Made by a program: the position numbers and the translations under genes | In this document: positions 1 through 64,000 of the stretch, in pieces | Layout of the letters: the number at the start of each line of letters is the position of its first letter | Numbering within the stretch: position 1 is the first letter of the stretch | Source of the DNA: Dehalococcoidia bacterium | GTDB taxonomy: Bacteria; Chloroflexota; Dehalococcoidia; UBA6926 | Assembly: GCA_034428515.1 (NCBI GenBank) | Contig: DAOUHQ010000013.1 | Coordinates: 82,371-146,370 of the forward strand | Length of the DNA stretch: 64,000 bases | Direction: 5' to 3' | Notes under the pieces: generated by a model | Told to the model about the DNA's origin: nothing | Databases searched by the model: none | Seen by the model: the letters and a program-made list of their open reading frames with translations, nothing else

Positions 1-461
1 TTAATCTCGAGGTTAGAATTGACGCCCCCACCCAGTCCCTTCTTGGTGAAATTGGAACTACCAACCACCCCACCGTTCTCCGCGATGTACATTTTGCCGT
101 GGAGAAAGTTCGACCGGCGCACGGACCGAACTTGGACGGTGTCCCGCTGCACCCATTCCTCACAGCGGCGAGCTAGCGCCTTCTGTTGCAGGATCTGTGT
201 GGGAGCAAGGCGGCTCTCGCTCAGATTGAACGCTCGGGCATCTTTCGCGCCGGGATCCAATTCCTCTACTGACGAAGGATCGCCGAAGAGGAACCGAGTG
301 GTATTCAAGTTGTCCAGCGAATCCGCCAACAGCTCGTATCCATAGATGCTGAAGTAGGCGGAAACAATGTCGAACGTCTCGGAACGCAACAGGCGATTCA
401 AGAGGTGGTCAACTACCCGGCGGTCGGGGGTATTATCGAGCAAGTAGCCCTGTTCGGCCAA
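1..461 (-). CDS. N-terminal PLD (HKD) domain of a probable PLD-SNF2 helicase, runs off the window edge
   Basis: Not in the ORF track. Manual translation from TTG at 461 (GGAGG 9 nt upstream): MAEQGYLLDNTPDRRVVDHLL...FDIVSAYFSIYGYELL...NFLHGKMYIAENGGVVGSSNFTKKGLGGGVNSNLEI, open to base 1. HxK...GSxN is the PLD motif. The helicase part is inferred from family knowledge. Confidence 0.72.
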   Translation of the reverse strand, partial: MAEQGYLLDNTPDRRVVDHLLNRLLRSETFDIVSAYFSIYGYELLADSLDNLNTTRFLFGDPSSVEELDPGAKDARAFNLSESRLAPTQILQQKALARRCEEWVQRDTVQVRSVRRSNFLHGKMYIAENGGVVGSSNFTKKGLGGGVNSNLEI

Positions 462-654
462 TTCAGGTGCCCTCCGCCTTATAGTTGGCTCAGACTCACG
501 TCTCGAGCCTTGGTGATACCGCTCCAGTATCCATAGACTCTAGAATACGATCAGCGCCCATCGCTGCGCCACAGTTCAGCCCCTGATTTGTCACGTTCCG
601 TCAATTAGAGGTGCACCGTAGAATCATCCACGCGCGCCGCATTGGCGACGATGT

Positions 655-3600
655 CTATTCCAATGAAACGTCGATTGCCGTGGCTCCCCAAAAATTGAAC
701 CCGATAGAGAAGATGACTCGGGCATTTACCTTCAAGTTCCCGAAGACGCCTTGCACATCATTTCGGGAGTGGAAAAATACTCCGTCTGCGGTGCCGTCCC
801 GAATCACGAAACCGTAGTCGTACTCCAACCTGTCGATTCTCCCGGCAAACTGCTGTGGTCCTTCTTTAGCAGATATCGGGCCCCGGATGGCTCGTTTGAT
901 ATTTGGATTGAACGGAAGATCCCTGAGACGACGGAACCTGTTTCGTGCCTCATCAATATCTCCATTTACGTATAACTGGCGGGCATACCAAAACTGGGCT
1001 TCTATGTTTGAGTCACCCTCCGTGAACGCCCTCCGAAGGTGATACTCGATATCGCCATCATCGCCAGCATCTTGATCAATGAGCAACTTCGCATAGTTGA
1101 AATGAACTCGTTTATCAGTGACCCCAGATTGGATTGCGCGTTTGTAAACATTGACAGACTCAGGTACCTTGCCGCTCCCCTCTAGCATTTTGGCCAGACG
1201 GACAGCAACGAACTGACTATTGGGATTGTTATCAAAGGCAGCCTCTAAAGCTGTAATCGCTCTAGCCTCATCGGCCAATAGGTCTCCCAACTGAGATTCG
1301 GCATCTAACATGTAGGAGTCTCCAGGGAACCTCTGCAAGCCTTCTTGTATAAGCCCCTCAATTTCCTTTACAACATTTCTGAATTCGAGATCGTTCCAGT
1401 CATTCTCCTCGTCGTGAAAGAACCTCCGTAAATTGGCCAGCTGAATCTTAGCAAGAGTGTGTAGACCATGAGAGTCTACGGCAGCGGGCCCGGCCAGCGG
1501 CATCGCTAATTCTCTTGCAGCCCTTAAGCTTGACTGGAACTCCAAAGACGTCTTCGCGCCATCCGCTCGTCGCAGGTGAAGTTCTGCGAATGAGTGTGCT
1601 ATCGTCCGATCATAAGGAGCGAGAGTTCTTGCACGAGTCAAATGTTCTTCAGCCTTCTTGAGGCTTCCATTTGGCCGTACCATTTCAAAGATCGCCATCT
1701 GATGAAAAAGATACGGATACTCTCCAGCGTTCTTGCGGGCTGCGGCGAATATCTCGTCTACCATTCTGTTGTCTCGAAAGTCTTCCAGCAGAGACCTAGC
1801 TCGAACTAGCTTGCGAAAAGCTTTGCGGTCGGACTCATAATCGATGTTCATTGCGTTCAAGATGGTCAAGTGTAAATCTAGTCGTTCTTCGGGCGTGGTC
1901 ATCGCGCGAGCGACCACAATATCCGCTACATGAGGGTGTCGCGTAACATAAACGTAGTCGCCGATTCGTCGATCGAAACGGGAGAATACAAGGGCATCCA
2001 GCGGCTGAAAAAAACGCTCGGCGAATTGATTGAATCCAACTCCATACACTCGGTTGACTATTCCTGCTCGCACTGGAACGTCGTACCTGTTCAAAAAACA
2101 GACGCCCAAGTAAATCAATTGAGCGAGGATCGGACTCACCTCGGCATATTCGTCCGCAATGATGTCCTCAAAGGGTTTACCAAGCGTCGCCTCATGCAAC
2201 GCGACTAACAGTTGACGACCAGCCTTCTCTACAAACGCTGTCTTTCGTTCAGACTGCGAGACATTTTCTAGCCGAAATAGAGCACGGTGACTAGATAGGA
2301 GTTCCAGAAGTCCATCAATCTCCTTGCCTGTTAGATAGCCCACTTCGAATTCATAATCCAGGTAGGGCTCTAGCTCTTCACATGACATGTTCCACTCATT
2401 GACTCGCTCAGCCCCAATAACTGTAAGCGGGATCGTGTAACGGCGAGCTGCTTTGATTACATCAAGAACTTGAGCGGTGTGTTCACCGATATCGTCTACG
2501 AACAAGTAAATCCGCTCATTTACGACCCCCGACAATTCACGAAGAGCTTCAGGCGATAACTGGCCGCTCTTCTGCAAGAACAGGCAGAGACTATTGAAGG
2601 TTAGCGCAGCCTCCCAAGCGATTCGTTGCAATAGCACTGATTTCCCTGACCCGGCGTGGCCTTTGATTACGAATAGTCGACAGCGGGCACCTTCGACATC
2701 CTGTAGTATCGTATCTGTCAAGATGGTGTCTTGTAGCTCCCGCTTTACATCCAAGCCTTGCCCGACCGCAGCCCATCTTGGATTGTAACCTCTGTAAAAC
2801 AACTTGGCATCGAGGGCTTCTGTCGGCATAGCGTTGTATATGAAATCTACATCGCTCTCTAAGAACTCGAGGCATGACGCACTAAGGCCAGGGTCCTTGA
2901 CGACAAATCGCTCGCTGATTGGTAAGTCAGCCGCCACTGGGGATGGCACCACTCCACGGAATACACTGGGAAGTTCCCTATCTAGAGTCCGTAGGAACTC
3001 TTCGAAAGTACCCTCAAGAGGAGTGATCCGTTTCCCCTCCCAGAATCGCTTTTCAGGCCCCGACAGTTCAGGTGTTACTGTAAAATAGCGGGGCCGCTGA
3101 CTTGGCTCTCCCAAATCAAATAGGAATTGACGGATGTCTGGATCCTGAAGGCTTTGTCCTATGAACACTAGAGGATGTTCATAGGACAGATCCTTTAATT
3201 GTCCAAATAGTCGATCCCTACCTCTTCTGTGGGTGACGTATTGATCCACACTGAGGATTAAGGGCAGGGATTCGTCAGTTGTCCTAGTTATACATCCGTG
3301 TAGTTTCAAGAGCCTCAAACTCCTTGGAGATCTAAGTTTCTCTTCTATCTGGTCGCCATTCTTAATCAAAGGCACCAATTCCTGTGAAGGGTTTGGATAC
3401 GTACTATAAGCTCGCTCTATGACTAGGTCGAAATTCGTTGTCGCCAAGCCCGCCCATTTGAATGTTGGCAGCAGCGCATGAAATGAGGCAGGCTGAATGT
3501 CTTGAAACACATCGTGGATATATTGCTGTACCTCGGGCACACTACTCTCCGACATGGCCAGTTCAGAGACTATCGGTAACGGGCTATTGCTATGCTCTCC

Positions 3601-3774
3601 TCCCAGAAATTTTGTCCCTATCATTTCGGCAAGCTCTTTGCCACTCGGCGCCTTACTGCCCTCTGATGTAGATGCAGGGTTTGACGCGCCAGCGCCAAGA
3701 ACCAAGACCACCCTTCCTTCTTTCACGCTCTGCAGTAGGTTGTTGGGAATGTCCATAGCGCGCTCCAAAATCAC
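655..3774 (-). CDS. Sir2-STAND NTPase-TPR-cold-shock-domain protein (Avs5/AVAST-like anti-phage candidate)
   Basis: Sir2 motifs LVLGAGAS, TTNFD, KLHG, FIGQSL; Walker A GHAGSGKS; Walker B LFVDD; helical TPR-like region; C-terminal GRIDRLEYDYGFV...VFFH cold-shock/OB fold. Confidence 0.85.
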   Translation of the reverse strand: MILERAMDIPNNLLQSVKEGRVVLVLGAGASNPASTSEGSKAPSGKELAEMIGTKFLGGEHSNSPLPIVSELAMSESSVPEVQQYIHDVFQDIQPASFHALLPTFKWAGLATTNFDLVIERAYSTYPNPSQELVPLIKNGDQIEEKLRSPRSLRLLKLHGCITRTTDESLPLILSVDQYVTHRRGRDRLFGQLKDLSYEHPLVFIGQSLQDPDIRQFLFDLGEPSQRPRYFTVTPELSGPEKRFWEGKRITPLEGTFEEFLRTLDRELPSVFRGVVPSPVAADLPISERFVVKDPGLSASCLEFLESDVDFIYNAMPTEALDAKLFYRGYNPRWAAVGQGLDVKRELQDTILTDTILQDVEGARCRLFVIKGHAGSGKSVLLQRIAWEAALTFNSLCLFLQKSGQLSPEALRELSGVVNERIYLFVDDIGEHTAQVLDVIKAARRYTIPLTVIGAERVNEWNMSCEELEPYLDYEFEVGYLTGKEIDGLLELLSSHRALFRLENVSQSERKTAFVEKAGRQLLVALHEATLGKPFEDIIADEYAEVSPILAQLIYLGVCFLNRYDVPVRAGIVNRVYGVGFNQFAERFFQPLDALVFSRFDRRIGDYVYVTRHPHVADIVVARAMTTPEERLDLHLTILNAMNIDYESDRKAFRKLVRARSLLEDFRDNRMVDEIFAAARKNAGEYPYLFHQMAIFEMVRPNGSLKKAEEHLTRARTLAPYDRTIAHSFAELHLRRADGAKTSLEFQSSLRAARELAMPLAGPAAVDSHGLHTLAKIQLANLRRFFHDEENDWNDLEFRNVVKEIEGLIQEGLQRFPGDSYMLDAESQLGDLLADEARAITALEAAFDNNPNSQFVAVRLAKMLEGSGKVPESVNVYKRAIQSGVTDKRVHFNYAKLLIDQDAGDDGDIEYHLRRAFTEGDSNIEAQFWYARQLYVNGDIDEARNRFRRLRDLPFNPNIKRAIRGPISAKEGPQQFAGRIDRLEYDYGFVIRDGTADGVFFHSRNDVQGVFGNLKVNARVIFSIGFNFWGATAIDVSLE

Positions 3775-3966
3775 ATCCGTCCAAGAAGATCGTAGTAATC
3801 CGAATCATCATAGCAAGACAAATCCATCCATTCTAGATGCCAGCCTCCCACGGATGTAGATACTTGAGCCTGTGGATGGGCACGCCAATAGAGGCTAGCG
3901 GCTAGGTGTGCCGACGAAGTATGCGGGCCACTTGGGATTCGCCGTCGCCGTGAGTGGCTGATGAAA

Positions 3967-4386
3967 TCAAGGGAGTAGCTTGAACTGCCCTGAAGCTAGT
4001 CGTGAGTCCGGGCATTGTTCCATCGCCCGAATAGGAGCCATGCCTCCTTGTCTGACTTGGATGCTCAAATCGTAGCCGTCAAGCAACAACATTCCAACGA
4101 GCGGTGTGCTGCCGGATGCATCGGCCTCGATGTCTCTTGGTTGGCCATCCCATGAGACGGAGACGTAGTGAACATCGAAATTTACTTCATTGTCGACAGC
4201 CAAGATCGCTCGGCCGAATGAGGCGAAGGGCAAATCTAATGCCGCCTCCAATGGTGGCGGCAGTGTCAAGAAACCGTTGTAGCCAGTGTCAACGACAGCC
4301 GAGATGTCAAAAGGTCGCCCGTCCGCACCAAATAGGCGAAGGGGAATGATCGCCTCATATGCAGGGTTGACAATCCCCTAAATCAC
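3967..4386 (-). pseudogene. Clan AA (retropepsin-like) aspartic protease with in-frame TAG at codon 3
   Basis: GTG at 4386 overlaps the upstream TGA (GTGA). It reads M-I-*(TAG 4380-4378)-GIVNPAYEAIIPLRL...VVDTGYNGFLTLP...PLVGMLLL, with the DTG catalytic motif. Confidence 0.72.
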
Positions 4387-4673
4387 TCGGTTCTCCGCAG
4401 CGATCTGCCACTATAGCTGCGCAAAGCCCTGTATCCAACCCGCTCGCATAGGATATTAATGGCATCCGGGCACTGCTCCCGGAGGCCTTCAATCGCATCT
4501 CGTGTGGAGGGCGCAACGGCCCAAGTTCTGGAATCCACATCGATGGCGACATACTCACCGTGATGGTCACGCTCCACTTTAGGCAAGACAACTTTGTCGT
4601 ATATTTCCTTGCCTAGGCGTACCGCCTCATCTCGGGGCACGCGTGATTTTGCGGGCGTCTTCGCTTCAGACAT
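4383..4673 (-). CDS. Small DUF5678-like protein, usual partner of clan AA aspartic proteases
   Basis: HHGEYVAIDVDS...ERVGY pattern; translationally coupled to the protease gene. Confidence 0.6.
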   Translation of the reverse strand: MSEAKTPAKSRVPRDEAVRLGKEIYDKVVLPKVERDHHGEYVAIDVDSRTWAVAPSTRDAIEGLREQCPDAINILCERVGYRALRSYSGRSLRRTE

Positions 4674-4771
4674 TCACCATCCTTCCGAACTTGAGCCAAC
4701 CGCCTTGCATTCTAGCGTGTGAGGCCCTTTCGAACAAAAACACAAAAAGGGCCTACATACATGGCCAGAGC

Positions 4772-4811
4772 AGGCGGGAGGATGTAGCCCACTGACTACA
4801 TCCTCCCGCCT
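4772..4811. terminator. Perfect 16-bp stem hairpin (8-nt loop) downstream of the helicase
   Basis: AGGCGGGAGGATGTAG (4772-4787) and CTACATCCTCCCGCCT (4796-4811); T-rich tract follows on the minus strand at ~4730-4750. Confidence 0.6.
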
Positions 4812-4845
4812 TTCTCAACTGTTGCTGCGGAATTCCAGGTGGAAC

Positions 4846-7137
4846 CTACGCCGGCACGGCCACCCTCTCTTCCTCGTGCTCCATTGCCACTGCCCATTCG
4901 AAGAGTGACTGGGTGGGTTGGGCGTTGCGGGGGCGGCCCATTTGCTTGGGTTTCGCCTCCGCCATGAACTCCGCCCAGGAGAAGAGCGAGCTCTGCGGCA
5001 CATCGGACTCTGGCTCCGTGCTGGCGACCGCTTGGAGCGGGTGCTCGGTTTCTTCCGCCGAGTGGACTTCCACGATGGTGGGTGCAATCTGCTCCGGTGC
5101 TTGCCAGCCGTCGTCCACCAGGTACGATTCCGACTCGGTTTCGGAAGCTCGGGCCTGGGCGAAAGCGGCTTCCACCGTGTCCGCCGCGTCGTCCTCATCG
5201 CCATTGACCAGCTTGCGAGCCAGGGCGAGCATGAGGTCATCGCCGTCGTCACCGTAGGCTGCGAGGCCATCCTCGGGTAGCTCTCCTTCGACTGCTAGCG
5301 ACGACTGGAGCTTCTTTGCCACCAGCTTGAGCGCGTCGGCTTGAAGGGTGTTCCAATAGGCCATCAAGATGACCTTCACGGGCCGGGTCTGGCCGATCCG
5401 CCACGAACGTCGGGATGCCTGCCGCATCGTGTACACCGAGTAGTCCGTCTCGTACCAGACGATGGTCGGGAAGTCCACGAGGTCGAGGCCGGTCTGGACA
5501 AGTCGCGGGTGGCAGATGATGACATCCACCCCCTGCTTGACCTTCTCTGCCACCCACGCCTCGCGCTTCTCCGGTGCCACCGCGTCCGCCTTCATCACGG
5601 CCACCTTGAACCCGTGTCGCGTGAGCATGTCGTCCATGCGGCCGGTGATGTCGCGGGTGCCCGTGTGAGTGGTGTAGACGAGGACCCGCCGCCCAGCCAA
5701 CCGTTCCGCCGCGACCAGGTCGAGCAGCGCCTTCTCCTTCGGGTAGACGCGATCCTCGGCCAGCGGCGGCACCTGGATGAGGGGCTCGCCAGAGTCCGGA
5801 TCGAAAACCGTCTCGCCACGCGTGCAGCCGTCAGGGTAGGCCAGCAGCGACTGCAGGTAGGTGGAAAGGAGCCGCCGCGACCCGTCGGCCAACGCCTTTA
5901 CCATCGCGTGCCGCAGCTTCTCGAACAGCTTCTCGTAGGCCGACTTCTGCGAGAAGCCCGTCGCATCGGCATCCGGGTCCATTCCCGCCAGCATGACCTG
6001 TTCCTCGTAGTCGGGCAGGCCGGATGCCACGTCCGACAGCCGCAGGAACACCGAGTTACCGATGAGGTGGAAGAGCGCGGACGGCGCGAGGCCGGGGCGT
6101 TCCTTCACAGTCTTCCGATACTTGCGACGGCGGCTGTTGCGACCGTCCTCCGTGAAGCGGTCGTCGTCCTTGCCGATGGAGTGCTCGACGAAGCCGTAGC
6201 GTGTGATCCAGCGTCCCTCCTCGGACCGTCCGAACTCCGAACGAATCGCCGGGCTGAACCTGTAGAGCAGGTGAAACAGCGTCGAGCTGTAGCCGCCCAA
6301 CAGCGTGCCGGTCAGTGTGAGCGACCGACCGCAGGCGTCGGCTAGCACGCCCGCCGCGATGCCCTGCGCGGAGCCTCGTCCCTTGTACTCATGGACCTCG
6401 TCTCCGATTAGCAGGTCGAAGAATCCGCGCATGTGGTTCTTGACGTAGTCGGAGAGCGGGTAGCGGCGCGGCCCTGAGTTGTCCGCCTGCCAGAGCGGGC
6501 CGTGGCACTCGGGGCAGTTCCGCTTGCGGCGCGAGAGGTCCTCGTCCGAGAGCGGCACGCCGTCGGCGTCCACGATCTGCTCCGCGCAGACGGGGCAGGT
6601 CGGGATGCGAAACGGCAGCCCTGTCTCCTCCATCCGCATCAACCTGCCGCCCGCGACCGCCCAGCGGTTTACGACGGCGGGCTGCCAGCGGTAGGACAGT
6701 TTGGCGCGCTCGCGGGACATGATGGCGAAGAGCGGGCCAAGTGTGACAGCGCGTCTGAGGTTCACCAGGTCCGTGATGGAACTGACGATCACGGCACGTG
6801 CGCCCGGGATGGTCTGCTCGACCTCTCGCTTCCACTTAACGGTCAGGTGGGGCGGCACGAGGACGAGGATGCGTTGAAAGCCGGCGGCGTGCGCGGCGGA
6901 CGTCGCGATGAACGTCTTGCCCGTACCCATCTCGCCGACGACGGTTGTGCCTCGGTTCGCCCGGAGCGAGAGCGCCGCCCCGCGAATCGCGTCCGCCTGA
7001 GCGCCGAGCGGGGTGCGGAGCAGCGTGGGCAGCGGAACCGAACCGGCGTCGGAGGGCCGGTAGAGGGGAGGGTAGGATTCCACGACGCGCTGAGCGATTG
7101 CGTCCTTGTAGGTGTCGATGAATTCACCGAGATTCAT
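4846..7137 (-). CDS. SF2 (SNF2/DEAD-like) helicase of ICE type
   Basis: Walker A GEMGTGKT, DEVH box, TLTGT, helicase-C motifs (TGLDL...QASRRSWRIGQ). Start set at MNLGEF (7137, AAGGAAAGGAAGG upstream) rather than 7674. Confidence 0.85.
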   Translation of the reverse strand: MNLGEFIDTYKDAIAQRVVESYPPLYRPSDAGSVPLPTLLRTPLGAQADAIRGAALSLRANRGTTVVGEMGTGKTFIATSAAHAAGFQRILVLVPPHLTVKWKREVEQTIPGARAVIVSSITDLVNLRRAVTLGPLFAIMSRERAKLSYRWQPAVVNRWAVAGGRLMRMEETGLPFRIPTCPVCAEQIVDADGVPLSDEDLSRRKRNCPECHGPLWQADNSGPRRYPLSDYVKNHMRGFFDLLIGDEVHEYKGRGSAQGIAAGVLADACGRSLTLTGTLLGGYSSTLFHLLYRFSPAIRSEFGRSEEGRWITRYGFVEHSIGKDDDRFTEDGRNSRRRKYRKTVKERPGLAPSALFHLIGNSVFLRLSDVASGLPDYEEQVMLAGMDPDADATGFSQKSAYEKLFEKLRHAMVKALADGSRRLLSTYLQSLLAYPDGCTRGETVFDPDSGEPLIQVPPLAEDRVYPKEKALLDLVAAERLAGRRVLVYTTHTGTRDITGRMDDMLTRHGFKVAVMKADAVAPEKREAWVAEKVKQGVDVIICHPRLVQTGLDLVDFPTIVWYETDYSVYTMRQASRRSWRIGQTRPVKVILMAYWNTLQADALKLVAKKLQSSLAVEGELPEDGLAAYGDDGDDLMLALARKLVNGDEDDAADTVEAAFAQARASETESESYLVDDGWQAPEQIAPTIVEVHSAEETEHPLQAVASTEPESDVPQSSLFSWAEFMAEAKPKQMGRPRNAQPTQSLFEWAVAMEHEEERVAVPA

Positions 7138-7241
7138 GGGCGTCCTTCCTTTCCTTTTGGTGCTATGGTGATTCGGCGAGGCTCCGGCACCCGGTGGGGG
7201 AGGGTGACGGAGCCTTGAGATTCGGCCATGGCATTGACCGT

Positions 7242-8282
7242 CTAGGCGGCGATGTCTGTTATCTCGCCGTCGTCGAGGCCGAGGGCGACGACCGTCGTCT
7301 TCAGCCTCTCGCGGAACACCTCCTTCTCCGGCGTCTCGTCGACGAGCTCCATCTCCTTCGACGTGCGCCCCTTGACGAGGATGCGCCTGCCGTCCGCCTC
7401 CAGCTGGAGGTTGTCCAGGAAGCCGGCCGCCACGAGCATGGCCATGTGACCGCGCCGCAGCGGCATGAGCGGACGGGTGCGGTCCTCGCTCGCGGGCCAG
7501 AGGACATCTGTGATTTGTGGGTTCGTCCACAACCCGGCGCGTCTCGCCTCGACCGCCGCGGCAACGGGATCGACCGTGCGCCGCGTGAAGAGGATGTCCC
7601 CGACGGCGGTCACCGGCGGATAGAAGACCGTGTACTGGGAGTGGGTCAGCGTCTCGGGCTCCCCCTCGGCCCATTCCCTGATCTGCGCCTCCGTGGAGGA
7701 GTCGGGGCTGGGATCCGAGCGCCGGATGGCCATGAGCACCACCTGGTCGAAGACCTCCCGCTCGGGGTCGGGAAACGCCCAGCAGCGCACCCGCGTGTAG
7801 TGGGTCGACAGGAACCGCGCCGAGACGGCGAGCCGTTGGCGGGGCACGATGAAGACCAGCACGCCGCCGTCGACCAGGTAGCGGGTGCAGTGGGTGAGGA
7901 AGGCGTGTTCGACGCGCTTCTTGTCGTCCTGCTCCCAGTCGTAGGGCGGGTTCAGGTACAGCAGCCCGAACGCGCCGTTGGCGATGGACGTCTGGAAGGC
8001 GTCCGCCGGGAGCACGTGGTCGAGCCGTTCGGCGGCCTCTTCTGCCCGCTCCTTGTGGAGCTCGACGCCGTAGCTCTCGACCGCCGCCGTGCCGCCCTGC
8101 CGGAGCAGATCGGTCAGCCGTCCGAGAGCGTCGCCCGGGCCGCAGCAGGGATCGAGCGTGCGGATGCTCGCCTTCGATGCCTGATGGTAGCCGTAGGGCT
8201 GCCGCATCAGGCCGCCGATCATATCGACGACCCGGTCCGGCGTGGGATAGTAGCCGCCCTTGGCCTGTGCCGCGAGTCTCAT
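7242..8282 (-). CDS. SAM-dependent DNA methyltransferase-like protein (DUF6094-type)
   Basis: GGYYPTP, LDPCCGPG (motif I), LYLNPPY (amino-MTase motif IV). Start set at MRLAAQ (8282, AAGGAG upstream). Confidence 0.85.
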   Translation of the reverse strand: MRLAAQAKGGYYPTPDRVVDMIGGLMRQPYGYHQASKASIRTLDPCCGPGDALGRLTDLLRQGGTAAVESYGVELHKERAEEAAERLDHVLPADAFQTSIANGAFGLLYLNPPYDWEQDDKKRVEHAFLTHCTRYLVDGGVLVFIVPRQRLAVSARFLSTHYTRVRCWAFPDPEREVFDQVVLMAIRRSDPSPDSSTEAQIREWAEGEPETLTHSQYTVFYPPVTAVGDILFTRRTVDPVAAAVEARRAGLWTNPQITDVLWPASEDRTRPLMPLRRGHMAMLVAAGFLDNLQLEADGRRILVKGRTSKEMELVDETPEKEVFRERLKTTVVALGLDDGEITDIAA

Positions 8283-8295
8283 GTGACTCTCCTTT

Positions 8296-8688
8296 CTAGT
8301 CCGTGTCCTTGTCGTTGATGCCGACGACCTCGCCGACGCCGTGGGTCTGCTGGAAGCAGAGCGCCTGGCTCGTCCTGAGGCGTGCTGCGCAGGTCGTACA
8401 GTAGGCCGTGACGATCTCCGCGTCACGGGCGACGGCGACGCGCTTGACGAGGATCACCCTCTCCGCGCCGATGCGGTAGGTGTAGAGCGTCACGCGTCCG
8501 TCGCCGCTCTCCTCCCGCGTGGCGGGACGGTAGAAGTGGGGCTGTACGGCGACGGTCAGGTGGGAGCCGCCGTCGTGTCCGCAGTAGGGGCAGATGCCGC
8601 GGTCGAGCGCGAACCTCTTCCATGCGCGGACGTTCTTCTGTCGCCGCTTGACGTTGGCGCGGCGAGCTTTCCTGAGCGTCTTATCCAT
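8296..8688 (-). CDS. Hypothetical protein with two CxxC pairs (possible Zn-binding)
   Basis: CPYCG and YCTTC; fits operon spacing. Confidence 0.6.
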   Translation of the reverse strand: MDKTLRKARRANVKRRQKNVRAWKRFALDRGICPYCGHDGGSHLTVAVQPHFYRPATREESGDGRVTLYTYRIGAERVILVKRVAVARDAEIVTAYCTTCAARLRTSQALCFQQTHGVGEVVGINDKDTD

Positions 8689-9313
8689 CGGCGGCCTCCG
8701 ATTGCCGGAGCGTAAGCGCGCCCATGCCGACGGCCATCGAGAGGTCCTCGCGGAGCGCCTCGGAGTCGGGGGAGCACCGGTAGGCGACGATGCCCTGTGA
8801 GTCGAGCCTGACGATCTCCTTCCGTCGCTGCCCGCGCTTCCAGAGCCACTCCGCCCAGTCGCGGTGCAGCGGCAGCGGGCTCCGCCGGTCTAGGAAACGG
8901 TGGTGCAGGGCGGGGGCCGCGTCCTCCGACTCCGCGAGCAGGAGGAAATCGTCGCGTTCGAAGGCGTACTCCGCCATGCGGGTGAAGACCAGCGCGTGCC
9001 AGCCGCCCGACGACTGGAGTCGCTGGATCTTCGTCGTCCAGGTGCCGATGGTGGTGGGCGGGATGACGCAGCGCTGGTAGCCGCCGGAGATGGCCATGCC
9101 GTCCACGCCGCGAATCAGGTGGGCGGGCTCGGGCGGCTGCTTGAGCATTGAGCCCCAGATGGCCTTGAGCGCCGTCTGCGCCCCGACCATCGACAGGAAC
9201 CAGAGCGTGCCGTCCTTTGGATCGCGAGCAAATGCGTCCGCCGTGGCGGAGAAGCCGCCCGCGTTCACCGTGTACAGCGACTCGGCGTCGATCATTACAG
9301 TCTGAACAGTCAT
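8681..9313 (-). CDS. Conserved hypothetical ICE protein
   Basis: Start set at MTVQTV (9313) after AGGAAAGG; overlaps the next gene by 8 nt. Confidence 0.65.
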   Translation of the reverse strand: MTVQTVMIDAESLYTVNAGGFSATADAFARDPKDGTLWFLSMVGAQTALKAIWGSMLKQPPEPAHLIRGVDGMAISGGYQRCVIPPTTIGTWTTKIQRLQSSGGWHALVFTRMAEYAFERDDFLLLAESEDAAPALHHRFLDRRSPLPLHRDWAEWLWKRGQRRKEIVRLDSQGIVAYRCSPDSEALREDLSMAVGMGALTLRQSEAADG

Positions 9314-9372
9314 TGGCGTTTGTCCTTTCCTGTAGGGAGCGGGTGGATGCGGGAGCGATGTCCCGTGACGCC

Positions 9373-9879
9373 TCAGTCGATGTGGCCGAGGTCCTTGATG
9401 CTGGCGAAGTTGTCGCCGCCGATGACGACGTGGTCGAGGAGATCGACGCCCAGCAGCTTGCATGCCCGCTGGAGTTCGCGGGTGGCTCTGATGTCCTCCG
9501 GGCTGGGGGTGGGATCGCCCGACGGGTGGTTGTGGGCCACGATGAGGTGCGGCATGCCCTCCACGACGGCGGGCCTCAGCACCTCGGCGGGCCGGATGGC
9601 GCATTCGCTGACCGTGCCCTGGTAGATGACGCGCTGCCCCGCGAGGTGGTTCCTCTTGTCGAGCAGCAGGACGCGCAGCTGTTCCTGCGCCAGGTCCGCC
9701 ATCTCGTCGCGCAGCAGCGCGTGAACGTCGTGGGGGCTGGAGATGGTGACGGTCATACCGTCACGTCGGGAGGGTTTCGTGCTCACCTCGTAGCGGACGG
9801 CGAGTTCTCCGAGGAGTTGGAGATTGGTGCGGAGCGCGTCGATGATCTCGGACGGCTCCGAGGACTTCTTGCGAGTCAT
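9373..9879 (-). CDS. radC: RadC-like JAB/MPN domain protein
   Basis: QEQLRVLLLD, AHNHPSGDPTPSPED, LLDHVVIG motifs. Confidence 0.92.
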   Translation of the reverse strand: MTRKKSSEPSEIIDALRTNLQLLGELAVRYEVSTKPSRRDGMTVTISSPHDVHALLRDEMADLAQEQLRVLLLDKRNHLAGQRVIYQGTVSECAIRPAEVLRPAVVEGMPHLIVAHNHPSGDPTPSPEDIRATRELQRACKLLGVDLLDHVVIGGDNFASIKDLGHID

Positions 9880-9914
9880 GGGGAGTTCCTCCGTAGGGAC
9901 TCGATAACGGAAGA

Positions 9915-9975
9915 CGGGGCCGCTCCCGATGTGGGAGTCGGCCCCGTGTGGCGCCTGCTCTGGCGGGCAGGCGTC
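9915..9975. repeat. Intergenic double-hairpin repeat, copy 1 (ssb/radC)
   Basis: CGGGGCCGCTCCC...GGGAGTCGGCCCCG, then a CGCCTGC/GCAGGCG stem. Confidence 0.7.
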
Positions 9976-9989
9976 GTTCGCCGGTCCAG

Positions 9990-10388
9990 CTAGAACGGCG
10001 AGCTGCCCGGCTCAACGTCCTCGTCGAACCCGGCGGAGTCGTGGTTGGACGAGTTGCCATTGCCGTTGCCGCCGTCCAGGAACACCACCTCCGAGGCGTA
10101 GATCTCGGTGGCGTAGCGGCGCGTCCCGTCCTTGGCTTCGTAGCTGTTCTGGGCGAGGCGGCCCGCGACGTAGAGCCGCTGGCCCTTCCGGACGTACTGG
10201 TTGACGGCCTCGCCGAGCTTGTCCCACACCGTGATGGTGTGCCAGTCGGCCTCGGTCTCCCCGTTCTGGCGGTTCCGGTCCGTGGCCAGCCGAAGCTGGG
10301 TGACGGCGGTGCCGCTCGGCGTGTAGCGCATCTCGGGCTCGTTGCCCACGCGGCCCAGCAGCTCGACGCGATTGATCGTGCGTGACAT
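9990..10388 (-). CDS. ssb: Single-stranded DNA-binding protein
   Basis: INRVELLGRVGNEPEMRYTPSG...; acidic tail ending PF. Confidence 0.95.
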   Translation of the reverse strand: MSRTINRVELLGRVGNEPEMRYTPSGTAVTQLRLATDRNRQNGETEADWHTITVWDKLGEAVNQYVRKGQRLYVAGRLAQNSYEAKDGTRRYATEIYASEVVFLDGGNGNGNSSNHDSAGFDEDVEPGSSPF

Positions 10389-10440
10389 TTCTGACTCCTT
10401 CTCGCAATTGGATGCGATCTTTCGTGGCGCGGTATTGCGC

Positions 10441-10511
10441 CTCCTTTAAGGAAGAGCGGGGCCGCTCCCGTTCATGGGAACAGCCCCGTCGTGCGCCCTC
10501 CGGGGAGGGCG
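10441..10511. repeat. Intergenic double-hairpin repeat, copy 2 (nuclease/ssb)
   Basis: CTCCTTTAAG, then CGGGGCCGCTCCC...GGGAACAGCCCCG (10457-10488), then a CGCCCTCC/GGAGGGCG stem. Confidence 0.7.
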
Positions 10512-10512
10512 G

Positions 10513-11568
10513 CTAGCTGACGCGGACGTACTCGGAGAGGTTCTCCGTGACGATCTCCGCGCGGGTCTCGGGGTCGAGCAGGGCGTTGAGCTTCCTGTGG
10601 TCCACGGCATAGCGCCGCGACTGCACGAGGTTGACGGTGTGACCGTCGATCTCCGCCTTGCCCGATTCCCGGCCCGTCATCCACGCTCTGAGCGTGGCAA
10701 GCGCCGCGCGCTTGGCCTGCTCCGGCCCGCGCACGGCGTCCTGCGCCGACAGGTAGTCCGCGACCGCCCTCCGCGCATCGTCGTCGTTCACCTCCGTGAC
10801 CTCACGGCCGTCCTCTTCAATGTCATCTGCCTGTGCGGCCACCTCCGGCTGGCAAGTCGCCAGGAACGGGCAACTCCGGCACTGCCACGACTCCGCCGTG
10901 AAGTCGCGGTCCGGTAGTGAGTCGGGATCCGGCCCGATGAGTGCATGGTGCGCGGCCAGTTGCCCCAGCCGTTTAGAGGCGTCCCGCAGCGCCGTCGTAA
11001 GCCGCTCTGCCGGGATCACCTCGTAGTCCCATGTCCTGCTGCCGGTTTCCATGCAGGCGATGACCGCGTCCCGCATCTCGCCGAACACGCCCAGCGTGTA
11101 GACGGCCACCTGCGCGACGGCGTTCGGGTGGCTGCGTTCCGCGCCGAGCACCTGCCAGCGCTTGAAGGCATCGGGGTTGCGGGTCTTCACTTCTATGACC
11201 GCCTCGCCGCCGAAGATCGGCATGTCGCCGGTCGCGTCGGGGTGGCCCGTGACCCGCAGTCTCGCTCCAATAGGAACGGATACCGGTTGCGGGTTCTCGC
11301 GTTCGGTCGGGTGGATCTCCCAGCCCGCCCGTTCCATCGCCCTGAGCACGACGGGTTCCAGCGCGGTGCCCGCCTCCATCGTGGTGAGGGAAGGTTCCGA
11401 GGGCGGGTTCGTGATGCGATGCCCCGTCGCGGCGTACCAGAGGGACCGCCGGCAATCTCCCACCGCAGAGGCGCGAATCTCCAGCACGCCGTCCTCACGG
11501 AACCGCGCGTTGGGCCGCGAATAGGGATCCGCTCCCAAATCTGAATCTGACTCAATCGTGGTCGTCAT
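10513..11568 (-). CDS. PD-(D/E)XK (RecB/Cas4-like) exonuclease with probable Fe-S cluster
   Basis: GHPD...IEVKT nuclease motif, QVAVY; N-terminal Cys (GDCRR) plus CRSCPFLATC give a four-Cys staple. Confidence 0.8.
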   Translation of the reverse strand: MTTTIESDSDLGADPYSRPNARFREDGVLEIRASAVGDCRRSLWYAATGHRITNPPSEPSLTTMEAGTALEPVVLRAMERAGWEIHPTERENPQPVSVPIGARLRVTGHPDATGDMPIFGGEAVIEVKTRNPDAFKRWQVLGAERSHPNAVAQVAVYTLGVFGEMRDAVIACMETGSRTWDYEVIPAERLTTALRDASKRLGQLAAHHALIGPDPDSLPDRDFTAESWQCRSCPFLATCQPEVAAQADDIEEDGREVTEVNDDDARRAVADYLSAQDAVRGPEQAKRAALATLRAWMTGRESGKAEIDGHTVNLVQSRRYAVDHRKLNALLDPETRAEIVTENLSEYVRVS

Positions 11569-11594
11569 CTCGTTCCTCCTGTAAGGAATGACTA

Positions 11595-11981
11595 TCAGGC
11601 GGCGCGTTCGGTTGCGCCGTGTTGCCCGTCGGACGCGAAGGGCCGCAGGACATGTGTGATGGCGTCGGCGATGCCATGCACCCAGCCGCTTGACCCGTCG
11701 GGCAACTGGTTCGGCCAGGGCTGCATCTCGTGGATGCCCGCGAGTTGATCGACGATCTCGGCGATTGGCGTCCCGCGTCTGAGGTGCAGCGAGACGAGGC
11801 GGCAGGCCGTCTCGGTCAGGCCGCGCTCGAACGTGCCCGCCTTCCCCAACTGCCCGAAGACCTCGAAGGGCTCGCCGTTCTCGTCCACCGAGACGGTTAG
11901 GTAGAGGTTGCCGTGCGCGGTGGCGATCACCGTCGTCGTGCCGCTCAGCGAGCGGGGCCGTGTTCTGCTCGTCTGTTCCAT
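11595..11981 (-). CDS. Stand-alone TSCPD domain (class II ribonucleotide reductase C-terminal/NrdJb-like)
   Basis: RPRSLSGTT...GNLYLTV...PFEVFGQLGKAG...RLVSLHLRRG...EIVDQLAGI. Start set at 11981 after AAAGGAGAG. Confidence 0.7.
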   Translation of the reverse strand: MEQTSRTRPRSLSGTTTVIATAHGNLYLTVSVDENGEPFEVFGQLGKAGTFERGLTETACRLVSLHLRRGTPIAEIVDQLAGIHEMQPWPNQLPDGSSGWVHGIADAITHVLRPFASDGQHGATERAA

Positions 11982-11992
11982 GTGTGCTGCCT

Positions 11993-12099
11993 CTCCTTTA
12001 AGAGGAGGCGGGGCCATCCCTCATTTCGGGAGGCGGCCCCGCTGTGCTGCTCGTGGACTGGCGACTAGGCCGCCGTCGGTGGCTCCGCCGGCCTAGTCT
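11993..12099. repeat. Intergenic double-hairpin repeat, copy 3 (rad52-like/TSCPD)
   Basis: CTCCTTTAAG, then CGGGGCCATCCC...GGGAGGCGGCCCCG (12009-12041), then a GACTAGGCC/GGCCTAGTC stem. Confidence 0.7.
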
Positions 12100-12832
12100 G
12101 TTCGTCGACCTTCCTCTCCGCCGCCGCAACCAGATCGGCCAATTCTTCGGTGCTGATCTGGGTGATGGCTCTGCCGGTGCGCGCCTTGACCGCGGCCTCC
12201 ACCTGCTCGGCGTTGAATCCTTGTGCTTTGCCGAGCTCGTACAGACGGATGCCCAACTTCTGCCTCTCGACCGCCGGCCTGGTCGACGGCTCCCTCGTCA
12301 CTTCGACGATGGCCGTCTGCGGATCGCCGTAGAGCGCGTTTCCGAAGCGCGCTCCGAAAGAGCGCAGCGCCCGCTTGAGGCCGTCGGTGACGGCTCCCTT
12401 GACGGCCGTCTCATGCCCGTCGGCGTTGTCCTCGACGACTGCGTGGAATCCAACGTCCATGCGGGAAGGCGCTCCAAGGACCGTGACGCGCACGGTGGCG
12501 GCGTAGGCGCGGATGCGGCGGATCTCGCCCGTCTTGGCGTCGATGCTGTCGATCTTCCGCAGTGTCACCTCGCCCATCACGTCGTAGCCCCAGCCGCCGT
12601 AGCCGAAGACGCGATTGGCTTCGTCAATGACCGTGTGCCCCTCGATGTACGAGAAGGTCTTGCCGCCGCGCCCCTTCCGCTGGGAGACAAGTGCGGGGTC
12701 GATGGGTGTGTCCAACTCCTGCCTGATGCCGGGCGCGAGACCGTCCCAGAGGATGGCGTCGTGCCCGTTCACCGGCGTGATGGCGGTAGGCTTCGTGCCG
12801 TTCTTGTGACCGTTCTCATTCGTGCTGACCAT
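12065..12832 (-). CDS. Rad52/Rad22-family (Sak-like) single-strand annealing protein
   Basis: RKGRGGKTFSYIEGHTVIDEANRVFGYGGW...AVKGAVTDGLKRALRSFGARFGNALY. Start set at MVSTNE (12832). Confidence 0.88.
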   Translation of the reverse strand: MVSTNENGHKNGTKPTAITPVNGHDAILWDGLAPGIRQELDTPIDPALVSQRKGRGGKTFSYIEGHTVIDEANRVFGYGGWGYDVMGEVTLRKIDSIDAKTGEIRRIRAYAATVRVTVLGAPSRMDVGFHAVVEDNADGHETAVKGAVTDGLKRALRSFGARFGNALYGDPQTAIVEVTREPSTRPAVERQKLGIRLYELGKAQGFNAEQVEAAVKARTGRAITQISTEELADLVAAAERKVDEQTRPAEPPTAA

Positions 12833-12885
12833 TGTTCTCTCCTTGCTTGTCCGATAGGTGAGCGGGCCGTCAGTCGACCCGTGTG

Positions 12886-12910
12886 CGGGGCGAAATAGCC
12901 CCGTCGTCGC
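12886..12910. repeat. Shortened copy 4 of the intergenic hairpin (primase/rad52-like)
   Basis: CGGGGC-GAAATA-GCCCCG-TCGTCGC; shares the AGCCCCGTCGT flank with copy 2. Confidence 0.5.
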
Positions 12911-12917
12911 TTGCTGG

Positions 12918-13970
12918 TTATCGTTCCCGTCTCTTCTCCCGCGCCGCATCGGCCAACTGGGCGATGAAGGCGGCGCGTCCGTCCGGCGCGGTGGCGAGTT
13001 CGCCGACGTCCATGAAGTCGCGAGGAAGCTGGACGACCGCCGAACGACGGCCCAAGAGGGCAGAGAGTCGTTCGGCGGCGGCGACGCCGGCATCGTCCCT
13101 GTCGAAGGCGACGAACACGTTGGCGAACCGCGAGACCGCCTGAGCGACACGTTCGAGGCCCTGTGTTCCAAGGGCGGCGCAGCCGGGTAGGCCCCACTGC
13201 GCCAGCGTCAGCCAGTCGAACATCCCCTCCGTGACGATGACCCATCGGGCATCGCTGGGGATGGAGCCCAGACCGAGCACCGGCTTGGAGCCGGTCAACG
13301 CCTGGAAGCGAGGCCGCGCCCCGTGCGTGATCGCTCGCCCCCCGAGCCATCGGACGAGGCCGCCGGCAACGTCGGGCACGACGAGCCTGCCTCCGAAGCG
13401 CTCTGCGCCACGTTCCGTGAACAAACCGGAGCGGGCTACCCGCTCGCCGTCGAAGCCGGCGGCGAGCAGCGCCTCGCGCAGTCGCGCTCCCGGCGCGTAG
13501 CCGAGACCGAGCTTGATTGCCGTGGCAATCGCGATTCCTCGACCTTCGAGGTAGGCGAGCGCGTCCTCGCTTCCAAGCAGCTGTGCTGCGTAGAAGCGCG
13601 CGGCCGCCGTGAGGACGGCGCGATCCCGCGCTGGAGGCGGCTCCACGCGCGCCCGCGACTCAAGCCGGGCGTTGCGTGGGTTAAGGACGGCAGTGCCGCC
13701 AAGCAGTTGCAACGCTCCGACGAGTGGCACCGACTCCGTCCGCTGGATGAAGTCCAGTACGTCGCCGCCCTCGCCGCAGCCGAAGCAGTACCACCGCTGC
13801 GAGTCGCCGTAGACAGTGAAACTGCCCTCTGCCTCGTCGTGGAACGGGCAGACGCCCTGACGGACGCGGCCCGTGCCGCGCAACTTCACGCCGGCGGACT
13901 CCACGATGGCGGCGAGGTCGTGACGCGCCTTGACCGCCGCGATGTCGATGCAGGGTGCTGCGACAGTCAT
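12918..13970 (-). CDS. dnaG: DnaG-type primase (CHC2 zinc finger + Toprim), element-encoded
   Basis: CPFH...WYCFGCG; Toprim VTEGMFD and AFDRD; lacks a C-terminal helicase-binding domain. Start set at 13970. Confidence 0.85.
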   Translation of the reverse strand: MTVAAPCIDIAAVKARHDLAAIVESAGVKLRGTGRVRQGVCPFHDEAEGSFTVYGDSQRWYCFGCGEGGDVLDFIQRTESVPLVGALQLLGGTAVLNPRNARLESRARVEPPPARDRAVLTAAARFYAAQLLGSEDALAYLEGRGIAIATAIKLGLGYAPGARLREALLAAGFDGERVARSGLFTERGAERFGGRLVVPDVAGGLVRWLGGRAITHGARPRFQALTGSKPVLGLGSIPSDARWVIVTEGMFDWLTLAQWGLPGCAALGTQGLERVAQAVSRFANVFVAFDRDDAGVAAAERLSALLGRRSAVVQLPRDFMDVGELATAPDGRAAFIAQLADAAREKRRER

Positions 13971-14422
13971 GCCGGCCTCCCCGTGAGGTCCCGCAAGCCG
14001 CGCAGGCTTCGACGGGAGACAACCTTCCCGGGCCGCCACTTCATGCCGAGCGCGGCAACAACTTCGAGATCGCCCCGGGCGAGTTGTCCCAGGGCGGCGG
14101 CACGACCGTCGCCCTGCGTGTAGACCAACACCCGCTGCCGCCCGAAGCAGCGGCGCACGAGGTCAAACCACTCGTTGTAGAGCCACCGCTTCTGCTCCAG
14201 CGCTGCGCCTCTGGCGTCGGCCGCCGAGAGCGTTGCCAGTGCCTCCTCGGGCTTGCCCTCGCGCCGTAGCCGACGTGCCTCGTGGATCGCCCTGGCGATG
14301 CTGAGAGACTCTCTCTTCTCCGAGTTCCGTCCGAAGATGGCCGCGATCAACCTGTCCACCAGCGGCTCCAACGCCGCCATCGGACTCTCGTCGATGAACT
14401 CAGTTGCCGTTGTCGTGGTCAT
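13967..14422 (-). CDS. Hypothetical protein
   Basis: Start MTTTT at 14422 after AAAGGG; TGA overlaps the primase ATG. Confidence 0.6.
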   Translation of the reverse strand: MTTTTATEFIDESPMAALEPLVDRLIAAIFGRNSEKRESLSIARAIHEARRLRREGKPEEALATLSAADARGAALEQKRWLYNEWFDLVRRCFGRQRVLVYTQGDGRAAALGQLARGDLEVVAALGMKWRPGKVVSRRSLRGLRDLTGRPA

Positions 14423-14696
14423 GTCCAACCCTTTCCTTCTCTCTCTTCGTGCGAGCTCGTTCTGCCGCCCGTCTCTGCGCCGCGCCCGCCGCCTTGCCGA
14501 CGGCCCAGCCCAGCGCGAGCCGCCTGAACTGGAACAGGACATAGGCCAGCCCGATCGCGTTCAGAACGCAGATCTCCGGGTCTCGTAAGAGGGCGAACGG
14601 CAGGATGAACAGCGCCGTCACTGCCGCGATCAGCAGCAGGCAGCGGTGCCGTACCAGCAGCCCCAACGCCCTCACGGGAATCAATGCAATGCGCAT
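14400..14696 (-). CDS. Small membrane protein, first gene of the leftward operon
   Basis: Two hydrophobic segments; AAGGAGG upstream of ATG 14696. Confidence 0.6.
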   Translation of the reverse strand: MRIALIPVRALGLLVRHRCLLLIAAVTALFILPFALLRDPEICVLNAIGLAYVLFQFRRLALGWAVGKAAGAAQRRAAERARTKREKERVGHDHDNGN

Positions 14697-15419
14697 GTGC
14701 GCCTCCTTGATGAGTAGCGGCCCACGCCGGCATCCGGGCGCAGGTCTAGTGCTGTCGAAAGGGGAAATGGGTATAGCTCGCCGGCGGTCGGATGCCAAAC
14801 CATCGCGCGAGTTGAAAGGGAATTCATGGGACGCAGCCGACGAGATTTCCCAAGAGGGAAACCGCCGTCACTGCCGCCCGAAATGGAAACGCCGGCCTCG
14901 GCTTCTGCCGCCGACCGGCAATGTATGAGAGACCCGCCTAGCTACGATTCACGTGGCTCTCGCGGGCAAGTCGAATCAGCCGAAGCGCAAGTGGCGTTCC
15001 GGCCGATGTGTGGAGCGGTCAGACTGCGAGTCGCAACCTGTCCGCAAGTTCCCGCTGTTCGAGGTGGCTCACGTGAGAGAAAACTCTCAGTAGTGATCCA
15101 CCTCTCGCCCCGGGGAGCGATGTTCCCGTGTTCGCGATGGGAAATGGGGAGAAACTCGACCCTTTCCTGTCACTCGCCGCAGGAAGCGATGGTCCCGATT
15201 TCGGATGTCCGGAGAGAAATCAATCGATCCCCGTGCATGTAACCCAGGTCGTTCGGGATAACCCGTCCAGGTTTCTAAGGTCAGAAACGCTGGAAAGCCA
15301 AACAACCCTGCTATTCTTATCGCCCACGCGGTCTCTGGCAAGGGGATTTTGCCGTTCCTGGGCGTCCAGAAGGGAATCGTTCCTAGACATTACCATGCCG
15401 TTTCCATTTAGTTAACAAA

Positions 15420-15446
15420 TCAGGGCTGGCACGAAGACAGCCCTGA
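15420..15446. terminator. 9-bp stem hairpin just downstream of the 293-aa gene
   Basis: TCAGGGCTG/CAGCCCTGA; AT-rich tail on the minus strand. Confidence 0.5.
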
Positions 15447-15450
15447 TCAG

Positions 15451-16332
15451 CTAGCCCCACCACACCCCGAACGTCGCCAGCCGTCTAACCCAACGGAGCA
15501 TCTTGCGACGAAAAATCCTCCGCCTGACGACGCGGAGATCGTCCAACCGCCATTTCGTGATGTGTCTGCGCCAGTGGTCGTCAATGGGTTTATCGTCCGG
15601 CGGCAGAGTCAGCTTGTACTCATTCAGCAGCACCAGCTCCACGATCAGCAGCCGCTCCTGCCTCTCCAACCACGTTAGCGTCCTACCTTTCAGTGAATGA
15701 TTCCGCTGCAGCATCCGCCACTCGCGTACGAGCGGCCACGCCTTTCGGTACACATATGAATCGTCATTGGCTGGCTCGACGGTCACGATGTCGTCGTAAT
15801 TGCGGCGCGGGAATGTTGGCCTAGTCTGCTTCTGGGGAGCCTCGATGGAAGTGATCGATGTAACACCCCGACCCCGCCGTGCAGACTTCGTTCTCTTGGC
15901 GCCCGTGGGTCTCGCCTGTTGAGCCGACGAATCCCCGCTAATCTTCCGTTCCAGGACGCGGATGGCCCTGTCCTGTTCGGCTCCGTGCGTTTCGATCGTT
16001 GTGCGTAGCTGTTTCGAACCGGCCACAATTTCCTTGACGACGCCCTCCACCTTGGCAAGCCGGTCATCCAACACGGTGAGGCGTTCCTCATGCAGCTGAA
16101 AGATCGGGTTGTCTTCTGAGAGCAGTCTCAGTTCCAACGCGTGTGTCATCCGTCTCGACAACCGCCGGGTCTCTTGGGCTGCGGCGAGGGTCTTGTAATT
16201 CACGCCCAGCTTGCTTGCCGCCTGCATCGGTCCCTCTTCGCGCACGATTCGATCCATCAGGATGAGCAACGCTTCACGCCCTCGCGCCGTCTCTCCCTGC
16301 ACGTCATCCAGCATCAGCAGATCGTCTTCCAA
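15451..16332 (-). CDS. Hypothetical protein with N-terminal HTH-like and coiled-coil segments
   Basis: PMQAASKLGVNYKTL is HTH-like; heptad-rich middle; AAGGAGG upstream of the start. Confidence 0.6.
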   Translation of the reverse strand: MEDDLLMLDDVQGETARGREALLILMDRIVREEGPMQAASKLGVNYKTLAAAQETRRLSRRMTHALELRLLSEDNPIFQLHEERLTVLDDRLAKVEGVVKEIVAGSKQLRTTIETHGAEQDRAIRVLERKISGDSSAQQARPTGAKRTKSARRGRGVTSITSIEAPQKQTRPTFPRRNYDDIVTVEPANDDSYVYRKAWPLVREWRMLQRNHSLKGRTLTWLERQERLLIVELVLLNEYKLTLPPDDKPIDDHWRRHITKWRLDDLRVVRRRIFRRKMLRWVRRLATFGVWWG

Positions 16333-16735
16333 GCCCCACCTCCTTGAGATTTCCGTTTTCGGAGGTCGTCAATCCGCCTGCCGGAATTCGTCGCTCTCAC
16401 ATGCCCTCGAAAAAATGGAACTGGAGAATAGGCCGTGTGGGAGACAAACTCACCCTCACGCCTAAACAGTCGAAGGTGAAATCGCTTGTTGCCCAAACCC
16501 CTTCTGCCGCATGACGACCTGCTAAACAACCCTTGTGTCTTCTTTGAGCACAAGCCTTGATCCCTGTACACGCCAAAGACTTACAGAAGCCGATTCACCA
16601 GGACATGGTGAGCAGGGCAGGCCTGTCAGCGAGCCTGGGCTCGCCTGGAAGCCCGCCTAGCTCACCATTTGCAAGCGATCGTCGTTTGCGAACACTTGTC
16701 CTCATGTCTTTCGATTCCAACACAAGGAGGCACTC

Positions 16736-17362
16736 GTGGAGCATCGACCTACAGTCATCACGGCAGCAGTTCGAAGCCGCCCCATAAAGCGGGCGGCGCT
16801 GGTGGCCATGATCATGACCGTTCTCTTGGCGGTCGCCACAGCGACCGTTATCACAAGTCCGGCGCTGGCTCAGACGCCTCCCGACGCGACCGACCTGATG
16901 AGCGATCCCGACGACGTTGTCGAGCGGGACGACGACGGCAGCTTCACAGCCCGGCCCGTCTTCAACCGGCAGATTCCGCTGTTGCATTACGGCGTCCGCG
17001 ACGCCGATACGGGTACGTGGGTGAGTTCCGTCTACCAGGTGCGCGGCGGTGAGCGCCGCCACCGCGACGGCTGGGAGTATACGTTCGACTATCCCGTTCT
17101 GGATGAGCAGCCCGAATTGGATCCGCAAAAGCCGTACATCCTGGGAATCATCACGCGGCAGGCTGTCGGTGCGGATGTGTACACATTCCACGCGGTCATT
17201 CCCGTTCATCAGTCGGATTCGCTCTGGGACCGCGTGTTGGGAGCGCTGAGTCCGGACCGGTGGGCACGGGCAGTGGCTCAGTGGATTATCGAGGGCGTTC
17301 ACGGCGCGCTCTGCGGCGTCGTCGAGAGGGCGACGAGCGTGGACGCGGCGGAGTGCCGGTAG
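16736..17362 (+). CDS. Exported/membrane-anchored hypothetical protein, first gene of the tra operon
   Basis: AAGGAGG + GTG; signal peptide ending PALA-Q. Confidence 0.7.
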   Translation: MEHRPTVITAAVRSRPIKRAALVAMIMTVLLAVATATVITSPALAQTPPDATDLMSDPDDVVERDDDGSFTARPVFNRQIPLLHYGVRDADTGTWVSSVYQVRGGERRHRDGWEYTFDYPVLDEQPELDPQKPYILGIITRQAVGADVYTFHAVIPVHQSDSLWDRVLGALSPDRWARAVAQWIIEGVHGALCGVVERATSVDAAECR

Positions 17363-17375
17363 GTGTTGACGCAGA

Positions 17376-18341
17376 ATGAGCGACATCTTGACCGGCACTC
17401 CGCCGGAACTTACCTACCTCCACCCTCTTGTCATGCAGGCATGGCAAGTCGTCTGGGGCGTCACATCTGGAATGCTGGTCGCGATCCTCGGCTGGATGGG
17501 CCTGACACTGATCGTGCAGGAGCACCTTGGCGGCGGACGCGCCGGATGGCGAGAGATGGTGCCGCGCCTTGTGTTAGGACTCGTCGGTGCGGCGAGCTCG
17601 CTCTGGTGGTGCGCATTGGTCATCGACGTGGCGGACGCCGTCTCCGGATTCATCGCGTCGTCTCTCGGCGTGACCGCTGGAGACTTCCTCCGCTCAACGC
17701 TGGACACACTGCTACAAGCGGTCAATGCAGGCAGCGTCGGCATGGGGCTGCTGATGGCCCTTTTGTACCTGATCTACGCCTTCTTCGTCCTGTACGTCCT
17801 CATCCAGATGATCCTGCGCATCGCGCTCATCGACATCCTGCTGACCTTGGCTCCTATCGCGCTGGGACTGTGGATCCTGCCGCATACGGCGGGCTGGGGG
17901 CGGCAGTGGCTCAGGACGTTCATGCTGACCGTCTTTCAGCAGTCTGTCCAGCTGATTGCCCTGGCCCTAGGATTCGGGTTCCTCAACGAGTTCGCGGCCA
18001 TCGCGGAATTCGAAGCTGTGCAGGACCTGATCTGGAAGCTGCTTCTGTCGATGGCCTTCATCTACATGGCGGGACGTGTGCCGTCCCTCCTCGGAAACGG
18101 CGGGACGTTCGACGCGTGGCTCCGAACACTGTACTTCGGCATGTCGCTGCCGAGTTCGATCATGCGGTCCAGCCGCGCCATCGGGTTGATCGCCGGCAGC
18201 ACCGCAGGCGGCCCTGCCGGCATTGCTGCAGGAGCAGTCGCTGCAGGCGGAGGGATCGCCGCGCTGAGCGGAAGCATCCGCTCGGCTGCGAGCGGAGTCG
18301 CGGCAGCTCAGGGCGGCACTTTCAGGAGCGCCGATGAGTAG
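17376..18341 (+). CDS. TrbL/VirB6-like polytopic conjugation membrane protein
   Basis: Multiple TM helices, LRIALIDILLTLAPIALGLWILPHT...W pattern, Gly/Ala-rich tail; operon context. Confidence 0.72.
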   Translation: MSDILTGTPPELTYLHPLVMQAWQVVWGVTSGMLVAILGWMGLTLIVQEHLGGGRAGWREMVPRLVLGLVGAASSLWWCALVIDVADAVSGFIASSLGVTAGDFLRSTLDTLLQAVNAGSVGMGLLMALLYLIYAFFVLYVLIQMILRIALIDILLTLAPIALGLWILPHTAGWGRQWLRTFMLTVFQQSVQLIALALGFGFLNEFAAIAEFEAVQDLIWKLLLSMAFIYMAGRVPSLLGNGGTFDAWLRTLYFGMSLPSSIMRSSRAIGLIAGSTAGGPAGIAAGAVAAGGGIAALSGSIRSAASGVAAAQGGTFRSADE

Positions 18342-18465
18342 CAGACGGACCACCGAACGAACAAAACCGACGCGGCGAATCCGTGGACGCGGCGACGTTC
18401 ATACGTGACAGGTTTCGTCTTAGGCCATGGGTGCAGCAGAGGAAGAAAGGAATAGGAGGACAGCG

Positions 18466-18756
18466 ATGGAACAGTTGACGCAGACAATTTCTAACCTGGT
18501 GGGCATCATGCTCGGCTTGGTCGGCGTGGTGGGTGTGGCGTACTTCATCTTCGGCGCGTATCAGTACCTGACTGCAAGCGGCGCACCGAGCCAGATGGAG
18601 CGAGGCAAGAGCGCCATGATGACGGCCATCGCGGGCATCGTTCTCGCCATGGTGGCCTTCGGTGTCGTCGATGTCGTGATGAACGCCGTAGTGAACCCGG
18701 CAGTGGACATCACCGTCCCCGATCCCGGCACGCCCACGCCGACCCCGACGTCATAG
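18466..18756 (+). CDS. TrbC/VirB2-like pilin
   Basis: Two TM helices joined by GAYQYLTASGAPSQMERGKSAM; AGGAGG before ATG 18466. Confidence 0.75.
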   Translation: MEQLTQTISNLVGIMLGLVGVVGVAYFIFGAYQYLTASGAPSQMERGKSAMMTAIAGIVLAMVAFGVVDVVMNAVVNPAVDITVPDPGTPTPTPTS

Positions 18757-18779
18757 GCCGGTTGTGAGAGGAGGAAGCC

Positions 18780-20480
18780 ATGAGAGAACACGAGGTACCG
18801 ACACACGTGCAGGCCGAGGACAAGGTGCTGCTGTGGCTCACCTTTCCGCAGGTGGTGACGCTAATCGCGGTGGCCGCTGCCGCCTACGGGACGTTCAGCT
18901 ACGCGCCCGGACCCACCGCGCTCCGCATCGGTGTCGCCGCAGTCATCGGCTTGGTCGGCGCCGCTGCGGCGGTGGGTCACATTAATGGACGGCGTCTGCC
19001 TATAGTGATCGCCGACTTGCTGAAGTACTGGCTGGGGCCTCGCCGTTTCGCCGGGCAGGTGACGGAACTGATGCGGCTCGCGCCCGTGCTGGTCATCGAG
19101 GCCGACCCAGGGTTGTTTGAGCGAATGCAGGAGAAGGGACGACGGCGATTCCGTCGACTTTGCCGTCGTCGTGACCGACGAAATGGCGGCAAACCCGACC
19201 GCAACTCGGACGAACACGGGAAGCGCAGGCCCAAGGGAGTGAAGCCACCCAAGCGGGACGGTGCGGCAGGGAGAACCACCTTCAGCCAACGGAAGTGGGT
19301 AGTCGGAGCAGCAATGGTCGCTCTCTGCCTCGTTGCCGCCTTGCCTCAGATGGCGTTCGCGCAAGGCGACCGAGACGAGCGTGGTTCGCGCATCTCTGAG
19401 GTGGGGATCGAGTTGCCGCCGCCTGTGCTTGGAAGGCGTGTCTTCGTCGAAAGCATCACAGTCTCCGACGATCGGGCGCGGGTGTCGGTCCGCGCTGCGG
19501 CGGATGTCAGCCTCAGTACAAGGGCGTACGGCGGGGATGACGACGAAACACTGCGATTCGTGGACAGGGTATCGCTACAGCAGGGCGAAGCGGAGACGTT
19601 CGACGTACCGCTGAACGGTGAAAGGCCATCAGTCACTCTCTCATGGGTCGATTCGCTCGGACAGGCGGGTGGGTTCAGTCTGTCAGGCGAACAGATCCCG
19701 CATCCCCTCCCGTCGATGGACGGAGGGCTCTGCGATGCGCAGCTCACATCCCTATCCGTGTCACGCGCCGGTGTCAATGGGACCGTCTCGACGGACTGCA
19801 AGCGGCGAGTGATGGAGACTATGGAATTGCGGACCGTCACCGGCCCCGACCCGGTCGAGATCCTGACCGTAAGGGAGGCGGAGATCACGGGCATTACCGG
19901 ACGGCTGAGCGCCCGTCTCGGCAGTGAAGAGACAGTCGTGCCGCTCGTTACTGACGGAGCGACGTCCTTCAGCGTCGCCGTCGACCCGTCGGCGGGCGTC
20001 CACGACATTTCGCTCAGTGTGGACATCCGCGGTGCGGTGCGCATTCCTGTACCGCCGTTGGTCACGATGCGCACCGTTCCGGAACGGACGGTGAGGCAAT
20101 CACACGTCGTGTCCGTCCTGCGCCCCGGGATCAGCAGAAATGTCTCCGAAACCGTAACCATTCTCTGCGAGGACGGGACTGAGGAACGCCACAGGATTTC
20201 TGTTCGTCTGTCCATCCCAGCCAGGACAATCGAAAAGGCCACAAGAGTCCCAGTCACCTATCAGTCCTACGTCACGGCGGAGATTACGGAACGAGACCCC
20301 GCCATGCGCTGGCGTGACGAGAGAATCCAGATGGCATCGACCGCGTGGGCAGACGCTCCCTACACGGTGTTGGCGTTGCCCGAGCCGGAACCGACGCCAG
20401 AAGTGGCGGAGCAGATTCCTGCGAGCAGTGGCGTCGTCGAAGATCTCTTCGAGAGGATCGGTTGGGAGTGGCCGTGGTGA
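18780..20480 (+). CDS. PrgI (VirB3-like) family protein fused to a large exported beta-rich domain
   Basis: N-terminus HEVPTHVQAEDKVLLWLTFPQ is PrgI-like; internal signal-like segment ending MAFA-Q. Confidence 0.68.
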   Translation: MREHEVPTHVQAEDKVLLWLTFPQVVTLIAVAAAAYGTFSYAPGPTALRIGVAAVIGLVGAAAAVGHINGRRLPIVIADLLKYWLGPRRFAGQVTELMRLAPVLVIEADPGLFERMQEKGRRRFRRLCRRRDRRNGGKPDRNSDEHGKRRPKGVKPPKRDGAAGRTTFSQRKWVVGAAMVALCLVAALPQMAFAQGDRDERGSRISEVGIELPPPVLGRRVFVESITVSDDRARVSVRAAADVSLSTRAYGGDDDETLRFVDRVSLQQGEAETFDVPLNGERPSVTLSWVDSLGQAGGFSLSGEQIPHPLPSMDGGLCDAQLTSLSVSRAGVNGTVSTDCKRRVMETMELRTVTGPDPVEILTVREAEITGITGRLSARLGSEETVVPLVTDGATSFSVAVDPSAGVHDISLSVDIRGAVRIPVPPLVTMRTVPERTVRQSHVVSVLRPGISRNVSETVTILCEDGTEERHRISVRLSIPARTIEKATRVPVTYQSYVTAEITERDPAMRWRDERIQMASTAWADAPYTVLALPEPEPTPEVAEQIPASSGVVEDLFERIGWEWPW

Positions 20481-20788
20481 GACGCCGCGCAGTATCCGCG
20501 GTGGTCGTTGCCGCGGGGATTCTGTCTCTGGGGGCGGTCACACCGGAGCAGCGAGCCATGCTCCACACATTCGACCAGGTGTTGACGGGCATGGTCTACG
20601 CGGCGGCGGGGCTGGCCGTGTTCTCAGTCGTCTGGGCGGGTTTCGTGCTCATGGCGGAGGGCGCGGAAGGCAGGGAAACGGGTCGGGCGCGAAATGCGGT
20701 CCTGCTCGCACTTTCCGGGCTAGTTCTCGTCCTGTCGGCGAAGGTTCTTGCCATTGTCCTCATCAACGGCATAGTCCCGATTCCATGA
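20477..20788 (+). CDS. Second VirB2/pilin-like membrane protein
   Basis: GTG overlaps the upstream TGA; TM-loop(AEGAEGRETGRARNAV)-TM architecture like the first pilin. Confidence 0.6.
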   Translation: MRRRAVSAVVVAAGILSLGAVTPEQRAMLHTFDQVLTGMVYAAAGLAVFSVVWAGFVLMAEGAEGRETGRARNAVLLALSGLVLVLSAKVLAIVLINGIVPIP

Positions 20789-20805
20789 CAGAGGGAGAGT
20801 CCACC

Positions 20806-23025
20806 ATGAAAGACATGCAGAACGGGGCCGAGAGGCCCGACCCAACCACAGACGACGGCCAGCTCACGCGGTTCTTCATGATCTCGCACGTCGAGGACGA
20901 TGGTCCGGTACGTGCGGACGGCGTCAAGCTCGGAATCCTAGAATCGCTTGGCCTCGAACTCGACGAGGCGAAGCTCGGGGCGTTCGCGGGGGCACTCAAC
21001 GCGATAGACTTCCCGGTGCAGCTTCTCATCAGGCAACATGCACCGGAACTTAGCCGTTTACGCGCGCAGTTGACGACCGATCAGCCGGAGAACTTGCCTC
21101 CACGGACGGCCTCTGCCGCCGATTCCCTGCGTGGATTGCTGACCGACCTGGAAAGCCGCGAGGGCGTTGTCGACCGTCGATTCTACGCCGTCTGCGCGTT
21201 CGAGCGGATTGACGATCTGCGTGGCCTCATGGTGCGCGCAGGACTGGCGGTCAATCACATGACTGGCCGCCAGTTGCGGATGCTGATTCTCTCGTCTGCA
21301 GCGGGCAATTCCCCGCGAGAAGTCGGAAATGAGGAAGGCCTTGAGATTGAGATCCGGCGGCGTGAGATTCGTGTGGGGGATACGCTTGCGCGGGCTCTGC
21401 ACCTTGGCAAGTGGCCCCGCGCGTTGATACCCGGTTTTCTTCAGGCTCTGATGGCGTCCGGTACACGGATGGACGTGTCAATCCATCTCGGCCCCATACC
21501 CGCCGATCAGGCATCCCGCACGCTTGAATGGCAAAAGGTGCGGTTCGAGTCGGCCCAATCATTGTCACTGCGGCGGGGCAGGACCATGTCGCCGGAGGCG
21601 GAGATTGCGCTGGAGGACGTGAGGCGTCTGCGGGATGAAGTGCAGCGGGGAAGGGAGCGACTCTTTCATTCCTCGCTGTCCATCACCCTGTACGCCCGCG
21701 ACGAGACAGAACTCAAGGAGACGACGCAGGGTGTCCGGGCCCATTTCGCGGCCACCCTTGGCAAGATCGATACCTTGCCGTTCCGGCAGCGTGAGGGCCT
21801 CTTGTCGTCACTGCCCATAGGGCTGAATTCTATCGGGACGTGGCGGACACTGGACACGTCCTCGCTCGCGCGGCTCTTCCCCTTCTCCCCGCCCGACCTC
21901 GACACACGCAGCGGCACGCTCTACGGCATCGACCTGCGCTCGTCGTCTCCCATTGTCTATGACCCGTTCGACGGCACACACCTGAACGCCAATACAGCCG
22001 TGCTCGCTCGATCCGGCAGCGGCAAGTCTTTTGCCACGAAACTCGGCGTGCTGCGCGGCATCTGCCGCGGGGTAACCGCGTACGTCATCGATCCCGAGGG
22101 CGAGTATGCAGATATGGCGCGGGCGGCGGGAGGCCGCGTTCTCTCACCGGGAGTGCCGGGCCAAGGCATGAATCCGTTCGTCATCGACCGCTCCGACAGC
22201 GAGGAATTGCTGCTTCGCATCGGCAGCTTGAGGCGTCTGATCGAGGTCATGGTCGGTGAACCGCTCGGCGCTGAGAGGAGAGCAGTTCTGGACCATGCGC
22301 TTGCCGCCTACTACATGGAGCCCAGAGAGAGAACGGGGTTTCGGGACTTCTACGAGCACCTGAAAGAGCACGGCGACGGAGTCTTGGATAAACTGCTCAG
22401 GCCGTTCGCGACGGGCAGCCTCAGGCATCTCCTTACGGATGAGGGTGACGATCTGTTGATCAACGAGGCTCCGGTCACCGTGTTCGATCTCCGGCTGCTT
22501 GAGCCCGAACTGCGCCCTGCGGCCGCAATGGTCTGCACGGAAACGGTCTGGACTGCGGCCGCACAGAATCCGAAACCTCGAGTGCTCGTCGTTGATGAGG
22601 TCTGGTCGATAATGCAGCATCCTGAAGGAGCGGCATTCATGGTCAGCATGGCCAAGCGCGCCCGAAAGCACCGGCTTGGTCTGCAGTTCATTACTCAGGA
22701 CGTGCAGGATCTGTTGTCCGAGGACACGTCGCGTGCTATCACCGGCCATTCAGGTCGTGCGTTGCTCCAGAACGCCGCTTTCAAGCTGCTGCTTCAACAG
22801 GACGCGGCGGCCATCGGCACAGTCGGTGACGCATTCGATCTCCCCGATGATCTCCAACGTTGGCTAATCTCTTGTCCGCGTGGAGACGGCCTGTTGCTGG
22901 CGCGCGGCGGAAGGTTCCCGATTCGCATCGAGGCCACGAGGGAGGAGGCCGAGGTCATTGAATGGAGGCCCGGCCGCCATCGACGACAGACCGTTACATC
23001 AAACAGCGCGGAGGTGACGCAATGA
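20806..23025 (+). CDS. virB4: VirB4-like conjugation ATPase
   Basis: Walker A ARSGSGKS, VIDPEGEY, Walker B LVVDEVW, KRARKH, ITQDVQD. Start set at 20806 (GAGGGAG upstream). Confidence 0.9.
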   Translation: MKDMQNGAERPDPTTDDGQLTRFFMISHVEDDGPVRADGVKLGILESLGLELDEAKLGAFAGALNAIDFPVQLLIRQHAPELSRLRAQLTTDQPENLPPRTASAADSLRGLLTDLESREGVVDRRFYAVCAFERIDDLRGLMVRAGLAVNHMTGRQLRMLILSSAAGNSPREVGNEEGLEIEIRRREIRVGDTLARALHLGKWPRALIPGFLQALMASGTRMDVSIHLGPIPADQASRTLEWQKVRFESAQSLSLRRGRTMSPEAEIALEDVRRLRDEVQRGRERLFHSSLSITLYARDETELKETTQGVRAHFAATLGKIDTLPFRQREGLLSSLPIGLNSIGTWRTLDTSSLARLFPFSPPDLDTRSGTLYGIDLRSSSPIVYDPFDGTHLNANTAVLARSGSGKSFATKLGVLRGICRGVTAYVIDPEGEYADMARAAGGRVLSPGVPGQGMNPFVIDRSDSEELLLRIGSLRRLIEVMVGEPLGAERRAVLDHALAAYYMEPRERTGFRDFYEHLKEHGDGVLDKLLRPFATGSLRHLLTDEGDDLLINEAPVTVFDLRLLEPELRPAAAMVCTETVWTAAAQNPKPRVLVVDEVWSIMQHPEGAAFMVSMAKRARKHRLGLQFITQDVQDLLSEDTSRAITGHSGRALLQNAAFKLLLQQDAAAIGTVGDAFDLPDDLQRWLISCPRGDGLLLARGGRFPIRIEATREEAEVIEWRPGRHRRQTVTSNSAEVTQ

Positions 23026-25619
23026 GAAACGAATCCCTCATCAAAGGGCTGAAACGCACCAGTGGCGAACTTTCCCATGAACTCCTTGCCGTCATGCCGC
23101 CACGGAGCGGCGAACGAACCCTGCTCGCAGTGGAGAACCTGCTCCAGTCAATCGCCCAGCCTGAGCCGTTCTCGCTTGAACTCGTCGGCGATCGGGACGG
23201 CGTGCGACTGCTTGTGCGCTGCCTCGATTCGCAAATGGTGGCGAGTCAGATTGCTGCCCACTATCCACAGGCCCGTGTCGCTTCGCTGGGAGCGGCCGAC
23301 GATCCCATGCTCGTCGGCGAAGGTCACGATGCATGGACGATGCATCTTCGTTCTAGCGGCCCGGAACCGCTTTCTCTTCGCCAGGCGAAGGACGAGGTTC
23401 TCCTCGAAGAGGGCTCCGATCCAATGCTCGCCGTAGTCGGTGCTCTCTCATCGCTGCGATCCGGCGAACGAATTATCTCCCGCCTTCTTCTCCGGTCGAT
23501 TGGCCAGGAGTGGTCGACAACTTACGAATCGGAACTTGACACCCAGAAGACGGCCACTCGCAGCCCGGAGCGGGAATCGCAGGTCAGTCGCGGAGAAATC
23601 ATGCGACTGATGCTGCTCGGCGGCGGAGCGCTCGTTGGACTGAAGGTGTGGCAGCTCTGGCAGGCTGGAGACGAGTTGAAGGCAATCGGACTCGCGGTCG
23701 GCGCGGTGTTCGCCACGCTGACCGCTGCGATCCTGTGGGCGCGGTTCATAGGAAGTGGCTCCCGCATCCACGATGCGCCGCCGGTCAGGGAAAAACTCTC
23801 CCGCATGGCTTTCGACGGGGAACTCCAGGTCACCGCAATCGTAAGCGAGCGGGCGGGCAGGCGCCGCGGCGAGGAGCTCCTTCATCATGTCGCGGTGGCC
23901 TACCACCACTACGATAACCCGGCCGGGGCGCACTTCGTCGCCGGCAAGATACGGCCTTTGTCCGGGACCGTCGAACTCGGCCCTTCGAGCCCTGGGTTCT
24001 TTCGAAGGCGCAGCGTCCTCGGCGTCAGTGAGGTCGCCAGCCTCTGGCATCCACCCAACACGCGCGACGAGACGCCGCCAATCGAGCGATCCGGGTCGCG
24101 CGTCCTCTCGCCGTTATTTCAGGAGATGAGCAATGGCGCACACGCGGGCAACGCGACGACGGATTCTCGCGAACAGATCCGTTTCCCCGACGACCTGCTT
24201 CGTCGCCATCACCTTTATGTCGCCCGCACGCGCATGGGCAAGTCTACGCTCATGCAGCACATCGTGGCACACAAAATGGCTCAGAAGGCCGAGGGCCGCG
24301 ATGATGACGCCATCGTGGTCATTGATCCTCACGCCGACCTTGTGGCCTCTCTACTGGAGCACGTGCCTGATGAACTGGCGGACAGCGTTCGGCTCATCGA
24401 CCTTGCCGATCCCAATGGCGCGCCAGGAATCAACCTGCTGGACACCCGCATCTTCACAGACCGCGACCGTACGGCGGACTCCGTTGTTCGCATCGCTCGC
24501 GGGCTGTGGGATCAGTGGGGGCCCCGCATGCAGTCGATTCTGGAGCAGGTCGTCAAGACGCTCCACGAAGCCAATGAACAGAGAGAAGCGGATGAGCAAT
24601 ACACAATCCTCGACGGTCTCCGGCTCCTCGCCTCTAACAACGAATCCTTCAGGCACGGCGTGCTGAGGGACGTGGACGACGTCCACCTTCTGGAGTGGTG
24701 GGCACGCGATTTCACGAGCTGGCACCGCCAGTACCAGTCCGAAGCTCTGGCTCCCGTCCAGACTCGTCTTTCCTATTACGCCACGTCGAAGAAGGCTCGG
24801 GCCATCCTCGGCCAGAGCCGGTCAACCGTCGACATTCGGCAGACTATCCGGGATGGCGGCATCCTCCTAGTCTCGACGGCGCAGGGTGTTGCTGGACGCG
24901 ATGTGTCCGCCCTCGTGGGCTCATCGCTACTCAACCTCGTCGATGCAGTGATCCGCGAACAGGGCGAGAGACCAATCGAGGAGCGCCGCCCGGTGCTGGT
25001 CGTGGTTGACGAGATGCAGTCGATGCCCGGGGTGGACTACGATTCCATGTTGTCGGAGCTGGGGAAGTTCGGAGCGAGCTTCGTCCTCGCCACTCAGAGC
25101 CTCGCCAAGCTCGACGATCTTTCGCGTTCGATGCGCTACAGCGTGCTGGCTAACGTCGGTTGTCTGGCCGTCTTCCAGGTGGCCGCGTCCGATGCCCGCC
25201 AACTCGTCGACGAATTGGGAACCGATCGCGTCACCCAAGACGACATCACCTCGCTGCCCGTCCATCACTGCTACGTCCGCGCAACCGTCGGTACGCGGCG
25301 AATGCCCACGTTCTCGATGGAGGTCCGCAAGCCGCAACCGGGAAACACGGGCACGGCGCGGCGCATAAGGCAGGCCACGGAGGAGTACACGACAGGGCAC
25401 GCGACGCTGGTGGCTCGCGACGCCAGCCTCGACCGTCTGGTCGCGGACTATCGGAAGAACGAGGAGGAAAAGCAGCCGGCATCCGGTGGTGAGCATTCTC
25501 CGGCTTCGGTAGTGTCTTCAACTGAGACGGCTAGACCACATCGAAGGAGGCGAGACGAGAGCGCAGGCAGTTCCAGCGATTCGAGCAAGCGGCAAGCGCG
25601 GGAGGGCAGGGCGAGATGA
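23022..25619 (+). CDS. virD4: VirD4/TraG-like type IV coupling protein
   Basis: Two TM helices; RHHLYVARTRMGKST (Walker A variant), VIDPHADL, VVVDEMQ, ELGKFG, LATQSL. ATG overlaps the virB4 stop. Confidence 0.88.
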   Translation: MRNESLIKGLKRTSGELSHELLAVMPPRSGERTLLAVENLLQSIAQPEPFSLELVGDRDGVRLLVRCLDSQMVASQIAAHYPQARVASLGAADDPMLVGEGHDAWTMHLRSSGPEPLSLRQAKDEVLLEEGSDPMLAVVGALSSLRSGERIISRLLLRSIGQEWSTTYESELDTQKTATRSPERESQVSRGEIMRLMLLGGGALVGLKVWQLWQAGDELKAIGLAVGAVFATLTAAILWARFIGSGSRIHDAPPVREKLSRMAFDGELQVTAIVSERAGRRRGEELLHHVAVAYHHYDNPAGAHFVAGKIRPLSGTVELGPSSPGFFRRRSVLGVSEVASLWHPPNTRDETPPIERSGSRVLSPLFQEMSNGAHAGNATTDSREQIRFPDDLLRRHHLYVARTRMGKSTLMQHIVAHKMAQKAEGRDDDAIVVIDPHADLVASLLEHVPDELADSVRLIDLADPNGAPGINLLDTRIFTDRDRTADSVVRIARGLWDQWGPRMQSILEQVVKTLHEANEQREADEQYTILDGLRLLASNNESFRHGVLRDVDDVHLLEWWARDFTSWHRQYQSEALAPVQTRLSYYATSKKARAILGQSRSTVDIRQTIRDGGILLVSTAQGVAGRDVSALVGSSLLNLVDAVIREQGERPIEERRPVLVVVDEMQSMPGVDYDSMLSELGKFGASFVLATQSLAKLDDLSRSMRYSVLANVGCLAVFQVAASDARQLVDELGTDRVTQDDITSLPVHHCYVRATVGTRRMPTFSMEVRKPQPGNTGTARRIRQATEEYTTGHATLVARDASLDRLVADYRKNEEEKQPASGGEHSPASVVSSTETARPHRRRRDESAGSSSDSSKRQAREGRAR

Positions 25620-27178
25620 AAGAAGGCACGTCGTCGGATCGGATTATTGCTCGACTCGCTGAGATGCCCTTCATCGACCGCCTCGAACTGTCATCACTCA
25701 CTGGCCTGCCGGAGAGCACCGTCTCACAGGCAGCGAGTCGGCTCATGGAAGCCGGTCTCATCACAGCCGTCCCCCACAGGCCGGAGCACGGGTCTCACAC
25801 CAAGCGTTTCTCACTCACAGCCGAGGGCATTCATCAACTGGCGAAGAGTGAAGAAAAATCGGTGGACGACATTATTAGATCACATCCTATATCGGCCCAG
25901 TGGCGGCACCTCCTTCTTCCGCGTCTCGACGCCCTTGCCGTCGTTTACTCGGTGATTGAGACGATATCCGGAGTTGCGACCCCAATCTCGGTCCGCTTGT
26001 ACCGGTCGCATCCATTGGACGCGGTGGTGACCCTGCCGGACGGCCGAACGATCGGCATCAGCCGCCAAGGCCGCACGACGGACAAGTCATCGTTCGGCAA
26101 GCGGTTGCAGCGGCTCTTTCAAGGGCCATTGCCGGGGTCCCTACTGTTCATTGTCCAAGACGAGATACGCTTGCGTCACACCCGCCGGACGCTCTCTCCG
26201 ATGCGAGCGCCGGTGTTTATAGGACTTGAGAAGGACGCTGTAACCGCATTCGTAAACGACACCGTCTGGCAACGACCGGGGAACGGGGCGCGATTCGACA
26301 TGGATTCCATCGTCGAAAAATCTGCCAATGCAGGGGGAATGCCCGCGGAACGGATCGCCTCACGAGCCTCGCTGCCTGTTGGCGTGCCCACCGGCACTGC
26401 CCTGTCAGAGACTCCTCCCCACCTCCTGCCGTCCGCCCTACAGCCCGCGGACAAACGCGTTTTGGATATGCTGGCCGACTGGCCGGGGATATCTCCTCAG
26501 AATCTGCGGCTGCTGCTCGGCCTCAGCCCGGCCCGAATCTCTCAAGTGCTTTCACGCCTGAACGCAGCGGAGCTGGTGCTTGAAATCGACCTGAAAGGGC
26601 GTCGGCTCGTTCCGACGGATCGTGCGCTTGCCCTCATCGCGCGGCGTGATCGCACGTCCGTCGGTGTTGCCCAACGTAGGTGGAGCATGGGGTCCATCGC
26701 ACTAGGAACGCCTGTCGACTGGCGAGACGTGCCGGGACGACGCCTGCGCCAGCTGCTTCGCCACATTGAACACACGGACGCCGTCCACACCTATCTCGCG
26801 TCCACGGTTTCCGCGGCTTCGAAGAGTGGATGGGAGGTCGTTCAACTGGACCCGCCGCACCGCGCTTCTCGCTACTTCAGGTACGAAAACGGTCAACGCT
26901 CCGTCCATCCTGATGCATTCTTCATGCTCCGCCGTGGCGACGAGACCAAAGCATACTTCCTGGAATGGGAGCGTCGCGCGGTCCGACCGAGCACGATGCG
27001 GGAGCGCCTGGCTCCCTATCTCCGCTACTACTCGACAAAGAGACCCCTGGACGACCACGGGGTCGCTCCTACGGTGCTTATCGTGGTCGAAGACAAGGTC
27101 ATAGTGCCCCACTTCGGACGGATTGCGGGTGAGGAGATGGTTCGCTCGGGAGTTCGGATTCCCCTGAGCGTCCGGTGA
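25616..27178 (+). CDS. Replication-relaxation (Replic_Relax) family protein, candidate relaxase
   Basis: wHTH followed by HTDAVH, VHPDAFF, YFLEWER; directly downstream of the coupling protein. Confidence 0.72.
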   Translation: MKEGTSSDRIIARLAEMPFIDRLELSSLTGLPESTVSQAASRLMEAGLITAVPHRPEHGSHTKRFSLTAEGIHQLAKSEEKSVDDIIRSHPISAQWRHLLLPRLDALAVVYSVIETISGVATPISVRLYRSHPLDAVVTLPDGRTIGISRQGRTTDKSSFGKRLQRLFQGPLPGSLLFIVQDEIRLRHTRRTLSPMRAPVFIGLEKDAVTAFVNDTVWQRPGNGARFDMDSIVEKSANAGGMPAERIASRASLPVGVPTGTALSETPPHLLPSALQPADKRVLDMLADWPGISPQNLRLLLGLSPARISQVLSRLNAAELVLEIDLKGRRLVPTDRALALIARRDRTSVGVAQRRWSMGSIALGTPVDWRDVPGRRLRQLLRHIEHTDAVHTYLASTVSAASKSGWEVVQLDPPHRASRYFRYENGQRSVHPDAFFMLRRGDETKAYFLEWERRAVRPSTMRERLAPYLRYYSTKRPLDDHGVAPTVLIVVEDKVIVPHFGRIAGEEMVRSGVRIPLSVR

Positions 27179-27434
27179 CCTCGTGCTCCGCCGGGCTCAG
27201 CAGCACGTCCACGAGGCCCAGTGCGTGTGCGACTGTGAGGAGACGCATGAAATTCCTGGCGTCGGGTTTCACGCCCCTGCGCCACTCCCGGAGCCGATAA
27301 GGAGTTACGCCCAACTGCCGGGCCAGCCCGCCCCATGAGAGCCCCGATCTTTCCTTGAACCGTTTGATTCGCTGAGGAAAGTCTTCGGGAAACTCGAAGC
27401 GGTGCGAATAGCGTCTCTGTTCACGCGCCGCCAT
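27099..27434 (-). CDS. XRE-family HTH protein 4
   Basis: DFPQRIKRFKERSGLSWGGLARQLGVTPYRLREWRRGVKP. Confidence 0.75.
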   Translation of the reverse strand: MAAREQRRYSHRFEFPEDFPQRIKRFKERSGLSWGGLARQLGVTPYRLREWRRGVKPDARNFMRLLTVAHALGLVDVLLSPAEHEVTGRSGESELPSEPSPHPQSVRSGAL

Positions 27435-35600: not shown

Positions 35601-36813
35601 CAGAGGAGTATTCGCCCCAATAGGAATCATATGTGCTTCCGTCACCATATGCCGCCACTCTGAAATAGTATGTCTGGTCGCATGGTGCTGAGAAATACTT
35701 CGGAGAAGGTGGGCCGCTGTCACCGACGCCCCCATGATCCTGCGGAATGAAGGGATCTGGGATCGCGAACGTTGAATCATCGTCCTCTGACGTCCCTCGC
35801 TGGATGCGATACGTAGAAGCGCCGATAACCTCGCCCCACCTCACCAAGACGATCGAAGTGCCGTGCTCAGGGGCCCGTGTCACGGTTACGCCGGTGGGGG
35901 CGAGCGGACAACTCGGTGCGCGTACCCCCGTCGAAGACCGCCCCCATTTGGCCGCGGTGTTCTCGCCATCGCCATACGCGGTCACACGGAAGTAGTACGT
36001 GATCGAACCGCATGGAGCATCAAGCGTGTCCGACGTGGCGAGATTGCCTCTACTATCCCGGGTGATGTTTTTGACTGTCGTGTAGTAGCCGCTCTTTGAG
36101 GTGCTGCGCTGGAGGCGATACTTCGCAACGTTGGAGACGGCTCTCCAACTGACCCGAACGGATGAGGGTCCGTCGGTGGACGGTCGCGTCACGGTAACAC
36201 CGCTTGGAGTTGCCGGCCTGGGCAGTGGGGTCGGAGTCGGCGTAGCTGTTGGCGGTTCAGGCGTGGGCGTAGCTGTTGGCGGTTCAGGTGTGGGCGTGTC
36301 TGGAGGTGGTTCGGGTGTGGGTGTATCTGGTTCGGGTGTGGCCGTGGGCGCATTGATCGTGACGCTCTTGGAAGCAGTATCGACTGTGGAGGTGCCCTCT
36401 CCGTCGGGAGACGTGAATAACAGCTGCGCCTCCACGCTTCCACTGCCTGCGGAACACCCATACAGAGTAACGGTTCTCGAAGCTGACGAGCTTGACGGCA
36501 CTAAACTCCAGGAGGTTCTACCTGTGCAGCCTGAGTTGCTGCCCAACTGCCCCGTCGCCTGAATCTCGACGTGATAGTAATAGTAGATCGACCCCATCCC
36601 CGATGCGCGGATCCTGTAATTGGACGAACTGCCCTCTGTGATTGATGACGCGCCGCTTATGGAAATTGACCCTGCAAGGCCTGACACTTGCGCATCAGCG
36701 CGGAACAAACCCCCCACACCTAGCAGCACGCCCGCTGCGATGAGCAGGATGACTGCCAACACGCCTAGCGCCTGAAAGGGATCCACAATCCAGAATCGTC
36801 TGCTCATCATCAT
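29629..36813 (-). CDS. Giant exported FN3-repeat protein with C-terminal phospholipase A2-like domain
   Basis: Signal/TM N-terminus (likely start 36813; the ORF is open to 36894), Pro/Thr linker, 10 Cys-containing FN3-like units, 3 canonical FN3 domains, Ig-like domains, then GCLKHDLAFGSL...NKHLSDSLFYAD...C. Confidence 0.88.
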   Translation of the reverse strand: MMMSRRFWIVDPFQALGVLAVILLIAAGVLLGVGGLFRADAQVSGLAGSISISGASSITEGSSSNYRIRASGMGSIYYYYHVEIQATGQLGSNSGCTGRTSWSLVPSSSSASRTVTLYGCSAGSGSVEAQLLFTSPDGEGTSTVDTASKSVTINAPTATPEPDTPTPEPPPDTPTPEPPTATPTPEPPTATPTPTPLPRPATPSGVTVTRPSTDGPSSVRVSWRAVSNVAKYRLQRSTSKSGYYTTVKNITRDSRGNLATSDTLDAPCGSITYYFRVTAYGDGENTAAKWGRSSTGVRAPSCPLAPTGVTVTRAPEHGTSIVLVRWGEVIGASTYRIQRGTSEDDDSTFAIPDPFIPQDHGGVGDSGPPSPKYFSAPCDQTYYFRVAAYGDGSTYDSYWGEYSSAVAAPDCPPPPAPTGVAVTRTAGTEPPDDPAEVEVSWNAFPSAARYRVGRKAEGSTYYTIVKTITEDDDGNLATSVRLDAPCGTDTFDFRVASYGDGEHYAEDWGESSTGVAAPTCPPTPGGVSVSRSATEGPTVVDVNWTHVTGASVHHVQRGTSRTDKSTFITAPRHTSQGEEGASGTATSFHYKAPCDQTYYFRIALKGNGTTYDSYWSEYSSAATAPDCPPPPAPTGVAVTRTAADEPPDNPSSVEVSWYSFSSAARYRVQRSTSRTSGYSTVETFTADDNGNLATSGTFDAPCGTAYYFRVAAYGDGETRGEAWGEYSTGIKAPTCPPAPSGISVTRSGSEGPTVVDVNWTHVSGTPTHHVQRGTSVTDESTFSDAPRHTPQNQGGASGTATSFHYKAPCDQTYYFRIALKGDGTPYDEYWGEYSSAVAAPDCPPPPAPTGVAVTRTAGSEPPDDPSEIEVSWYSFSSAARYRVQRSTSPNSGYSTVGTFTEDANGDLATSGAFDAPCGTTYYFRVAAYGDGENRGKAWGDYSDGIAAPNCPSTPSGVSVTRSATEGTTIVDVHWTHVSGAPVVYVQRGTSQTDDSAFTEAPRHTPQGEEGASGTARSDHYLAPCNQTYYFRLAVRSTGNQYWSEYSSAAAAPDCPPPPAPTGVTVTRTAGDEPPDDPSEVEVSWDAVANTSQYRVQRSTSLNGTYATISTITKDADNNLATSGTFDAPCGTTTYYFRVAAYGDGETRGESWGDPSDAVQAPTCPPTPTGVSVTRSTTEGASVVDVSWTDVTGASVHHVQRGTSATDESTFISAPRHTPQDQEGASGTAKSNNYQAPCGQTYYFRVALRGDGTTYDSHWGEYSTPVAAPACPEPPDQVDQPTLTTGHASIGVTWTAPSPGTSPIERYEVQHKVSTATSWTGAPQVTDTKTTVSSLTNGSAYEVQVRACSSDGCSDWSISATGTPRALQVSISANLDKPKPGQTVTLTAIISNPPIGASAPSYQWNTSGWWRPDSNSSTDRHLSDRPSTLTHRVRVTYSSGVTATSDLFTLRWAYPPAPPPTLRGTVQPTTMSLSWDAVSGAAKYQVQYRTSGGTWSTPTETTTTSLTVSSLTSDTMYEFRARSYGNNTTHAAEWGDWSHSLVSTTGVPPTPDLNRAYAKTATSVTFSIDRVDGVGSYQIRHRTDSVQTWTEGTEITIPATGDITHTITGLTANTGYHFSLRLRGDGTHYVKEVGGTKSWSQWSADVQESTPLVTLSISGERSPLYEGEQITLTVTADDLPTTGSYEIEVKAYGAEGGESSTTDSDLGFNSTCSDVEESEDVNAAGKTIHTATFTLHACAFENNGGGFVIATFLDSNDNVVAGDWVYLEVRPVTVSISADNPFPITTGTTAERKVTLTAGMDGPVGTTFNYYHWQTPALDDEVCTNVQNATSATHELNPTSATTKSIRVIVKENSADTDCYFSEPVYVTWNLGSTLREITDALAANFVTPTATPDPGPSGQADKLPQHRKVLLDKESALLTCTTGSSDGSFTALMTGYEVGSPLAALLETEDDPTTLDVVEGCKGDLDTAWTAIESSFSTTLTTIRTTGTNAAAIDAFLASKPGQSFITYITSQVQIKQSIQDFIVPAASILANEPAVQGNTGGNSGGNGANGQGEDQVGICLRRAGIGAADDPRKATLQQRLDTLNCLTFQTPHSFWIDLARPIVDSNANSTLLDTYKEKVVDPDDTDEQKEGMWLDGQDFECTWETDIRSFISTAIRIFLPPPNNVDLNHNAAQIAGCLKHDLAFGSLRLIDNSAAGDDPDSAWNPRNKHLSDSLFYADAVCLDKLGSERRDCLANTTEFWNSTSISWLSSEAAQRTWAVAQFNNKGWPITREHITDAAQEPRYKVCAEPLPRIDTTSLRAHIGDEYITVSWTLIPSCVNEEIDKVILTGPVLRATRNIESEVTTTPALSTKIKKPAYFSSRGVRLGHAFIFPARRVYGSHEFDQDDFHVVIVE
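33001..36216 (-). repeat. Ten tandem ~105-110-aa FN3-like coding repeats alternating types A and B
   Basis: Each unit has P.GV.VTR...V.W...QR.TS...APC...YYFR...W..YS...AP.CP. Type A carries GNLATS..DAPC; type B carries QG..GASG...APC(D/N/G)QT. Confidence 0.9.
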
Positions 36814-37070
36814 GTGACTCTTTACCGGGCCAGCTTCTGGTGTAGAGGAACCCGTACTCTTGCGGCTATATTGAGTCAGCCTACCAAAATACATGTAACT
36901 GATGTGTCATTTTTTGATGATAACTCATGACTTTTTATGACGATTTGGAGAACTCTGTAAGATTGCCTCCGTTGGCACCCAATTATGCGGCACCTAAAAT
37001 GGAAGGAATGTAGATGCCCGCATGTCCGCATCGAGGCAACTATGTGGACCGATCAGACGAACTGATGTGA

Positions 37071-37202
37071 GAGATAGCGGATCTGCAGAACCACCCATCC
37101 CGCCTGAGCGAGGCCAATCTCCGCGTCACCGAAGCCCTGGACTTCGACAGGCTGTTGCATGAGGTAGTTCACGAGACGCTGCATCCCGGCGGAATCCGGT
37201 AA
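37071..37202 (+). pseudogene. Short remnant resembling the N-terminal helix of GAF sensor/regulator proteins
   Basis: EIADLQNHPSRLSEANLRVTEALDFDRLLHEVV, bounded by stops with no start codon. The resemblance is from memory of RLSEASLRINESLDF-type proteins. Confidence 0.35.
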
Positions 37203-37401
37203 TGAGGATGTCGAGCATTCAATCAACGGGACAGATGCCGCGCAATTCACTGTCGATGAAGCAATGGAGTGGCCTGACGTGGCAGCGGGCGCGGAATTAG
37301 ACTTTGAATCCGGTATAACGACGTACCAGGGATAGCAAGCCTTGTAACGCACGGTGATCAGCCGACCGTAACACGATCCTTACGCTAATATCTCAGCATC
37401 C

Positions 37402-37431
37402 TTGACACAAGAACGCACGTTCTTTTACTCT
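37402..37431 (+). promoter_or_regulatory. Sigma70-type promoter with LexA (SOS) box for imuB-dnaE2-SRAP
   Basis: TTGACA (37402-37407), AGAAC-GCAC-GTTCT (37410-37423) in the spacer, TACTCT (37426-37431). GAAC-N4-GTTC is the Gram-positive/Chloroflexota LexA box. Confidence 0.85.
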
Positions 37432-37462
37432 GCCCCTTACCAGTCGAACGGTGGGGGGAACG

Positions 37463-38908
37463 ATGCGGGTTGCCTGTGTGCTCATTACGCATCTGAGAGC
37501 GAAGGTCGAGATGAGGAGGCGGCCGGATGTAGCAGACCGGCCTGCCGTGATCGTCGCACGTGGTCAGAAAAAGCCCCTCGTTGTCGACTACTCGCCTGCT
37601 GCCTCCCGAATCAGAATCGGCATGACGCCGGAACAGGCGCTCTCGCAGCAGGTGGACACCCTAATCCTTGAGACAGACGAGCCAACCTATCGCAGTGTCT
37701 TCCGGCAAACCCTCACCGCGTTGCAACAGGTCAGCGACCAGGTTGAGGGTGCGGGCCTTGGAACAGCCTACGTGCGAATGGTGGGACTGGATGAGATGTA
37801 TGGCGGCGAGGACGCGCTGGTCGCCGCGTTGCACCAGGTGGTCCCGAACTACCTGCAGGCGCGGATTGGGGTCGGTGAGGGGAAGTTCCCTGCATTCGCC
37901 GCCGCCACCGCCGCCCCCCAACTCGGCGTCACTACCGTCCCGCCCGACGCGGCGGAGTTCCTGTCCCTGTGCTCCGTTGACTTGTTGCCGGTAAAGGAAG
38001 AAACTCGCCTAGGCCTTCGCCGCTTCGGCCTTCGCACACTGGGCGACATTGCCGCGATGCCCGAAGCTGCGCTTATTGACCAGTTTGGCGTAGAGGGTGG
38101 CGCTGCGTGGCAGTTTTCGCACGGCAGCGACGACAACCCACTGATCCCCCTCGCATATGAGGAATCCGTCTCGGAGCGCATGTCGTTGCCGTTCGCGTCG
38201 AGGTCCTTGGAACTCGTCACCGTCACGGTAGACGCCCTCCTCAAACGGGCATATACCGTGCCGCGAATGCGCGGACGTTACGCCGGAGCCGTCACGCTCC
38301 ACTGCCTTCTGCTCAACGCTCCCACGTGGGAGCGGACGGTGCGGTTCAAGCAACCCGCCGGTACATGGGAGCGCGCATCGGAGATCATTGCGACGCGGAT
38401 GGCGCAGGATCACCCGCTTGCGCCCGTCGAAGAAGTCAGCGTCACTCTGAGCGACCTGAGCGGCGATACGGGAATGCAGATGGGCCTGCTATATGACCAT
38501 CGGCGTGACCGACGTGAGCGGCTGCTGGAGGCGGGCAGGGGGCTCCGCGCCCACCTCAAGGGTGGTAGTGCTCTCTATCAGGTACTGAATGTCGCGCCGT
38601 GGCACCCCGCGCCGGAGATGCGCGCCCTCCGCGTCCCCATCGATTCCTTCACAGGTGATGACGCGACTCCGTTGGCAATGCCCGCTGCGCTGGCTGTGCG
38701 GGAAGGCCCAAACCGTCAACCGCTGGCCGTGCAACTGGGCAATAAATGGCACAGAATCGCTCACATCGAAGATCGGTGGAGCTTCGATCTCTGGTGGCTG
38801 CCGCAGCCGCTCACTAGGACCTACTACCGCGTCAGCCAAGAGGATGGCCGCGAGCTGATTCTGTTCCGGGACCGGCGCGACGACTGTTGGTATCAGCACG
38901 TGCCTTAA
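37463..38908 (+). CDS. imuB: ImuB-like catalytically inactive Y-family polymerase with C-terminal DUF6504-like extension
   Basis: Y-family fold, but the acidic motifs are replaced (ACVLITHL; GLGTAY instead of SIDEAY); C-terminal IEDRW...WW...YYRV. Confidence 0.82.
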   Translation: MRVACVLITHLRAKVEMRRRPDVADRPAVIVARGQKKPLVVDYSPAASRIRIGMTPEQALSQQVDTLILETDEPTYRSVFRQTLTALQQVSDQVEGAGLGTAYVRMVGLDEMYGGEDALVAALHQVVPNYLQARIGVGEGKFPAFAAATAAPQLGVTTVPPDAAEFLSLCSVDLLPVKEETRLGLRRFGLRTLGDIAAMPEAALIDQFGVEGGAAWQFSHGSDDNPLIPLAYEESVSERMSLPFASRSLELVTVTVDALLKRAYTVPRMRGRYAGAVTLHCLLLNAPTWERTVRFKQPAGTWERASEIIATRMAQDHPLAPVEEVSVTLSDLSGDTGMQMGLLYDHRRDRRERLLEAGRGLRAHLKGGSALYQVLNVAPWHPAPEMRALRVPIDSFTGDDATPLAMPAALAVREGPNRQPLAVQLGNKWHRIAHIEDRWSFDLWWLPQPLTRTYYRVSQEDGRELILFRDRRDDCWYQHVP

Positions 38909-38921
38909 GAGCTACCGCGTC

Positions 38922-41900
38922 ATGACATCACCCTACACTGAGTTGCACGCCAAGAGTTTTTATTCCTTTGGGGAGGGAGCGTCGCATGTCCATGAACTGC
39001 TGGCACAGGCCAAGGAGTACGGCTATGACGCGCTCGCGCTGACCGACACGAACCTCTGCGGTGCGCTGGAATTCGCACGGCTGGCCAAGAGCCTCGGCGT
39101 GAAGCCCATCACTGGCGGCGAGTTGACCCTTTGCGACGGCTCCCGCATCACGCTGCTGGCCAAGAGCAAGCAGGGCTACGCCAACATCTCAAGGTTGTTT
39201 ACGCTCGCCAATTCCGTGGACCGCCGTGAGCCGCGTCTTGATCCCGTCCATCTGCTCGATCACGCCGAGGGCGTCGTGCTTATCGCGGGTGGGCGCGACG
39301 GCCAACTCTCCCGCCTTGCATTGAGTGGACGGCATGACGACGCTCAAAAACTCCTGCGCGACTACTTGGATTGGTTCGGGCCAGACGGCGTGTTCGTGGA
39401 GTTGCAGCAGAACCTCATTCGTGGAGATACTACACGGAACCGCGAGCTTGCGCGTCTCGCCAGGGACACGGGGGTCTGCCTCGTTCCCACGAATGATGTC
39501 CATTACCACGCGCCGGAGCGATACCGCCTCCAACATGCGCTCGTTGCCGCCAAGCACAACACCACCATCGACCAGGCCCTCCCGCATATTCGCCCAAATC
39601 ACCACTTCCATCTGAAGCCCCACGACGCGATGGCGCGGCTCTTTGAGAGGGAGTACCCGGGGATCATTGACGTAACGCGCCGCATCGCCGAGCAGTGCGA
39701 CTTCAACCTGGCCGACAGCATCAACTACGAACTGCCGGAGCCGGACGTGCCGGCGGGCTACACCACGGACAGCTATCTGCAACGCCTCTGTTTCGAAGCG
39801 GCAATGCGACGTTACGGCGGCATCTCGCAGCGCGTGCAGGATCGACTCGATGAAGAGTTCAGTCTCATCAAGCGGCACGGCATCGCCGGTTTCCTGCTGC
39901 TGTACCGGGACATTGTTCTATTGGCCCAGCAGATCATGGAAGAGCGCGAGCTGACGCCGCCGGAGATCCCGTTGGAGGAGAGACCGCCGGGCAGGGGGCG
40001 CGGGTCGTCCGTTGCGCTGTTGGTCGGTTACCTCATCGGCATCAGCCACATCGATCCCATCAAGTGGGACCTGACGCTGGAGCGGTTCATCTCCGAGGAC
40101 ATGTCCATGCTGCCGGACATTGATCTCGATTTCCCGCGCGGCCTGCGCGACGAGCTCATCACCCGCGTTCATCGACGCTACGGCCCGGACTACGCCGCGC
40201 TCACCGGCGCGATCAGCACCTACTCCGTCAAGGGCATCATCCAGGACATTGGCAAGGCTCTCGGCCTCCCGAAAGAAGACCTCACCCTCCTCTCCAAGCA
40301 ACTCCACTCCCACCATGCCGATGACCTCAAAGAGGAGATGCTCCGTTTACCCGCCTACAAGGACCGTGTTGAGTCGCAGGGTTGGCGGGAACTGATTGAA
40401 CTCGCTCCCCAGCTCATGGACGCCCCCCGCAGCCTTGGCCAGCATGTCGGCGGCATGATCCTCAGCAGCTCGCCCATCTCGGAGATGACGCCCATCCGGG
40501 AGGGGGCGATCGTGGGGCGCTACATCATGGACTGGAACAAGGACACCATCGCTGACGCCAACGTCGCCAAGATCGATCTCCTCTCGTTGCCGGTTCTCGA
40601 CCAGTTGGAGCAGTCGCTTGATCTCATCGAGCAGCGGACGGGCAGCCGTCCCGACCTTAGCCGCGTGGAGCCGGATGATGACAACGTCTATGACATGATC
40701 AACGAGGGACGTGCCAAAGGTATCTTCCTGCTGCAATCACCGGCCCAGCTCAAGATGGCGCAGCGACTCCGCTCGCGTAATCTTCTTGACCTTGCCTACC
40801 AGGTCGCGCTGATTCGGCCTGGTGTGGGAGTGCAGGGCAGTTCCGTCAGCCAGTTCGTGGAGCGATACCGGCATGGTGCGAAGTGGGACTACGATCATCC
40901 GCTGGAGAAGCGGGCGCTGGAGCGCGGTTACGGCATCATCGTCTGGCAGGAGCAGGTGGTGCAGTTGCTGGCGGACGTTGCCGGCGTCACGACGGCGGAG
41001 GCGGATGAGATACGCCGCACCTTTGGTCGTCCCAACAATGCCGCCCTGATTGAGATGCACTGGCAGCGATTCCTTGAGGGAGCGCGTCGCAACGGCGTGC
41101 CGGACGATATCGCGGAGAAAATCTTCGGCAAGGTCAACGGCCACTACATGTTTCCGGAGAGCCACAGCCACGCATTCGCCATCACTGCCTATCAAGCCGC
41201 GTGGCTCAAGCGCTACCACCCCCTGGAGTTCTTTGTGACCCTCATCAACAACCAGCCGATGGGTTTCTACCCGATGGAGACCCTCAAGCAGGATGCGCGG
41301 CGCTTCGGCGTCCCGTTCCTCAATCCCTGCGTGAACCGCAGCCAAGCCCTATGTATCTCGGAGGGTGGAGCAGTGCGGCTGGGCCTTGGCTTTATTAGGG
41401 ATGTTGGCGAGGCGGCGGCGCGCGCCATCGTTGAAGAGCGGGAGGCGCGAGGCCGATACGGCAGTCCCGCCGACCTTGTGAGCAGAACGGGCATCACGCC
41501 GCAGGCTGCCGCATCGCTCGTGATGGCGGGCGCGTTCGATGATGTCTCGTCCAACCGCAGACAGGCCTTGTGGGATGTTGGCCTTGCCAACCGCCCACTC
41601 AGGAGCGGTCAGCGCACTCTCGCCGCAACCACTGACCACGTCACCCCTCAACTCAAGGATTTTTTGGAATACGAGAAGATGGTTGGCGAGTATCGCGTCA
41701 TGGGCATCTACCCGCGCGGCCACGTCATGGAATTTGTGCGCTCCACGCTAAACGACCACGTCCTGCGAACGTCAGACGTGTACAACATGCCTGAGGATCA
41801 GGAGGTGCTCGTTGCCGGTTGGCCGATTGCCCGGCAGCATCCGCGCGGGCGAGACGGCACCGTCTTCGTCACCATCGAGGACGAGTGCGGCGACGTACAA

Positions 41901-42071
41901 CTCATTCTCTGGAAGGACGTGTTCGCGCGATCCCGGCGTGCCCTGCGCAACCGCGTTATTATGGCGCGCGGTGTTGTCTCTCGCTGGGACGGCACGACGA
42001 ACATCATCGCCTCGGAAATCCGTGCCATCAACACCGATGTCCCCATGCCAAACGCTCACGACTGGCACTGA
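38922..42071 (+). CDS. dnaE2: Error-prone DNA polymerase III alpha (DnaE2/ImuC)
   Basis: PHP domain ELHAKSFYSF, PPGRGRGSS, PDIDLDF, FPESHS, C-terminal OB fold; follows imuB. Confidence 0.93.
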   Translation: MTSPYTELHAKSFYSFGEGASHVHELLAQAKEYGYDALALTDTNLCGALEFARLAKSLGVKPITGGELTLCDGSRITLLAKSKQGYANISRLFTLANSVDRREPRLDPVHLLDHAEGVVLIAGGRDGQLSRLALSGRHDDAQKLLRDYLDWFGPDGVFVELQQNLIRGDTTRNRELARLARDTGVCLVPTNDVHYHAPERYRLQHALVAAKHNTTIDQALPHIRPNHHFHLKPHDAMARLFEREYPGIIDVTRRIAEQCDFNLADSINYELPEPDVPAGYTTDSYLQRLCFEAAMRRYGGISQRVQDRLDEEFSLIKRHGIAGFLLLYRDIVLLAQQIMEERELTPPEIPLEERPPGRGRGSSVALLVGYLIGISHIDPIKWDLTLERFISEDMSMLPDIDLDFPRGLRDELITRVHRRYGPDYAALTGAISTYSVKGIIQDIGKALGLPKEDLTLLSKQLHSHHADDLKEEMLRLPAYKDRVESQGWRELIELAPQLMDAPRSLGQHVGGMILSSSPISEMTPIREGAIVGRYIMDWNKDTIADANVAKIDLLSLPVLDQLEQSLDLIEQRTGSRPDLSRVEPDDDNVYDMINEGRAKGIFLLQSPAQLKMAQRLRSRNLLDLAYQVALIRPGVGVQGSSVSQFVERYRHGAKWDYDHPLEKRALERGYGIIVWQEQVVQLLADVAGVTTAEADEIRRTFGRPNNAALIEMHWQRFLEGARRNGVPDDIAEKIFGKVNGHYMFPESHSHAFAITAYQAAWLKRYHPLEFFVTLINNQPMGFYPMETLKQDARRFGVPFLNPCVNRSQALCISEGGAVRLGLGFIRDVGEAAARAIVEEREARGRYGSPADLVSRTGITPQAAASLVMAGAFDDVSSNRRQALWDVGLANRPLRSGQRTLAATTDHVTPQLKDFLEYEKMVGEYRVMGIYPRGHVMEFVRSTLNDHVLRTSDVYNMPEDQEVLVAGWPIARQHPRGRDGTVFVTIEDECGDVQLILWKDVFARSRRALRNRVIMARGVVSRWDGTTNIIASEIRAINTDVPMPNAHDWH

Positions 42072-42099
42072 GCCTATAATCGGCGCAGGGAGTGGGGAG

Positions 42100-42768
42100 A
42101 TGTGTGGACGATACAGCCTGATCAGCGACCTGACCGCCCTGCAGCTGCGGTTTGATTTCGATAATCTCATAACCGACTATGCGCCCCGCTTCAACATCGC
42201 GCCCACGCAGAACGTCCTGACGGTGCGTTGGGAGGACGGCCACAACGTCGCAGAACATATGCGGTGGGGCCTGATTCCCTCATGGGCGAAGGACATGTCC
42301 ATCGGCAACCGTGCCATCAACGCGCGGGCTGAAACCCTGGCGGACAGACCCATGTTCCGCACGGCACTACGCCACCGCCGCTGCCTCATCCTCGCGGACG
42401 GCTTCTATGAATGGACGGGCAGTGGCAAGGCAAGACAGCCTATGCGCATCCTGATGACGACCGGAGAACCCTTCGCCTTCGCGGGCCTTTGGGAAACCTG
42501 GACAAACCCGGAGGGCGTGTTGATCAACTCCTGCACGATCATCACCACGACGCCCAACGACGTCATGCGCCCCATCCATGACCGAATGCCCGTCATCCTC
42601 CCGCGGGAGCACGAGGCCGCCTGGCTCGGCCACTCGATAGAGGACGCCGCAGATCTGAGCAGCCTCTTGATCCCCTATCCACCGGACGCGATGGAAACCT
42701 ACCCCGTGTCGACGCTAGTCAACTCCCCCGCCAACGACACGCCGGACGTGATTGTCAGGGAATCCTAG
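42100..42768 (+). CDS. SOS response-associated peptidase (SRAP/YedK/HMCES)
   Basis: MCGRY N-terminus (start 42100), RFNIAPTQ, ADGFYEW, IHDRMPVIL. Confidence 0.93.
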   Translation: MCGRYSLISDLTALQLRFDFDNLITDYAPRFNIAPTQNVLTVRWEDGHNVAEHMRWGLIPSWAKDMSIGNRAINARAETLADRPMFRTALRHRRCLILADGFYEWTGSGKARQPMRILMTTGEPFAFAGLWETWTNPEGVLINSCTIITTTPNDVMRPIHDRMPVILPREHEAAWLGHSIEDAADLSSLLIPYPPDAMETYPVSTLVNSPANDTPDVIVRES

Positions 42769-42974
42769 CACCAGATTCCCCGAGATTTCGGGAATAAAGG
42801 CAAGCCCCGAAATTGGGCGAGTGGGTACTCCATCGCCTGTTATCTAGATCCATAAGTGTGAACATTTGCGAACACGTTCTTTGCTCCAGCGCAAGAACCC
42901 TTGACTGCGCCCATGTAGTTATGACAAGTATGATATAGCTCAGACGTACGAACCCAGTTCTAAGGAATCTCGTC

Positions 42975-44630
42975 ATGAAGAATCAGTTAATTGCAAGAAG
43001 TGAAAACGACGCGCAAACAGCCGTTGCGCTCTACGCAAGAGTGTCGAGCGAACGGCAGGATGTTGACCTGTCGGTGTCGGCACAGTTGCGAGCACTCAGG
43101 GATTACGCCTCGAAGAACGGCTACGTCGTAGCGGGGGAGTATATCGACGAGGCTGAAAGCGGGCGGAACTCGCAGCGGCCGCAGTTCCGGCGCATGATCG
43201 ATGATGCCACGCGACCGCACGCGCCGTTCAAGGAGATCCTTGTCTGGAAATTCTCGCGGTTCACCCGCAAGAGGGAGCACTCTGTCGCGTACAAGTCGAT
43301 GCTTCGGCGGCGGGGCATCAGGGTTGTTTCAATCACTGAGCACGCCGACGAAAGCCCGCTGGGCAAGTTGATGGAAGGAATCATCGAGAGCGTCGATGAG
43401 TTCTATTCGGAGAACCTGGGACAGGAGGTCATGCGCGGTATGCGCGAGGCCGCATCGCGCGGCTTCTGGGTGTCGCCGCAAATCCCCCTCGGCTATCGCA
43501 AGGTCATGGTTGATGACAATGGCAAGAAGCGGCCCAAGCTTGAGATCGACCCTCCCGCAGATGCAGTTATCCGGCGGATTTTCGACATGGCTCTGCGCGG
43601 CAAGAGCTCCCTCGACATTGCCAAGGAGCTAAACGCCGAGGGGGTGCGGTCTCCCAAGGGCAAGCAATGGCGGAAGACGAGCGTCGTCGCCACGTTGTCC
43701 AATGAGGTATATACGGGCACGCTCGTGTGGGGTCTCACTGCCAGAGATAAAGGCGATGTGATTCGTCTGGAGGACGCCTTCCCCGCCATCGTGGAGAAAC
43801 AGGAGTTTCGGCGTGTGAGAAGGCTGCTCGAAACGCGGGCACCCAAGTGGATGCACCCTCGGCGCACGTCCAGCCCATACCTTCTGAGCGGCCTCCTCAA
43901 ATGCGCAACGTGCGGCAGCTTGATGACCGCGTCCGAGGCCAAGGGCGGCAGGTACACCTACTATGTCTGCCAGACCCTCCTCAAGAAGGGCAGCGGTACA
44001 TGCGAGACGCCGCGACTCAACTCCCAGTGGTTTGAGCAGTTGATCATCGACCAACTGCGGACCAACGTCCTGACTGAACAGAACATCCGCCATTTGGTCA
44101 TCATGCTCGATGAGGAGATGGACGGCGAAGCTCACTCGCTAAGGCAGACGCTGCAGACGACCGACGCCGAGTTGGGCGAGGTGAGCCGACGGCTTGAGAA
44201 TCTGTATGAGGCCGTGGAAACGTCCGAACTCGACTTGATCGACGTTGCGCCTCGCATCAAGCAACACCGCGAACGACAGGCTCAACTGGAAGCGGCTGTC
44301 GATGAGGCGCGGGCCGGACTCGCAGAACGCCGCAAGATTCTCGACCGGGTGGAGACCATCACGGCGTTCGCCAAGGAGATGGGTGAATTCCTGCGCACCA
44401 GCGAGATCACGGAGACGCGGTCATTCATCCGCTCATTCGTGAAGGGGATTAATGTCAGCCCGGGCAAGGCGGTGATCAACTACACTGTTCCCATGCCGGA
44501 GGATAGCCCGATTGGGGCTTCAAAGGTGACTGGGCTTGATCTGGAAGCCGCAGTTCGCAAAACAGACCAACATGGTGGGCGATACAGGACTCGAACCTGT
44601 GACCTCTTCCGTGTGAAGGAAGCGCTCTAA
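42975..44630 (+). CDS. Large serine recombinase (integrase)
   Basis: ALYARVSS catalytic motif, recombinase domain, CATCG...YYVCQ zinc ribbon, coiled coil; C-terminus overlaps tRNA-Val. Confidence 0.95.
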   Translation: MKNQLIARSENDAQTAVALYARVSSERQDVDLSVSAQLRALRDYASKNGYVVAGEYIDEAESGRNSQRPQFRRMIDDATRPHAPFKEILVWKFSRFTRKREHSVAYKSMLRRRGIRVVSITEHADESPLGKLMEGIIESVDEFYSENLGQEVMRGMREAASRGFWVSPQIPLGYRKVMVDDNGKKRPKLEIDPPADAVIRRIFDMALRGKSSLDIAKELNAEGVRSPKGKQWRKTSVVATLSNEVYTGTLVWGLTARDKGDVIRLEDAFPAIVEKQEFRRVRRLLETRAPKWMHPRRTSSPYLLSGLLKCATCGSLMTASEAKGGRYTYYVCQTLLKKGSGTCETPRLNSQWFEQLIIDQLRTNVLTEQNIRHLVIMLDEEMDGEAHSLRQTLQTTDAELGEVSRRLENLYEAVETSELDLIDVAPRIKQHRERQAQLEAAVDEARAGLAERRKILDRVETITAFAKEMGEFLRTSEITETRSFIRSFVKGINVSPGKAVINYTVPMPEDSPIGASKVTGLDLEAAVRKTDQHGGRYRTRTCDLFRVKEAL

Positions 44631-44649
44631 CCAGCTGAGCTAACCGCCC
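44573..44649 (-). tRNA. tRNA-Val(CAC)
   Basis: GGGCGGT acceptor stem, anticodon arm CTTCC-TTCACAC-GGAAG, GTTCGAGTCC T-loop, encoded CCA. Confidence 0.96.
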
Positions 44650-44760
44650 ACCGTTTGCCCCGGCCCGCTCCGTTCTCCATCGCGTCGCAGTTCAAGCTCG
44701 CGCGGAGACGGGTTCTTGGCGACGGTTATTGCCGTCGCGTGCCACGGCATGTGTCTCGTG

Positions 44761-44835
44761 TGGTGGCAACGACAGGATTCGAACCTGTGACCTAGCGCTT
44801 ATGAAGCGCCCGCTCTGCCGCTGAGCTACGTTGCC
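44761..44835 (-). tRNA. tRNA-Met(CAT), elongator type
   Basis: GGCAACG acceptor with G1-C72, loop TTCATAA, GTTCGAATCC, CCA end. tRNA-Ile2 is not strictly excluded. Confidence 0.9.
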
Positions 44836-45041
44836 GGGCACGATCGCAACCTATTCATGATACGTCGCTCGCTGAAAGGCGGTCAAAGCTGCGTCCAGGC
44901 TCGTGCGGGGAGTTTTGGTCCTGCGGGCAGAACAGGGAATGGCGGGTCGCGGCTATACTTTCTTCACGGACGTGTGAGTCCGGCGTGACGTGATTTCTTG
45001 CGACACGCTAGCGGACTTAATGGAGCGTTTCAGGAGGAAGA

Positions 45042-45452
45042 ATGGTGCAGGGTACCCCGCCATCGCCGCACATCGATCCGCTAACGTTGCGGGCGCGAAG
45101 CGATTCCGTCTTGCAGCGGAGCGTTGGAGATTTGCGCGAGACACTTCTGGCCGCTATCGACCAGATTGAGCGATTCCCGGCCGTGTTTCCCGATTCGCCC
45201 CTCGAGGCGATTGAGGTGGAGCCTCGCGAGATGGAGTCGCCGGATCGCGGGCCTATCGTGGTCTGCCCGGACGGGGAGATCTATGAGCTTGTCGTCAGGG
45301 CGACGTTTGAGACTCTTGGCTCGCAGGAGTATGCAGACCGGCGCGAGGAGATCAGGCCGCTCGATCTGCCGCTGCACGAGTACATTGCATACCTGTATAA
45401 CGCGATCCTGGCCGTGACGGATTATCTGTACCGATCAGCGCAGGGCTCCTAG
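45042..45452 (+). CDS. Hypothetical protein
   Basis: AGGAGG before ATG; fills the gap between the tRNAs and the convergent operon. Confidence 0.6.
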   Translation: MVQGTPPSPHIDPLTLRARSDSVLQRSVGDLRETLLAAIDQIERFPAVFPDSPLEAIEVEPREMESPDRGPIVVCPDGEIYELVVRATFETLGSQEYADRREEIRPLDLPLHEYIAYLYNAILAVTDYLYRSAQGS

Positions 45453-45979
45453 CCTATTTGTTGGAATGAGTCGCCTTTGTAGTCGTCCTTGCTCTTGAGA
45501 TAGGCCTGCAGTGGGCCCTGCTGGACGCCGCGCAAGCGGTCATCAACTTCACGGGCGGGCTTGGCGGGGCTGCCCATCACAAGTGTGTTCGCCTCGATCT
45601 TGGTGCCGGGTGTGACAAGAGAGCCCGCGCCGACGATTGCTCCGTCTCCAATCTCGATTTCAGCGGGGCCGGGCGCGCCGACGCACTTTGCGGCGTTGGC
45701 AATGAGGACGTTGTCGCCGGTCTTGACGTGATGGACGAGGGTCATGTGGGCGATGACGCAGTTCGCGCCAATGGTCGTTTCCTCATGGAGCACCGCGCCG
45801 TCCTGGATGTTGGTGTTCTCACCGACCGTGATGCGGCCGGAATCTCCACGCAGGGTTGCGTTGAACCAGATGCTGACGTTGGGCCCGATTACCACATCAC
45901 CGATGACGCTCGCCGACGGGGCAATCCACGCAGTGGGATCAACCTGAGGCGTCTTGCCGTTTATTGAGTAGATTGCCAT
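45449..45979 (-). CDS. Gamma-carbonic anhydrase family (YrdA/PaaY-like) protein
   Basis: Hexapeptide repeats, SIWFNATLRGD, NIQDGAVLH. Confidence 0.88.
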   Translation of the reverse strand: MAIYSINGKTPQVDPTAWIAPSASVIGDVVIGPNVSIWFNATLRGDSGRITVGENTNIQDGAVLHEETTIGANCVIAHMTLVHHVKTGDNVLIANAAKCVGAPGPAEIEIGDGAIVGAGSLVTPGTKIEANTLVMGSPAKPAREVDDRLRGVQQGPLQAYLKSKDDYKGDSFQQIG

Positions 45980-46037
45980 TCCTGAATCCTCCTTATTGGA
46001 TCAGCTTTGCCCAGGGTAGGGATCTGTTGATTCCTGT

Positions 46038-46493
46038 TCATCCTGTCGCGATAGTAACGACTGCGGTGCCGCCCTGCGGGCGCTGGTTGTCTGCGCGCAG
46101 TAGGTATACGTCGATTTCAAGGATGACACGGTCGGGCTCGTCGTGGCGGTCGGTGACGACTCCGGTGGCGGTGTATGTCTCGCCCTGGTTGACGGGCATG
46201 CGGAACACGCAGTCGAGCTTTTCGATGCGGCCGTTGGGCAGCCAACGCTGTAGGGCAGTTTCCATGGCTGTCATCCCGAGGTTGCCGGGGACGATCATGC
46301 TGTTGAAGCCCTCACTGCGGGCGGTTTCTTCGTCCGTAAACCGGCTGAGTCCGTTCATGGAGCCTCGCTCGGCGTCGTTGTCATTGAGCCAGCCCGAGAG
46401 CGCCATCATGTCCTTGACCCATGACGTGTCGGGCGTCCATTCGATGGGCGGGACCTCGTCACCGATGTCCGCGTGAACCTGGATATCAGTCAT
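46038..46493 (-). CDS. MaoC-family hotdog dehydratase subunit
   Basis: ARSEGFNSMIVPG...FRMPVNQGETYTATGVV. Confidence 0.75.
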   Translation of the reverse strand: MTDIQVHADIGDEVPPIEWTPDTSWVKDMMALSGWLNDNDAERGSMNGLSRFTDEETARSEGFNSMIVPGNLGMTAMETALQRWLPNGRIEKLDCVFRMPVNQGETYTATGVVTDRHDEPDRVILEIDVYLLRADNQRPQGGTAVVTIATG

Positions 46494-46993
46494 GACTGCG
46501 CCTCCCCGTTCCTCGCGGGCGGAACGCCGGGCGCGCGATAGACCATGGAGTCGCGGGCGCGGGCGACAAGTTCGCCGGCATCGTTGCGAAAGAGTATCTC
46601 CCAGACCTCAAAGGCCATCGTGCCGGAGCGGCCGGTCTTGGAGTAGACGTCCTGCAGTACGGCGTAGCGATTGAGGCGGTCTCCGACGTAGATTGGGGCG
46701 TGGAGTTCAATGGCGCGCCCAGCGTTGAGGCCGACGGTTGCGCCCTCCAAGTTAACGTCTGCTCCCCGTTCCTGGTTCCTGGTAAAGAAAACGTTGAGCA
46801 TGGCCATGGGGGCTTCCTGCCGCTCACCGTCCCCCAGTTCGATCCTGGGAATGCCGGTTAGCTCGATATAACGGTCGACCATCTCCTGCGTCAACTCAAT
46901 GACTCCCGTCATCTGTTCGACATGCAATATGGCCTCATTGAACGTGATCTGCGGGGTGGCCGCATCTGCCCCCGCCGCGTCGGATGTTGTCAT
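46490..46993 (-). CDS. MaoC-N/FAS1-like dehydratase subunit
   Basis: LNAGRAIELHAPIYVGD...YSKTGRSGTMAF; paired with the MaoC gene. Confidence 0.75.
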   Translation of the reverse strand: MTTSDAAGADAATPQITFNEAILHVEQMTGVIELTQEMVDRYIELTGIPRIELGDGERQEAPMAMLNVFFTRNQERGADVNLEGATVGLNAGRAIELHAPIYVGDRLNRYAVLQDVYSKTGRSGTMAFEVWEILFRNDAGELVARARDSMVYRAPGVPPARNGEAQS

Positions 46994-47026
46994 TACTTCG
47001 TGTTCCTCCCGTTCCCCAAGAAGAGG

Positions 47027-47677
47027 CTACTCATGCGTGTCCTCCAGCCGGACGGCTGTGAACTCCGATGCTCTCAGGGCCTCGACAAGCTCCGCCTCGG
47101 ACGAGATCGGTGAGTCGAATGCCGTGAGGCAGCGAGCGATGGCGCTGACAAAGTGTGCATCGCTGCCGCCGATTCCAGAGTAGCCTTTTTCCGCCACCAA
47201 TTTCTCGGCTGTGTCGGCTTCCTCCGGTCGGTTGCCGCCATTCAGGCGCTCGACGATGGATACCTGCGGGAACTCTATTCCATCAGAGATCCACGCGGCG
47301 AGGCCGATACCGGCGCGTCCGGGGTGGGCGGGAATGGCGATTGCGCCGTTCGCCTCCGCTGTTTCCATTAGCTGAAATGGATCCATTGCAACATCCGTTG
47401 GATCGATTGCACCTGCCAGTTTGTCGGAGATGCCGTAGACGAGGAAATGCCCGTGGCGGGTGTCGAGTTCCGCTCCTCGTAAGACGGTGATACCGAATTG
47501 CTCGCTCAAATCGGAGTAATCCGCGTCCAGGGAGAACTGACGATGTTCAGTGAGGACGATACCATCCACCTTCATGCCGCGCTTCCTGAGCGTGCCGATC
47601 CATTTCAGGTACTGTTCCACCGTCGCGCGGGAGTCGTCGGAGGCGACAGAGTGAGAATGGAGGTCGTAGTAGTGCAT
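47027..47677 (-). CDS. PHP-domain metal-dependent phosphoesterase
   Basis: DLHSHS, LTEH, AHP, GGSDAH; start set at 47677. Confidence 0.88.
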   Translation of the reverse strand: MHYYDLHSHSVASDDSRATVEQYLKWIGTLRKRGMKVDGIVLTEHRQFSLDADYSDLSEQFGITVLRGAELDTRHGHFLVYGISDKLAGAIDPTDVAMDPFQLMETAEANGAIAIPAHPGRAGIGLAAWISDGIEFPQVSIVERLNGGNRPEEADTAEKLVAEKGYSGIGGSDAHFVSAIARCLTAFDSPISSEAELVEALRASEFTAVRLEDTHE

Positions 47678-47703
47678 TCCTGCAGGGGTTAACGGCCGAT
47701 CGC

Positions 47704-49554
47704 CTATCGATGCCAGTCTGCGATGTTCCAGAGTTCGCTGTCCCAAGCGTTCATGACAATACCCTGAAGGGAGGTTGCCTTGGCGGAGACGAACCCGCGG
47801 TTTACAAGCGGAATCTCGTATGCCGGAATCACGATGGCATCGTTGAGGGCACGCACGGTGGCCTCGCGTTCGCTTTCGGATTGTCCATCTAGTTGCATGT
47901 ATAGCCAATCGTAGGTTTCGTTGCACAGGCGAGCGTTATTCTCTTCTGACCACATGTTTTCACGCGACTGGACATGGTCGCACAGGTATGAGGAAAAGTA
48001 GTCTGCCGGATCCAGGCCGGTGCCGGTTGTGTACATCTGGACGTCCGCGATGAAACGACGATATGACTCCGTATGTTCGGCGGGGTTGCCACCGAAGAAG
48101 ATGCTGGCATCATGTGTAATCAGCTGGCTCTCGATGCCGATTTCAGACCACCAGCTCTGGATCAACGCAAACGTGCCTTCCCGGACGGCGTTGACGGTGG
48201 TCTGGTAGGTCAGACTGAGCGGGACACCGTTGTACTCGCGGATGCCGTCACCATCTGAGTCAGTCACAGCGTTCTCATCGAGCAGGGCCTTGGCTCCCTC
48301 GATGTCCTGAACAAGGCAGCCGTCGTTGCGTTCGGAGACAAACCGCTCCGGCGCCGTGACGAGGTTGCACGTGGGCGTGCCTGCAGCCCCGTAAAGGTCA
48401 TCGACGATACGTTGGCGGTCGATGGCCATGGACAGGGCTTTTCGAATGGGCGTGAACGTCAGGAACGGATGGGGGTTATCGCCGTCCAGGTACTCTGAGC
48501 GGTTGTCCACGTTCTCCGTGTGGGGGTTCGTCTGATTAACGACAATTCGTTCGACATCGCTTGCGAATGCCGTGATGATTTCGCCGCGCCCGTTGGCAAC
48601 CCACAGATTTAGTTGAGCCGGGGTTACCTGCAGATTCCAGGCATAGTCCGCAGTTTCATCTACAAGGACGGCCTGTGCGGCTGACTCGGCGTCGCCTCCA
48701 CCGATGAGCTCGACGCGGTCAAAATGCGGCCGTCCGCCCCAATAGTGAGGGTTTCTCTCAAAGATGGCGCGATCATTGGGAGTAAACTCAACGATTTGAT
48801 ACGGGCCGGAGCCGATGGGAACCCGGTGCTGCTCATCGCAATTGGGCGTGGCTGTGGCGATGCAGTTCTCGAACTGGGCCTTGCTGATGATCGGGGTGCT
48901 GGTTCCTGCAAGGAGCAATACCGGGTTTCTGGACTCTTCTCCAAGGGTAAAGACGACTTCCCGGTTGCCCACGGCCTCAACAGACTCAAATGCGCTAAAG
49001 GTGTGTTCAGAGAGACAACCGATCCCTTCAGTTGTGCAATAAAGCCAGGTGAAGACAACATCGTCTGCGGTGAGGTCGCTCCCATCGGACCACTTGAGAT
49101 TCTCACGCAGTCGCCATGTGATGGTGAGACCGTCTTCAGAGATGCCGCCATTCTCGGCGGAGGGAATCTCCTCGGCGAGTTGTGCAACGGGGTTGCCATT
49201 GGGGTCGATAACGGCCAGGGGCTCAAGCACGACGGCTCCGGCGTCCCGATCCTTGAAGCCGGACGCTTGGTACGGGAAGGGCAGGGTCGGCGCTTGCCAA
49301 TAGAGGATGGTCAGGACTTCTTCCTCAGGCTGTGGGGTGGGGTCAATTAGGGGACGGGGCGTGGCGGTGGCTGTTGGCTCAGGTGTCGCGGTAGGAGGAG
49401 TGGGGGTTGCGGTTGGTTGTGCGGGGACCGGGGTTGCGACGGCGGGCGCGCGTGTTGGAACGGGGGTTGGTTCTTCTTCGTCTTCACACGCGACAGAGGC
49501 GGCAACCAAGGCAGCGGCGATGAGGGCGATTGTGAGTAAGCGCCAGTGCTTCAT
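47704..49554 (-). CDS. Peptide ABC transporter substrate-binding lipoprotein (family 5)
   Basis: Lipobox SVA-C, Pro/Thr linker, WRLRENLKWSDGSDLTADDVVFT, PIGSGPY. Confidence 0.9.
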   Translation of the reverse strand: MKHWRLLTIALIAAALVAASVACEDEEEPTPVPTRAPAVATPVPAQPTATPTPPTATPEPTATATPRPLIDPTPQPEEEVLTILYWQAPTLPFPYQASGFKDRDAGAVVLEPLAVIDPNGNPVAQLAEEIPSAENGGISEDGLTITWRLRENLKWSDGSDLTADDVVFTWLYCTTEGIGCLSEHTFSAFESVEAVGNREVVFTLGEESRNPVLLLAGTSTPIISKAQFENCIATATPNCDEQHRVPIGSGPYQIVEFTPNDRAIFERNPHYWGGRPHFDRVELIGGGDAESAAQAVLVDETADYAWNLQVTPAQLNLWVANGRGEIITAFASDVERIVVNQTNPHTENVDNRSEYLDGDNPHPFLTFTPIRKALSMAIDRQRIVDDLYGAAGTPTCNLVTAPERFVSERNDGCLVQDIEGAKALLDENAVTDSDGDGIREYNGVPLSLTYQTTVNAVREGTFALIQSWWSEIGIESQLITHDASIFFGGNPAEHTESYRRFIADVQMYTTGTGLDPADYFSSYLCDHVQSRENMWSEENNARLCNETYDWLYMQLDGQSESEREATVRALNDAIVIPAYEIPLVNRGFVSAKATSLQGIVMNAWDSELWNIADWHR

Positions 49555-49616
49555 TGATCCTCCGGTTGGTTAATTGGAGTATGCGGGTTCGGACGAGGAC
49601 GGCCGCAGTTCGGTAC

Positions 49617-50765
49617 TCACTCCGGAACCTGGCCTCCAACAAAGGTCTTGGCCCAGTCCATTGCCTCAATGATGCTTGAGCGGTCATCAAGGGGCTGGGG
49701 GCGGTGAGCGTTGGCGGCGCGATCGATGATCTTGGGGATGTCAGTTAATCCAATCTGCTGGGAGAGGAAGAGTTCAATAGCGGCGTCGTTGGCAGCCGCG
49801 ACTACGGCAGGGTAGGTGTCACCCTGCCGTGCGGCATCAATAGCGATCTGGTAGCAGGGGAAAAGCTCATGTTCCAGCGGTTCAAAGGACAGTCTACCCT
49901 CTGCGAGAAGGTCGACGCGGTTGATTTCCGCGTTCGCCCACCGGTGCGGATAGGCGAGCGAGAGCTGGACGGGGACTCGCATGTCCGGGATGAAAAGCGC
50001 GGACTTGACGGAGCCATCGTTGAATTCGGTCAGCGCGCGTACGAGGCCCTGTGGATGGAAAAGGATATTGATGTTCTCAAGCGGGATGTCATAGAGGGAG
50101 TTGATCACGGCGACCTGCGTTGCCTTGACCATGAGGGTGGAGGCATCGATTGCGCGTTTGCGTCCGACGGCTCGGGCAGGGCGGGCGTTCGGCATCGAGG
50201 AGGGGAGCTGGGTTCCGTGACGGGGCAGGCGGCGGGCCTGCACCGTGCCCCACGTCGAGGTCATGGTGACCTGCCGCACGGATTCCGTGTCTTCGCCCCA
50301 CAGGGTCTGCCAAACACCCATCGGCTCGTCATCGAGGGGGTAGATAGTGGCGCCGGTTTCTTTGGCGCGGCGCGTTAGAAGCGCGCCGGCGATGTACAGG
50401 GTGTCTATGTTGCCAATGGCGACACGCTTTCCCGCGTCAATGGCCGCCCATGCGGCTTCCAGGCTGTTTCGCCCGACGCTGGCGATGACGGCCATGTCGA
50501 CTTCCGGCGAAGAGACCATGTCATTGATGGACATGAACTCCACGCCCTCCGGTACATCGGTACGCCATCGTCCCCGCGCGAATCCCGCAAGGGAAGGACG
50601 GTATTCCTGAATCTGTTCGGCAAGGCGCTCAAGATTGGAACCTGCGGCGAGGCCGACAATCTTGACGTTGTCACCCAGGGAACGGGCAACCGAGAGGACG
50701 ATCTGACCGAGCGAACCTGTAGAGCCGACAACTGCTATTCGGAGCGGCGCGGAATCCGTGGTCAT
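49617..50765 (-). CDS. dxr: DXR (1-deoxy-D-xylulose-5-phosphate reductoisomerase)-like protein with degenerate active site
   Basis: GSTGSLG, LAAGSN, PDMRVP and overall layout are conserved; NKE, DSEH, SGG and NKGLE motifs are altered. Confidence 0.8.
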   Translation of the reverse strand: MTTDSAPLRIAVVGSTGSLGQIVLSVARSLGDNVKIVGLAAGSNLERLAEQIQEYRPSLAGFARGRWRTDVPEGVEFMSINDMVSSPEVDMAVIASVGRNSLEAAWAAIDAGKRVAIGNIDTLYIAGALLTRRAKETGATIYPLDDEPMGVWQTLWGEDTESVRQVTMTSTWGTVQARRLPRHGTQLPSSMPNARPARAVGRKRAIDASTLMVKATQVAVINSLYDIPLENINILFHPQGLVRALTEFNDGSVKSALFIPDMRVPVQLSLAYPHRWANAEINRVDLLAEGRLSFEPLEHELFPCYQIAIDAARQGDTYPAVVAAANDAAIELFLSQQIGLTDIPKIIDRAANAHRPQPLDDRSSIIEAMDWAKTFVGGQVPE

Positions 50766-50839
50766 GGCACCTCCACTCCTTTGCCGGGACGGGGCGTTTT
50801 CGTCCCCTCTAAATCATTCACAACGATGCAAATTCTCGA

Positions 50840-52180
50840 TTACAGATTATCCAGCTTGTCTGCGATGAGCGTGGCAACGTGGTCGTGAATGGACGGCTCC
50901 CGAATGGCATCCACGATCTCCGAGACGAAGGCGCGAATAAGCATCATCCGCGCTTCTTCCTCTTCAATCCCGCGGCTCAGCAGGTAGAACATGGAATCCT
51001 CGTCAAGGTTGCCGCATGCCGCGCCGTGTCCACAGCGCACATCATCGCAATAGATCCAGAACGCGGGCTTGGTGTCCGCCTCCGCGTCATTGGAGAGCAG
51101 CAGGTTCTTGTCCACCTGCATCGCGTTCACCTTGGCGGCGTTGGGGCGGACGATGATGCTGCCGTGGAAGACTGAGCGGGCATGGCCGTCAAGGATTCCC
51201 TTGTAGAGTTCGTTCATATCGTTGTGACCGACGAGATGGTCGACGATGACCTGGTTATCAACGTGCTGGTCACGGCTGATGACGTACGCGCCGCGGACAT
51301 CGCTGTTCGATCCCTCGCCCGCCATGATGACAGTGAGATTGTTGCGGGTAAGCCGTCCGCCGATGTCGATGGCCATGGAGCGGAAATTAGCGTTCTCGTT
51401 GACCTCAACCTGCGTGGTTGAGACGTTGTACGTCGCTTCGCTCTCCTGCTGGACCTTGCAGTAGGAGATGCTGGCGCCCGCGCCGACGACGATTTCCGTG
51501 ACGGCGTTGGTGAGATGGGCGTCGTCAGACAGGGAGACGTGTGTCTCCACTATGGACGCGGAGCTGTCCTCTCCGGCGATGATGAGGGTGCGGGGCATGG
51601 ATGCCGTTCCCTGCGTTTGCTCGGTGGAAACATAGACAATCTGGATGGGTTGCTCGACCGAGGCCATGCGCGGGAGGAGGATGAGCGCGCCGTCCGCCGC
51701 GAGGGCGGTGTTGAGGGCGGTAAAGCCCTGCTCCTTGTGGTCGGCGAGACGGGTCAGATGGGCGCGGACGGCATCCGATTCGGAGTGGACGGCTTCGGCC
51801 AGGCTTCCCGTGACGACGCCGTCCGGCAAGCTGTCCAAAGCGGAAAGCTCCGGCGTGTATCGGCCATCGACAATGACGACGCGATGCCATGACGGATCGC
51901 CGATGTTTAAGGATTCAAGATTAAGGGCGGCAGCGGCGTCGGGTTCTGCGAAAGTGGGCGCCGCGAATCCCTGGCGGACGAGGGGTCGGATGTCCGTGTA
52001 TTTCCATTCCTCATTGCCGCGACGGGTGGTGGGGAGGCCGAGTTCCTGGAAGCTATCCAACGCCTCGGCGCGAATATCCGCGATCCAATCAGGGTCGCGG
52101 CCGGCGCGCGCTGCGTGGTACTCGCGCGCCGCGCCTGCGAAATCTGTGAGGTACGTATCGAGCGGGCTTGTGGTGGTCAT
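50840..52180 (-). CDS. sufD: Fe-S cluster assembly protein SufD
   Basis: EEWKYTD, beta-helix, YKGILD...VFHG, LLLS...ADTKP...CGHGA. Start set at 52180. Confidence 0.92.
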   Translation of the reverse strand: MTTTSPLDTYLTDFAGAAREYHAARAGRDPDWIADIRAEALDSFQELGLPTTRRGNEEWKYTDIRPLVRQGFAAPTFAEPDAAAALNLESLNIGDPSWHRVVIVDGRYTPELSALDSLPDGVVTGSLAEAVHSESDAVRAHLTRLADHKEQGFTALNTALAADGALILLPRMASVEQPIQIVYVSTEQTQGTASMPRTLIIAGEDSSASIVETHVSLSDDAHLTNAVTEIVVGAGASISYCKVQQESEATYNVSTTQVEVNENANFRSMAIDIGGRLTRNNLTVIMAGEGSNSDVRGAYVISRDQHVDNQVIVDHLVGHNDMNELYKGILDGHARSVFHGSIIVRPNAAKVNAMQVDKNLLLSNDAEADTKPAFWIYCDDVRCGHGAACGNLDEDSMFYLLSRGIEEEEARMMLIRAFVSEIVDAIREPSIHDHVATLIADKLDNL

Positions 52181-52214
52181 TTGGTGCTTGCCGGATTGCC
52201 GTTTTACGGGCTGT

Positions 52215-53705
<1,491 letters not shown>

Positions 53706-53844
53706 AGAGTTTCACCTGCCTCAGTAGTTGCTCAATGGGGTCGGCGTCCTGCGGATATCTCAATCTGAACCAATCCGCAGACACTCCCACTCGCCTATTG
53801 TACCTGTATAGCAGACCTCGTGCGATATCAATTGCCCCATTCGG

Positions 53845-54618
53845 CTATTTGCCCGCGAAACGAGCATTACCGCTTGAAACCCAAGAACGAACCTGTCGTT
53901 CCGCCCGGCCTGAAATCAGTATCAGCCCGATGGCGATGAGCCATACGAAGAAGACCATGCCGGACATGCGATGCAGGGCGGTGAAATCCTGAATCCATAT
54001 CAGTTGCATCACCGCTCCCACGACTGCGGAAACGGGCGCTATGGTGCGGAGGATTCCGCCAAACCGGTACTGCCAGGGGGACACAACGATGAGGGCAAGG
54101 CCCACGATTGAGAAGCCTGCCACACCGGTGAGCCAATGGAACTCGTCCATGAATTCATGGATCGAGCTTGCTGATCCGCCCGAGCCGGGCAGGGATGCGG
54201 TCAACAGGATTGCGGTAAGGCCGGAGATGGTGGTGAAGACGCCTGACAGGGCAAGGATGCCGGGGACAATGGGCGTTACACGCCGCTCACGGATGATCCA
54301 CGTCCGGTACAAGTAGAGCGCGGCCACAGTCAGCGTTATGCCCGACGCGAGCCTGCCAGCGCCGCTCAGGGCGTAGGGGAACCTGCTATCAGCGATTGCA
54401 GCCAGCGTCTCCTGCACGGTGTCACGGTCCGCATCTGCCGCGACACGCCCCGCCACCGCGACCAACGTCACGAGCGCGGTGAGAATCAGGAAAAGTCCGG
54501 CGTTTCGGGCTGCTTTGCTGGGAACAGCCGTCTCTGTGTGGGCAACAGAGGATTCCGCCTGCGCGCGTTGACGCGCGTCGCTCTTTGGTTCGTCTGAATC
54601 GTTGCCTATTGCTGTCAT
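53845..54618 (-). CDS. Polytopic membrane protein (DUF4386-like)
   Basis: About six hydrophobic helices; family assignment tentative. Confidence 0.55.
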   Translation of the reverse strand: MTAIGNDSDEPKSDARQRAQAESSVAHTETAVPSKAARNAGLFLILTALVTLVAVAGRVAADADRDTVQETLAAIADSRFPYALSGAGRLASGITLTVAALYLYRTWIIRERRVTPIVPGILALSGVFTTISGLTAILLTASLPGSGGSASSIHEFMDEFHWLTGVAGFSIVGLALIVVSPWQYRFGGILRTIAPVSAVVGAVMQLIWIQDFTALHRMSGMVFFVWLIAIGLILISGRAERQVRSWVSSGNARFAGK

Positions 54619-54744
54619 TGACCTGAGAACAATGGTAAGGGAGGTCGATGGGGTTGGCAAAGCAGATTCGCAATACAAGGGCTATTGAGGGGGCGTATAG
54701 TAATGGAGTCACGCGGGGCGGGCCTGCGAGCAAGGGAGTTCATT

Positions 54745-55380
54745 ATGGCGACCGCATCAGCAACGATTCTTCCGGTCACGGTCTGGTACGACTACATTTG
54801 ACCGTGGTGCTACATCGGCCAGGAACGGGTCGATAAGCTGAAGCAGGACTTCAACGTCGAGATAGACTATCGCGCGTTTTTCCTGCGTCCCGATCTGCCG
54901 CCGGAGGGCATTGCCCGGCCTGAGCGGTACAATAATCCGAACTCACCCGTGCAGCAGGCCGCTGAGGCTGCGGGCATCGTCATGAACAGGCCAGAGCGGG
55001 TGCCATACACGCGACTCACGTTGGAGGCGACCGAGGCTGCCAAGCAGGCAGGCGCGGGCGAAGCGTTCCATGAGGCGGCGTACCGCGCTTATTGGGGCGA
55101 CGGCGTCGATCTTAGCGTTGTGGAGAACCTCAAGCCTATCGCCGAGGAAGTTGGCCTCGATTGGCCGACGATGCACAAGCACATTGAGGATCGCACGTAC
55201 AAGGAAGAGGTTGAGCGGCAGTACCAGGACGCGCTGAACATCGGCGTCACAGGTATTCCGGCCTACGTAATCGGGCGATTCTTCTTTGTCGGCGCGCAGC
55301 CGTATGACGTGTTCAAGCAGGTTGCGGAGCGTGCGATCACGATGATGGAAGAGGGTGAGGATCCGGGGTTCAAGAGCTAG
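54745..55380 (+). CDS. DsbA/FrnE-like oxidoreductase, selenoprotein (U-P-W-C)
   Basis: ATG 54745 after AAGGGAG; VWYDYI-TGA(54799-54801)-PWCYIG is in frame with ORF 54949-55380; GVTGIP cis-Pro motif near the C-terminus. Confidence 0.88.
54814..54834 (+). promoter_or_regulatory. Candidate bacterial SECIS hairpin
   Basis: ATCGGCC-AGGAACG-GGTCGAT, a 7-bp stem starting 12 nt after the UGA, with G early in the loop. Confidence 0.6.
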
Positions 55381-55402
55381 GGTCTTCCAGTAACCCGACG
55401 AT

Positions 55403-55434
55403 GAGGGGCGTCCCGATGGGGCGCCTCTTTTCTT
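55403..55434 (+). terminator. Intrinsic terminator after the DsbA-like gene
   Basis: GAGGGGCGTCCC-GAT-GGGGCGCCTC followed by TTTTCTTT. Confidence 0.65.
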
Positions 55435-55511
55435 TGGGGTGCAGGTGGGTTGCAGGCAGGGCTTACAATCGTTGCGTGATAGTTTTCACTGGGGCTGACA
55501 GTTAGCCTGCC

Positions 55512-56945
55512 ATGGGGGTCGATAATCGACAGCGCCCCCGAGAGCGGCTTGTGCGCCGCTCCGTCGGCACTCAATCTCGCCGACTCGCGATAAGCCGCCC
55601 AAGCGCGCCTCGACTGCCCCGATTCCTGAGCACACCGTACGTACGGATATCACTCTTCTTCGGCCTGCTCATCGCGCTTGGAACGACACTGCTGTTGATG
55701 CCGTGGGCGACTGCTGATGGCACAACGACCGATTTCATCACGGCGCTTTTCACGGCGACATCCGCCTCTTTCGTCACGGGACTCATTCTCGTCGAGACCG
55801 GCGAGTACTGGTCGATCTATGGGCACCTCATCATCCTGTTCCTGATCGAGGTTGGGGGGCTGGGGTATGTTGCCGGCCTTGCAATCATCATCTTTGGACG
55901 CGAGCGCCGGGCGTCGCTGTCGGACAGACAATCGCTGCGAGCAACGCTTGGGGGCGGCTCGCTGGGGAGCGTCAGTCAAGAAGCGAAGGAAGTCATCCGA
56001 ATCTCAATCGTCCTGCAGTTGATAGGTTTTCTCGTCCTGATTGTTGGATTCCTTGTTGCCGGACATGGCCCGGGCGAGGCAGGCTGGTTTGCGCTTTTCC
56101 ATTCGGTTTCCGCATTCCACAACGCGGGGTTCGATATTACGGGAGGCGCGCCGAGTCTCTTTGAGTACCGTTACTCGATACTGGTGGCCGGGCCAATCAC
56201 GATGCTCTCGTTCATTGGAGCGACGGGCGCGGCGATCCTGATAGTCATTTACCGGCAGAAGCGATGGCTGACGCTGCCGCTGGACGTGAAGATCGTTATC
56301 GGCGGCATGGTTGGAGTTGCGGCTGCCGGTTTCATCGGCATCCTTGTTACCGAGTGGTCCAACCCGGCAACCCTGGGCTCTCAGCCCATACCGAATCGCA
56401 TCTGGGACAGCCTTGTGATGGCAGTGGGGAACCGTACGTCCGGATTCAGCACGTTTGGAGTGGATCAGACGTATGAACACACGCTTTTCCTGCTGATCTG
56501 GTTGATGCTGATCGGTGGGGCGGCGGGTTCAATGACGGGCGGTATCAAGATCAACTCGTTCATGGTGATGTTCACGTCAGTTTTGACGAGTATTCGGGGC
56601 CTCACACACGCGTCTATCTTTGGTCGGGAGATCGCGGACGTGCAGGTGCGGCGGGCCATAACGATTGCGAGCTTCGCGTTTGTGTGGGTCAACTCAGTGG
56701 CGCTGCTGCTAGACATCGTTGAAGAGGCACACTTCGTAGAGATTCTGTTCGACGTGGTTTCCGCGTTCGGGCTTGTGGGGCTTTCCACCGGGACGATTCC
56801 GGGGATGTCAGATTTTGGGAAGAGCGTGATTATTCTCTCGATGTTTGTCGGCCGCTTTGCGCCGTTCTTCCTTGCGCTTGAACTGGCTCACCGAGAGAGA
56901 TTTTCGCGATTCCGGTACCCGGAAGGGGAAGTTAGGATAGGCTAG
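55512..56945 (+). CDS. ktrB: TrkH/KtrB potassium uptake membrane subunit
   Basis: LFTATSASFVTG, FHSVSAFHNAGF, RTSGF, GGIKI, SAFGLVGLSTG, C-terminal YPEGEVRIG. Confidence 0.9.
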   Translation: MGVDNRQRPRERLVRRSVGTQSRRLAISRPSAPRLPRFLSTPYVRISLFFGLLIALGTTLLLMPWATADGTTTDFITALFTATSASFVTGLILVETGEYWSIYGHLIILFLIEVGGLGYVAGLAIIIFGRERRASLSDRQSLRATLGGGSLGSVSQEAKEVIRISIVLQLIGFLVLIVGFLVAGHGPGEAGWFALFHSVSAFHNAGFDITGGAPSLFEYRYSILVAGPITMLSFIGATGAAILIVIYRQKRWLTLPLDVKIVIGGMVGVAAAGFIGILVTEWSNPATLGSQPIPNRIWDSLVMAVGNRTSGFSTFGVDQTYEHTLFLLIWLMLIGGAAGSMTGGIKINSFMVMFTSVLTSIRGLTHASIFGREIADVQVRRAITIASFAFVWVNSVALLLDIVEEAHFVEILFDVVSAFGLVGLSTGTIPGMSDFGKSVIILSMFVGRFAPFFLALELAHRERFSRFRYPEGEVRIG

Positions 56946-56975
56946 TACGGAATCAACTCAGCGGAGAGTGCTGAC

Positions 56976-57671
56976 GTGGCAAAAGGGCAGGTAGCTGTTC
57001 TGGGACTCGGCCGGTTCGGCCAGCGGGTTGCGCGCGACCTTCAATTGAAGGGCATCGACGTGCTTGCCATCGATAAGGATCCCAACCGGGTTCGAGAATC
57101 GGCGGCGCTGCTCCAGCACGTGATGGTCGCTGACGTAAGCGACCGCGCGGCGCTGATCGAACTCAGCGTACCGGAATCTGAATCCGTCATTGTTGCGGTT
57201 GGCGGCGATATCCAGACCAACCTATTGACCACAGTTTTGCTGAAGACACTCGGTGCTAAGAACGTGGTTGCCCGCGCGCGGGATGAGCTGCACGGGGATG
57301 CGCTGAGGCAGCTGGGCGCAGATCGGGTAGTGTTCCCGGAACTTGATACGGCCGAGAGGCTTGCCCATAGCCTGTCATTCAGGGGTGTTCAGGATTACTT
57401 TGAGTTGAGCCGCGACTATGGAATCAGCACAGTAGTGGTCAATGACGGGATGGCAGGCAGAACCATCGAAGAACTTGGCCTGGTGCATCCTCGCCAGGCG
57501 AATGAACTGAGCGTGGTTCTCATCATCCGCAACCGGAATGAAGCCCTGATTCAGCCGGACAGATTCGAAAAGGTTGGCAAGGGCGACGTGCTTGTGTTGG
57601 CAGGATTGGACAAGGAATTTGAAGAACTGCAGTTTGAGCAGTTTGACGGAAAAGGACAGGATGGGCGTTGA
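56976..57671 (+). CDS. ktrA: TrkA/KtrA RCK regulatory subunit
   Basis: VLGLGRFG Rossmann motif, LGADRVVFPE, TrkA-C domain. Confidence 0.9.
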   Translation: MAKGQVAVLGLGRFGQRVARDLQLKGIDVLAIDKDPNRVRESAALLQHVMVADVSDRAALIELSVPESESVIVAVGGDIQTNLLTTVLLKTLGAKNVVARARDELHGDALRQLGADRVVFPELDTAERLAHSLSFRGVQDYFELSRDYGISTVVVNDGMAGRTIEELGLVHPRQANELSVVLIIRNRNEALIQPDRFEKVGKGDVLVLAGLDKEFEELQFEQFDGKGQDGR

Positions 57672-57750
57672 CCATCGCTTGCCGTCGCGTTACAGTCGTT
57701 CGCGTTGCCTGCAACATTAACCGGGCGACGGATAGGCGTGAGGAGTAGAA

Positions 57751-58584
57751 ATGACGCAGATCAGTGACCACGTTTACGCGTGCCATATCGCGGATACCCA
57801 CTACATGCATCCAGGCGGAACCACCATCTATTTCATCGGCGATCCGTCAGAGGAGATGCTGATACTGGATACCGGCGAACATGATCGCTCATGGACGAAA
57901 CAGATCCTTGAGTACTGGGAAGGGCTCGGCTCGCCGAAGATCGGGGGAATCCTCATATCTCACGGCCATGGCGATCACACAGGCGGCATCGATCGGATCC
58001 AGGAGGCGACGGGAGCGCCCGTGCGCTGTCATCCGAAGCTGGCAAAGCAGCTGCGCAGCGTCCTTGGGCATGAGGACGAGCTCGTTGTTCCTCTCAAGTC
58101 ACGGGAGATGCTGAGAACGGGCGGCGGGACCGCTGTACGCGCGCTCTTCACGCCGGGCCACGCTGTCGATCATGTCTGCTATCACCTGGCAGCTGAGCGG
58201 ATACTGTTCACCGGGGACACGATTCTGGGTTCCTCGTCCTCGTCCGTTCAGGATCTATACGAGTACATGAAGACTCTCGGTAAGTTGTCCAAGCTGCGGG
58301 TGGACACGATTGCTCCGGCGCATGGCGGGGTGGTAGCGCCGCCGCGAGGGCGTCGACTTGTCGCGTGGTACATGTCCCATCGACAGGAGCGCGAAGAGCA
58401 AGTTGTTTCTTCGCTGGAAAAGGGTATTGAAAAGGTCGATGAGATGGTCAAGGACATCTATCCGCGGAACCTGAAGAGGGACCTGCGCCGCGCTGCGGCC
58501 GGTAATGTGCGCACACACCTGGACAAGCTGAAGAAGGATGAACGTGTTGCAGAGGCCGAGGCAACGTACAGCCTGACAAGGTAG
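57751..58584 (+). CDS. Metallo-beta-lactamase fold hydrolase with C-terminal winged helix (LACTB2-like)
   Basis: SHGHGDHTGG, TPGHAVDH, LFTGD, APAHG. Confidence 0.88.
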   Translation: MTQISDHVYACHIADTHYMHPGGTTIYFIGDPSEEMLILDTGEHDRSWTKQILEYWEGLGSPKIGGILISHGHGDHTGGIDRIQEATGAPVRCHPKLAKQLRSVLGHEDELVVPLKSREMLRTGGGTAVRALFTPGHAVDHVCYHLAAERILFTGDTILGSSSSSVQDLYEYMKTLGKLSKLRVDTIAPAHGGVVAPPRGRRLVAWYMSHRQEREEQVVSSLEKGIEKVDEMVKDIYPRNLKRDLRRAAAGNVRTHLDKLKKDERVAEAEATYSLTR

Positions 58585-58600
58585 GCGTGGAGGCCGGGCG

Positions 58601-58951
58601 GTGACAGAGTTAGAAGACTGTCTATTCTGTCGGATTCGCGACGGGGAGATACCGAGCGAGTTCCTGCACAAGGATGACCAGGCTTTTGCTATCCGCGACA
58701 TCAGCCCACGCGCCCCAGTCCACATCCTGATCATTCCGACGGAGCATATTCCGAGCGTTGGGGAAATCACTGACGCGCAGCTGCCAGTCATGGGGACGCT
58801 CACGGGCGTTGCGAATCGGCTCGCGGAATCTGAAGGCATTTCCGAGTCCGGGTATCGCCTCGCGATCAACTGCGGCCCGGACGCGCATATGAGCGTGCCG
58901 CACCTCCATCTGCATCTGATTGGCGGCCGATCGCTTGGCGGGGAGGGATAG
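58601..58951 (+). CDS. HIT family nucleotide-binding protein
   Basis: DCLFCRI, DISPRAPVHILIIP, VPHLHLHLIGG. Confidence 0.93.
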   Translation: MTELEDCLFCRIRDGEIPSEFLHKDDQAFAIRDISPRAPVHILIIPTEHIPSVGEITDAQLPVMGTLTGVANRLAESEGISESGYRLAINCGPDAHMSVPHLHLHLIGGRSLGGEG

Positions 58952-58962
58952 CTGAGACGGTC

Positions 58963-59484
58963 ATGAGGAACTTACGGCGGCAGACAGGGTCCGGGTCGTG
59001 GGTTGAATCGTTCGCGAGCCTGTTTGGCGGGAAGGGTGGGTTGCCCACCGCGCAGACGGTTCTTGTACCGCTCGTCGGATCGTCATTGGATGAGTCTGCC
59101 CTGAAAGTGGCGGGCGAGGTGGCGCGGGAGTCATCCGGGCGCGTACATGTGTTGTACATCATTGAGGTGCCGCGGGCAGTGCCATTGGATGCTCCGATGG
59201 ACGAGCAAGTCCGGAATGGAGAGCGGATCCTGAAGGACATTGAGGATCATTGGCCGCATAAGAAGACGAGTGTTGCCACGGAACTGCTGCAGGCTCGGCA
59301 GGCCGGGCCTGCGATTGTCACGGAGGCTGTGGAGCGCGGCGCGGACCTTGTGATCATGGGCATCGACCACGAGAGGCGCTATGGAGACTACAGTCTGGGT
59401 TCCTCCACCGCCCACGTGCTGCAGCACGTTCCATCGGCTTTGTGGATTCTCCGCGCGCCAATCAACCAGAACGGCGCTCGCTGA
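58963..59484 (+). CDS. Universal stress protein
   Basis: VLVPLVGS, GPAIVTEA...ADLVIMG, LGSSTAHVL. Confidence 0.85.
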   Translation: MRNLRRQTGSGSWVESFASLFGGKGGLPTAQTVLVPLVGSSLDESALKVAGEVARESSGRVHVLYIIEVPRAVPLDAPMDEQVRNGERILKDIEDHWPHKKTSVATELLQARQAGPAIVTEAVERGADLVIMGIDHERRYGDYSLGSSTAHVLQHVPSALWILRAPINQNGAR

Positions 59485-59514
59485 CCGGGCGGATTAACAG
59501 GGATTAAGCCAACA

Positions 59515-59940
59515 ATGAGATTTCTGATTATGGGCTGCGGACGAGTGGGATCGGGGTTGGCTCGCAGCCTGACCGACGAAGGCCATGACGTGACAATCAT
59601 GGATGTGCGTCAGGACGCATTCCGGCGTCTCACGGCACAATTCCGTGGGAATGCAATCATCGGTGATGGGCTTGATTCGGCGGCGCTGCAACGAGCGGGG
59701 ATAGAAAACGCGGACGTGTTCGTGTCCGTGACGCAGGGCGATAACCGAAACCTGATGGCTGCGCAGGTCGCGAAGCACATTTTCAAGGTGCCCCGTGTGA
59801 TCGCGCGCGTGTATGACGATAGCCGGGCCGACGTTTTCCGGGAGCTGGGTCTTCAGACGCTCAGTTCGCCGCGATTTGTGACGGGCCTGATGCGAGAAAT
59901 GATCTTTGACGAGTCAGACGAGACGCCGGGAGACAAATAG
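59515..59940 (+). CDS. trkA: TrkA-N (RCK) domain protein
   Basis: IMGCGRVG, AGIENAD, VTQGDNRNL. Confidence 0.88.
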   Translation: MRFLIMGCGRVGSGLARSLTDEGHDVTIMDVRQDAFRRLTAQFRGNAIIGDGLDSAALQRAGIENADVFVSVTQGDNRNLMAAQVAKHIFKVPRVIARVYDDSRADVFRELGLQTLSSPRFVTGLMREMIFDESDETPGDK

Positions 59941-59944
59941 CGAT

Positions 59945-60616
59945 ATGTACGTGATTGTGGCGGGCGGGGGTAAGGTTGGCTTCGGACTGTCACAAGCCCT
60001 GCTGGCTAACGGGGACGAAGTCTTGTGCATCGAGAAGGATGCACACCGCTGCGCCGTCATCGCCGAAGATCTCGGCAGTGCAAGCTACCAGGGCGACTGC
60101 TGCGAGGTGAGTGTGTTGGAGGACACGGGGACTGGCAGGGCGGACGTGTTTGTGGCCGTAACAGGCGACGACGCGGACAACCTCATTGCCTGCCAGGTTG
60201 CTAAGGCGCGTTTCCGGGTGCCAAGAACGGTGGCCCGCATCAACGATCCGCGGAACAGGGAGATATTCAGCATTCTTGGCGTGGACGCGACCGTGAACTC
60301 AACGGACGTGATCATGTCGCAGATTGCGCAGGAGATGCCGTCTCAACCATTGACACAGGTGTTGTCGCTGCGCGGGACGGGACGGGAGCTGTGCCAGGTT
60401 GAAGTGACGGCAGACTCACCGCTGCTTGGAGAAGAGGTCAACTTGCTCCGGTTGCCCGGAGACAGCGAGATTATCCTGATTGTGTGCTCGGATCAATCGG
60501 TGAGAACACCCGAGAACGGCCTGCAGCTTGAGGCGGGGCAGGTTGTCCTAGCGCTGACGCGAGAGGAGCAGGAGCCGGCGCTGAGAGAGGCTCTTACTGG
60601 CGTCGTGCCGGAGTAG
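59945..60616 (+). CDS. trkA: TrkA family protein (N and C domains)
   Basis: VAGGGKVG, VTGDDADNL, ARINDPRN; start set at 59945. Confidence 0.88.
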   Translation: MYVIVAGGGKVGFGLSQALLANGDEVLCIEKDAHRCAVIAEDLGSASYQGDCCEVSVLEDTGTGRADVFVAVTGDDADNLIACQVAKARFRVPRTVARINDPRNREIFSILGVDATVNSTDVIMSQIAQEMPSQPLTQVLSLRGTGRELCQVEVTADSPLLGEEVNLLRLPGDSEIILIVCSDQSVRTPENGLQLEAGQVVLALTREEQEPALREALTGVVPE

Positions 60617-60618
60617 GG

Positions 60619-60660
60619 CCCTTCGACGGGCTCACCCTTCGACAAGCTCAGGGTGAACGG
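60619..60660. repeat. REP-like palindromic repeat, two tandem 16-mers
   Basis: CCCTTCGACGGGCTCA followed by CCCTTCGACAAGCTCA; TCACCCT/AGGGTGA stem; lies between convergent genes. Confidence 0.5.
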
Positions 60661-60753
60661 GGAATGGTTAGGCTCAGAGTGGGCGGTGGGGGAATTGCGC
60701 CCTGTCCAACGGATGGGGGGCTTTTAGTTCAGGGCCGGCGGAAATTGGCGAGT

Positions 60754-61053
60754 CTAGGTTGCGGAACCGTCGCCCCGATTGTGCTGAATCCAGTCCTGCA
60801 TCTCCTGCCCGGCGCGCATTGCGGCATCGCGGCCCTCGGAGATGGCGTCGCGAAGCGCATCATTCCCTGTTTCGCCGATGTTGCGGGCGCGCTCACGCAG
60901 GCCGAGCGTTCGGCTGCGAATATCGGCTCGCGACTCGGAGCCGGACTGCGGCGTGAAAAGCACGCCGAGAACAACACCAAGGATCACACCGGAGACGATG
61001 CCCAACAGGAATGTCAGGGCATTGGCATTAGCATTGTCATCTTGTTCACCCAT
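60754..61053 (-). CDS. YtxH-domain protein
   Basis: GIVSGVILGVVLGVLFTPQSGSESRADI. Confidence 0.85.
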   Translation of the reverse strand: MGEQDDNANANALTFLLGIVSGVILGVVLGVLFTPQSGSESRADIRSRTLGLRERARNIGETGNDALRDAISEGRDAAMRAGQEMQDWIQHNRGDGSAT

Positions 61054-61151
61054 TGCGCTGCTCCCTCACCCGGCTTGTATTAGTGGCGCCCCCAAGGCTT
61101 CTCGAAGCAATTATAAGACAGTTTGAAGATGTTGCCCAATGATGAGAACGG

Positions 61152-61433
61152 TCAGCCCTGGCCTCGGCGGCCAAATCGGCGCAGGACGCGGAAGCCCTGC
61201 CGGATTCCTGTGTAGAAGCTGATGACGGGGACGGCGGGGCGAATGATGGCGTCGGTCACGAGACGCGTGGCCGTGCGAACCTCCCCCGTTGTTCCGCGAA
61301 CATTTTCGAGGATCGGCTTGAGGGCTCGAAAGATGCTGAGGGCAACGAGGATGATGGCGAGGAACACGAGTATGCCAAGCACACCCCAGACGATGATGAC
61401 GATATCCCGGATGATTGCGATGACGTCGGCCAA
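61152..61433 (-). CDS. Small membrane protein (DUF948-like)
   Basis: One long TM helix followed by an amphipathic helix; typical neighbour of YtxH. Confidence 0.6.
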   Translation of the reverse strand: MADVIAIIRDIVIIVWGVLGILVFLAIILVALSIFRALKPILENVRGTTGEVRTATRLVTDAIIRPAVPVISFYTGIRQGFRVLRRFGRRGQG

Positions 61434-61506
61434 GCAAGTACCTCGCTAGCGAAACTGCTGTGATTAGTATTGGGCATTCGCGCCCGAATTGCCAAACCGA
61501 CCGGAC

Positions 61507-64000
61507 TCAGCGTTGTAGTACTTCATATACACGAACCGCCTCATTCTCATAGGCAAGCCTGAGTCGTTGATGTCGTTCGAGGGCGGCGACGGTCTCCTCA
61601 GGGTAGTAGGCACGCTCCGTCTGGCCGACGAGAACGTATCCGACATCGTATTCGTCCAGGATGCGCTGGATGATGGTCGGTGAGCCGGAGGAATAGAGGT
61701 TTCTTACGTCTGCCTGTCTGCGGTCGATCTCCGGCTCCGTGATGCCGATGCCGCGCTGCTGCCGTTGATGCCATGGCCAACCGATGATCATTGGGAGGCC
61801 GGCGTACATGGCGGCGCGTGACTGGATGCGGTAGTAGGGGGTGTCGTTCTGCACGGGCGGGAGTCCAGCCTCAGCGATGACGGGTATTCCCTCCACGCTC
61901 TCGCGCAGCCAGAGAAGAGCATCCAGCTCATGGCGCAGGACGATTTCGGTATCTTCGACATCTATGTAGGTGCCGTCCTGCATGTAGGCTGAGCCGTCCA
62001 GTGTCAGAGGGATGTTGGTGTCGATGCGGTCCGCGAGGCGGGCTTTCGTTCCGAGGACGGGGTAGATGGAAACGCCGACTACGGCGACGGCCAAAATGGC
62101 GTAGAACGAGATTCGATAGGTGCGGCCGATGTCCGGCATCCTCAACGTGCCGCCATTCTTCAGCATCCACCAAAGCAGGAATGCTGCCGATATGCTGAGC
62201 AGCAGCCATGCCTGAAGGTAGACGCGGAAGATGGTGTTCATCCGTACAAGGTGGTCCTGGATTGCGAGGACATCCACGGCGGCGATGAGGCCAAAGGCGA
62301 GGGATGCCGCGCCGTATGAAAGCCTGACGGGGAGAGGCAGGCGGGTAGAGAGCGTGAGGGCGAGGGTTATCGCGGCCAACACGCCGGTGATTACGACGTT
62401 GCTGAAACCCATGATGAATAGCACGATGAATCCTGCGACAAGGACGCCGCCGCCGACCACGCTGCCCAACCGGTATAGGAATGCGCTGCCCGTGTCTTCA
62501 GGGGGCCATGCGCGTATGCGAAGTTCTCTCAATAGGTCGCGAAGTGCAGCGCTGGGAATGCCGAGCGCGATGGAGACAGCCGGGCGGAGGGAGATAGCGA
62601 TGATCAGGAGGGGCAAGCCGAAGATGGCGAAGAGGGAGCGGATGGGGGTCTGCTCGTTGCTGCCAACGATCTCGGTATAGAAAGTGGCGTTTGCGGCGTG
62701 GTAGGGGACAAAGAGCGCAAAGCTGACGGCGACAAGCAGCGCCGCAGCAATGAGAGTCCGGATAATTGTGGCCTTGGTGGTAGTTCCCCTCGCCAGAAGG
62801 GCAATGGCGATAGCGGCAACGGCGATAAACAGGAATGTTGGGTAGTCCCACGAGTGGGCGGCAAACAACGCGCCGAGCGTTAGAGCGAGCGCGCCAAAGG
62901 GCAGGGTGAGTGATATCCGGTTGCGCCGGTCGTACAGGGCGAGCGCGACCGTAAGGCTCAGGCCGACGGCCACCAATGCAAACGGCATGGCAAAGATGTG
63001 AGCGTGCGGGTCGGCGAATAGGAACGAGAAGAACGGAAACTCCGTGATGCTGATAGTCCCGGGGACGGCGACCATGCGGCTGGATCGCCAGAAATCGAAC
63101 CCCTCGCCGCTGAGGGCGGAGGCTGAGACGGTCAGGAGATTGCTGACTCCGCCTGAGTCCGACAACGTTATCGTGTCCCACGCCGCCGGGCCGATGCGTT
63201 CCGCTATCTGAACAAGGCCATCGAGGTTGCCAGCGATTGCCACCATAAGAGCGGCGACCAGGCCAGTGATGATCGCCCCCTTGGCGGGGAAATGAGAAAT
63301 TCGGAGTCGTTGCCTTGTTGCTTCGACGAGGTTCACGCCAATGGAGAAGGCGGCGCAGAAGGTCATCGTCCAGAACGTGGGAATGGCGAGGTTGACGGCG
63401 AATTCGGGCACGGTTCCTGTGAGTCTTATGAGCGTGGCGACTATGAAGTGACCGAAGTAGTAGTAGTTGAGGTGGCCGCCGGCGAACCAGGGGTCGTAGG
63501 GCGGCATGAACGAGGAGCGTGTTACGGCGGTGAGATAGGACACATCCATGGGTTTCTCGCCGCCACGGAACGGATGCCAAAGGTCCGGATTGGCAGCTCT
63601 CAGAACGACGAGGGCGATGAAGACGGTGAGGAAGAGGGCCTCAGCCGTGAGGAGCCAGCGCCATCGTTGACGGATAAGTGTCAGCAATTCTCGTCGTGAC
63701 TTGTAGGCGACGAATGCGGACGCCACGGCGAGGATGAGGATGGCGGCGGCGACGCTCATGCGAGAGAACGGGATGATCTGCAGCGCCGCCCCGAGCCACG
63801 CGAGGTAGGCGACTATGAGCAGGGACAGCGCCTTGCCTAGTAAGTAGCCGCTGTCAGGCAGCGGGCGGAAGATGCGGACCATGAGTGGGAGTCCGGCCAG
63901 CGAGATGCCCTGAATGGCCAGCAGCCAGAGCACGAGCTCTGTGCCAGTGCCGCGCCCTGTGGTTGGCATGATGTCCGTCCACGTGCCGCCCTCGTCCTGC
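61507..64000 (-). CDS. DUF2298 / Chlor_Arch_YYY polytopic membrane protein, 5' end outside the window
   Basis: GGEKPMD, PPYDPWFAGGHLNYYYFG, TISITEFPFFSFLFADPHAH; the frame stays open past 63969 to the window edge. Confidence 0.88.
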   Translation of the reverse strand, partial: QDEGGTWTDIMPTTGRGTGTELVLWLLAIQGISLAGLPLMVRIFRPLPDSGYLLGKALSLLIVAYLAWLGAALQIIPFSRMSVAAAILILAVASAFVAYKSRRELLTLIRQRWRWLLTAEALFLTVFIALVVLRAANPDLWHPFRGGEKPMDVSYLTAVTRSSFMPPYDPWFAGGHLNYYYFGHFIVATLIRLTGTVPEFAVNLAIPTFWTMTFCAAFSIGVNLVEATRQRLRISHFPAKGAIITGLVAALMVAIAGNLDGLVQIAERIGPAAWDTITLSDSGGVSNLLTVSASALSGEGFDFWRSSRMVAVPGTISITEFPFFSFLFADPHAHIFAMPFALVAVGLSLTVALALYDRRNRISLTLPFGALALTLGALFAAHSWDYPTFLFIAVAAIAIALLARGTTTKATIIRTLIAAALLVAVSFALFVPYHAANATFYTEIVGSNEQTPIRSLFAIFGLPLLIIAISLRPAVSIALGIPSAALRDLLRELRIRAWPPEDTGSAFLYRLGSVVGGGVLVAGFIVLFIMGFSNVVITGVLAAITLALTLSTRLPLPVRLSYGAASLAFGLIAAVDVLAIQDHLVRMNTIFRVYLQAWLLLSISAAFLLWWMLKNGGTLRMPDIGRTYRISFYAILAVAVVGVSIYPVLGTKARLADRIDTNIPLTLDGSAYMQDGTYIDVEDTEIVLRHELDALLWLRESVEGIPVIAEAGLPPVQNDTPYYRIQSRAAMYAGLPMIIGWPWHQRQQRGIGITEPEIDRRQADVRNLYSSGSPTIIQRILDEYDVGYVLVGQTERAYYPEETVAALERHQRLRLAYENEAVRVYEVLQR

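Follow-up and report, generated by a model that had tools for sequence, protein, structure and literature searches.

To our knowledge, the bacterial antiviral STANDs characterised to date (Avs1-5, 7, 8 and 10-21) all sense phage proteins through helical sensors. Among the described systems closest to the locus studied here are the Avs5 proteins EfAvs5 (PDB 9jap) and PaAvs5 (PDB 9nc9). These are single polypeptides that begin with a SIR2 domain (catalytic Asn and His) and continue with a central STAND NTPase and a helical-repeat C-terminus, features shared with our protein. Published Avs5 proteins, these two included, carry an NTPase of the nSTAND3 type (PF20720) (PMC11897194, PMC12931631). [quoted passage not shown] The SIR2 fold and its catalytic residues are likewise common to ThsA (Thoeris), DSR2 and KomC (HAM-SIR2), which lack the chassis of STAND NTPase, TPR and cold-shock domain (CSD); ThsA is triggered by a signalling nucleotide, DSR2 by a tail-tube protein and the others by partner proteins.

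A second point of comparison is the human antiviral protein SAMD9 (and SAMD9L), whose order of SIR2-like domain, STAND NOD, TPR array and C-terminal five-stranded OB is that of our protein. [quoted passage not shown] 2017, and its first description placed the OB of SAMD9 nearest to cold-shock proteins (PMC5445408). The SIR2 of SAMD9 has no NAD lid and serves as a scaffold (PMC13600222). SAMD9 that lacks its OB still binds DNA but no longer oligomerises, the OB acting by protein contacts with SIR2 and NBD (PMC12015307, PMC13600222); a further precedent for the role of the OB is found in bioRxiv 10.64898/2026.02.01.703102. Bacterial structural analogues of SAMD9 with other N-terminal effectors are Avs6 (PNP effector) and Avs9 (AlbA_2 effector), and for Avs9 published work favours convergence as the origin of the likeness (PMC12680541). 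Legrand et al. 2025 report a SAMD9-like SIR2 protein of Desulfobacula (A0A1F9N8W4), labelled 'Avs5' by DefenseFinder (PMC12680541); by its description it lacks AlbA_2 only, which would be the architecture of our protein.

The gene and its genomic setting

At 655..3774 of the window, a stretch of 64,000 nucleotides from a Dehalococcoidia contig, the list of open reading frames has a single, uninterrupted frame on the minus strand. Translation probably begins at the ATG at 3756 and not at the in-frame GTG at 3774 used in the original prediction: the ATG is supported by the public gene call and by alignment of homologues from M1, a GGAG precedes it with a 6-nt spacer, and an identical (100%) 1033-aa gene call is found on three public contigs. 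With this start, the complete SIR2-STAND(nSTAND5)-TPR-CSD gene occupies 655..3756 (minus strand), with 1033 codons and the stop at 655-657. The product is an intact immune-receptor-like protein with a SIR2 head, an ATPase switch, a TPR arm and a CSD tail, as the original prediction had read it and as Pfam, profiles and AF2 bear out. The full-length AF2 model has a pLDDT of 86.5 and a pTM of 0.83. Pfam match positions below are counted in the 1039-aa numbering of the GTG start.

At 49.6% GC, the gene stands apart from the surrounding integrative conjugative element (62.5%), on which it forms a low-GC defence islet together with the genes of an HKD-Snf2 helicase and of a type IIG R-M enzyme. The helicase (1085 aa) lies 193 bp downstream on the same strand; its HKD/PLD+Snf2 gene starts within the window (1..461, minus strand), continues beyond it according to the public contig, and matches the PADLOC model C3a139 'HKD+Snf2' (6e-104) as well as being DrmD-like in NCBIfam. 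Further along the public contig, a 77-aa ORF is followed by the type IIG restriction-modification enzyme (PADLOC REase_MTase_IIG, 3e-88). Homologues elsewhere are found beside a type I R-M system, ThsB-TIR and HepT/MNT in one context, and beside a giant MTase-helicase with an integrase or TA modules with transposases in others. For one homologue, adjacent to RNase Y/RecA, the surrounding genes are housekeeping ones, a point against the immune reading. The defence context proposed at the outset is upheld. In the contexts examined, neither HKD-Snf2 and type IIG neighbours nor any other conserved neighbour was found beside the homologues, which argues for a single-gene system; the helicase and type IIG genes are defence genes in the vicinity and do not qualify as conserved partners.

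SIR2, NTPase and TPR modules

Residues 1-265 (2962..3756, minus strand) form a NADase-type SIR2 effector domain, with a SIR2_2 match at 110-253 above the Pfam gathering score (E 4e-20) and a GAGAS Rossmann motif at residues 21-25. The catalytic Asn108 (3433-3435) and His153 (3298-3300) are invariant in the alignment of homologues (110/110). The family profile matches the defence SIR2 NADases ThsA, DSR2 and KomC at E 1e-12 to 1e-8, and the SIR2 domains of the same three proteins are Foldseek matches with a TMt of 0.67-0.75. No AlbA_2 match was found by Pfam N-terminal of the SIR2 domain, with which the protein begins at residue 1. SAMD9 carries a SAM domain and an AlbA_2 tRNase effector, and our protein has neither; some members of the SAMD9 family have likewise lost AlbA_2. 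With its catalytic residues and helical sub-domain kept, the SIR2 domain presumably acts as the effector here.

The SIR2-NTPase linker (residues 266-319; 2800..2961, minus strand) is variable: no other segment has as low a pairwise identity (0.34), and model confidence is at its lowest here (AF2 pLDDT below 50 at residues 269-275). The STAND NTPase/NOD follows at residues 320-620 (1897..2799, minus strand), where nSTAND_NTPase5 (PF25199) matches at 326-468 above the gathering score (E 2e-28). Walker A (GHAGSGKS, 2638-2661) has G369, G371 and K372 invariant in 110/110 homologues, and D421 of Walker B (YLFVDD, 2491-2508) is kept in 108/110. The second acidic residue of Walker B is variable (D in 80/110), so ATP hydrolysis is perhaps dispensable. 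R451 of the NOD is also invariant, and a family-signature motif, GRQLLVALHEATLGK, lies at 2176-2220 in its helical/winged-helix part. Both Walker motifs fit the STAND patterns (GxxxxGK[ST] and hhhhD[DE]), and in the AF2 model the order is that of a STAND protein: NBD, helical region, a beta-hairpin WHD-like region (590-605) and solenoid.

The solenoid, all-helical and TPR-like, spans residues 621-960 (877..1896, minus strand). By DSSP, one helix pair follows another without a break between 622 and 955 of the AF2 model. TPR_14/TPR_19 match around 912-957 above the gathering score, TPR_CcmH is matched as well, and over 810-950 the family profile picks up TPR proteins in the PDB. This solenoid is presumed to be the sensor arm.

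Relation to Avs5 and SAMD9

The original prediction called the protein AVAST type 5-like, a resemblance that holds only loosely. On one side, EfAvs5 is both the top Foldseek match (E 1.5e-21) and the best PDB sequence match. It aligns with the family profile in SIR2 (i-E 5e-9) and NOD (i-E 1e-7), and a NOD-only profile finds it at 8e-10, the one significant match in the PDB, all other P-loop matches being STAND/NLR structures. N108, K372 and D421 align with EfAvs5 N141, K379 and D426, the N-terminal SIR2-like effector of Avs5 (PF13289) is present, and the output to be expected is the same, NAD+ depletion once the protein oligomerises or forms filaments. On the other side, the NOD is nSTAND5 and not nSTAND3: Pfam reports no nSTAND3 match at E<=1, the best match being PF25199, and the same holds for a Klebsiella homologue. 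PaAvs5 (9nc9) was not retrieved from the PDB with the NOD profile. Searching PADLOC-DB v2 at E<=1, a library that may or may not include an Avs5 model, gave no Avs5 match and a single Avs match, to Avs2 (0.008) on the P-loop; PADLOC and NCBIfam hold no family-level model and match the SIR2 domain only. Our literature search found no mention of nSTAND5/PF25199, or of this architecture, as a defence system. Identity to Avs5 is ~14-16%, and our protein exceeds Avs5 in length by ~165-270 aa, its TPR arm being far longer and bearing the CSD at its end. By these comparisons, the family is a distant sister of canonical Avs5.

The likeness to SAMD9 is one of structure. Human SAMD9 (9zjs_B) gives the best global TM among PDB entries in Foldseek (E 1.9e-20, TM 0.41/0.40 over 1133 columns). 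At E<=10, SAMD9 chains in the PDB were retrieved by neither the full-length nor the NOD profile, and the CSD profile reaches the last ~21 residues of SAMD9 only, at a sub-threshold E of ~0.1.

The C-terminal cold-shock domain

Profiles and models confirm residues 966-1033 (658..861, minus strand) as a true cold-shock domain, predicted to fold as a five-stranded antiparallel beta-barrel. In a single-sequence search, PF00313 matches at 986-1037 (21.4 bits, E 2.3e-4), under its Pfam gathering score of 27; many homologues have a precomputed PF00313 match. Searched against the PDB, the family profile matches CSDs at 4.5e-11 to 1e-7 over the whole length of cold-shock proteins (CSPs), with Unr CSD1 at 4.5e-11, CspE at 8.5e-9 and CspA/CspB at ~5e-8, and hhalign aligns the tail profile with CspA/CspB at a probability of 94% (E 2e-8). 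Five terminal beta-strands are present in the full-length AF2 model. A model of the isolated domain (pLDDT 89) superposes on CspA with TM 0.77/0.80 and an rmsd of 2.2 A; across CspA, Unr and YB-1 the TM is 0.77-0.81 and the rmsd 1.6-2.5 A. The top 50 structural matches of this model are all CSDs.

The barrel, a DG..D-[VI]-[FY]-x-H signature and the RNP1/RNP2 aromatics are common to CSPs, eukaryotic CSDs (CspA/B/E, Unr, YB-1) and the last 68 residues of our protein. CSPs are free-standing, whereas the CSD here is fused to a 960-aa receptor, and its identity to CSPs is 20-28%. Against the reference motifs K-G-F-G-F-I (RNP1) and V-F-V-H-F (RNP2) of CSPs, the RNP1-like motif reads Y981-G-F983-V and the RNP2-like motif V993-F994-F-H996. 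Equivalents of CspA F18, F20, F31, H33 and Y42 are kept in 81-95% of 110 sequences, more specifically as Y981 (96/110), F983 (89/110), F/Y994 (105/110), H996 (93/110) and W1005 (104/110), the last being Phe in our protein. The basic residues R/K976, R986 and R1013 are conserved as well. In the family, CspA W11 is replaced by Arg/Lys, F12-N13 are deleted (beta1) and F34 is lost; the beta4-beta5 hairpin I-G-F1020-N-F-x-G-P is family-specific and invariant. The conserved RNP-type residues speak for nucleic-acid binding by the domain, whereas the OB of SAMD9 is dispensable for DNA binding and drives oligomerisation.

The original prediction took the CSD for an extra module that made this protein a special variant. 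This part is not borne out: throughout the family the C-terminus is invariably a CSD, seen in 110/110 full-length homologues and in plasmid and phage copies too. Among genome loci whose 3' end is intact, 79/79 keep it, across >20 phyla. In our reading, the CSD belongs to the sensor/regulatory arm itself and is not an add-on.

Proposed function and alternative explanations

We predict, with good confidence, an anti-phage NADase of the STAND type. It is likely to work on its own, as an NLR-like abortive-infection protein of the antiviral-STAND type whose gene is cargo of the ICE defence islet. The CSD, for its part, is probably needed for activation or oligomerisation. In the uninfected cell the protein would be a closed, nucleotide-bound monomer with the TPR-CSD arm folded back on NOD/SIR2. 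A phage-derived cue engaging this arm would release the lock; the NOD would then drive oligomerisation, bringing SIR2 domains together, and NAD+ hydrolysis would abort the infection. Our best guess, by analogy with SAMD9, is that the CSD docks on the last TPRs and makes contacts that gate oligomerisation; since that analogy is structural only, a 'latch' role carried over from the OB is one that we infer. The conserved RNP-type face might stay free for a ligand, possibly single-stranded nucleic acid; that triggering involves nucleic-acid binding by the CSD is a tenable though doubtful proposal.

A stronger version, in line with the original prediction, makes the CSD the primary trigger receptor, which would bind phage ssDNA/RNA (replication or packaging intermediates) or a nucleoprotein and switch on the NADase in place of protein recognition by the TPRs. 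Conservation of the RNP1/RNP2-type aromatic and His residues makes such sensing possible. Profile matches (E 1e-11 to 1e-8) put the CSD much nearer to bona fide CSDs that bind RNA/ssDNA than to OB folds in general, its model has a TM of ~0.8 with CspA and with the RNA-bound CSDs of YB-1 and Unr, the ligand-stacking residues of CspA and the three basic positions are kept across phyla, and the TPR-CSD arm is not hypervariable but evenly conserved (36-39% pairwise identity), in keeping with an invariant ligand. Against this stand the changes at CspA W11, F12-N13 and F34, the 2/148 representatives in which the RNP motifs are degenerate and the protein is otherwise intact, and the fact that the conserved aromatics could equally form a docking surface. 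Moreover, the Avs triggers identified so far are all proteins (PMC11897194, PMC12931631, bioRxiv 10.64898/2026.01.04.697583), and in the sole experimental precedent, deletion of the SAMD9 OB did not reduce nucleic-acid binding (PMC12015307). We consider the CSD as primary receptor unlikely.

The protein could also be a canonical Avs5 member that behaves like EfAvs5/PaAvs5, with a functionally irrelevant CSD. The shared SIR2, STAND NTPase and helical C-terminus, the standing of EfAvs5 as best sequence and Foldseek match, and the 'Avs5' label of the Desulfobacula protein (PMC12680541) all fit. The nSTAND5 NOD, the failure of its profile to find PaAvs5, the ~16% identity to EfAvs5 and the short sensor of the latter, devoid of an OB domain, do not. 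Since every intact copy retains the CSD, its irrelevance is argued against, and we regard this explanation as improbable.

By analogy with plant NLRs, the CSD might instead be an integrated decoy that mimics host cold-shock proteins and baits a phage factor that binds or hijacks them. The tail is CSP-like over its whole length and keeps CSP surface motifs, and some phage proteins do bind host CSPs, an endolysin-CspC complex (8h1i/8xyf) being among the structural matches. The decoy reading is, however, purely an analogy; identity to CSPs is low, and the invariant beta4-beta5 motif and the beta1 deletion make the CSD unlike any host CSP, so that a decoy is very improbable.

SIR2 domains can act as deacylases, and one homologue lies by RNase Y/RecA and the helicase close downstream, but a regulatory STAND sirtuin (deacylase/ADP-ribosyltransferase) for RNA metabolism or stress, or a multi-gene system with the HKD-Snf2 helicase, is barely credible given that the SIR2 domain groups with SIR2_2/ThsA/DSR2/KomC NADases and not with classical sirtuins, that the spread is patchy with copies on plasmids, prophages and ICEs, and that a conserved neighbour is absent in the contexts examined.

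Returning to the anti-phage NADase, the family is a large, mobile sister of Avs5 with a bona fide CSD at the sensor tip in which ligand-stacking residues are preserved. Among the bacterial proteins we found with the full SAMD9/9L layout, ours is also the simplest, and its SIR2 is catalytically intact, unlike that of SAMD9. It therefore offers a tractable system for two questions: whether the SAMD9-type OB/CSD is a ligand sensor or an assembly latch, and whether SIR2 was the original effector before SAMD9/Avs9 gained a tRNase. That the CSD is a working single-stranded nucleic-acid sensor, making this 'minimal SAMD9' the first bacterial Avs-type receptor triggered by phage nucleic acid or nucleoprotein in place of a folded phage protein, is distinctly unlikely; if true, a catalytically active, ancestor-like SIR2-NOD-TPR-OB form would show the original job of the SAMD9/9L OB. 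If the CSD is only structural, this would still be a new Avs-like family overlooked by PADLOC.

Conservation and spread of the family

The family is unnamed, its members being annotated 'SIR2 family protein'. More than 100 proteins align with ours at 43-67% identity over 99% of its length, with the SIR2-nSTAND5-TPR-CSD layout running end to end in one polypeptide of ~1030 aa. At E<=1e-30 there are at least 320 clusters (50% identity). The family is patchily distributed across >20 phyla at 35-60% identity. Among 148 representatives at 50% identity, 110 are complete and the remainder are fragments; at 76/80 genome loci all four modules are in one ORF. No effector swap was found at the N-terminus of family representatives, and in rare members PNP_UDP_1 is added C-terminal of the CSD.

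Homologues were found on 15 plasmids and 8 viral contigs. The family is large and moves horizontally, and all four modules are constant throughout it. One viral-contig homologue is inserted between portal and head-protease genes, and another adjoins a P4-type primase and integrases. The plasmids include clinical ones of Klebsiella and Acinetobacter, and prophage copies occur as well.

Architecture of the SIR2-STAND protein

One long open reading frame occupies window positions 655-3774 on the minus strand (1039 codons counted from a GTG). Because three public contigs carry an identical gene call of 1033 amino acids, all homologues in the family alignment align from the methionine at 3756, and a GGAG motif lies upstream of the ATG at 3756 with a 6 nt spacer, we took the gene as 655-3756. 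Promoter and terminator scans gave results at chance level.

In the 1039-residue numbering, Pfam places SIR2_2 at 110-253 (E = 4e-20), nSTAND_NTPase5 (PF25199) at 326-468 (E = 2e-28), TPR models at approximately 835-957 and a cold-shock domain (CSD, PF00313) at 986-1037, the last with 21.4 bits, under the gathering score of 27. In the 1033-residue numbering used from here on, the SIR2 residues N108 and H153 and the Walker A residues G369, G371 and K372 are intact and invariant across 110 homologues, and the Walker B residue D421 is kept in 108 of the 110. The full-length AlphaFold2 model is confident and compact (pLDDT 86.5, pTM 0.83), with five beta-strands at the C-terminus (969-1032).

Since the Pfam score of the CSD is sub-threshold, this domain was put through four extra tests. 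A single-sequence search of the PDB returned TPR noise only and was uninformative, so profiles were needed. A profile built from the 68 C-terminal residues of the family matched Unr CSD1 (4.5e-11), CspE (8.5e-9), CspA/CspB (approximately 5e-8) and YB-1 (approximately 1e-3), which are genuine cold-shock domains and were covered over their full length. The same PDB cold-shock matches were retrieved with the whole-protein profile, and hhalign aligned the CSD with CspA/CspB end to end (probability 94%, E = 2e-8). Modeled alone, the CSD reached a pLDDT of 89 and superposed on CspA with TM-scores of 0.77/0.80 and an rmsd of 2.2 Å; its top 50 PDB matches are cold-shock domains without exception. Structure prediction, a check suggested with the original prediction, thus recovers the terminal fold. 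The four-part architecture described there is real: an NADase-type SIR2 domain and a P-loop STAND module, both intact, are combined with a TPR solenoid and a CSD.

The most conserved stretch in the entire protein, nearly invariant across phyla, is GRQLLVALHEATLGK (residues 513-527, window 2176-2220, minus strand), which lies in the helical/winged-helix part of the STAND NTPase (NOD). By analogy, its histidine may be the counterpart of the nucleotide-sensing MHD-type histidine in other STANDs.

The cold-shock domain is a hallmark of a widespread family

A word-index search found more than 1000 relatives, of which the best 120 are nearly all 1030-1050 amino acids long, with 43-67% identity across 99% of the query. 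All 110 full-length relatives among these 120 carry the C-terminal module, whose pattern reads F-x-G-x-V-x-[RK]-[LIVM]-E-x-x-Y-x-F-[IV]-x-R-D-G-x-x-D-x-[VI]-[FY]-x-H, followed after gaps by W-x-x-L and R-V-x-F-x-I-G-F-N-F-x-G-P-x-A. In a one-genome-per-species collection scanned by two peptide patterns, at least 224 stretches encode a relative, a lower bound. The best 80 of these span more than 20 phyla: the nearest are from Dehalococcoidia (57-62%), followed by Nitrospirota, Acidobacteriota, Planctomycetota, Gemmatimonadota, Cyanobacteria, Bacteroidota, Pseudomonadota (including Pseudomonas and Halopseudomonas) and Saccharibacteria, and one Asgard archaeon contig is also present. The four modules lie within a single open reading frame at 76 of the 80 loci; of the remaining four genes, three are disrupted but retain the CSD coding sequence, and the fourth is cut by a contig end. 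The CSD is also kept in eight copies on viral contigs and in a divergent Klebsiella plasmid copy.

An exhaustive search with the NOD alone against 1.84 billion representatives yielded 320 clusters at E ≤ 1e-30. The best 148 comprise 110 complete four-module proteins and fragments, and the CSD tail is degenerate in two of the 148. No N-terminal effector swap on the same NOD was seen among them; the apparently short relatives are all truncated fragments with a partial SIR2 domain or linker. Pairwise identity is fairly even across modules (SIR2 0.48, NBD 0.43, HD-WHD 0.56, TPR 0.36-0.39, CSD 0.36). The CSD is therefore not the 'extra' appendage that had been supposed; it is a hallmark of the family, of which the copy in the window is an ordinary, intact representative.

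A few relatives carry a further domain beyond the CSD, which is thus not always terminal. Two of them (P0139, 1e-15; P0190, 4e-18) have a PNP_UDP_1 phosphorylase/nucleosidase domain, a fold that serves as an ATP-degrading defense effector, and a third (P0153) has a 416-amino-acid extension with no Pfam match that is cyclase-like by eye. Dual-effector variants of the family may therefore exist.

Relation to Avs5 and SAMD9

The protein had been described as AVAST type 5-like. Among PDB proteins, only EfAvs5 (9jap) aligns with the family profile beyond single domains (SIR2, i-E 5e-9; NOD, i-E 1e-7; 8e-10 with a NOD-only profile), and it is the top Foldseek match of the target (E = 1.5e-21). N108, K372 and D421 align to EfAvs5 N141, K379 and D426, each of which is needed for EfAvs5 defense (PMC11897194). 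However, Avs5 is defined by an nSTAND3 NOD with a short TPR/Sel1/PPR sensor (PMC11897194, PMC12931631), whereas the NOD here is nSTAND5, with nSTAND3 undetected in the Pfam scan. Furthermore, identity to EfAvs5 is only about 15%, PaAvs5 (9nc9) is absent among the PDB matches of the NOD profile, and PADLOC makes no Avs assignment for the target or its Klebsiella relative. For these reasons we treat the family, on its sequence, as a probable distant sister of Avs5 and not as a member: the likeness to Avs5 in SIR2 and NOD stands as a loose resemblance.

The PADLOC run, also suggested at the outset, gave no defense-family assignment; for the target and the Klebsiella homologue, PADLOC and NCBIfam scans returned SIR2-domain matches only (ThsA, PDC-S25 and Dsr1/2 fragments). 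Existing annotations of family members go no further than 'SIR2 family protein', 'P-loop NTPase' or 'cold shock CspA family protein/TPR'. By profile and Foldseek, the SIR2 domain, which has the catalytic pair, matches active NADases (KomC, DSR2 and ThsA).

The best structural match over the whole length is human SAMD9 (9zjs_B; Foldseek E = 1.9e-20, TM 0.41/0.40, 1133 columns). According to Mekhedov et al., the conserved SAMD9 core runs from a SIR2-like domain through a P-loop NTPase and TPRs to a C-terminal OB fold 'most similar to cold-shock DNA-binding proteins', and has bacterial members (PMC5445408). Bacterial proteins resembling SAMD9 were reported by Legrand et al. under the names 'Avs5' (Desulfobacula), Avs6 and Avs9 (PMC12680541), and two later papers tie Avs5 sensors to SAMD9 (PMC12931631; bioRxiv 10.64898/2026.01.04.697583). 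The target SIR2 retains its catalytic pair, whereas SAMD9 SIR2 lacks the NAD lid (PMC13600222). Full-length and NOD-only profiles against the PDB found no sequence-level similarity to the SAMD9 NOD, and the CSD-only profile gave just a sub-threshold match (E approximately 0.1) to the final strands of the SAMD9 OB. We therefore do not claim common ancestry; the data support that the protein works like and looks like SAMD9. A structural search of BFVD returned generic AAA/TPR matches only.

The general kind, SIR2-effector antiviral STANDs and SAMD9-like bacterial analogues, is already known. In the literature searched, no paper mentions nSTAND5/PF25199 or assays this architecture, and nothing relevant emerged for the combination of SIR2, cold-shock and STAND domains. 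The NOD clade with its obligatory cold-shock-protein-like CSD is an uncharacterized variant.

Role of the cold-shock domain

Work on Avs5 and SAMD9 suggests a resting state that would be closed and nucleotide-bound. A phage cue would act on the C-terminal arm, the NOD would drive oligomerization such that SIR2 domains pair, and NAD+ hydrolysis would lead to abortive infection. We consider it probable that the CSD is an integral sensor/latch module needed for activation. The SAMD9 OB is anchored on TPR2, contacts the NBD when closed and binds SIR2 in activation intermediates, and OB/SIR2 mutants are dead (PMC13600222); without the OB, dsDNA binding is intact but oligomerization is abolished (PMC12015307).

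It is possible, though we rate it as a minority reading, that nucleic acid is the trigger and acts through the CSD. CspA stacking residues are kept at five positions (F18 as Y981 in 96/110, F20 as F983 in 89/110, F31 as F/Y994 in 105/110, H33 as H996 in 93/110 and Y42 as W1005 in 104/110), and basic residues are conserved at 976, 986 and 1013. However, the equivalents of CspA W11, F12 and F34 are lost, which argues against this reading or points to an additional role, and a beta4-beta5 hairpin specific to the family, I-G-F1020-N-F-x-G-P, is the most invariant motif of the CSD and is absent from cold-shock proteins. On the hairpin, the lost residues and the SAMD9 OB data, we rank the sensor/latch role above the nucleic-acid trigger; the two are not mutually exclusive. 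That the CSD is an integrated decoy seems very improbable.

The family, not a one-off fusion, offers a tractable 'minimal SAMD9 core' and is a candidate for non-protein sensing in a bacterial NLR-like receptor.

Genomic context

Homologues adjoin type I R-M with ThsB-TIR and HepT/MNT, or a giant methylase-helicase plus an integrase, or lie amid transposases and TA modules; in one case the setting is housekeeping genes. Fifteen plasmids, including nine conjugative ones from K. pneumoniae, carry a homologue. One such plasmid (CP043374.1, 30279-33413) encodes a 1044-amino-acid member flanked by IS elements; plasmids of this type are conjugative IncF KPC/qnrS1 resistance plasmids from clinical K. 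pneumoniae, and its member is annotated just 'SIR2 family protein' and missed by the PADLOC Avs models. On one IMG/VR contig (L092, 3897-17406), the homologue sits within a run of phage structural genes (terminase, portal, 213-aa ORF, SIR2-STAND, head-maturation protease, major head, tail), a moron-type position indicating phage-borne carriage of the system. On another (L097, 2127-14611), it is flanked by a P4-type primase on one side and two tyrosine integrases on the other, an arrangement that recalls the defense hotspots of P4-like satellites.

No conserved partner gene was found across eight contexts, namely four genomic loci, the contig of the window itself, a plasmid and two viral contigs; this is the signature of a self-contained, horizontally traded defense gene. 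On the same grounds we rejected a multi-gene system that would include the neighboring HKD-Snf2 helicase. This DrmD-like HKD/PLD+Snf2 helicase (1085 aa, minus strand; PADLOC C3a139, 6e-104) has its first 461 nt at window 1-461, in a low-GC islet extending beyond the window start. Next in the islet, off the window, come a 77-aa ORF and a type IIG R-M enzyme (3e-88). The three, spanning 13296-19465 of contig L001, may form their own DISARM-like or helicase-assisted R-M unit.

Also on the minus strand are a clan AA (retropepsin-like) aspartic protease ORF (3967-4377; TIGR03698, 8.6e-16) and, preceding it, a 96-aa ORF with no family match (4383-4673), which could be a small two-gene cassette. No ATG, GTG or TTG precedes the VDTGYNG active-site motif of the protease ORF, whose first canonical start (TTG 4269) comes after that motif; the ORF may be decayed or may begin at an unusual codon.

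The target gene has 49.6% GC, compared with 62.5% in the surrounding element, by gene content an integrative conjugative element (ICE, approximately 4800-44650). The ICE carries a helicase and DUF6094 methyltransferase (4846-8285), a Rad52-like protein (12065-13171), a DnaG-type primase (12918-14039), a VirB4/TraC ATPase (20314-23025) and a type IV coupling protein (22962-25619). It also encodes a large serine recombinase, at 42975-44630, whose 3' end overlaps tRNA-Val (44573-44649); tRNA-Met is at 44761-44835. A giant ORF of 2421 aa with fibronectin type III repeats (29629-36894, minus strand) may serve the conjugation apparatus as a surface or adhesion protein. Adjoining genes for an ImuB-like Y-family polymerase and a DnaE2-type error-prone polymerase III alpha (37451-42071, plus strand) form a mobile mutagenesis cassette on the ICE.

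Follow-up and report, generated by a model that had tools for sequence, protein, structure and literature searches.

By its gene content, the element described here is an integrative conjugative element (ICE) in a Dehalococcoidia genome. The window, that is, the whole stretch of 64,000 nucleotides that was analysed, encodes TrbL/VirB6, PrgI, a VirB4-like ATPase, a coupling protein and Replic_Relax, and a serine recombinase of the large type, the sole recombinase in the window, lies beside a tRNA within the same ICE. These genes bear out the conjugative-element context proposed in the initial annotation. Carriers of this ICE family are uncultured Dehalococcoidia, largely marine or sponge-associated, and for a single protein of the operon 1,630 relatives are known.

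The operon under study (Table 1) adjoins the type IV secretion genes in divergent orientation. Its genes encode, in order, a small membrane protein, hyp151, a primase, Rad52, TSCPD, a nuclease, SSB and RadC, followed by two hypotheticals, a DUF6094 methyltransferase and an SNF2-type helicase. Pfam matches support the assignments of RadC (6.9e-38), SSB (1.5e-33), TSCPD (7.7e-16) and Rad52_Rad22 (3.8e-29); the primase was assigned by CHC2/Toprim, and the fifth gene of the set, between TSCPD and ssb, is a Cas4/RecE-like nuclease. The identical gene order was found in 80 loci of relatives. Upstream lies a sigma-70-type promoter whose hexamers are kept in 12 relatives, distant ones included, with a conserved inverted repeat, GGTTTC-N8-GAAACC, just after it. 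The head of the operon consists of the promoter, a leader of about 600 nt and two small proteins of no assigned function.

Hairpins in the intergenic gaps

The pattern CGGGGC-N(4-30)-GCCCCG occurs exactly four times in the 64 kb, where 0.60 occurrences are expected and none of 100 shuffles reached four. All four stems sit in intergenic gaps of the one minus-strand operon, as initially annotated. Three are full members of a hairpin family; the fourth, at 12886-12903, which had been listed with them, is a short variant with a stem of only 6 bp that the family model does not recognise (at most 7.9 bits). This variant, CGGGGC-UAUUUC-GCCCCG, is followed by CGGGUCGacugaCGGCCCG (12863-12881) and has no U-rich tail, and the same small double hairpin is also present in loci L001-L010. 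The second adjacent stem reported for three of the four sites was confirmed in the ssb/radC, nuclease/ssb and primase/rad52 gaps. Across the remaining 60 kb of the window the model found no additional family member, and a search of positions 7000-16000 against Rfam 15 returned two chance-level matches (E 0.3-0.4), neither at a hairpin.

Table 1. Operon, promoter and hairpin features, in window positions
Feature	Position	Strand	Basis
Hairpin-bearing operon	4846..14696	minus	ORFs, Pfam, gene order
Operon promoter, sigma-70-type, TTGCCA-17-AAGAAT	15313..15341	minus	promoter scan
Main hairpin, ssb/radC gap: CGGGGCCGACUCCC-ACAUC-GGGAGCGGCCCCG	9915..9946	minus	pattern match, model, fold
U-rich tail of ssb/radC hairpin, UCUUCCGUUAUC	9903..9914	minus	sequence; 4 U in 8 nt
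Accessory hairpin GACGCCUGC..GCAGGCGCC, upstream, 3 nt from ssb/radC main hairpin	9950..9975	minus	fold
Main hairpin, nuclease/ssb gap: CGGGGCUGUUCCC-AUGAAC-GGGAGCGGCCCCG	10457..10488	minus	pattern match, fold, model
Tail CUCUUCCUU, then AAAGGAG(G) block	10441..10456	minus	sequence
Accessory hairpin CGCCCUCC..GGAGGGCG, right behind nuclease stop codon (10513-10515)	10494..10511	minus	fold
Two small extra hairpins, GGCGCaauaccGCGCC and UCGCAuccaauUGCGA, between main hairpin and ssb start	10402..10442	minus	fold
Main hairpin, rad52/TSCPD gap: CGGGGCCGCCUCCC-GAAAUGA-GGGAUGGCCCCG	12009..12041	minus	pattern match, model, fold
Tail CCUCCUCUU + AAAGGAG, TSCPD Shine-Dalgarno region (start 11981)	11993..12008	minus	sequence
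Short variant pair, primase/rad52 gap	12863..12903	minus	pattern match, fold

Read on the coding strand, each family hairpin comes after a stop codon: that of rad52, of the nuclease gene, of ssb or, in most relatives, of TSCPD. They had been described as lying in front of radC, ssb, TSCPD and rad52, gene names that Pfam upholds, but they lie equally behind the upstream stop codon. In the ssb/radC gap the tail is followed by the radC Shine-Dalgarno sequence GGAGG and the radC start codon at 9879. An identical block, CTTAAAGGAG, initially described as of ribosome-binding type, is indeed present twice on the minus strand, exact at 10441-10450 and 11993-12002. The copy at 10441-10450, however, belongs to a duplicated hairpin-plus-tail unit and is not the ssb ribosome-binding site: 52 nt separate it from the ssb start downstream (10388), and ssb has a GAAGGAG of its own. 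Where the window has the two small extra hairpins in this gap, relatives have GGGCGCGGC..GCCCG.

Conservation, strand and U-rich tail

A covariance model (R1) was built from the relatives, with the window sequences left out. In 80 syntenic loci the family occupies the gene junctions that it occupies here, and hundreds of related conjugative elements of Dehalococcoidia conserve it. The stem has 13-15 pairs, of which the outer 8 are CGGGGCCG/CGGCCCCG, and closes on a loop of 4-8 nt; hairpin lengths range over 27-41 nt, and the spacing of the two 8-mers differs among copies by more than 10 bp. Pairing held in 94.8% of cells, against 46-59% with the partner slid, and covariation was above that of all 500 shuffles. 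Compensatory variants include a C-G to G-C change in L074, GAGGCCGCG..CGCGGCCUC in L060, L071 and L078, and the joint loss of one G and one C from the stems of L057 and L009. The subfamily with stem GAGGCCGCG (L060, L071 and L078) is without hyp151, TSCPD and hyp130.

The outer 8 bp are near-invariant in sequence across 140 distinct copies. They are about 98% identical among copies whose ssb four-fold sites are saturated (51% identity), which points to a constraint beyond that of a stable hairpin; a factor that reads the sequence, or a role in single-stranded DNA, could account for it. The hairpins always lie between a stop codon and the next Shine-Dalgarno sequence; the four junction types gave counts of 59/73, 45/72, 67/77 and 69/75, and five other junctions approximately none. 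Accessory hairpins were found at 57 of 65 ssb-to-radC junctions of relatives, where the detection control itself gave 64%, and at 57 of 59 nuclease/ssb-equivalent junctions, with a weak detection control. Alternative pairing between accessory and main hairpins did not exceed that of shuffled controls. Two scans for exact variants covered 185,579 species genomes; every Chloroflexota match of the first, and 62 of the 65 matches of the second, fell inside this operon. In these scans the motif is, for nearly all its occurrences, private to this ICE operon.

The structure favours the sense strand. Sense-strand folds of the three gaps gave z values of -5.1 (ssb/radC), -5.6 and -3.8 (rad52/TSCPD), compared with -4.4, -1.4 and -1.7 on the opposite strand. 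Model R1 gave the three full sites sense-strand scores of 58, 48 and 47 bits, compared with 18-27 bits for the other strand (58.1 minus and 18.4 plus for nuclease/ssb; 47.9 and 18.1 for ssb/radC; 46.9 and 26.6 for rad52/TSCPD), and every match above 38 bits across the 80 loci was on the sense strand. Among 168 unique hairpins, the sense fold contained 166 G-U pairs versus 48 antisense, and mean fold energies were -25.0 versus -22.9 kcal/mol (Wilcoxon p 9e-9). The inner pairs of the stem run C-G, U-G, U-A, a T of the 5' arm facing a G of the 3' arm, and the nuclease/ssb hairpin has two U-G pairs that form on the sense strand only. Folded as DNA, both strands can form hairpins (sense z -5.9, -2.9, -2.7).

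An intrinsic terminator carries a U-rich tract of about 7-9 nt right 3' of its stem. On the sense strand the three full hairpins of the window are followed by UCUUCCGUU, CUCUUCCUU and CCUCCUCUU, with 4-5 U in 8 nt, and a simple scan flagged 10488-10457 as terminator-like. Of 218 copies, 82% have at least 4 T in the 8 nt 3' of the stem (antisense 15%, background 3%) and 43% have at least 5 (antisense 1%, background 0.3%), so the initial statement that no U-tracts follow is wrong in the window and at family level alike. Position +1 of the tail is C in 91% of copies, and T occupies positions +2 to +4 and +7 to +9 in 47-79% (background T 14%). The tract is thus interrupted, C-UUU-C-N-UUU, enriched yet weaker than a canonical one. 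A distant subfamily, in which the stem differs, has the same tail, UUCUCGUUUCC.

Possible roles of the hairpins

On this evidence we consider it somewhat more likely than not that the hairpins punctuate the mRNA of the ICE operon, either as intrinsic terminators that leak or as stabilisers of 3' ends. Past the rad52, nuclease and ssb stop codons, and in most relatives past that of TSCPD, the sense transcript would fold into a very stable stem-loop, and this stem-loop, with an interrupted U-tract directly after it, is built like a factor-independent terminator whose U-tract is weak. Only about 12-40 nt separate the hairpin from the Shine-Dalgarno sequence of the following gene, with no space for a promoter, which implies that such elements must be leaky. 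Part of the RNA polymerases would be stopped at each junction, and the 3'-terminal hairpin left behind would shield the upstream message from 3' exonucleases. Together, termination and protection would grade the dosage of the genes for recombination and ssDNA handling, and spurious read-through would be damped. We infer termination, stabilisation and their efficiency from the structure, strand, tail, positions and conservation described above. Of the functions first proposed, an element acting at the mRNA level fits the sense-strand structure, the G-U pairs and the U-rich 3' tail. Behaviour as plain terminators had been named as the outcome that would speak against the original proposal; the hairpins come near to plain terminators in sequence, but their conservation is stronger. 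To our knowledge, ordinary terminators do not preserve stem sequence this strictly. Many internal intrinsic terminators are found in conjugation operons, with more than 20 predicted in pLS20 (PMC10325885, PMC8955417). Counting against the terminator reading, the stems of 13-15 bp are longer than the 7-9 bp of average terminators (PMC10325885) and the U-tract is short and interrupted. Terminators before ssb and radC without a later promoter would also be a waste if read-through were not regulated, and none of the ICE ORFs was recognisable as an antiterminator.

The strictness of the outer stem allows a different reading, to which we give a low probability: the near-invariant CGGGGCCG/CGGCCCCG stem may be a recognition element and not just a stable helix. 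In one version an ICE factor, perhaps a protein from the operon head, would read the stem in RNA and switch read-through or processing at every junction; in the other, the same hairpins would also form in the single strand as it enters and would attract the ICE primase, giving a dual RNA/ssDNA role. Taken by itself, a sequence-specific RNA site for an ICE or host factor seems rather unlikely. Such a factor would be a processive antiterminator or attenuator, or else an endoribonuclease cutting the polycistronic message into stable monocistronic pieces, in which case each 3' end would be capped by the accessory hairpin and the 5' end after it by the main hairpin. Stem identity despite saturated synonymous sites, the concurrence of a subfamily-wide stem with the absence of hyp151, TSCPD and hyp130, and the confinement of the motif to this operon all speak for a factor, as does the resemblance of promoter, leader and two small proteins to the pLS20 conAn layout (PMC8191782, PMC13401043). 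Yet the ICE ORFs yielded no recognisable candidate of RNA-binding, NusG-like, Q-like or nuclease type, the structure model of hyp151 found no fold match in the PDB, accessory/main alternative pairing equals the shuffled controls, and the compensatory variants mean that the stem sequence is not absolutely required. A role in conjugative transfer, with SSB-free hairpins acting as ssi-type priming signals for the host primase or the DnaG-like primase of the ICE, would apply if the sense strand were transferred, and the region would quickly become double-stranded; we regard it as distinctly unlikely. The operon does encode a primase, SSB and a Rad52-type annealing protein, it adjoins and diverges from the secretion genes, both strands fold as DNA, and an oriT in the upstream leader would, by inference only, make the sense strand the entering one; hairpin-type ssi signals are moreover known in leading regions (Nomura 1991, as cited in PMC11541004). 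Against priming, the hairpins are confined to a 3-4 kb stretch instead of being spread along the element, and their conserved 3' tail and C-G, U-G, U-A pattern fit an RNA terminator. We know of no priming signal that needs a U/T-rich tail or that pattern.

That the conserved blocks of 30-45 nt are recombination joints at the DNA level, at which Rad52, exonuclease and SSB swap cassettes between ICE copies, is very unlikely, even though cargo or duplicated ssb genes occupy hairpin-flanked slots (L013, L016, L061, L070, L077, L079, L050), several genomes hold 2-3 module copies, and the ssb of L004 is 60% identical to that of the window when its neighbours are 74% identical: discordance of neighbour-gene identity is no higher at hairpin junctions (0.109, 0.102, 0.004, 0.015) than at others (0.037, 0.040, 0.100, 0.099, 0.028), and a double-stranded-DNA role would leave the strand asymmetry and the U-rich tail without explanation. 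Double-stranded DNA operators for a dimeric regulator or partition protein would suit the outer arms, a perfect 8-bp inverted repeat of conserved sequence, but are highly improbable given the variable spacing of the 8-mers, arms that differ systematically as G-U pairing predicts (5' T opposite 3' G) and a conserved T-rich flank on one side only. The original suggestion of Frpo-like ssDNA promoters, driving ssb, radC and other genes from the entering strand, is close to refuted. The ssb and methyltransferase genes, possible anti-defence cargo and single orientation do resemble plasmid leading regions, but Frpo carries -35, -10 and UP boxes inside a long, imperfectly paired stem (PMC11541004). 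In the ICE the stems measure 13 bp, with more than 85% G+C and no such boxes, CGGGGCCGCUCCC/GGGAGCGGCCCCG being without TTGACA- or TATAAT-like hexamers; structure and G-U pairs favour the non-template (sense) strand, whereas Frpo forms on the transferred strand, the template of the genes that follow; only 12-40 nt separate the hairpin end from the next start codon; and the operon has its own conserved, ordinary double-stranded promoter upstream.

If the hairpins are leaky terminators or stabilisers, they would be an ordinary regulatory device inside an operon, and the novelty would lie in the setting: uncultured Dehalococcoidia and their conjugative elements, which form a highly abundant family not described before. 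As a marker of that ICE family the motif is clean and strand-specific, and it could be registered as a new RNA family. Our results also correct a tempting over-reading, in that repetition of hairpins beside the ssb of a conjugative element does not by itself make them ssDNA promoters. The one lead toward something new comes from the strict sequence conservation, with a trans-acting factor or a dual RNA/ssDNA role as the candidates; if an ICE-encoded factor does recognise the stem, monoderm-type conjugative elements in Chloroflexota would have an antitermination or processing system that is new.

Comparison with known systems

Intercistronic stabilising stem-loops are exemplified by REP in malEFG and by the Rhodobacter puf operon. 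Like these, the ICE hairpins are stable structures past a stop codon in a polycistronic message, where a block to 3' exonucleases and unequal cistron amounts would be expected. Unlike REP, which is a host-wide repeat, they are private to one ICE operon and have a U-rich tail; a REP/BIME-type host repeat was rejected on the lack of copies elsewhere in the window and on the Chloroflexota matches, nearly all of which lie in the operon. Integron attC sites, which have R''/R' cores (RYYYAAC / GTTRRRY), extrahelical bases and the IntI tyrosine integrase, share the modular look of gene plus hairpin with variable cargo between hairpins. They too were rejected, there being no R-box (GTTRRRY) cores, no IntI and perfect stems without extrahelical bases. 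The CUP repeats of IncN plasmids are long, promoter-bearing double-stranded repeats; they likewise place repeated, conserved non-coding units before several establishment genes, but the units here are 32-nt hairpins without promoter boxes. Frpo and ssi elements (Masai & Arai 1997; PMC11541004) are similar in being repeated structures near ssb and methyltransferase genes in one orientation, and differ from the ICE hairpins, which are without -35/-10/UP boxes, have far shorter stems, favour the coding strand and lie behind stop codons, directly before ribosome-binding sites.

The intrinsic terminators of the pLS20 conjugation operon, more than 20 of which are predicted and bypassed by conAn antitermination (PMC8191782, PMC8955417, PMC10325885), differ in several respects: in the ICE the stem sequence is near-invariant family-wide, the U-tract is short and interrupted, the hairpins lie in a DNA-processing/establishment operon and not in a secretion-system operon, and terminator and antiterminator roles are putative, with no conAn-like factor recognised. 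Both systems nevertheless repeat a G+C-rich stem-loop with a U-rich sense tail within one long operon, both have downstream genes that would need read-through, and both begin with a promoter, a long leader and small genes.

The conjugative element and its hairpin-bearing operon

The window contains an integrative conjugative element (ICE), whose features are collected in the table. The serine recombinase gene at one end abuts or overlaps tRNA-Val, the probable integration site. Within the ICE, a 2421-aa ORF containing fibronectin type III repeats may encode a surface adhesin belonging to the conjugation system. Just beyond the G+C-rich ICE block, a candidate defence gene encodes a 1039-aa protein that combines SIR2-like, STAND NTPase, TPR and cold-shock domains.

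Features of the ICE and its surroundings (window positions)
Feature	Position	Strand
SIR2-like/STAND protein, 1039 aa	655-3774	minus
Two hairpins after the SNF2-type helicase gene	4720-4810	minus
SNF2-type helicase	4846-7137	minus
DUF6094 methyltransferase	7242-8282	minus
Two proteins without assigned function	8296-9313	minus
RadC	9373-9879	minus
Hairpin, ssb/radC	9915-9946	
SSB	9990-10388	minus
Hairpin, nuclease/ssb	10457-10488	
Cas4/RecE-like PD-(D/E)XK nuclease	10513-11568	minus
TSCPD protein	11595-11981	minus
Hairpin, rad52/TSCPD	12009-12041	
Rad52-type annealing protein	12065-12832	minus
Short hairpin, primase/rad52	12886-12903	
DnaG-like primase	12918-13970	minus
Conserved leader block	15255-15341	minus
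Sigma-70-type promoter	15341-15313	minus
Canonical terminator	15415-15447	minus
TrbL/VirB6, PrgI, VirB4-like ATPase, coupling protein, Replic_Relax protein	17.4-27.2 kb	plus
Fibronectin type III ORF, 2421 aa	29629-36894	minus
ImuB-like, DnaE2-like and SRAP genes with large serine recombinase, at the ICE end beside tRNA-Val/tRNA-Met	37451-44649	
tRNA-Val	44573-44649	

The ICE family is widespread in Dehalococcoidia. Using the Rad52 protein as query, 80 loci were retrieved, nearly all from metagenome-assembled Dehalococcoidia/Chloroflexota genomes and often two or three per genome, with identical gene order throughout. The whole module was seen in two or three copies within single genomes (OZ242191.1, OZ244718.1 and OZ253489.1). 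A literature search found no paper on this ICE family, and blastn of the hairpin region against plasmid and phage collections gave no match.

The content of the operon varies among these relatives. Hairpin-flanked slots hold extra small genes in loci L013 (8866-9587), L016 (8876-9295) and L061 (9052-9405 and 10019-10372), and in L070, L077 and L079 (about 8900-9690); examples are a DUF2958-like protein of 125 aa and two other proteins, of 118 and 117 aa. The rad52-TSCPD interval carries a 106-aa or Cys-rich 114-aa gene in most relatives and neither in the window. In some elements ssb is duplicated, each copy with its own hairpin (L044, L050, L071 and L078, with two ssb matches each). A transposase-like 317-aa ORF, apparently IS110-like, interrupts the operon between the TSCPD and nuclease genes in L012 (8087-9040).

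A strand-specific hairpin family

The 64-kb window contains the pattern CGGGGC-N(4-30)-GCCCCG four times, versus 0.6 expected, with one copy in each of the primase/rad52, rad52/TSCPD, nuclease/ssb and ssb/radC gaps. The four related intergenic stems reported in the initial annotation are thus real, and the adjoining second stems and exact CTTAAAGGAG blocks that it described are both present. Trained on 56 relatives with the window sequence left out, a covariance model recognized three window sites (58, 48 and 47 bits) and matched nowhere else in the 64 kb; the short hairpin, with its 6-bp stem, was not recognized by this relatives-only model. An Rfam scan of positions 7000-16000 returned nothing relevant.

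The structure is conserved in the relatives, where it recurs at four junction types: rad52 to the next gene (59 of 73 loci), TSCPD to nuclease (45 of 72), nuclease to ssb (67 of 77) and ssb to radC (69 of 75). The outer stem is CGGGGCCG/CGGCCCCG. Five other operon junctions essentially lack the family hairpin, having either no gap or smaller and different hairpins. The accessory hairpin, a second stem just upstream of the main one, was found at 88-97% of nuclease-ssb and ssb-radC junctions, a weak test given that random coding windows score 64%; at the two remaining junction types the figure was only 36-47%. Four tandem hairpin units of ~38 nt (GCGCATCGACCGACGCCTTCGGGAGAAGGC) ahead of the ssb-radC hairpin in L028 (9291-9465) are an amplified form of the accessory hairpin.

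Folding of the window gaps as RNA gave z scores of -5.1, -5.6 and -3.8 for the sense (coding, minus) strand versus -4.4, -1.4 and -1.7 for the antisense strand. Among 168 unique hairpins, folding of the sense strand was on average 2.1 kcal/mol more stable (p 9e-9) and gave 166 G-U pairs versus 48 in the antisense fold. Model matches above 38 bits in the 80 loci lay without exception on the sense strand, and antisense matches fell on these same positions with weaker scores. Pairing holds for 94.8% of cells in the model-fitted alignment and drops to 46-59% on sliding the partner column. The outer eight pairs are nearly constant and the inner five vary among C-G, U-G and U-A, with the pyrimidine always in the 5' arm. 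Compensatory changes were found in L074 (C-G to G-C), in L060, L071 and L078 (G-C to A-U, giving a new stem GAGGCCGCG..CGCGGCCUC) and in L057 and L009 (one G and one C lost). The sense-biased fold, G-U pairs, pairing and compensatory changes argue that the coding-strand helix is under selection.

A genome collection with a single representative per species (185,579 species) was also searched for two exact motif variants. Of 65 matches to the asymmetric variant, 62 were within the operon, on the coding strand and at the expected junctions. The palindromic variant gave ~41 Chloroflexota matches, all within this operon, and ~35 exact matches in Actinobacteria and other phyla with unrelated flanks and no ICE genes, which we take for G+C-rich terminator stems that converged by chance. 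Since matches concentrate in the operon, the hairpin is not a generic host terminator sequence; a host-wide repeat is ruled out by these scans and the covariance-model scan of the window. The hairpins are a genuine family of strand-specific RNA structures, strongly conserved and confined to a widespread Dehalococcoidia ICE.

Tails, promoter and read-through

The initial annotation had seen no U-tracts after the stems, a view that the family corrects, although its tract is interrupted. Among 218 unique copies, at least four T were present in the 8-nt tail of 82% on the sense side (antisense 15%, background 3%), and at least five in 43% (1% and 0.3%). C occupies tail position +1 in 91% of copies, and T accounts for 47-79% at positions +2 to +4 and +7 to +9, with a strand T content of 14%. 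The three window copies have 4, 5 and 4 U, and a distant subfamily with a different stem has kept the UUCUCGUUUCC tail. A G+C-rich hairpin and U-rich tail after a stop codon, in the sense direction, is intrinsic-terminator anatomy.

Structures of other kinds were observed nearby. Directly after the stop codon of a 293-aa ORF there is a canonical terminator, TCAGGGCTG..CAGCCCTGA with TTTGTT behind it, so classical U-tract terminators are in use by the host or the ICE. Following the SNF2 helicase stop codon are two hairpins of unrelated sequence, GGGAGGATGTAG..CTACATCCTCCC and GGCCCTTT..AAAGGGCC with a T-rich loop, indicating that the operon end is structured differently from the internal junctions.

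Only 12-40 nt separate the stem from the next gene's Shine-Dalgarno sequence, too short a stretch to accommodate a promoter. The single convincing operon promoter (TTGCCA-17-AAGAAT) is far upstream; distant relatives, too, have kept its hexamers, and downstream of it lies an inverted repeat, GGTTTC-N8-GAAACC, that is likewise conserved. Promoter and repeat make up a 70-nt block, which is the sole part of the ~600-nt leader conserved in distant relatives and is likely the promoter and operator of the hairpin-bearing operon; it may alternatively be an oriT. With no promoter room at the junctions and one promoter far upstream, the downstream genes need read-through, and the hairpins must consequently be leaky. 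The sense-strand fold, G-U pairs and U-rich tail favour the mRNA-element reading among those initially offered, and the hairpins are most likely leaky intrinsic terminators or stabilisers. They would punctuate the operon as partial terminators and/or 3'-end-protecting stem-loops.

Stem conservation and known systems

Promoter activity from single-stranded DNA, also suggested initially, is not borne out. Frpo-type promoters are defined by -35/-10/UP boxes within the stem (PMC11541004); the stems here have no such boxes, the structure is optimised on the non-template strand and an ordinary promoter lies upstream. For a possible role as primase sites, another of the initial suggestions, folding as DNA gives structure on both strands of the hairpins.

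Copies whose ssb genes have reached saturation at four-fold-degenerate sites (51% identity) still share ~98% identity in the outer stem, a comparison with an ascertainment caveat in that the filter was passed by 92% of junctions. To our knowledge, plain terminators do not conserve stem sequence to such a degree, and near-invariance is the one feature that the terminator or stabiliser reading leaves unexplained. A double-stranded operator was rejected, since the spacing varies and the T/G asymmetry is one-sided. An attenuator, with the accessory 3' arm pairing the main 5' arm, was rejected at a mean duplex energy of -7.9 kcal/mol versus -8.2 (reversed controls) and -8.6 (shuffled controls), and so was a recombination hotspot, mosaic breakpoints not being consistently in excess at hairpin junctions. 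Searches of ICE ORFs without known function against Pfam, NCBIfam and PHROGs found no RNA-binding or antiterminator domain. The first protein of the operon, hyp151, is conserved (1,630 relatives) and has no Pfam match; its structure model (pLDDT 76) gave no PDB fold match (best E 0.14). Because the stem conservation is unexplained and the attenuator, recombination and trans-factor tests gave no support, we still give some weight to a sequence-specific factor or to an additional function in single-stranded DNA, though even combined the two are rather improbable.

For the reading as leaky terminators or stabilisers, conjugation operons with many internal terminators are a known design (PMC8955417, PMC10325885). 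The stems of intrinsic terminators average 7-9 bp (PMC10325885), whereas those of the ICE hairpins, at 13-15 bp, are long for terminators.

Follow-up and report, generated by a model that had tools for sequence, protein, structure and literature searches.

Conjugation systems of the MPF_FATA class are marked by PrgI/TrsC (VirB3-like) and PrgH (VirB6-like) proteins encoded next to virB4, together with a VirD4-type coupling protein, and they also carry a membrane-anchored VirB1-like hydrolase (PrgK/TrsG/CD419) and a VirB8-like subunit of NTF2 fold (PrgL, PrgD, TraM) (Guglielmini et al. 2014). VirB2-like pilins have been reported missing from the classical FATA and FA systems (PMC4027160, PMC12102498). 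Patescibacteria possess a FATA-derived T4SS in which VirB2-like pilin genes (PF18895/PF04956), often several of them, adjoin virB4 and in which VirB3, VirB6 and a coupling ATPase are present; in those with VirB2-like pilins, VirB1 near virB4 and VirB8 are mostly missing (PMC12102498). Our literature search found no paper describing a conjugative element or a T4SS in Dehalococcoidia, and the element family described here is apparently both very common in these bacteria and undescribed.

The window, a stretch of 64,000 nucleotides from a Dehalococcoidia bacterium (contig DAOUHQ010000013.1), was found to hold a single translationally coupled operon of eight intact genes at 16736-27178 (g1 to g8). 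The operon opens with genes for an exported beta-sandwich protein (g1) and a VirB6-like protein (g2); a VirB2-like pilin (g3) comes next, then a PrgI/VirB3-like protein that carries three fused Ig-like ectodomains (g4) and another VirB2-like pilin (g5), and the last three genes encode a VirB4 ATPase (g6), a coupling protein of VirD4 type (g7) and a candidate relaxase of the Replic_Relax (MOB_C) family (g8). Overlaps of 4 nt (GTGA or ATGA) were present at the g4/g5, g5/g6, g6/g7 and g7/g8 junctions, and a scan for sigma-70 promoters and terminators upstream of g1 returned no sites. Each of the eight genes proposed in a first-pass annotation was confirmed in place, but its count of only eight holds for the operon and not for the conserved locus. 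A ninth gene, divergent from the operon (15451..16332, minus strand, 293 aa), had a counterpart in this place in 73 of the 80 best related loci, and downstream lie small regulator genes of HTH / Cro-C1 type (27099..28295, minus strand; HTH_3 and HTH_31 matches), whose homologues flank the operon in 31-74 loci. The product of the divergent gene, which may regulate the transfer operon, is a cytoplasmic protein with no TM or hydrophobic segment and with much HTH-like and coiled-coil sequence; it gave no Pfam or NCBIfam match.

Related loci numbered 570 among species representatives. Across the best 80, whose hosts were all Dehalococcoidia, SAR202 or Chloroflexota MAGs, gene set, order and spacing were kept in 76-80, and all eight operon genes were under purifying selection (dN/dS 0.04-0.24), so conservation of the operon is far above chance. 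The intact reading frames and these dN/dS values also ruled out a remnant or pseudogene origin. Fourteen genomes carried 2-4 copies of the operon, with the copies within one genome occupying different sites, and the loci were embedded in Mb-scale chromosomes; complete MAG chromosomes with the element include OZ242203.1, OZ244736.1 and OZ242191.1.

In the VirB4 ATPase g6 (20785..23025, plus strand, 746 aa) both the Walker A motif (GSGKS) and the Walker B motif (VVDE) are intact, and dN/dS is 0.04-0.05. The protein scored 235.1 bits against the CD1110 family of VirB4-like ATPases (NCBIfam NF045971, curated cut-off 325), 158.5 against Mbov_0397, 129 against TraC-F and 86 against VirB4_CagE, thereby reaching the cut-off of no curated VirB4 family, and its sole sequence match in the PDB was the Thermoanaerobacter VirB4 4ag5. 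The coupling protein g7 (23022..25619, plus strand, 865 aa) matched PF10412 TrwB_AAD_bind at 28.6 bits (cut-off 20.5) as well as TraG-D_C. Its N-terminal extension is long, its P-loop is intact and a membrane segment lies near residue 230; the protein is 42-45% identical to its counterparts in two related loci, L093 and L094, and 27% identical to the T4CP of Embleya. The relaxase candidate g8 (25616..27178, plus strand, 520 aa) combines two winged-helix (wHTH) domains with a C-terminal Replic_Relax domain, PF13814, which is the MOB_C class of CONJscan (PMC5357655) and has a PD-(D/E)XK fold (PMC3424549). The window copy scored 24.1 bits, just under the Pfam gathering score of 25.3, and PF13814 was matched by all 13 of 13 orthologues (best E 1e-12). 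Alignment to the Embleya Replic_Relax protein by hhalign was weak (probability 15%, with only the winged helix aligned), and it is the Pfam scans of orthologues, not direct profile comparison, that support the assignment. A relaxase-class gene was present in every complete locus.

Of the membrane components, g2 (17376..18341, plus strand, 321 aa) is a VirB6/TrbL-like polytopic protein with 5-7 hydrophobic segments (PF04610 TrbL, 27 bits, cut-off 25.9), presumed to be the translocation channel, with a median identity of 78% across 77 loci and 29% identity to the TrbL_4 protein of Embleya. The claim of two pilin-like genes was upheld. The first, g3 (18427..18756, plus strand, 109 aa), matched PF18895 T4SS_pilin at 47 bits and the Mbov_0395 pilin-like family of NCBIfam at 36.9 bits (cut-off 40), and consists of two TM helices and a Pro/Thr-rich tail, with 54 invariant columns among 13 orthologues. 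The second, g5 (20477..20788, plus strand, 103 aa), has a signal peptide and two TM helices and is VirB2/TrbC-like; the window copy reached only 20-21 bits for T4SS_pilin, just below the Pfam cut-off, and its identification comes from orthologues, 12 of 12 of which matched T4SS_pilin and 10 of 12 TrbC/VirB2. This gene was present in 79 of the 80 loci, and its kinship to g3 is weak (hhalign E 1.3e-4, probability 54%).

Two further products are predicted to reach outside the membrane. In the 208-aa protein encoded by g1 (16736..17362, plus strand; dN/dS 0.15-0.17), an SPase-I signal peptide that ends at ALA|Q is followed by a beta-sandwich and by C-terminal helices with two invariant Cys. No Pfam domain was matched by g1 or by any of its 359 homologues; the protein is specific to the Dehalococcoidia family and was absent from L093-L095. 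Its alignment contains 30 invariant residues, among them E63, H189 and the pair C193 and C207, and the cleavage motif A45-Q46 is also invariant. The PrgI/VirB3-like fusion protein g4 (18780..20480, plus strand, 566 aa; 852 homologues) begins with a two-TM hairpin (residues 16-34 and 47-65), followed by a basic disordered linker, a third TM segment (174-192), three tandem Ig-like ectodomains and an invariant GWEWPW end. In the window copy the PF12666 PrgI score is 23.6 bits, below the Pfam cut-off of 27; the identification is backed by two orthologues with PF12666 and by an Embleya PrgI protein that matches the g4 N-terminus. Both proteins were modelled with AF2 from alignments of 38-45 sequences. 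The g1 model (pLDDT 75) has a confident core that is a plain beta-sandwich, with the C-terminal helices at low confidence, and Foldseek against the PDB returned only generic Ig/fn3/CBM sandwiches (best E 6e-3). Residues 215-535 of g4 were all-beta with a pLDDT of ~90, and resembled transglutaminase C-terminal barrels, alpha2-macroglobulin MG domains and FnIII tandems, with no hydrolase among the Foldseek matches.

The operon probably sits within an ICE of ~40 kb. A replication, recombination and anti-restriction module (4846..14798, minus strand) encodes by Pfam an SNF2-type helicase, a DUF6094 methyltransferase, RadC, SSB, a PD-(D/E)XK nuclease, TSCPD, a Rad52-like protein, a DnaG-like primase and hypothetical proteins, of which the primase, the Rad52-like gene and h191 were syntenic in 37-53 loci. 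Probable cargo at 29629..42768 comprises by Pfam, on the minus strand, a surface protein of 2421 aa with fn3 and, on the plus strand, an imuB-dnaE2-SRAP cassette, and ImuB-like genes recurred in 5 loci. The right end of the ICE would be a large serine recombinase, the probable integrase (42975..44630, plus strand; Resolvase, Recombinase and Zn_ribbon_recom), and in 41 loci the relaxase gene was followed, at a distance of 3-5 kb, by a homologous recombinase. Relaxase, coupling protein and MPF genes (g2-g8) thus lie with a serine recombinase on one chromosomal element. A tRNA-Val gene (44573-44649, minus strand) overlaps the 3' end of the recombinase gene, and within the window no repeat of the tRNA-Val region that could mark an element end was found beyond chance; serine recombinases leave only a 2-bp crossover.

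These genes bear on the idea that the cluster is a domesticated T4SS serving DNA uptake or release, or contact-dependent effector delivery, rather than conjugation, as has been proposed for Patescibacteria. With the Patescibacteria T4SS the window operon shares pilins, VirB3, VirB6, VirB4, a coupling ATPase and the lack of VirB1 and VirB8 (PMC12102498). A relaxase-class gene and a VirD4-type coupling protein are, however, always part of the same operon, unlike in Patescibacteria, and the operon travels with a serine recombinase, a primase, an SSB and an anti-restriction-type methylase/helicase and occurs in several copies per genome at different sites, all of which is typical of ICEs. We consider domestication very improbable.

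The first-pass annotation had recognised neither a cell-wall hydrolase nor an outer-membrane core complex, and both absences were borne out. Pfam scans of the ORFs of the operon and the putative element gave no hydrolase and no VirB7/9/10 domain at E<=0.01; for hydrolases these covered all larger ORFs from 4.8 to 44.6 kb and ten recurrent accessory gene families of the relatives, none of which had a hydrolase domain. Nine T4SS hydrolases (SLT, NlpC/P60, CHAP, M23 and glucosaminidase types) used as phmmer queries against 19,246 ORFs gave zero matches, while as positive controls the reference hydrolases recovered each other at 1e-8 to 1e-20. A cryptic hydrolase in g1 or g4 was rejected in view of their AF2 beta-sandwiches, for which Foldseek against the PDB gave only Ig/fn3/CBM/MG-type matches. 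Nor was a VirB8-like (NTF2-fold) subunit recognised: there were just two bitopic or exported candidates, g1 and the C-terminus of g4, and both were modelled as beta-sandwiches, although a divergent analogue may exist.

An enzyme that remodels the wall or S-layer might have escaped these searches if it had a new fold, as in g1 with its E63, H189 and Cys pair or in the 2421-aa surface protein, or if it were encoded elsewhere on the chromosome. The invariant Glu, His and two Cys of g1 and its low-confidence C-terminal helices leave some room for this, as do the giant fn3 protein, large parts of which have no Pfam match, and the screening of relatives over only ~10 kb around VirB4. Set against this are the plain beta-sandwich of the g1 core with no enzyme-like Foldseek match, the absence of the 2421-aa protein from all 80 related loci, the lack of a hydrolase domain in any recurrent accessory family, and the phmmer searches that yielded no match although their controls were positive. 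This explanation was judged improbable.

In a neighbour-joining tree of 15 VirB4 sequences, the Dehalococcoidia VirB4 was sister to those of Embleya and Streptomyces (bootstrap 99). The tree grouped g6 with PrgJ and with the Cutibacterium, Geobacillus, Chlorohelix and actinomycete VirB4s, apart from Tn916/pCW3 (FA), R388 (T) and F, the node joining it to PrgJ having a bootstrap of 44. Identity of g6 to any plasmid VirB4 was at most 35% (35-36% to the actinomycete sister clade), and L093-L095 were closer relatives, at 41-48% (41-49% for the VirB4 relatives). MOB-suite MPF labels in PLSDB were of no use for monoderm classes, pCF10 being labelled MPF_T. Among the MPF_FATA hallmarks, the VirB3-like, VirB6-like and VirD4-type proteins were present (PrgI 23.6, TrbL 27 and TrwB_AAD_bind 28.6 bits), and the VirB1-like and VirB8-like proteins were not found. 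The window system appears to be a divergent offshoot of the MPF_FATA side that carries a relaxase of the MOB_C class; its earlier description as a poorly classified MPF type is fair in that g6 falls below every curated cut-off (CD1110, 235 against 325 bits), but the system is not unclassifiable.

Among the relatives examined from walled hosts, a hydrolase gene lay in the operon in Embleya, Streptomyces, Cutibacterium and Geobacillus, and also in pCF10 (directly after VirB4 in Cutibacterium and pCF10, one gene further in Geobacillus). The Chlorohelix plasmid was the exception, with none found within ~10 kb (four large neighbours scanned, and six-frame ORFs). Hydrolase independence may have been inherited throughout the branch of FATA-like T4SSs that bears VirB2 pilins, irrespective of the wall of the host, with a thin pilus or conduit crossing the envelope with no dedicated lytic enzyme or with the use of housekeeping autolysins; if so, the missing gene would be uninformative on wall-less adaptation. 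L093 and L094, which share VirB6, PrgI, pilins, VirB4, T4CP and a g8-like relaxase with the window operon, have no hydrolase by Pfam or phmmer, and the same searches found none in L092 or L095 within ~10 kb of VirB4 on each side. Most Patescibacteria make peptidoglycan. Their T4SSs with VirB2-like pilins are nonetheless mostly without VirB1 near virB4 (PMC12102498). The hosts of L092-L095 may, however, themselves be without murein, and the sister actinomycete systems, with no pilin genes in the annotated stretch, carry a hydrolase, so that hydrolase loss and pilin presence are inseparable with the present sampling. An inherited trait seems to us a rather unlikely explanation, if a serious one.

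Peptidoglycan loss has been described for Dehalococcoidales and for the marine radiation that includes SAR202, so the statement that Dehalococcoidia lack peptidoglycan is correct for these groups but too broad for the basal orders, which retain it (PMC10284905). Genes for peptidoglycan synthesis are missing from SAR202 genomes and from those of sponge SAR202 (PMC10444878, PMC6306507). L028, one of the related loci, comes from a SAR202 bin, and the host genes of the window are at least 90% identical to genes of sponge Chloroflexota MAGs. Adaptation to wall-less Chloroflexota, as first proposed, is consistent with the Dehalococcoidia hosts and with the lack of a detectable hydrolase, but the absence extends to L093-L095, the Chlorohelix plasmid and the Patescibacteria T4SSs (PMC12102498) and is thus not specific to proven wall-less hosts, which makes adaptation only one of two live explanations. 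We consider it reasonably probable that the operon is the complete transfer module, for both mating-pair formation and DNA processing, of a large, Dehalococcoidia-specific, conserved and often multi-copy ICE family, in which a hydrolase and a recognisable VirB8-like subunit are most likely absent because the hosts, like SAR202-type and related Dehalococcoidia, are monoderm with no murein sacculus, leaving no wall to breach.

Transfer activity, the roles of g1, g3, g4 and g5 and the link to a wall-less envelope are inferred. In the mechanism proposed, g8 would bind the origin of transfer through its winged helices and nick it, and g7 would deliver the DNA to a translocon in the cytoplasmic membrane made up of VirB4 (g6), the PrgI/VirB3-like hairpin of g4 and the VirB6-like channel (g2). 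The two pilins, g3 and g5, may form a short pilus or conduit, while the three Ig-like ectodomains of g4 and the beta-sandwich of g1 could span, or dock to, a proteinaceous surface layer. The large serine recombinase would integrate and excise the element.

Dehalococcoidia, SAR202 among them, abound in the oceans, in sponges and in the subsurface, and with 570 loci and up to four copies per genome the family is probably a major route of gene flow among them; the cargo of the window element includes a cassette for an error-prone polymerase and a gene for a giant surface protein. The family is also a natural experiment on whether the need for a dedicated wall hydrolase and for a VirB8-like subunit arises only where there is a murein sacculus. 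It is a monoderm conjugative system with VirB2-like pilins, which were thought missing from FATA/FA, and the origin of the pilins in Patescibacteria is an open question (PMC12102498). The compact set of eight genes could serve as a genetic tool for organisms that currently have none. More tentatively, we suggest as a possibility, albeit a doubtful one, that the systems form a distinct, as yet unnamed subclass of monoderm conjugation systems, defined by VirB2-like pilins, VirB3, VirB6, VirB4, VirD4 and a MOB_C relaxase and by the lack of VirB1 and VirB8. Such a subclass would be widely distributed among Dehalococcoidia and uncultured lineages related to them, and would be the still-conjugative counterpart of the relaxase-less Patescibacteria T4SS. 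Were this so, VirB2-like pilins would already have been present in the FATA-like conjugative ancestor rather than borrowed from diderm systems, and within the Dehalococcoidia radiation the murein hydrolase would have been lost in step with the sacculus.

Compared with described systems, the operon resembles the MPF_FATA machines of Firmicutes and Actinobacteria (pCF10 prg/pcf; CD1110-family VirB4) in being monoderm, in having a PrgI/VirB3-like protein followed by VirB4, a channel of VirB6 type and a VirD4-type coupling protein, and in lacking VirB7/9/10, and the best curated match of g6 is the CD1110 family, to which PrgJ is annotated. It differs in that g6 shares only 23-24% identity with PrgJ and misses the CD1110 family cut-off, and in having no PrgK-type hydrolase and no recognisable PrgL/PrgD-type (VirB8-like) protein. 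It also has two VirB2-like pilins, which have been reported missing from classical FATA/FA systems, a PrgI fused to Ig-like ectodomains and a MOB_C rather than a MOB_P relaxase. The cluster of Embleya sp. NBC_00896 (NZ_CP108778) has the same core order of VirB6-like, PrgI, small gene, VirB4, T4CP and Replic_Relax, but a gene for a bifunctional SLT+NlpC/P60 hydrolase directly follows its relaxase gene. An unannotated locus of Streptomyces sp. BHT-5-2 (NZ_CP081497) gave VirB6-, VirB4- and T4CP-like matches and then an SLT/NlpC-P60 homologue just after the T4CP match. These actinomycete plasmid clusters further differ from the window operon in having no annotated pilin-like genes, a PrgI with no Ig-like fusion, no g1 homologue and walled hosts.

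The Patescibacteria T4SS is alike in its pilin genes near a FATA-side virB4 and in having no associated VirB1 or VirB8; this likeness is one of gene content, and all named hosts of the window family are Chloroflexota. Patescibacteria T4SSs are generally without a relaxase and are thought to have been co-opted for episymbiosis (PMC12102498), whereas the window family always has a relaxase and a recombinase. Mycoplasma ICEs share a FATA-side T4SS with a pilin-like small membrane protein and VirB4, in a wall-less host, but g3 (36.9 bits, Mbov_0395 cut-off 40) and g6 (158.5 bits, Mbov_0397 cut-off 590) both fall below the respective family cut-offs. Mycoplasma ICEs use a DDE transposase, not a serine recombinase. 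The trio of VirD4 coupling protein, MOB_C/PF13814 relaxase and serine recombinase/integrase recurs in the streptococcal IMEs of class 8 (PMC5357655), but those IMEs can only be mobilized and lack MPF genes, whereas the window operon carries a full MPF set.

The region 16736-27178 was found to be spanned exactly by eight consecutive plus-strand genes (GC3-based ORF screen and translations), here termed g1 to g8. The 208-aa product of the first, g1, carries a signal peptide and matched no family in domain searches. Next come g2, a polytopic VirB6/TrbL-like membrane protein (27 bits; cut-off 25.9), g3, a T4SS_pilin (47 bits), and g4 (18780-20480), a 566-aa protein matching PrgI over its first 85 residues (23.6 bits, slightly below cut-off). 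The second pilin-like gene, g5 (20477-20788), has a GTG start overlapping the g4 stop and an end overlapping the start codon of g6, which encodes VirB4; g7 encodes a coupling protein of VirD4 type (28.6 bits to TrwB_AAD_bind), and in the 520-aa product of g8 two winged-helix domains are followed by a C-terminal match to Replic_Relax (24.1 bits; cut-off 25.3). Walker A and B motifs are kept in both ATPases (g6 and g7). As 4-nt GTGA or ATGA overlaps occur at g4/g5, g5/g6, g6/g7 and g7/g8, with a GGAGG-like site ahead of each, the last five genes are translationally coupled. The weak domain calls for g5 and g8 were confirmed by their orthologues, with T4SS_pilin matched in 12/12 and TrbC/VirB2 in 10/12 for g5, and Replic_Relax in 13/13 for g8 (best E 1e-12). 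Upstream of g1 by approximately 70-130 nt lies a 31-nt imperfect inverted repeat (16605-16668; 74% complementary, 2-nt loop), a candidate operator or oriT element, and both a motif GCGAACACTTGTCCTCATG and an AGGAGGCAC-N-GTG start recur in the closest loci.

VirB4 homologues numbered more than 1,700 in a set of 5.8 billion proteins (the top 120 at 75-91% identity), and a scan with one genome per species gave 570 related loci. Every one of the best 80 (L001-L080) belonged to a MAG whose label read Dehalococcoidia, SAR202 cluster or Chloroflexota; complete chromosomes of 1.9-4.4 Mb were frequent among these MAGs, and 14 genomes contributed 2-4 loci each. L037, L043, L045 and L046, for instance, all lie on CBDEFX010000001.1, and on OZ244722.1 (4303396-4348998) two copies, L024 and L056, stand back to back in opposite orientation with approximately 1.4 kb between them. 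By tblastn with the window proteins, gene order and spacing recurred in 76-80 of 80 loci; most of those that departed from this pattern were truncated by contig ends, and no extra gene was seen inserted within the operon. A divergent 293-aa gene precedes the operon in 73 of the 80, and small HTH genes follow it. Each of the eight genes gave a dN/dS of 0.04-0.24 against the three closest loci. Synteny, dN/dS and orthologue domain matches together confirm the eight-gene operon.

Upstream on the minus strand is a module for replication, recombination and anti-restriction (SNF2-type helicase, DUF6094 methyltransferase, RadC, SSB, PD-(D/E)XK nuclease, TSCPD, Rad52-like protein and DnaG-like primase); roughly half of the loci keep part of it in synteny. 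Downstream come, in order, HTH regulators, a 2421-aa ORF on the minus strand (29629-36894) with only fn3-type Pfam matches, in mid-protein, a cassette of imuB-like (IMS), dnaE2 (Pol III alpha-type) and SRAP/YedK genes (37451-42768), and a large serine recombinase ORF (within 42975-44649) whose 3' end extends 58 nt into an opposite-strand tRNA-Val, with tRNA-Met (44761-44835) beyond. No repeat of the tRNA-Val region was found elsewhere in the window. In 41 related loci a homologous recombinase stands 3-5 kb past the relaxase gene. Given the upstream module and the recombinase at tRNA-Val, the operon is probably the transfer module of a serine-recombinase integrative conjugative element (ICE), roughly 40 kb as seen in the window. 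This ICE family is distinctive and very common in Dehalococcoidia, and literature searches found no earlier description of it in this class. The fn3 protein gene was absent from all 80 related loci and is therefore probably cargo; its product might be a surface adhesin. The imuB-dnaE2-SRAP cassette, an error-prone polymerase 'mutasome', is apparently carried on the ICE, and ImuB-like genes were found again in five related loci. At the left flank of the element, a 1039-aa minus-strand gene (655-3774) combining SIR2-like, novel STAND NTPase 5, TPR and cold-shock domains looks like an anti-phage defence gene; GC around it is 0.50-0.52, against about 0.61-0.68 next door. Inside one related element (L016, 305-1678), an ORF was assigned by eye from its sequence as resembling a group II intron-type reverse transcriptase/maturase.

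The first-pass annotation had called the mating-pair-formation type poorly classified. VirB4 indeed reached no curated family threshold, ranking CD1110 (235 bits, cut-off 325; the annotation of pCF10 PrgJ, the FATA prototype) above mycoplasma Mbov_0397 (158), F-type TraC (129) and VirB4/CagE (86), and the sole PDB chain found by its sequence was Thermoanaerobacter VirB4. Among 72,556 plasmids the best match (34.6% identity) was to Embleya and Streptomyces replicons, followed by Ca. Chlorohelix (30%), Firmicutes (25-28%) and then archaeal plasmids. In a neighbour-joining tree the Dehalococcoidia VirB4 formed a sister group to those of Embleya and Streptomyces (bootstrap 99), joined next by Chlorohelix and then Geobacillus (66 and 71) and after these by PrgJ and Cutibacterium (44), with Tn916 Orf16 and pCW3 TcpF (FA), F TraC and R388 TrwK apart. 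Family scores, plasmid matches and tree thus place the system, as judged from sequence, probably as a deeply branching lineage on the FATA side. The family of the candidate relaxase g8, PF13814, has a PD-(D/E)XK fold (PMC3424549) and is class MOB_C in CONJscan; FATA systems with MOB_C are known, as is the trio of VirD4, MOB_C and serine integrase in streptococcal IMEs (PMC5357655).

The scanned element ORFs gave no match at E<=0.01 to any SLT, CHAP, NlpC/P60, M23, amidase, glucosaminidase or lysozyme family, and neither did ten accessory gene families that recur in the related loci. Nine hydrolases associated with T4SSs, taken from reference plasmids (Embleya SLT+NlpC/P60, pCF10 PrgK, Tn916 Orf14, R388 TrwN, F Orf169, pCW3 TcpG, a second pCW3 hydrolase, Geobacillus M23 and Cutibacterium LT/C40), served as phmmer queries against all 19,246 stop-to-stop ORFs (>=50 aa) in the window and in the 80 loci; the reference hydrolases matched one another across phyla (E 1e-8 to 1e-20), and no Dehalococcoidia ORF fell below E ~0.1. 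The exported proteins of no assigned function, g1 and g4, were modelled from deep alignments. The g1 model was a beta-sandwich followed by helices (pLDDT 75), with generic Ig/fn3/CBM domains as best Foldseek matches (E 6e-3). That of g4 ran from a PrgI-like hairpin through a basic disordered linker and a third membrane helix to three tandem beta-sandwich domains (pLDDT ~90), matching transglutaminase C-terminal barrels, alpha2-macroglobulin MG domains and FnIII tandems. Neither model held a known lytic or NTF2-like fold, and no VirB8-type subunit was recognisable. The C-terminal residues of g4, G-W-E-W-P-W, are (near-)invariant in 38 homologues, follow 30 variable, disordered residues and may form a docking motif. 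The initial description of eight genes, two of them pilin-like and none a hydrolase, was confirmed in every particular across domains, synteny, dN/dS and hydrolase searches.

That description had explained the missing hydrolase by adaptation to a wall-less host, on the premise that Dehalococcoidia lack peptidoglycan. For the class this is too broad, as peptidoglycan is ancestral there; it holds for SAR202, with the pathway missing in cultivated and sponge-associated genomes (PMC10444878, PMC6306507). Among the related loci, L028 comes from a SAR202 bin, and housekeeping genes of the window are >=90% identical to those of sponge-derived Chloroflexota MAGs (genomes about 1.9-2.1 Mb). Relatives carrying a hydrolase fit the adaptation idea: the sister Embleya cluster shares the core order of VirB6-like, PrgI, small gene, VirB4, T4CP and Replic_Relax but has an SLT and NlpC/P60 gene directly after the last, a Streptomyces locus without gene annotation has a homologue of this hydrolase just past its T4CP match, Cutibacterium pTZC1 and pCF10 have one directly after VirB4, and Geobacillus has an M23 peptidase one gene further away; on an archaeal Thermococcus plasmid no hydrolase was seen, in keeping with the same pattern. 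Alternatively, the whole pilin-bearing branch may work without a hydrolase. Among full-length VirB4 relatives at 35-62% identity (1.84 billion cluster representatives; contig GC 0.53-0.63), L093 and L094 share VirB6, two or three T4SS_pilin genes and VirB4, together with a T4CP (42-45% identity) and a protein resembling g8 (29-30%), but have a separate PrgI (165 aa), no Ig-like fusion and no g1; neither has a hydrolase within 10 kb, and none was seen in the scanned part of the Chlorohelix plasmid. Patescibacteria likewise have FATA-derived systems with arrays of VirB2-like pilins and mostly without the associated VirB1 and VirB8 (PMC12102498). Six tandem genes of 126-129 aa on a high-GC contig (L092, 20008-22446), adjoining a VirB4 of 39-41% identity, recall these arrays. 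On balance we consider a branch-wide trait the less probable reading and favour the absence of murein to cut.

In gene content the T4SS is a reduced machine, probably of the FATA side: it combines two VirB2-like pilins with a PrgI/Ig-domain fusion and a candidate MOB_C relaxase, and no VirB1-like hydrolase or VirB8-like protein was recognised in it. Hydrolase-free FATA-side systems are already known in wall-less or murein-free hosts such as mycoplasmas and archaea; what would be new, judging from the genes present, is a bona fide conjugative element that combines such a system with VirB2-like pilins, in a phylum next to Patescibacteria.

Follow-up and report, generated by a model that had tools for sequence, protein, structure and literature searches.

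The segment at positions 54745-55380 of the window, by which we mean the whole 64,000-nucleotide stretch of DNA analysed here, most probably encodes a 211-residue cytoplasmic thiol-disulfide oxidoreductase of the DsbA/FrnE type in which selenocysteine (Sec) replaces the N-terminal active-site cysteine (U19-P-W-C22). On the basis of the sequence comparisons described below, we assign a probability of about 0.88 to this reading. As an earlier note on this DNA had claimed, the gene carries an in-frame TGA exactly at the first cysteine of a CPWC motif (54799-54801; VWYDYI-U-PWCYIG in translation), and the listed open reading frame (ORF) is indeed short by 68 codons, with 143 instead of 211 amino acids. 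The gene and its immediate surroundings comprise the following features:

54734-54738, plus strand: Shine-Dalgarno-like GGGAG, 6 nt before the ATG (read from the sequence)
54745-55380, plus strand: coding sequence of the predicted DsbA/FrnE-like selenoprotein, 211 codons, TAG stop at 55378-55380 (translation)
54799-54801, plus strand: predicted Sec codon TGA, codon and residue 19, the U of UPWC, aligned to the first Cys of CPWC
54808-54810, plus strand: TGC, codon of the resolving Cys22 of UPWC (translation)
54949-55380, plus strand: 143-aa ORF with GTG start, an annotation artefact (ORF list; the Logan gene call is also 143 aa)
55249-55260, plus strand: TGIP, residues 169-172, aligned to GITGVP of FrnE
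55403-55437, plus strand: terminator-like GC-rich hairpin and T run, 23 nt past the stop codon (consensus scan, pattern match only)

The TGA is the sole internal stop of the 54745-55380 frame (context VTVWYDYI*PWCYIGQERV in translation). When Cys is substituted for U19, the translation matches the Pfam DSBA family (PF01323) with E=3.9e-34 and 118.5 bits (cutoff 25.6) over protein residues 11-192, corresponding to profile positions 2-188 of 191. As the CPWC of FrnE is also aligned with the UxxC site, the domain assignment of the earlier note, DsbA/FrnE-like with a UxxC active site, is borne out. Cys22 is the only cysteine of the translated 211-residue protein, and its position is invariably occupied by Cys in the 28 close sequences, with both TGC and TGT occurring as codons. 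T169, G170, I171 and P172 are invariant in the alignment of homologues (A1) and correspond to the cis-Pro loop of the thioredoxin fold. The active site is preceded by the 18 residues MATASATILPVTVWYDYI, in which a cleavable hydrophobic leader is absent as read from the sequence; since just 18 residues precede the active site, the protein appears to be devoid of a signal peptide. The terminator-like hairpin consists of 12 pairs (8 of them G-C) and a 3-nt loop followed by TTCTTT, as obtained from the consensus scan. A genome-wide reassignment of TGA was considered and rejected, because TGA serves as an ordinary stop codon at the end of 15 of the 35 ORFs of at least 150 aa in the 64-kb window. 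A Logan contig of ca. 10 kb from run SRR3473501 agrees with the window over 9,210 nt (100% identity), the TGA included; its value as an independent check is limited, as the same reads may also underlie the assembly of the window. The nearest species-representative genome shows ca. 93% DNA identity to the window and a conserved gene order.

The conservation of the TGA was assessed in a species-level scan, with one genome for each species and tblastn run through the stop codon, which yielded 31 loci, all from uncultured Dehalococcoidia/Chloroflexota. The matches cover residues 1-211 and run straight across the TGA. Complete chromosomes of the closest relatives are OY762213.1, CBDBLR010000003.1, OZ242019.1 and OZ250138.1. 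In 27 of 30 related loci, with protein identities of 47-99%, the TGA is found at the same codon and is embedded in the shared flanks [PV][VI]VWYDYI and PWCYIG, while three more distant relatives (L027, L028 and L029) carry TGC instead. The remaining locus, L031, does not enter this count of 30, as it contains just a 3' fragment of the gene. This fragment (L031:3516-3638) comprises the last 41 codons with 95% identity, is preceded by unrelated, stop-containing sequence and resides on a second contig of the metagenome-assembled genome (MAG) to which locus L002 belongs (APA_bin_32); it represents either a duplicated gene piece or a chimeric or strain-variant contig. Judging from isolate labels such as APA_bin_32, SB0661_bin_39 and Plut_88869, some of the relatives presumably derive from sponge and coral bins.

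All 28 close sequences possess the TGA codon, and the 10 codons before and 60 codons after it are open and conserved in these 28 Dehalococcoidia sequences. Within codons -9 to -1 we counted 45 synonymous versus 6 nonsynonymous variant cells, and a GGGAG or AGGAG motif plus start codon precedes the TGA at a similar distance in almost every one of the 27 Dehalococcoidia loci. Because of this synonymous variation and of the Shine-Dalgarno motif and start codon upstream, the part ahead of the TGA is evidently translated, and, as judged from these patterns, in frame with the region 3' of it. A DNA pattern scan further retrieved at least 120 metagenome contigs containing the DYI-TGA-PWCY gene, in which ca. 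190 codons past the TGA are open in nearly all sufficiently long contigs. According to the metagenome names, these contigs presumably originate from soil, sediment and ocean samples. The DNA pattern of the Cys form did not occur in the viral contigs scanned (0 matches). The retrieved full-length, more distant homologues in the databases are Cys forms reading SDYICPWCYIG, and the alignment to Cys-containing homologues, suggested in the earlier note as a check, places the TGA on the first Cys of this motif.

The second component expected of a bacterial selenoprotein gene, a hairpin 12 nt downstream of the UGA, was located where the earlier note had seen it (54814-54834), and the analysis adds an invariant loop nucleotide and an outer extension:

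54814-54834, plus strand: SECIS-like hairpin AUCGGCC-AGGAACG-GGUCGAU, 7 bp, starting 12 nt after the UGA (single-sequence fold)
54814-54820 and 54828-54834, plus strand: the two hairpin arms, with the loop at 54821-54827 (single-sequence fold)
54823, plus strand: invariant loop G, alignment column 25 (G25)
54809-54811 and 54836-54838, plus strand: outer GCU/AGC extension of the hairpin

The 62 nt starting from the UGA fold at -16.1 kcal/mol with z = -0.10 relative to shuffles and are thus stable at chance level, and because the single-sequence stability matches that of the shuffles, the significance of the hairpin has to be derived from comparative data only. Among the 28 Dehalococcoidia sequences the codons of the arms are frozen, with ATC at +5 in 28/28, GGC at +6 in 27/28, CAG at +7 in 26/26 and GTC at +10 in 27/27 cases; elsewhere in the same gene, 3-5 synonyms are in use for Val, Gly, Ile, Leu and Pro. 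The lone GGC to GGG change (L030) is compensated by a GTC to CTC change in the opposite arm. For a covariation analysis, 133 distinct 54-nt sequences starting from the UGA were aligned without gaps, and a helix pairing columns 16-23 with 29-36 was specified. Its register is identical throughout the 133-sequence alignment. In the specified helix, 85.7% of the cells are paired compared with 28-48% in controls slid by 1-3 columns, and the covariation score amounts to 0.474, with the slid controls reaching 0.18 at most. None of 500 shuffles matched the observed paired fraction, the number of double changes or the covariation score, counts which are not to be read as probabilities given that the 133 sequences are akin. 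Covariation was found at 6 of the 8 helix pairs in the 133 sequences, for example at pairs 19-33 (AU:63/GC:57), 21-31 (UA:72/CG:53) and 22-30 (AU:77/CG:48). G25 is invariant in all 133 sequences even though its codon encodes E, D, V or G. RNAalifold alone returned just the three inner pairs with a weak consensus energy of -0.85 kcal/mol.

The outer four pairs of the helix are in part a consequence of the conserved amino acids IG...[VI][ED], and the Cys homologues form them as well. By contrast, pairs 21-31 and 22-30 of the inner helix are each formed in only 3 of 7 Cys-form genes, a small control sample of 7 distinct genes, compared with 128 of 133 Sec forms. Correspondingly, the helix energy mostly ranges from +5 to -2 kcal/mol in the Cys forms, whereas the Sec forms reach a mean of -6.2 kcal/mol and the window -8.9 kcal/mol. 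This difference points to a Sec-specific constraint on the inner helix. One Cys-form gene, P0027 (YSDYICPWCYIGLGRAERLKQD, L157:1001-1609), has kept a strong SECIS-like hairpin of -11.8 kcal/mol. Its locus is the sole Cys form with an intact hairpin, and the near-identical metagenome genes L063 and L133 carry TGA at the corresponding codon; the comparison suggests a recent switch between Sec and Cys, with the hairpin of L157 being either a fossil or still functional.

A search of Rfam at gathering thresholds gave no match of the hairpin to any SECIS family, and in a permissive search SECIS_3 (RF01989) came out best with 12.4 bits, a score at chance level (cutoff 63). The lack of an Rfam SECIS match is expected, since in bacteria each selenoprotein family has SECIS elements of its own. 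It is conceivable, albeit unlikely in our view, that the hairpin constitutes a single ancient RNA element specific to the DsbA-like family and that a Sec-dependent cytoplasmic disulfide system would be a core, selenium-demanding trait of this Dehalococcoidia clade. The idea of an ancient element is prompted by the register and the loop G, which are common to Dehalococcoidia and the metagenome contigs, and by the missing Rfam match; the core trait would follow, if the element were ancient, in combination with the Sec form in 27 of 30 loci. A more exotic variant would be a dually decoded UGA which is read as Sec or Cys depending on the selenium supply.

Of the explanations that dispense with selenocysteine, the most obvious one is a nonsense pseudogene, in which a Cys codon (TGC or TGT) recently mutated to TGA and left behind a decaying or dead gene. 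A TGC to TGA conversion takes one base change, the region upstream of the TGA is treated as non-coding by gene callers, and searches of the window and of the other loci gave no sign of the Sec machinery. Nevertheless, we consider a pseudogene very improbable, since 27 genomes at the species level and no fewer than 120 metagenome contigs share the same TGA, extra stops or frameshifts are absent (codons -10 to +60 in the 28 Dehalococcoidia sequences and the downstream frame in the metagenome contigs), purifying selection acts on both sides of the TGA, and a co-conserved, covarying hairpin follows it. Still less credit, in fact next to none, is given to a sequencing or assembly error concealing a TGC or TGT at 54799-54801. 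Such an error could be suspected as long as one window from an uncultured genome is considered, but 27 genomes that were assembled independently, among them several complete long-read chromosomes, show an identical TGA, as do at least 120 contigs of unrelated metagenomes and the SRR3473501 Logan contig. The nonsense pseudogene and the misread codon were the two outcomes which the earlier note had named as contradicting its proposal; the conservation of the TGA and of its coding flanks in these genomes and metagenome contigs speaks against both. A similarly poor case can be made for a UGA that simply terminates, with the downstream ORF of 143-191 aa as the functional product and the 18 upstream codons as a separate leader peptide or untranslated region. 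Internal start codons do exist and are picked by gene callers; the resulting protein, however, would miss the whole active site along with the initial strand and helix of the thioredoxin fold, although the alignment with FrnE already starts at residue 2. Moreover, the starts chosen by the callers differ from homologue to homologue (giving 131, 143, 161, 169, 180, 183 or 191 aa), which implies that a conserved internal start does not exist, and the supposed leader and the residues after the TGA exactly rebuild the DsbA motif DYI-C-PWCYIG. Because the TGA, both coding flanks and the upstream translation are conserved, we regard the pseudogene, the sequencing error and the downstream-start product as excluded for practical purposes.

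A recoding event in which an amino acid other than Sec is inserted is improbable as well, though somewhat less so than the preceding scenarios. The UGA might be decoded as Cys via a SelB-delivered tRNA resembling tRNA-Sec, or as Trp or Cys by near-cognate readthrough, which would yield an ordinary protein with a CxxC or WxxC site. SelB-dependent tRNAs that recode UGA as Cys do occur, the inserted amino acid is invisible to sequence data, and a hairpin plus conserved TGA would look alike in both cases; furthermore, Sec/Cys switches are frequent in the DsbA-like family, as exemplified by L157 versus L063 and L133. On the other hand, identical sequence signatures in the DsbA-like family have been published as Sec, the host genome uses TGA as a regular stop codon, and a mutation to TGC provides Cys without any machinery, a route which some relatives took. 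As TGA and hairpin have been kept over the long term though TGC would suffice for Cys, a Sec-specific benefit is implied.

Accepting Sec as the inserted residue, we propose the following scenario for the synthesis and function of the protein. Translation starts at ATG 54745 behind the GGGAG ribosome-binding site, as the sequence shows, and the ribosome arriving at UGA 54799 would pass it without terminating. The hairpin at 54814-34 with the unpaired G in its apical loop would work as a bacterial SECIS that recruits the SelB-GTP-Sec-tRNA(Sec) complex, upon which selenocysteine would be inserted and a further 192 codons would be translated up to the TAG. The mature enzyme is expected to alternate between the selenol/thiol and the selenenylsulfide (U19-C22) states and would reduce or isomerise cytoplasmic disulfides, as FrnE does, with Sec serving as the more nucleophilic, lower-pKa attacking residue. 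The sequences establish the domain identity, the UxxC motif, the conservation of the RNA structure and the fact that the UGA is translated through; the SelB dependence, the selenium content and the substrate of the DsbA-like protein are predictions.

The existence of Sec-containing DsbA-like proteins in marine bacteria, stated in the earlier note, is documented by 9 sequences of DsbA-like selenoproteins with a UXXC motif (COG2761), which Zhang, Fomenko and Gladyshev reported in 2005 from the Sargasso Sea metagenome (PMC1088965). The family was recorded in cultured bacteria in 2006 and is listed as "DsbA-like protein form 1, PF01323, UxxC" in a 2026 catalogue (PMC13188914). The protein of the window shares with form 1 the PF01323 domain and a UxxC at the CxxC position (N-terminus of helix 1), and Cys homologues are widespread for both the family and the gene of the window. 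The name "predicted DsbA family dithiol-disulfide isomerase" given to the homologues by JGI is the COG2761 label. The SECIS elements described for the COG2761 selenoproteins have a small apical loop containing G (PMC1088965); the loop of the window hairpin comprises 7 nt, whereas 5 nt are usual in the family. A further deviation concerns the residues before DYI, which are W-Y in the window protein, F-S being commoner in the family. In this comparison, made with the published features of the family (representatives AACY01178397 and NIP15863.1), the gene of the window has every testable feature of the DsbA-like selenoprotein family and nothing essential differs. It belongs to a selenoprotein family already described in 2005.

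Among the solved structures, the best match is FrnE of Deinococcus radiodurans (PDB 5CNW, 5CP1 and others) with E=1.2e-18 and a bit score of 70 at low identity. The two proteins are collinear over residues 2-186, with CPWC placed on UPWC and the TG[IV]P loop aligned, and in the aligned region neither shows an N-terminal signal peptide, but FrnE has Cys where Sec is predicted in the window protein. FrnE is longer (260 aa), the alignment ends at its residue 207, and the window protein with its 211 residues is devoid of the extra C-terminal region. Besides CPWC, FrnE carries a C-terminal CxxxxC tail; a counterpart is absent from the window protein, which ends at residue 211 and has Cys22 as its sole cysteine. 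Periplasmic E. coli DsbA, in contrast, possesses an N-terminal signal peptide, which the window protein lacks as read from the sequence. A more remote candidate, the thioredoxin-like (seleno)lipoprotein family Rcas_1661 (NCBIfam NF041057), was matched with 35.5 bits only, far below its cutoff of 190. On the RNA side, the hairpin resembles the SECIS of the E. coli fdhF type in its location inside the coding sequence directly 3' of the UGA and in the unpaired G of the apical loop, which is located 21-24 nt from the UGA in the window. It differs in that sequence similarity is absent and the stem is shorter (7-8 bp), and binding of SelB to it is predicted.

The genes for Sec synthesis and insertion were not encountered near the selenoprotein gene. 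ARAGORN and Rfam detected just tRNA-Val and tRNA-Met in the 64-kb window, tRNA-Sec was not found in the 31 loci, and tblastn with the E. coli SelA, SelB and SelD proteins (from NC_000913.3) gave no homologue in either the window or 1.2 Mb of further loci. A weak SelD-like match in L067 was discarded as a generic AIR-synthase/HAD fusion that stays under every curated cutoff. Via the literature on related organisms, we infer that selA, selB, selC and selD are present in the host genome: BSepDB reported in 2026 Dehalococcoidia MAGs with 46-49 selenoproteins each (PMC13326102), and SelA and SelB were found enriched in symbiont bins of the sponge Aplysina aerophoba (PMC5649159). A codon-usage screen of all in-frame TGAs revealed no second selenoprotein gene in the window, and a candidate TGA at 40739 was dismissed in this screen as an antisense artefact. 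Likewise, no second selenoprotein gene was detected in 1.3 Mb of further loci, and an all-against-all comparison of 6,147 TGA-containing ORFs from all the DNA analysed for TGA/TGA and TGA/Cys pairs yielded true gene ends and off-frame noise only.

The gene leaves the knowledge of Sec recoding and of DsbA-like proteins unchanged, and its main value lies in annotation, as a DsbA-like selenoprotein gene that is routinely cut short by gene callers. The 21 closest public protein entries (P0001-P0021; 60-97% identity) are all N-terminally truncated to 131-191 aa and miss the active site, unlike the more distant database homologues, which are mostly full length. This truncation is a systematic mis-annotation of the DsbA-like selenoprotein family, and since the public entries lack the active site, automated pipelines present a catalytically dead fragment in place of a full selenoenzyme. 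The 133-sequence hairpin alignment could seed a curated SECIS model for the DsbA-like family, and the gene provides a further marker for the use of selenium by a Dehalococcoidia lineage.

In its genomic context the selenoprotein gene stands alone. On the left it is flanked by a divergent gene for a DUF998-like membrane protein followed by SufB and SufD, on the right by TrkH/TrkA potassium-uptake genes, and the order Suf/DUF998/selenoprotein/Trk is the same in the relatives. As a separate observation, the left 44 kb of the window (655-44835) resembles an integrated conjugative or mobile element. The features of this region and of the left flank of the selenoprotein gene are:

655-3774, minus strand: SIR2 plus STAND NTPase plus TPR protein, putative mobile element
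4846-7674, minus strand: helicase, putative mobile element
12918-14039, minus strand: DnaG-type primase, putative mobile element
20314-23025, plus strand: VirB4/TraC-like ATPase, putative mobile element
22962-25619, plus strand: TrwB/VirD4-like coupling protein, putative mobile element
29629-36894, minus strand: 2,421-residue ORF, putative mobile element, with Pfam matches to fibronectin type III repeats only
37451-42071, plus strand: ImuB-like protein and DnaE2-like polymerase, putative mobile element
42975-44630, plus strand: large serine recombinase, putative mobile element
44573-44649, minus strand: tRNA-Val(CAC), overlapped by the 3' end of the recombinase ORF
44761-44835, minus strand: tRNA-Met, next after tRNA-Val(CAC)
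50840-54678, minus strand: SufD-like and SufB-like Fe-S assembly genes and DUF998-like membrane protein

The overlap between tRNA-Val(CAC) and the recombinase ORF within 44573-44835 of the window likely marks the integration site. In many of the relatives, the same tRNA-Val/tRNA-Met pair precedes the selenoprotein gene by ca. 10 kb.
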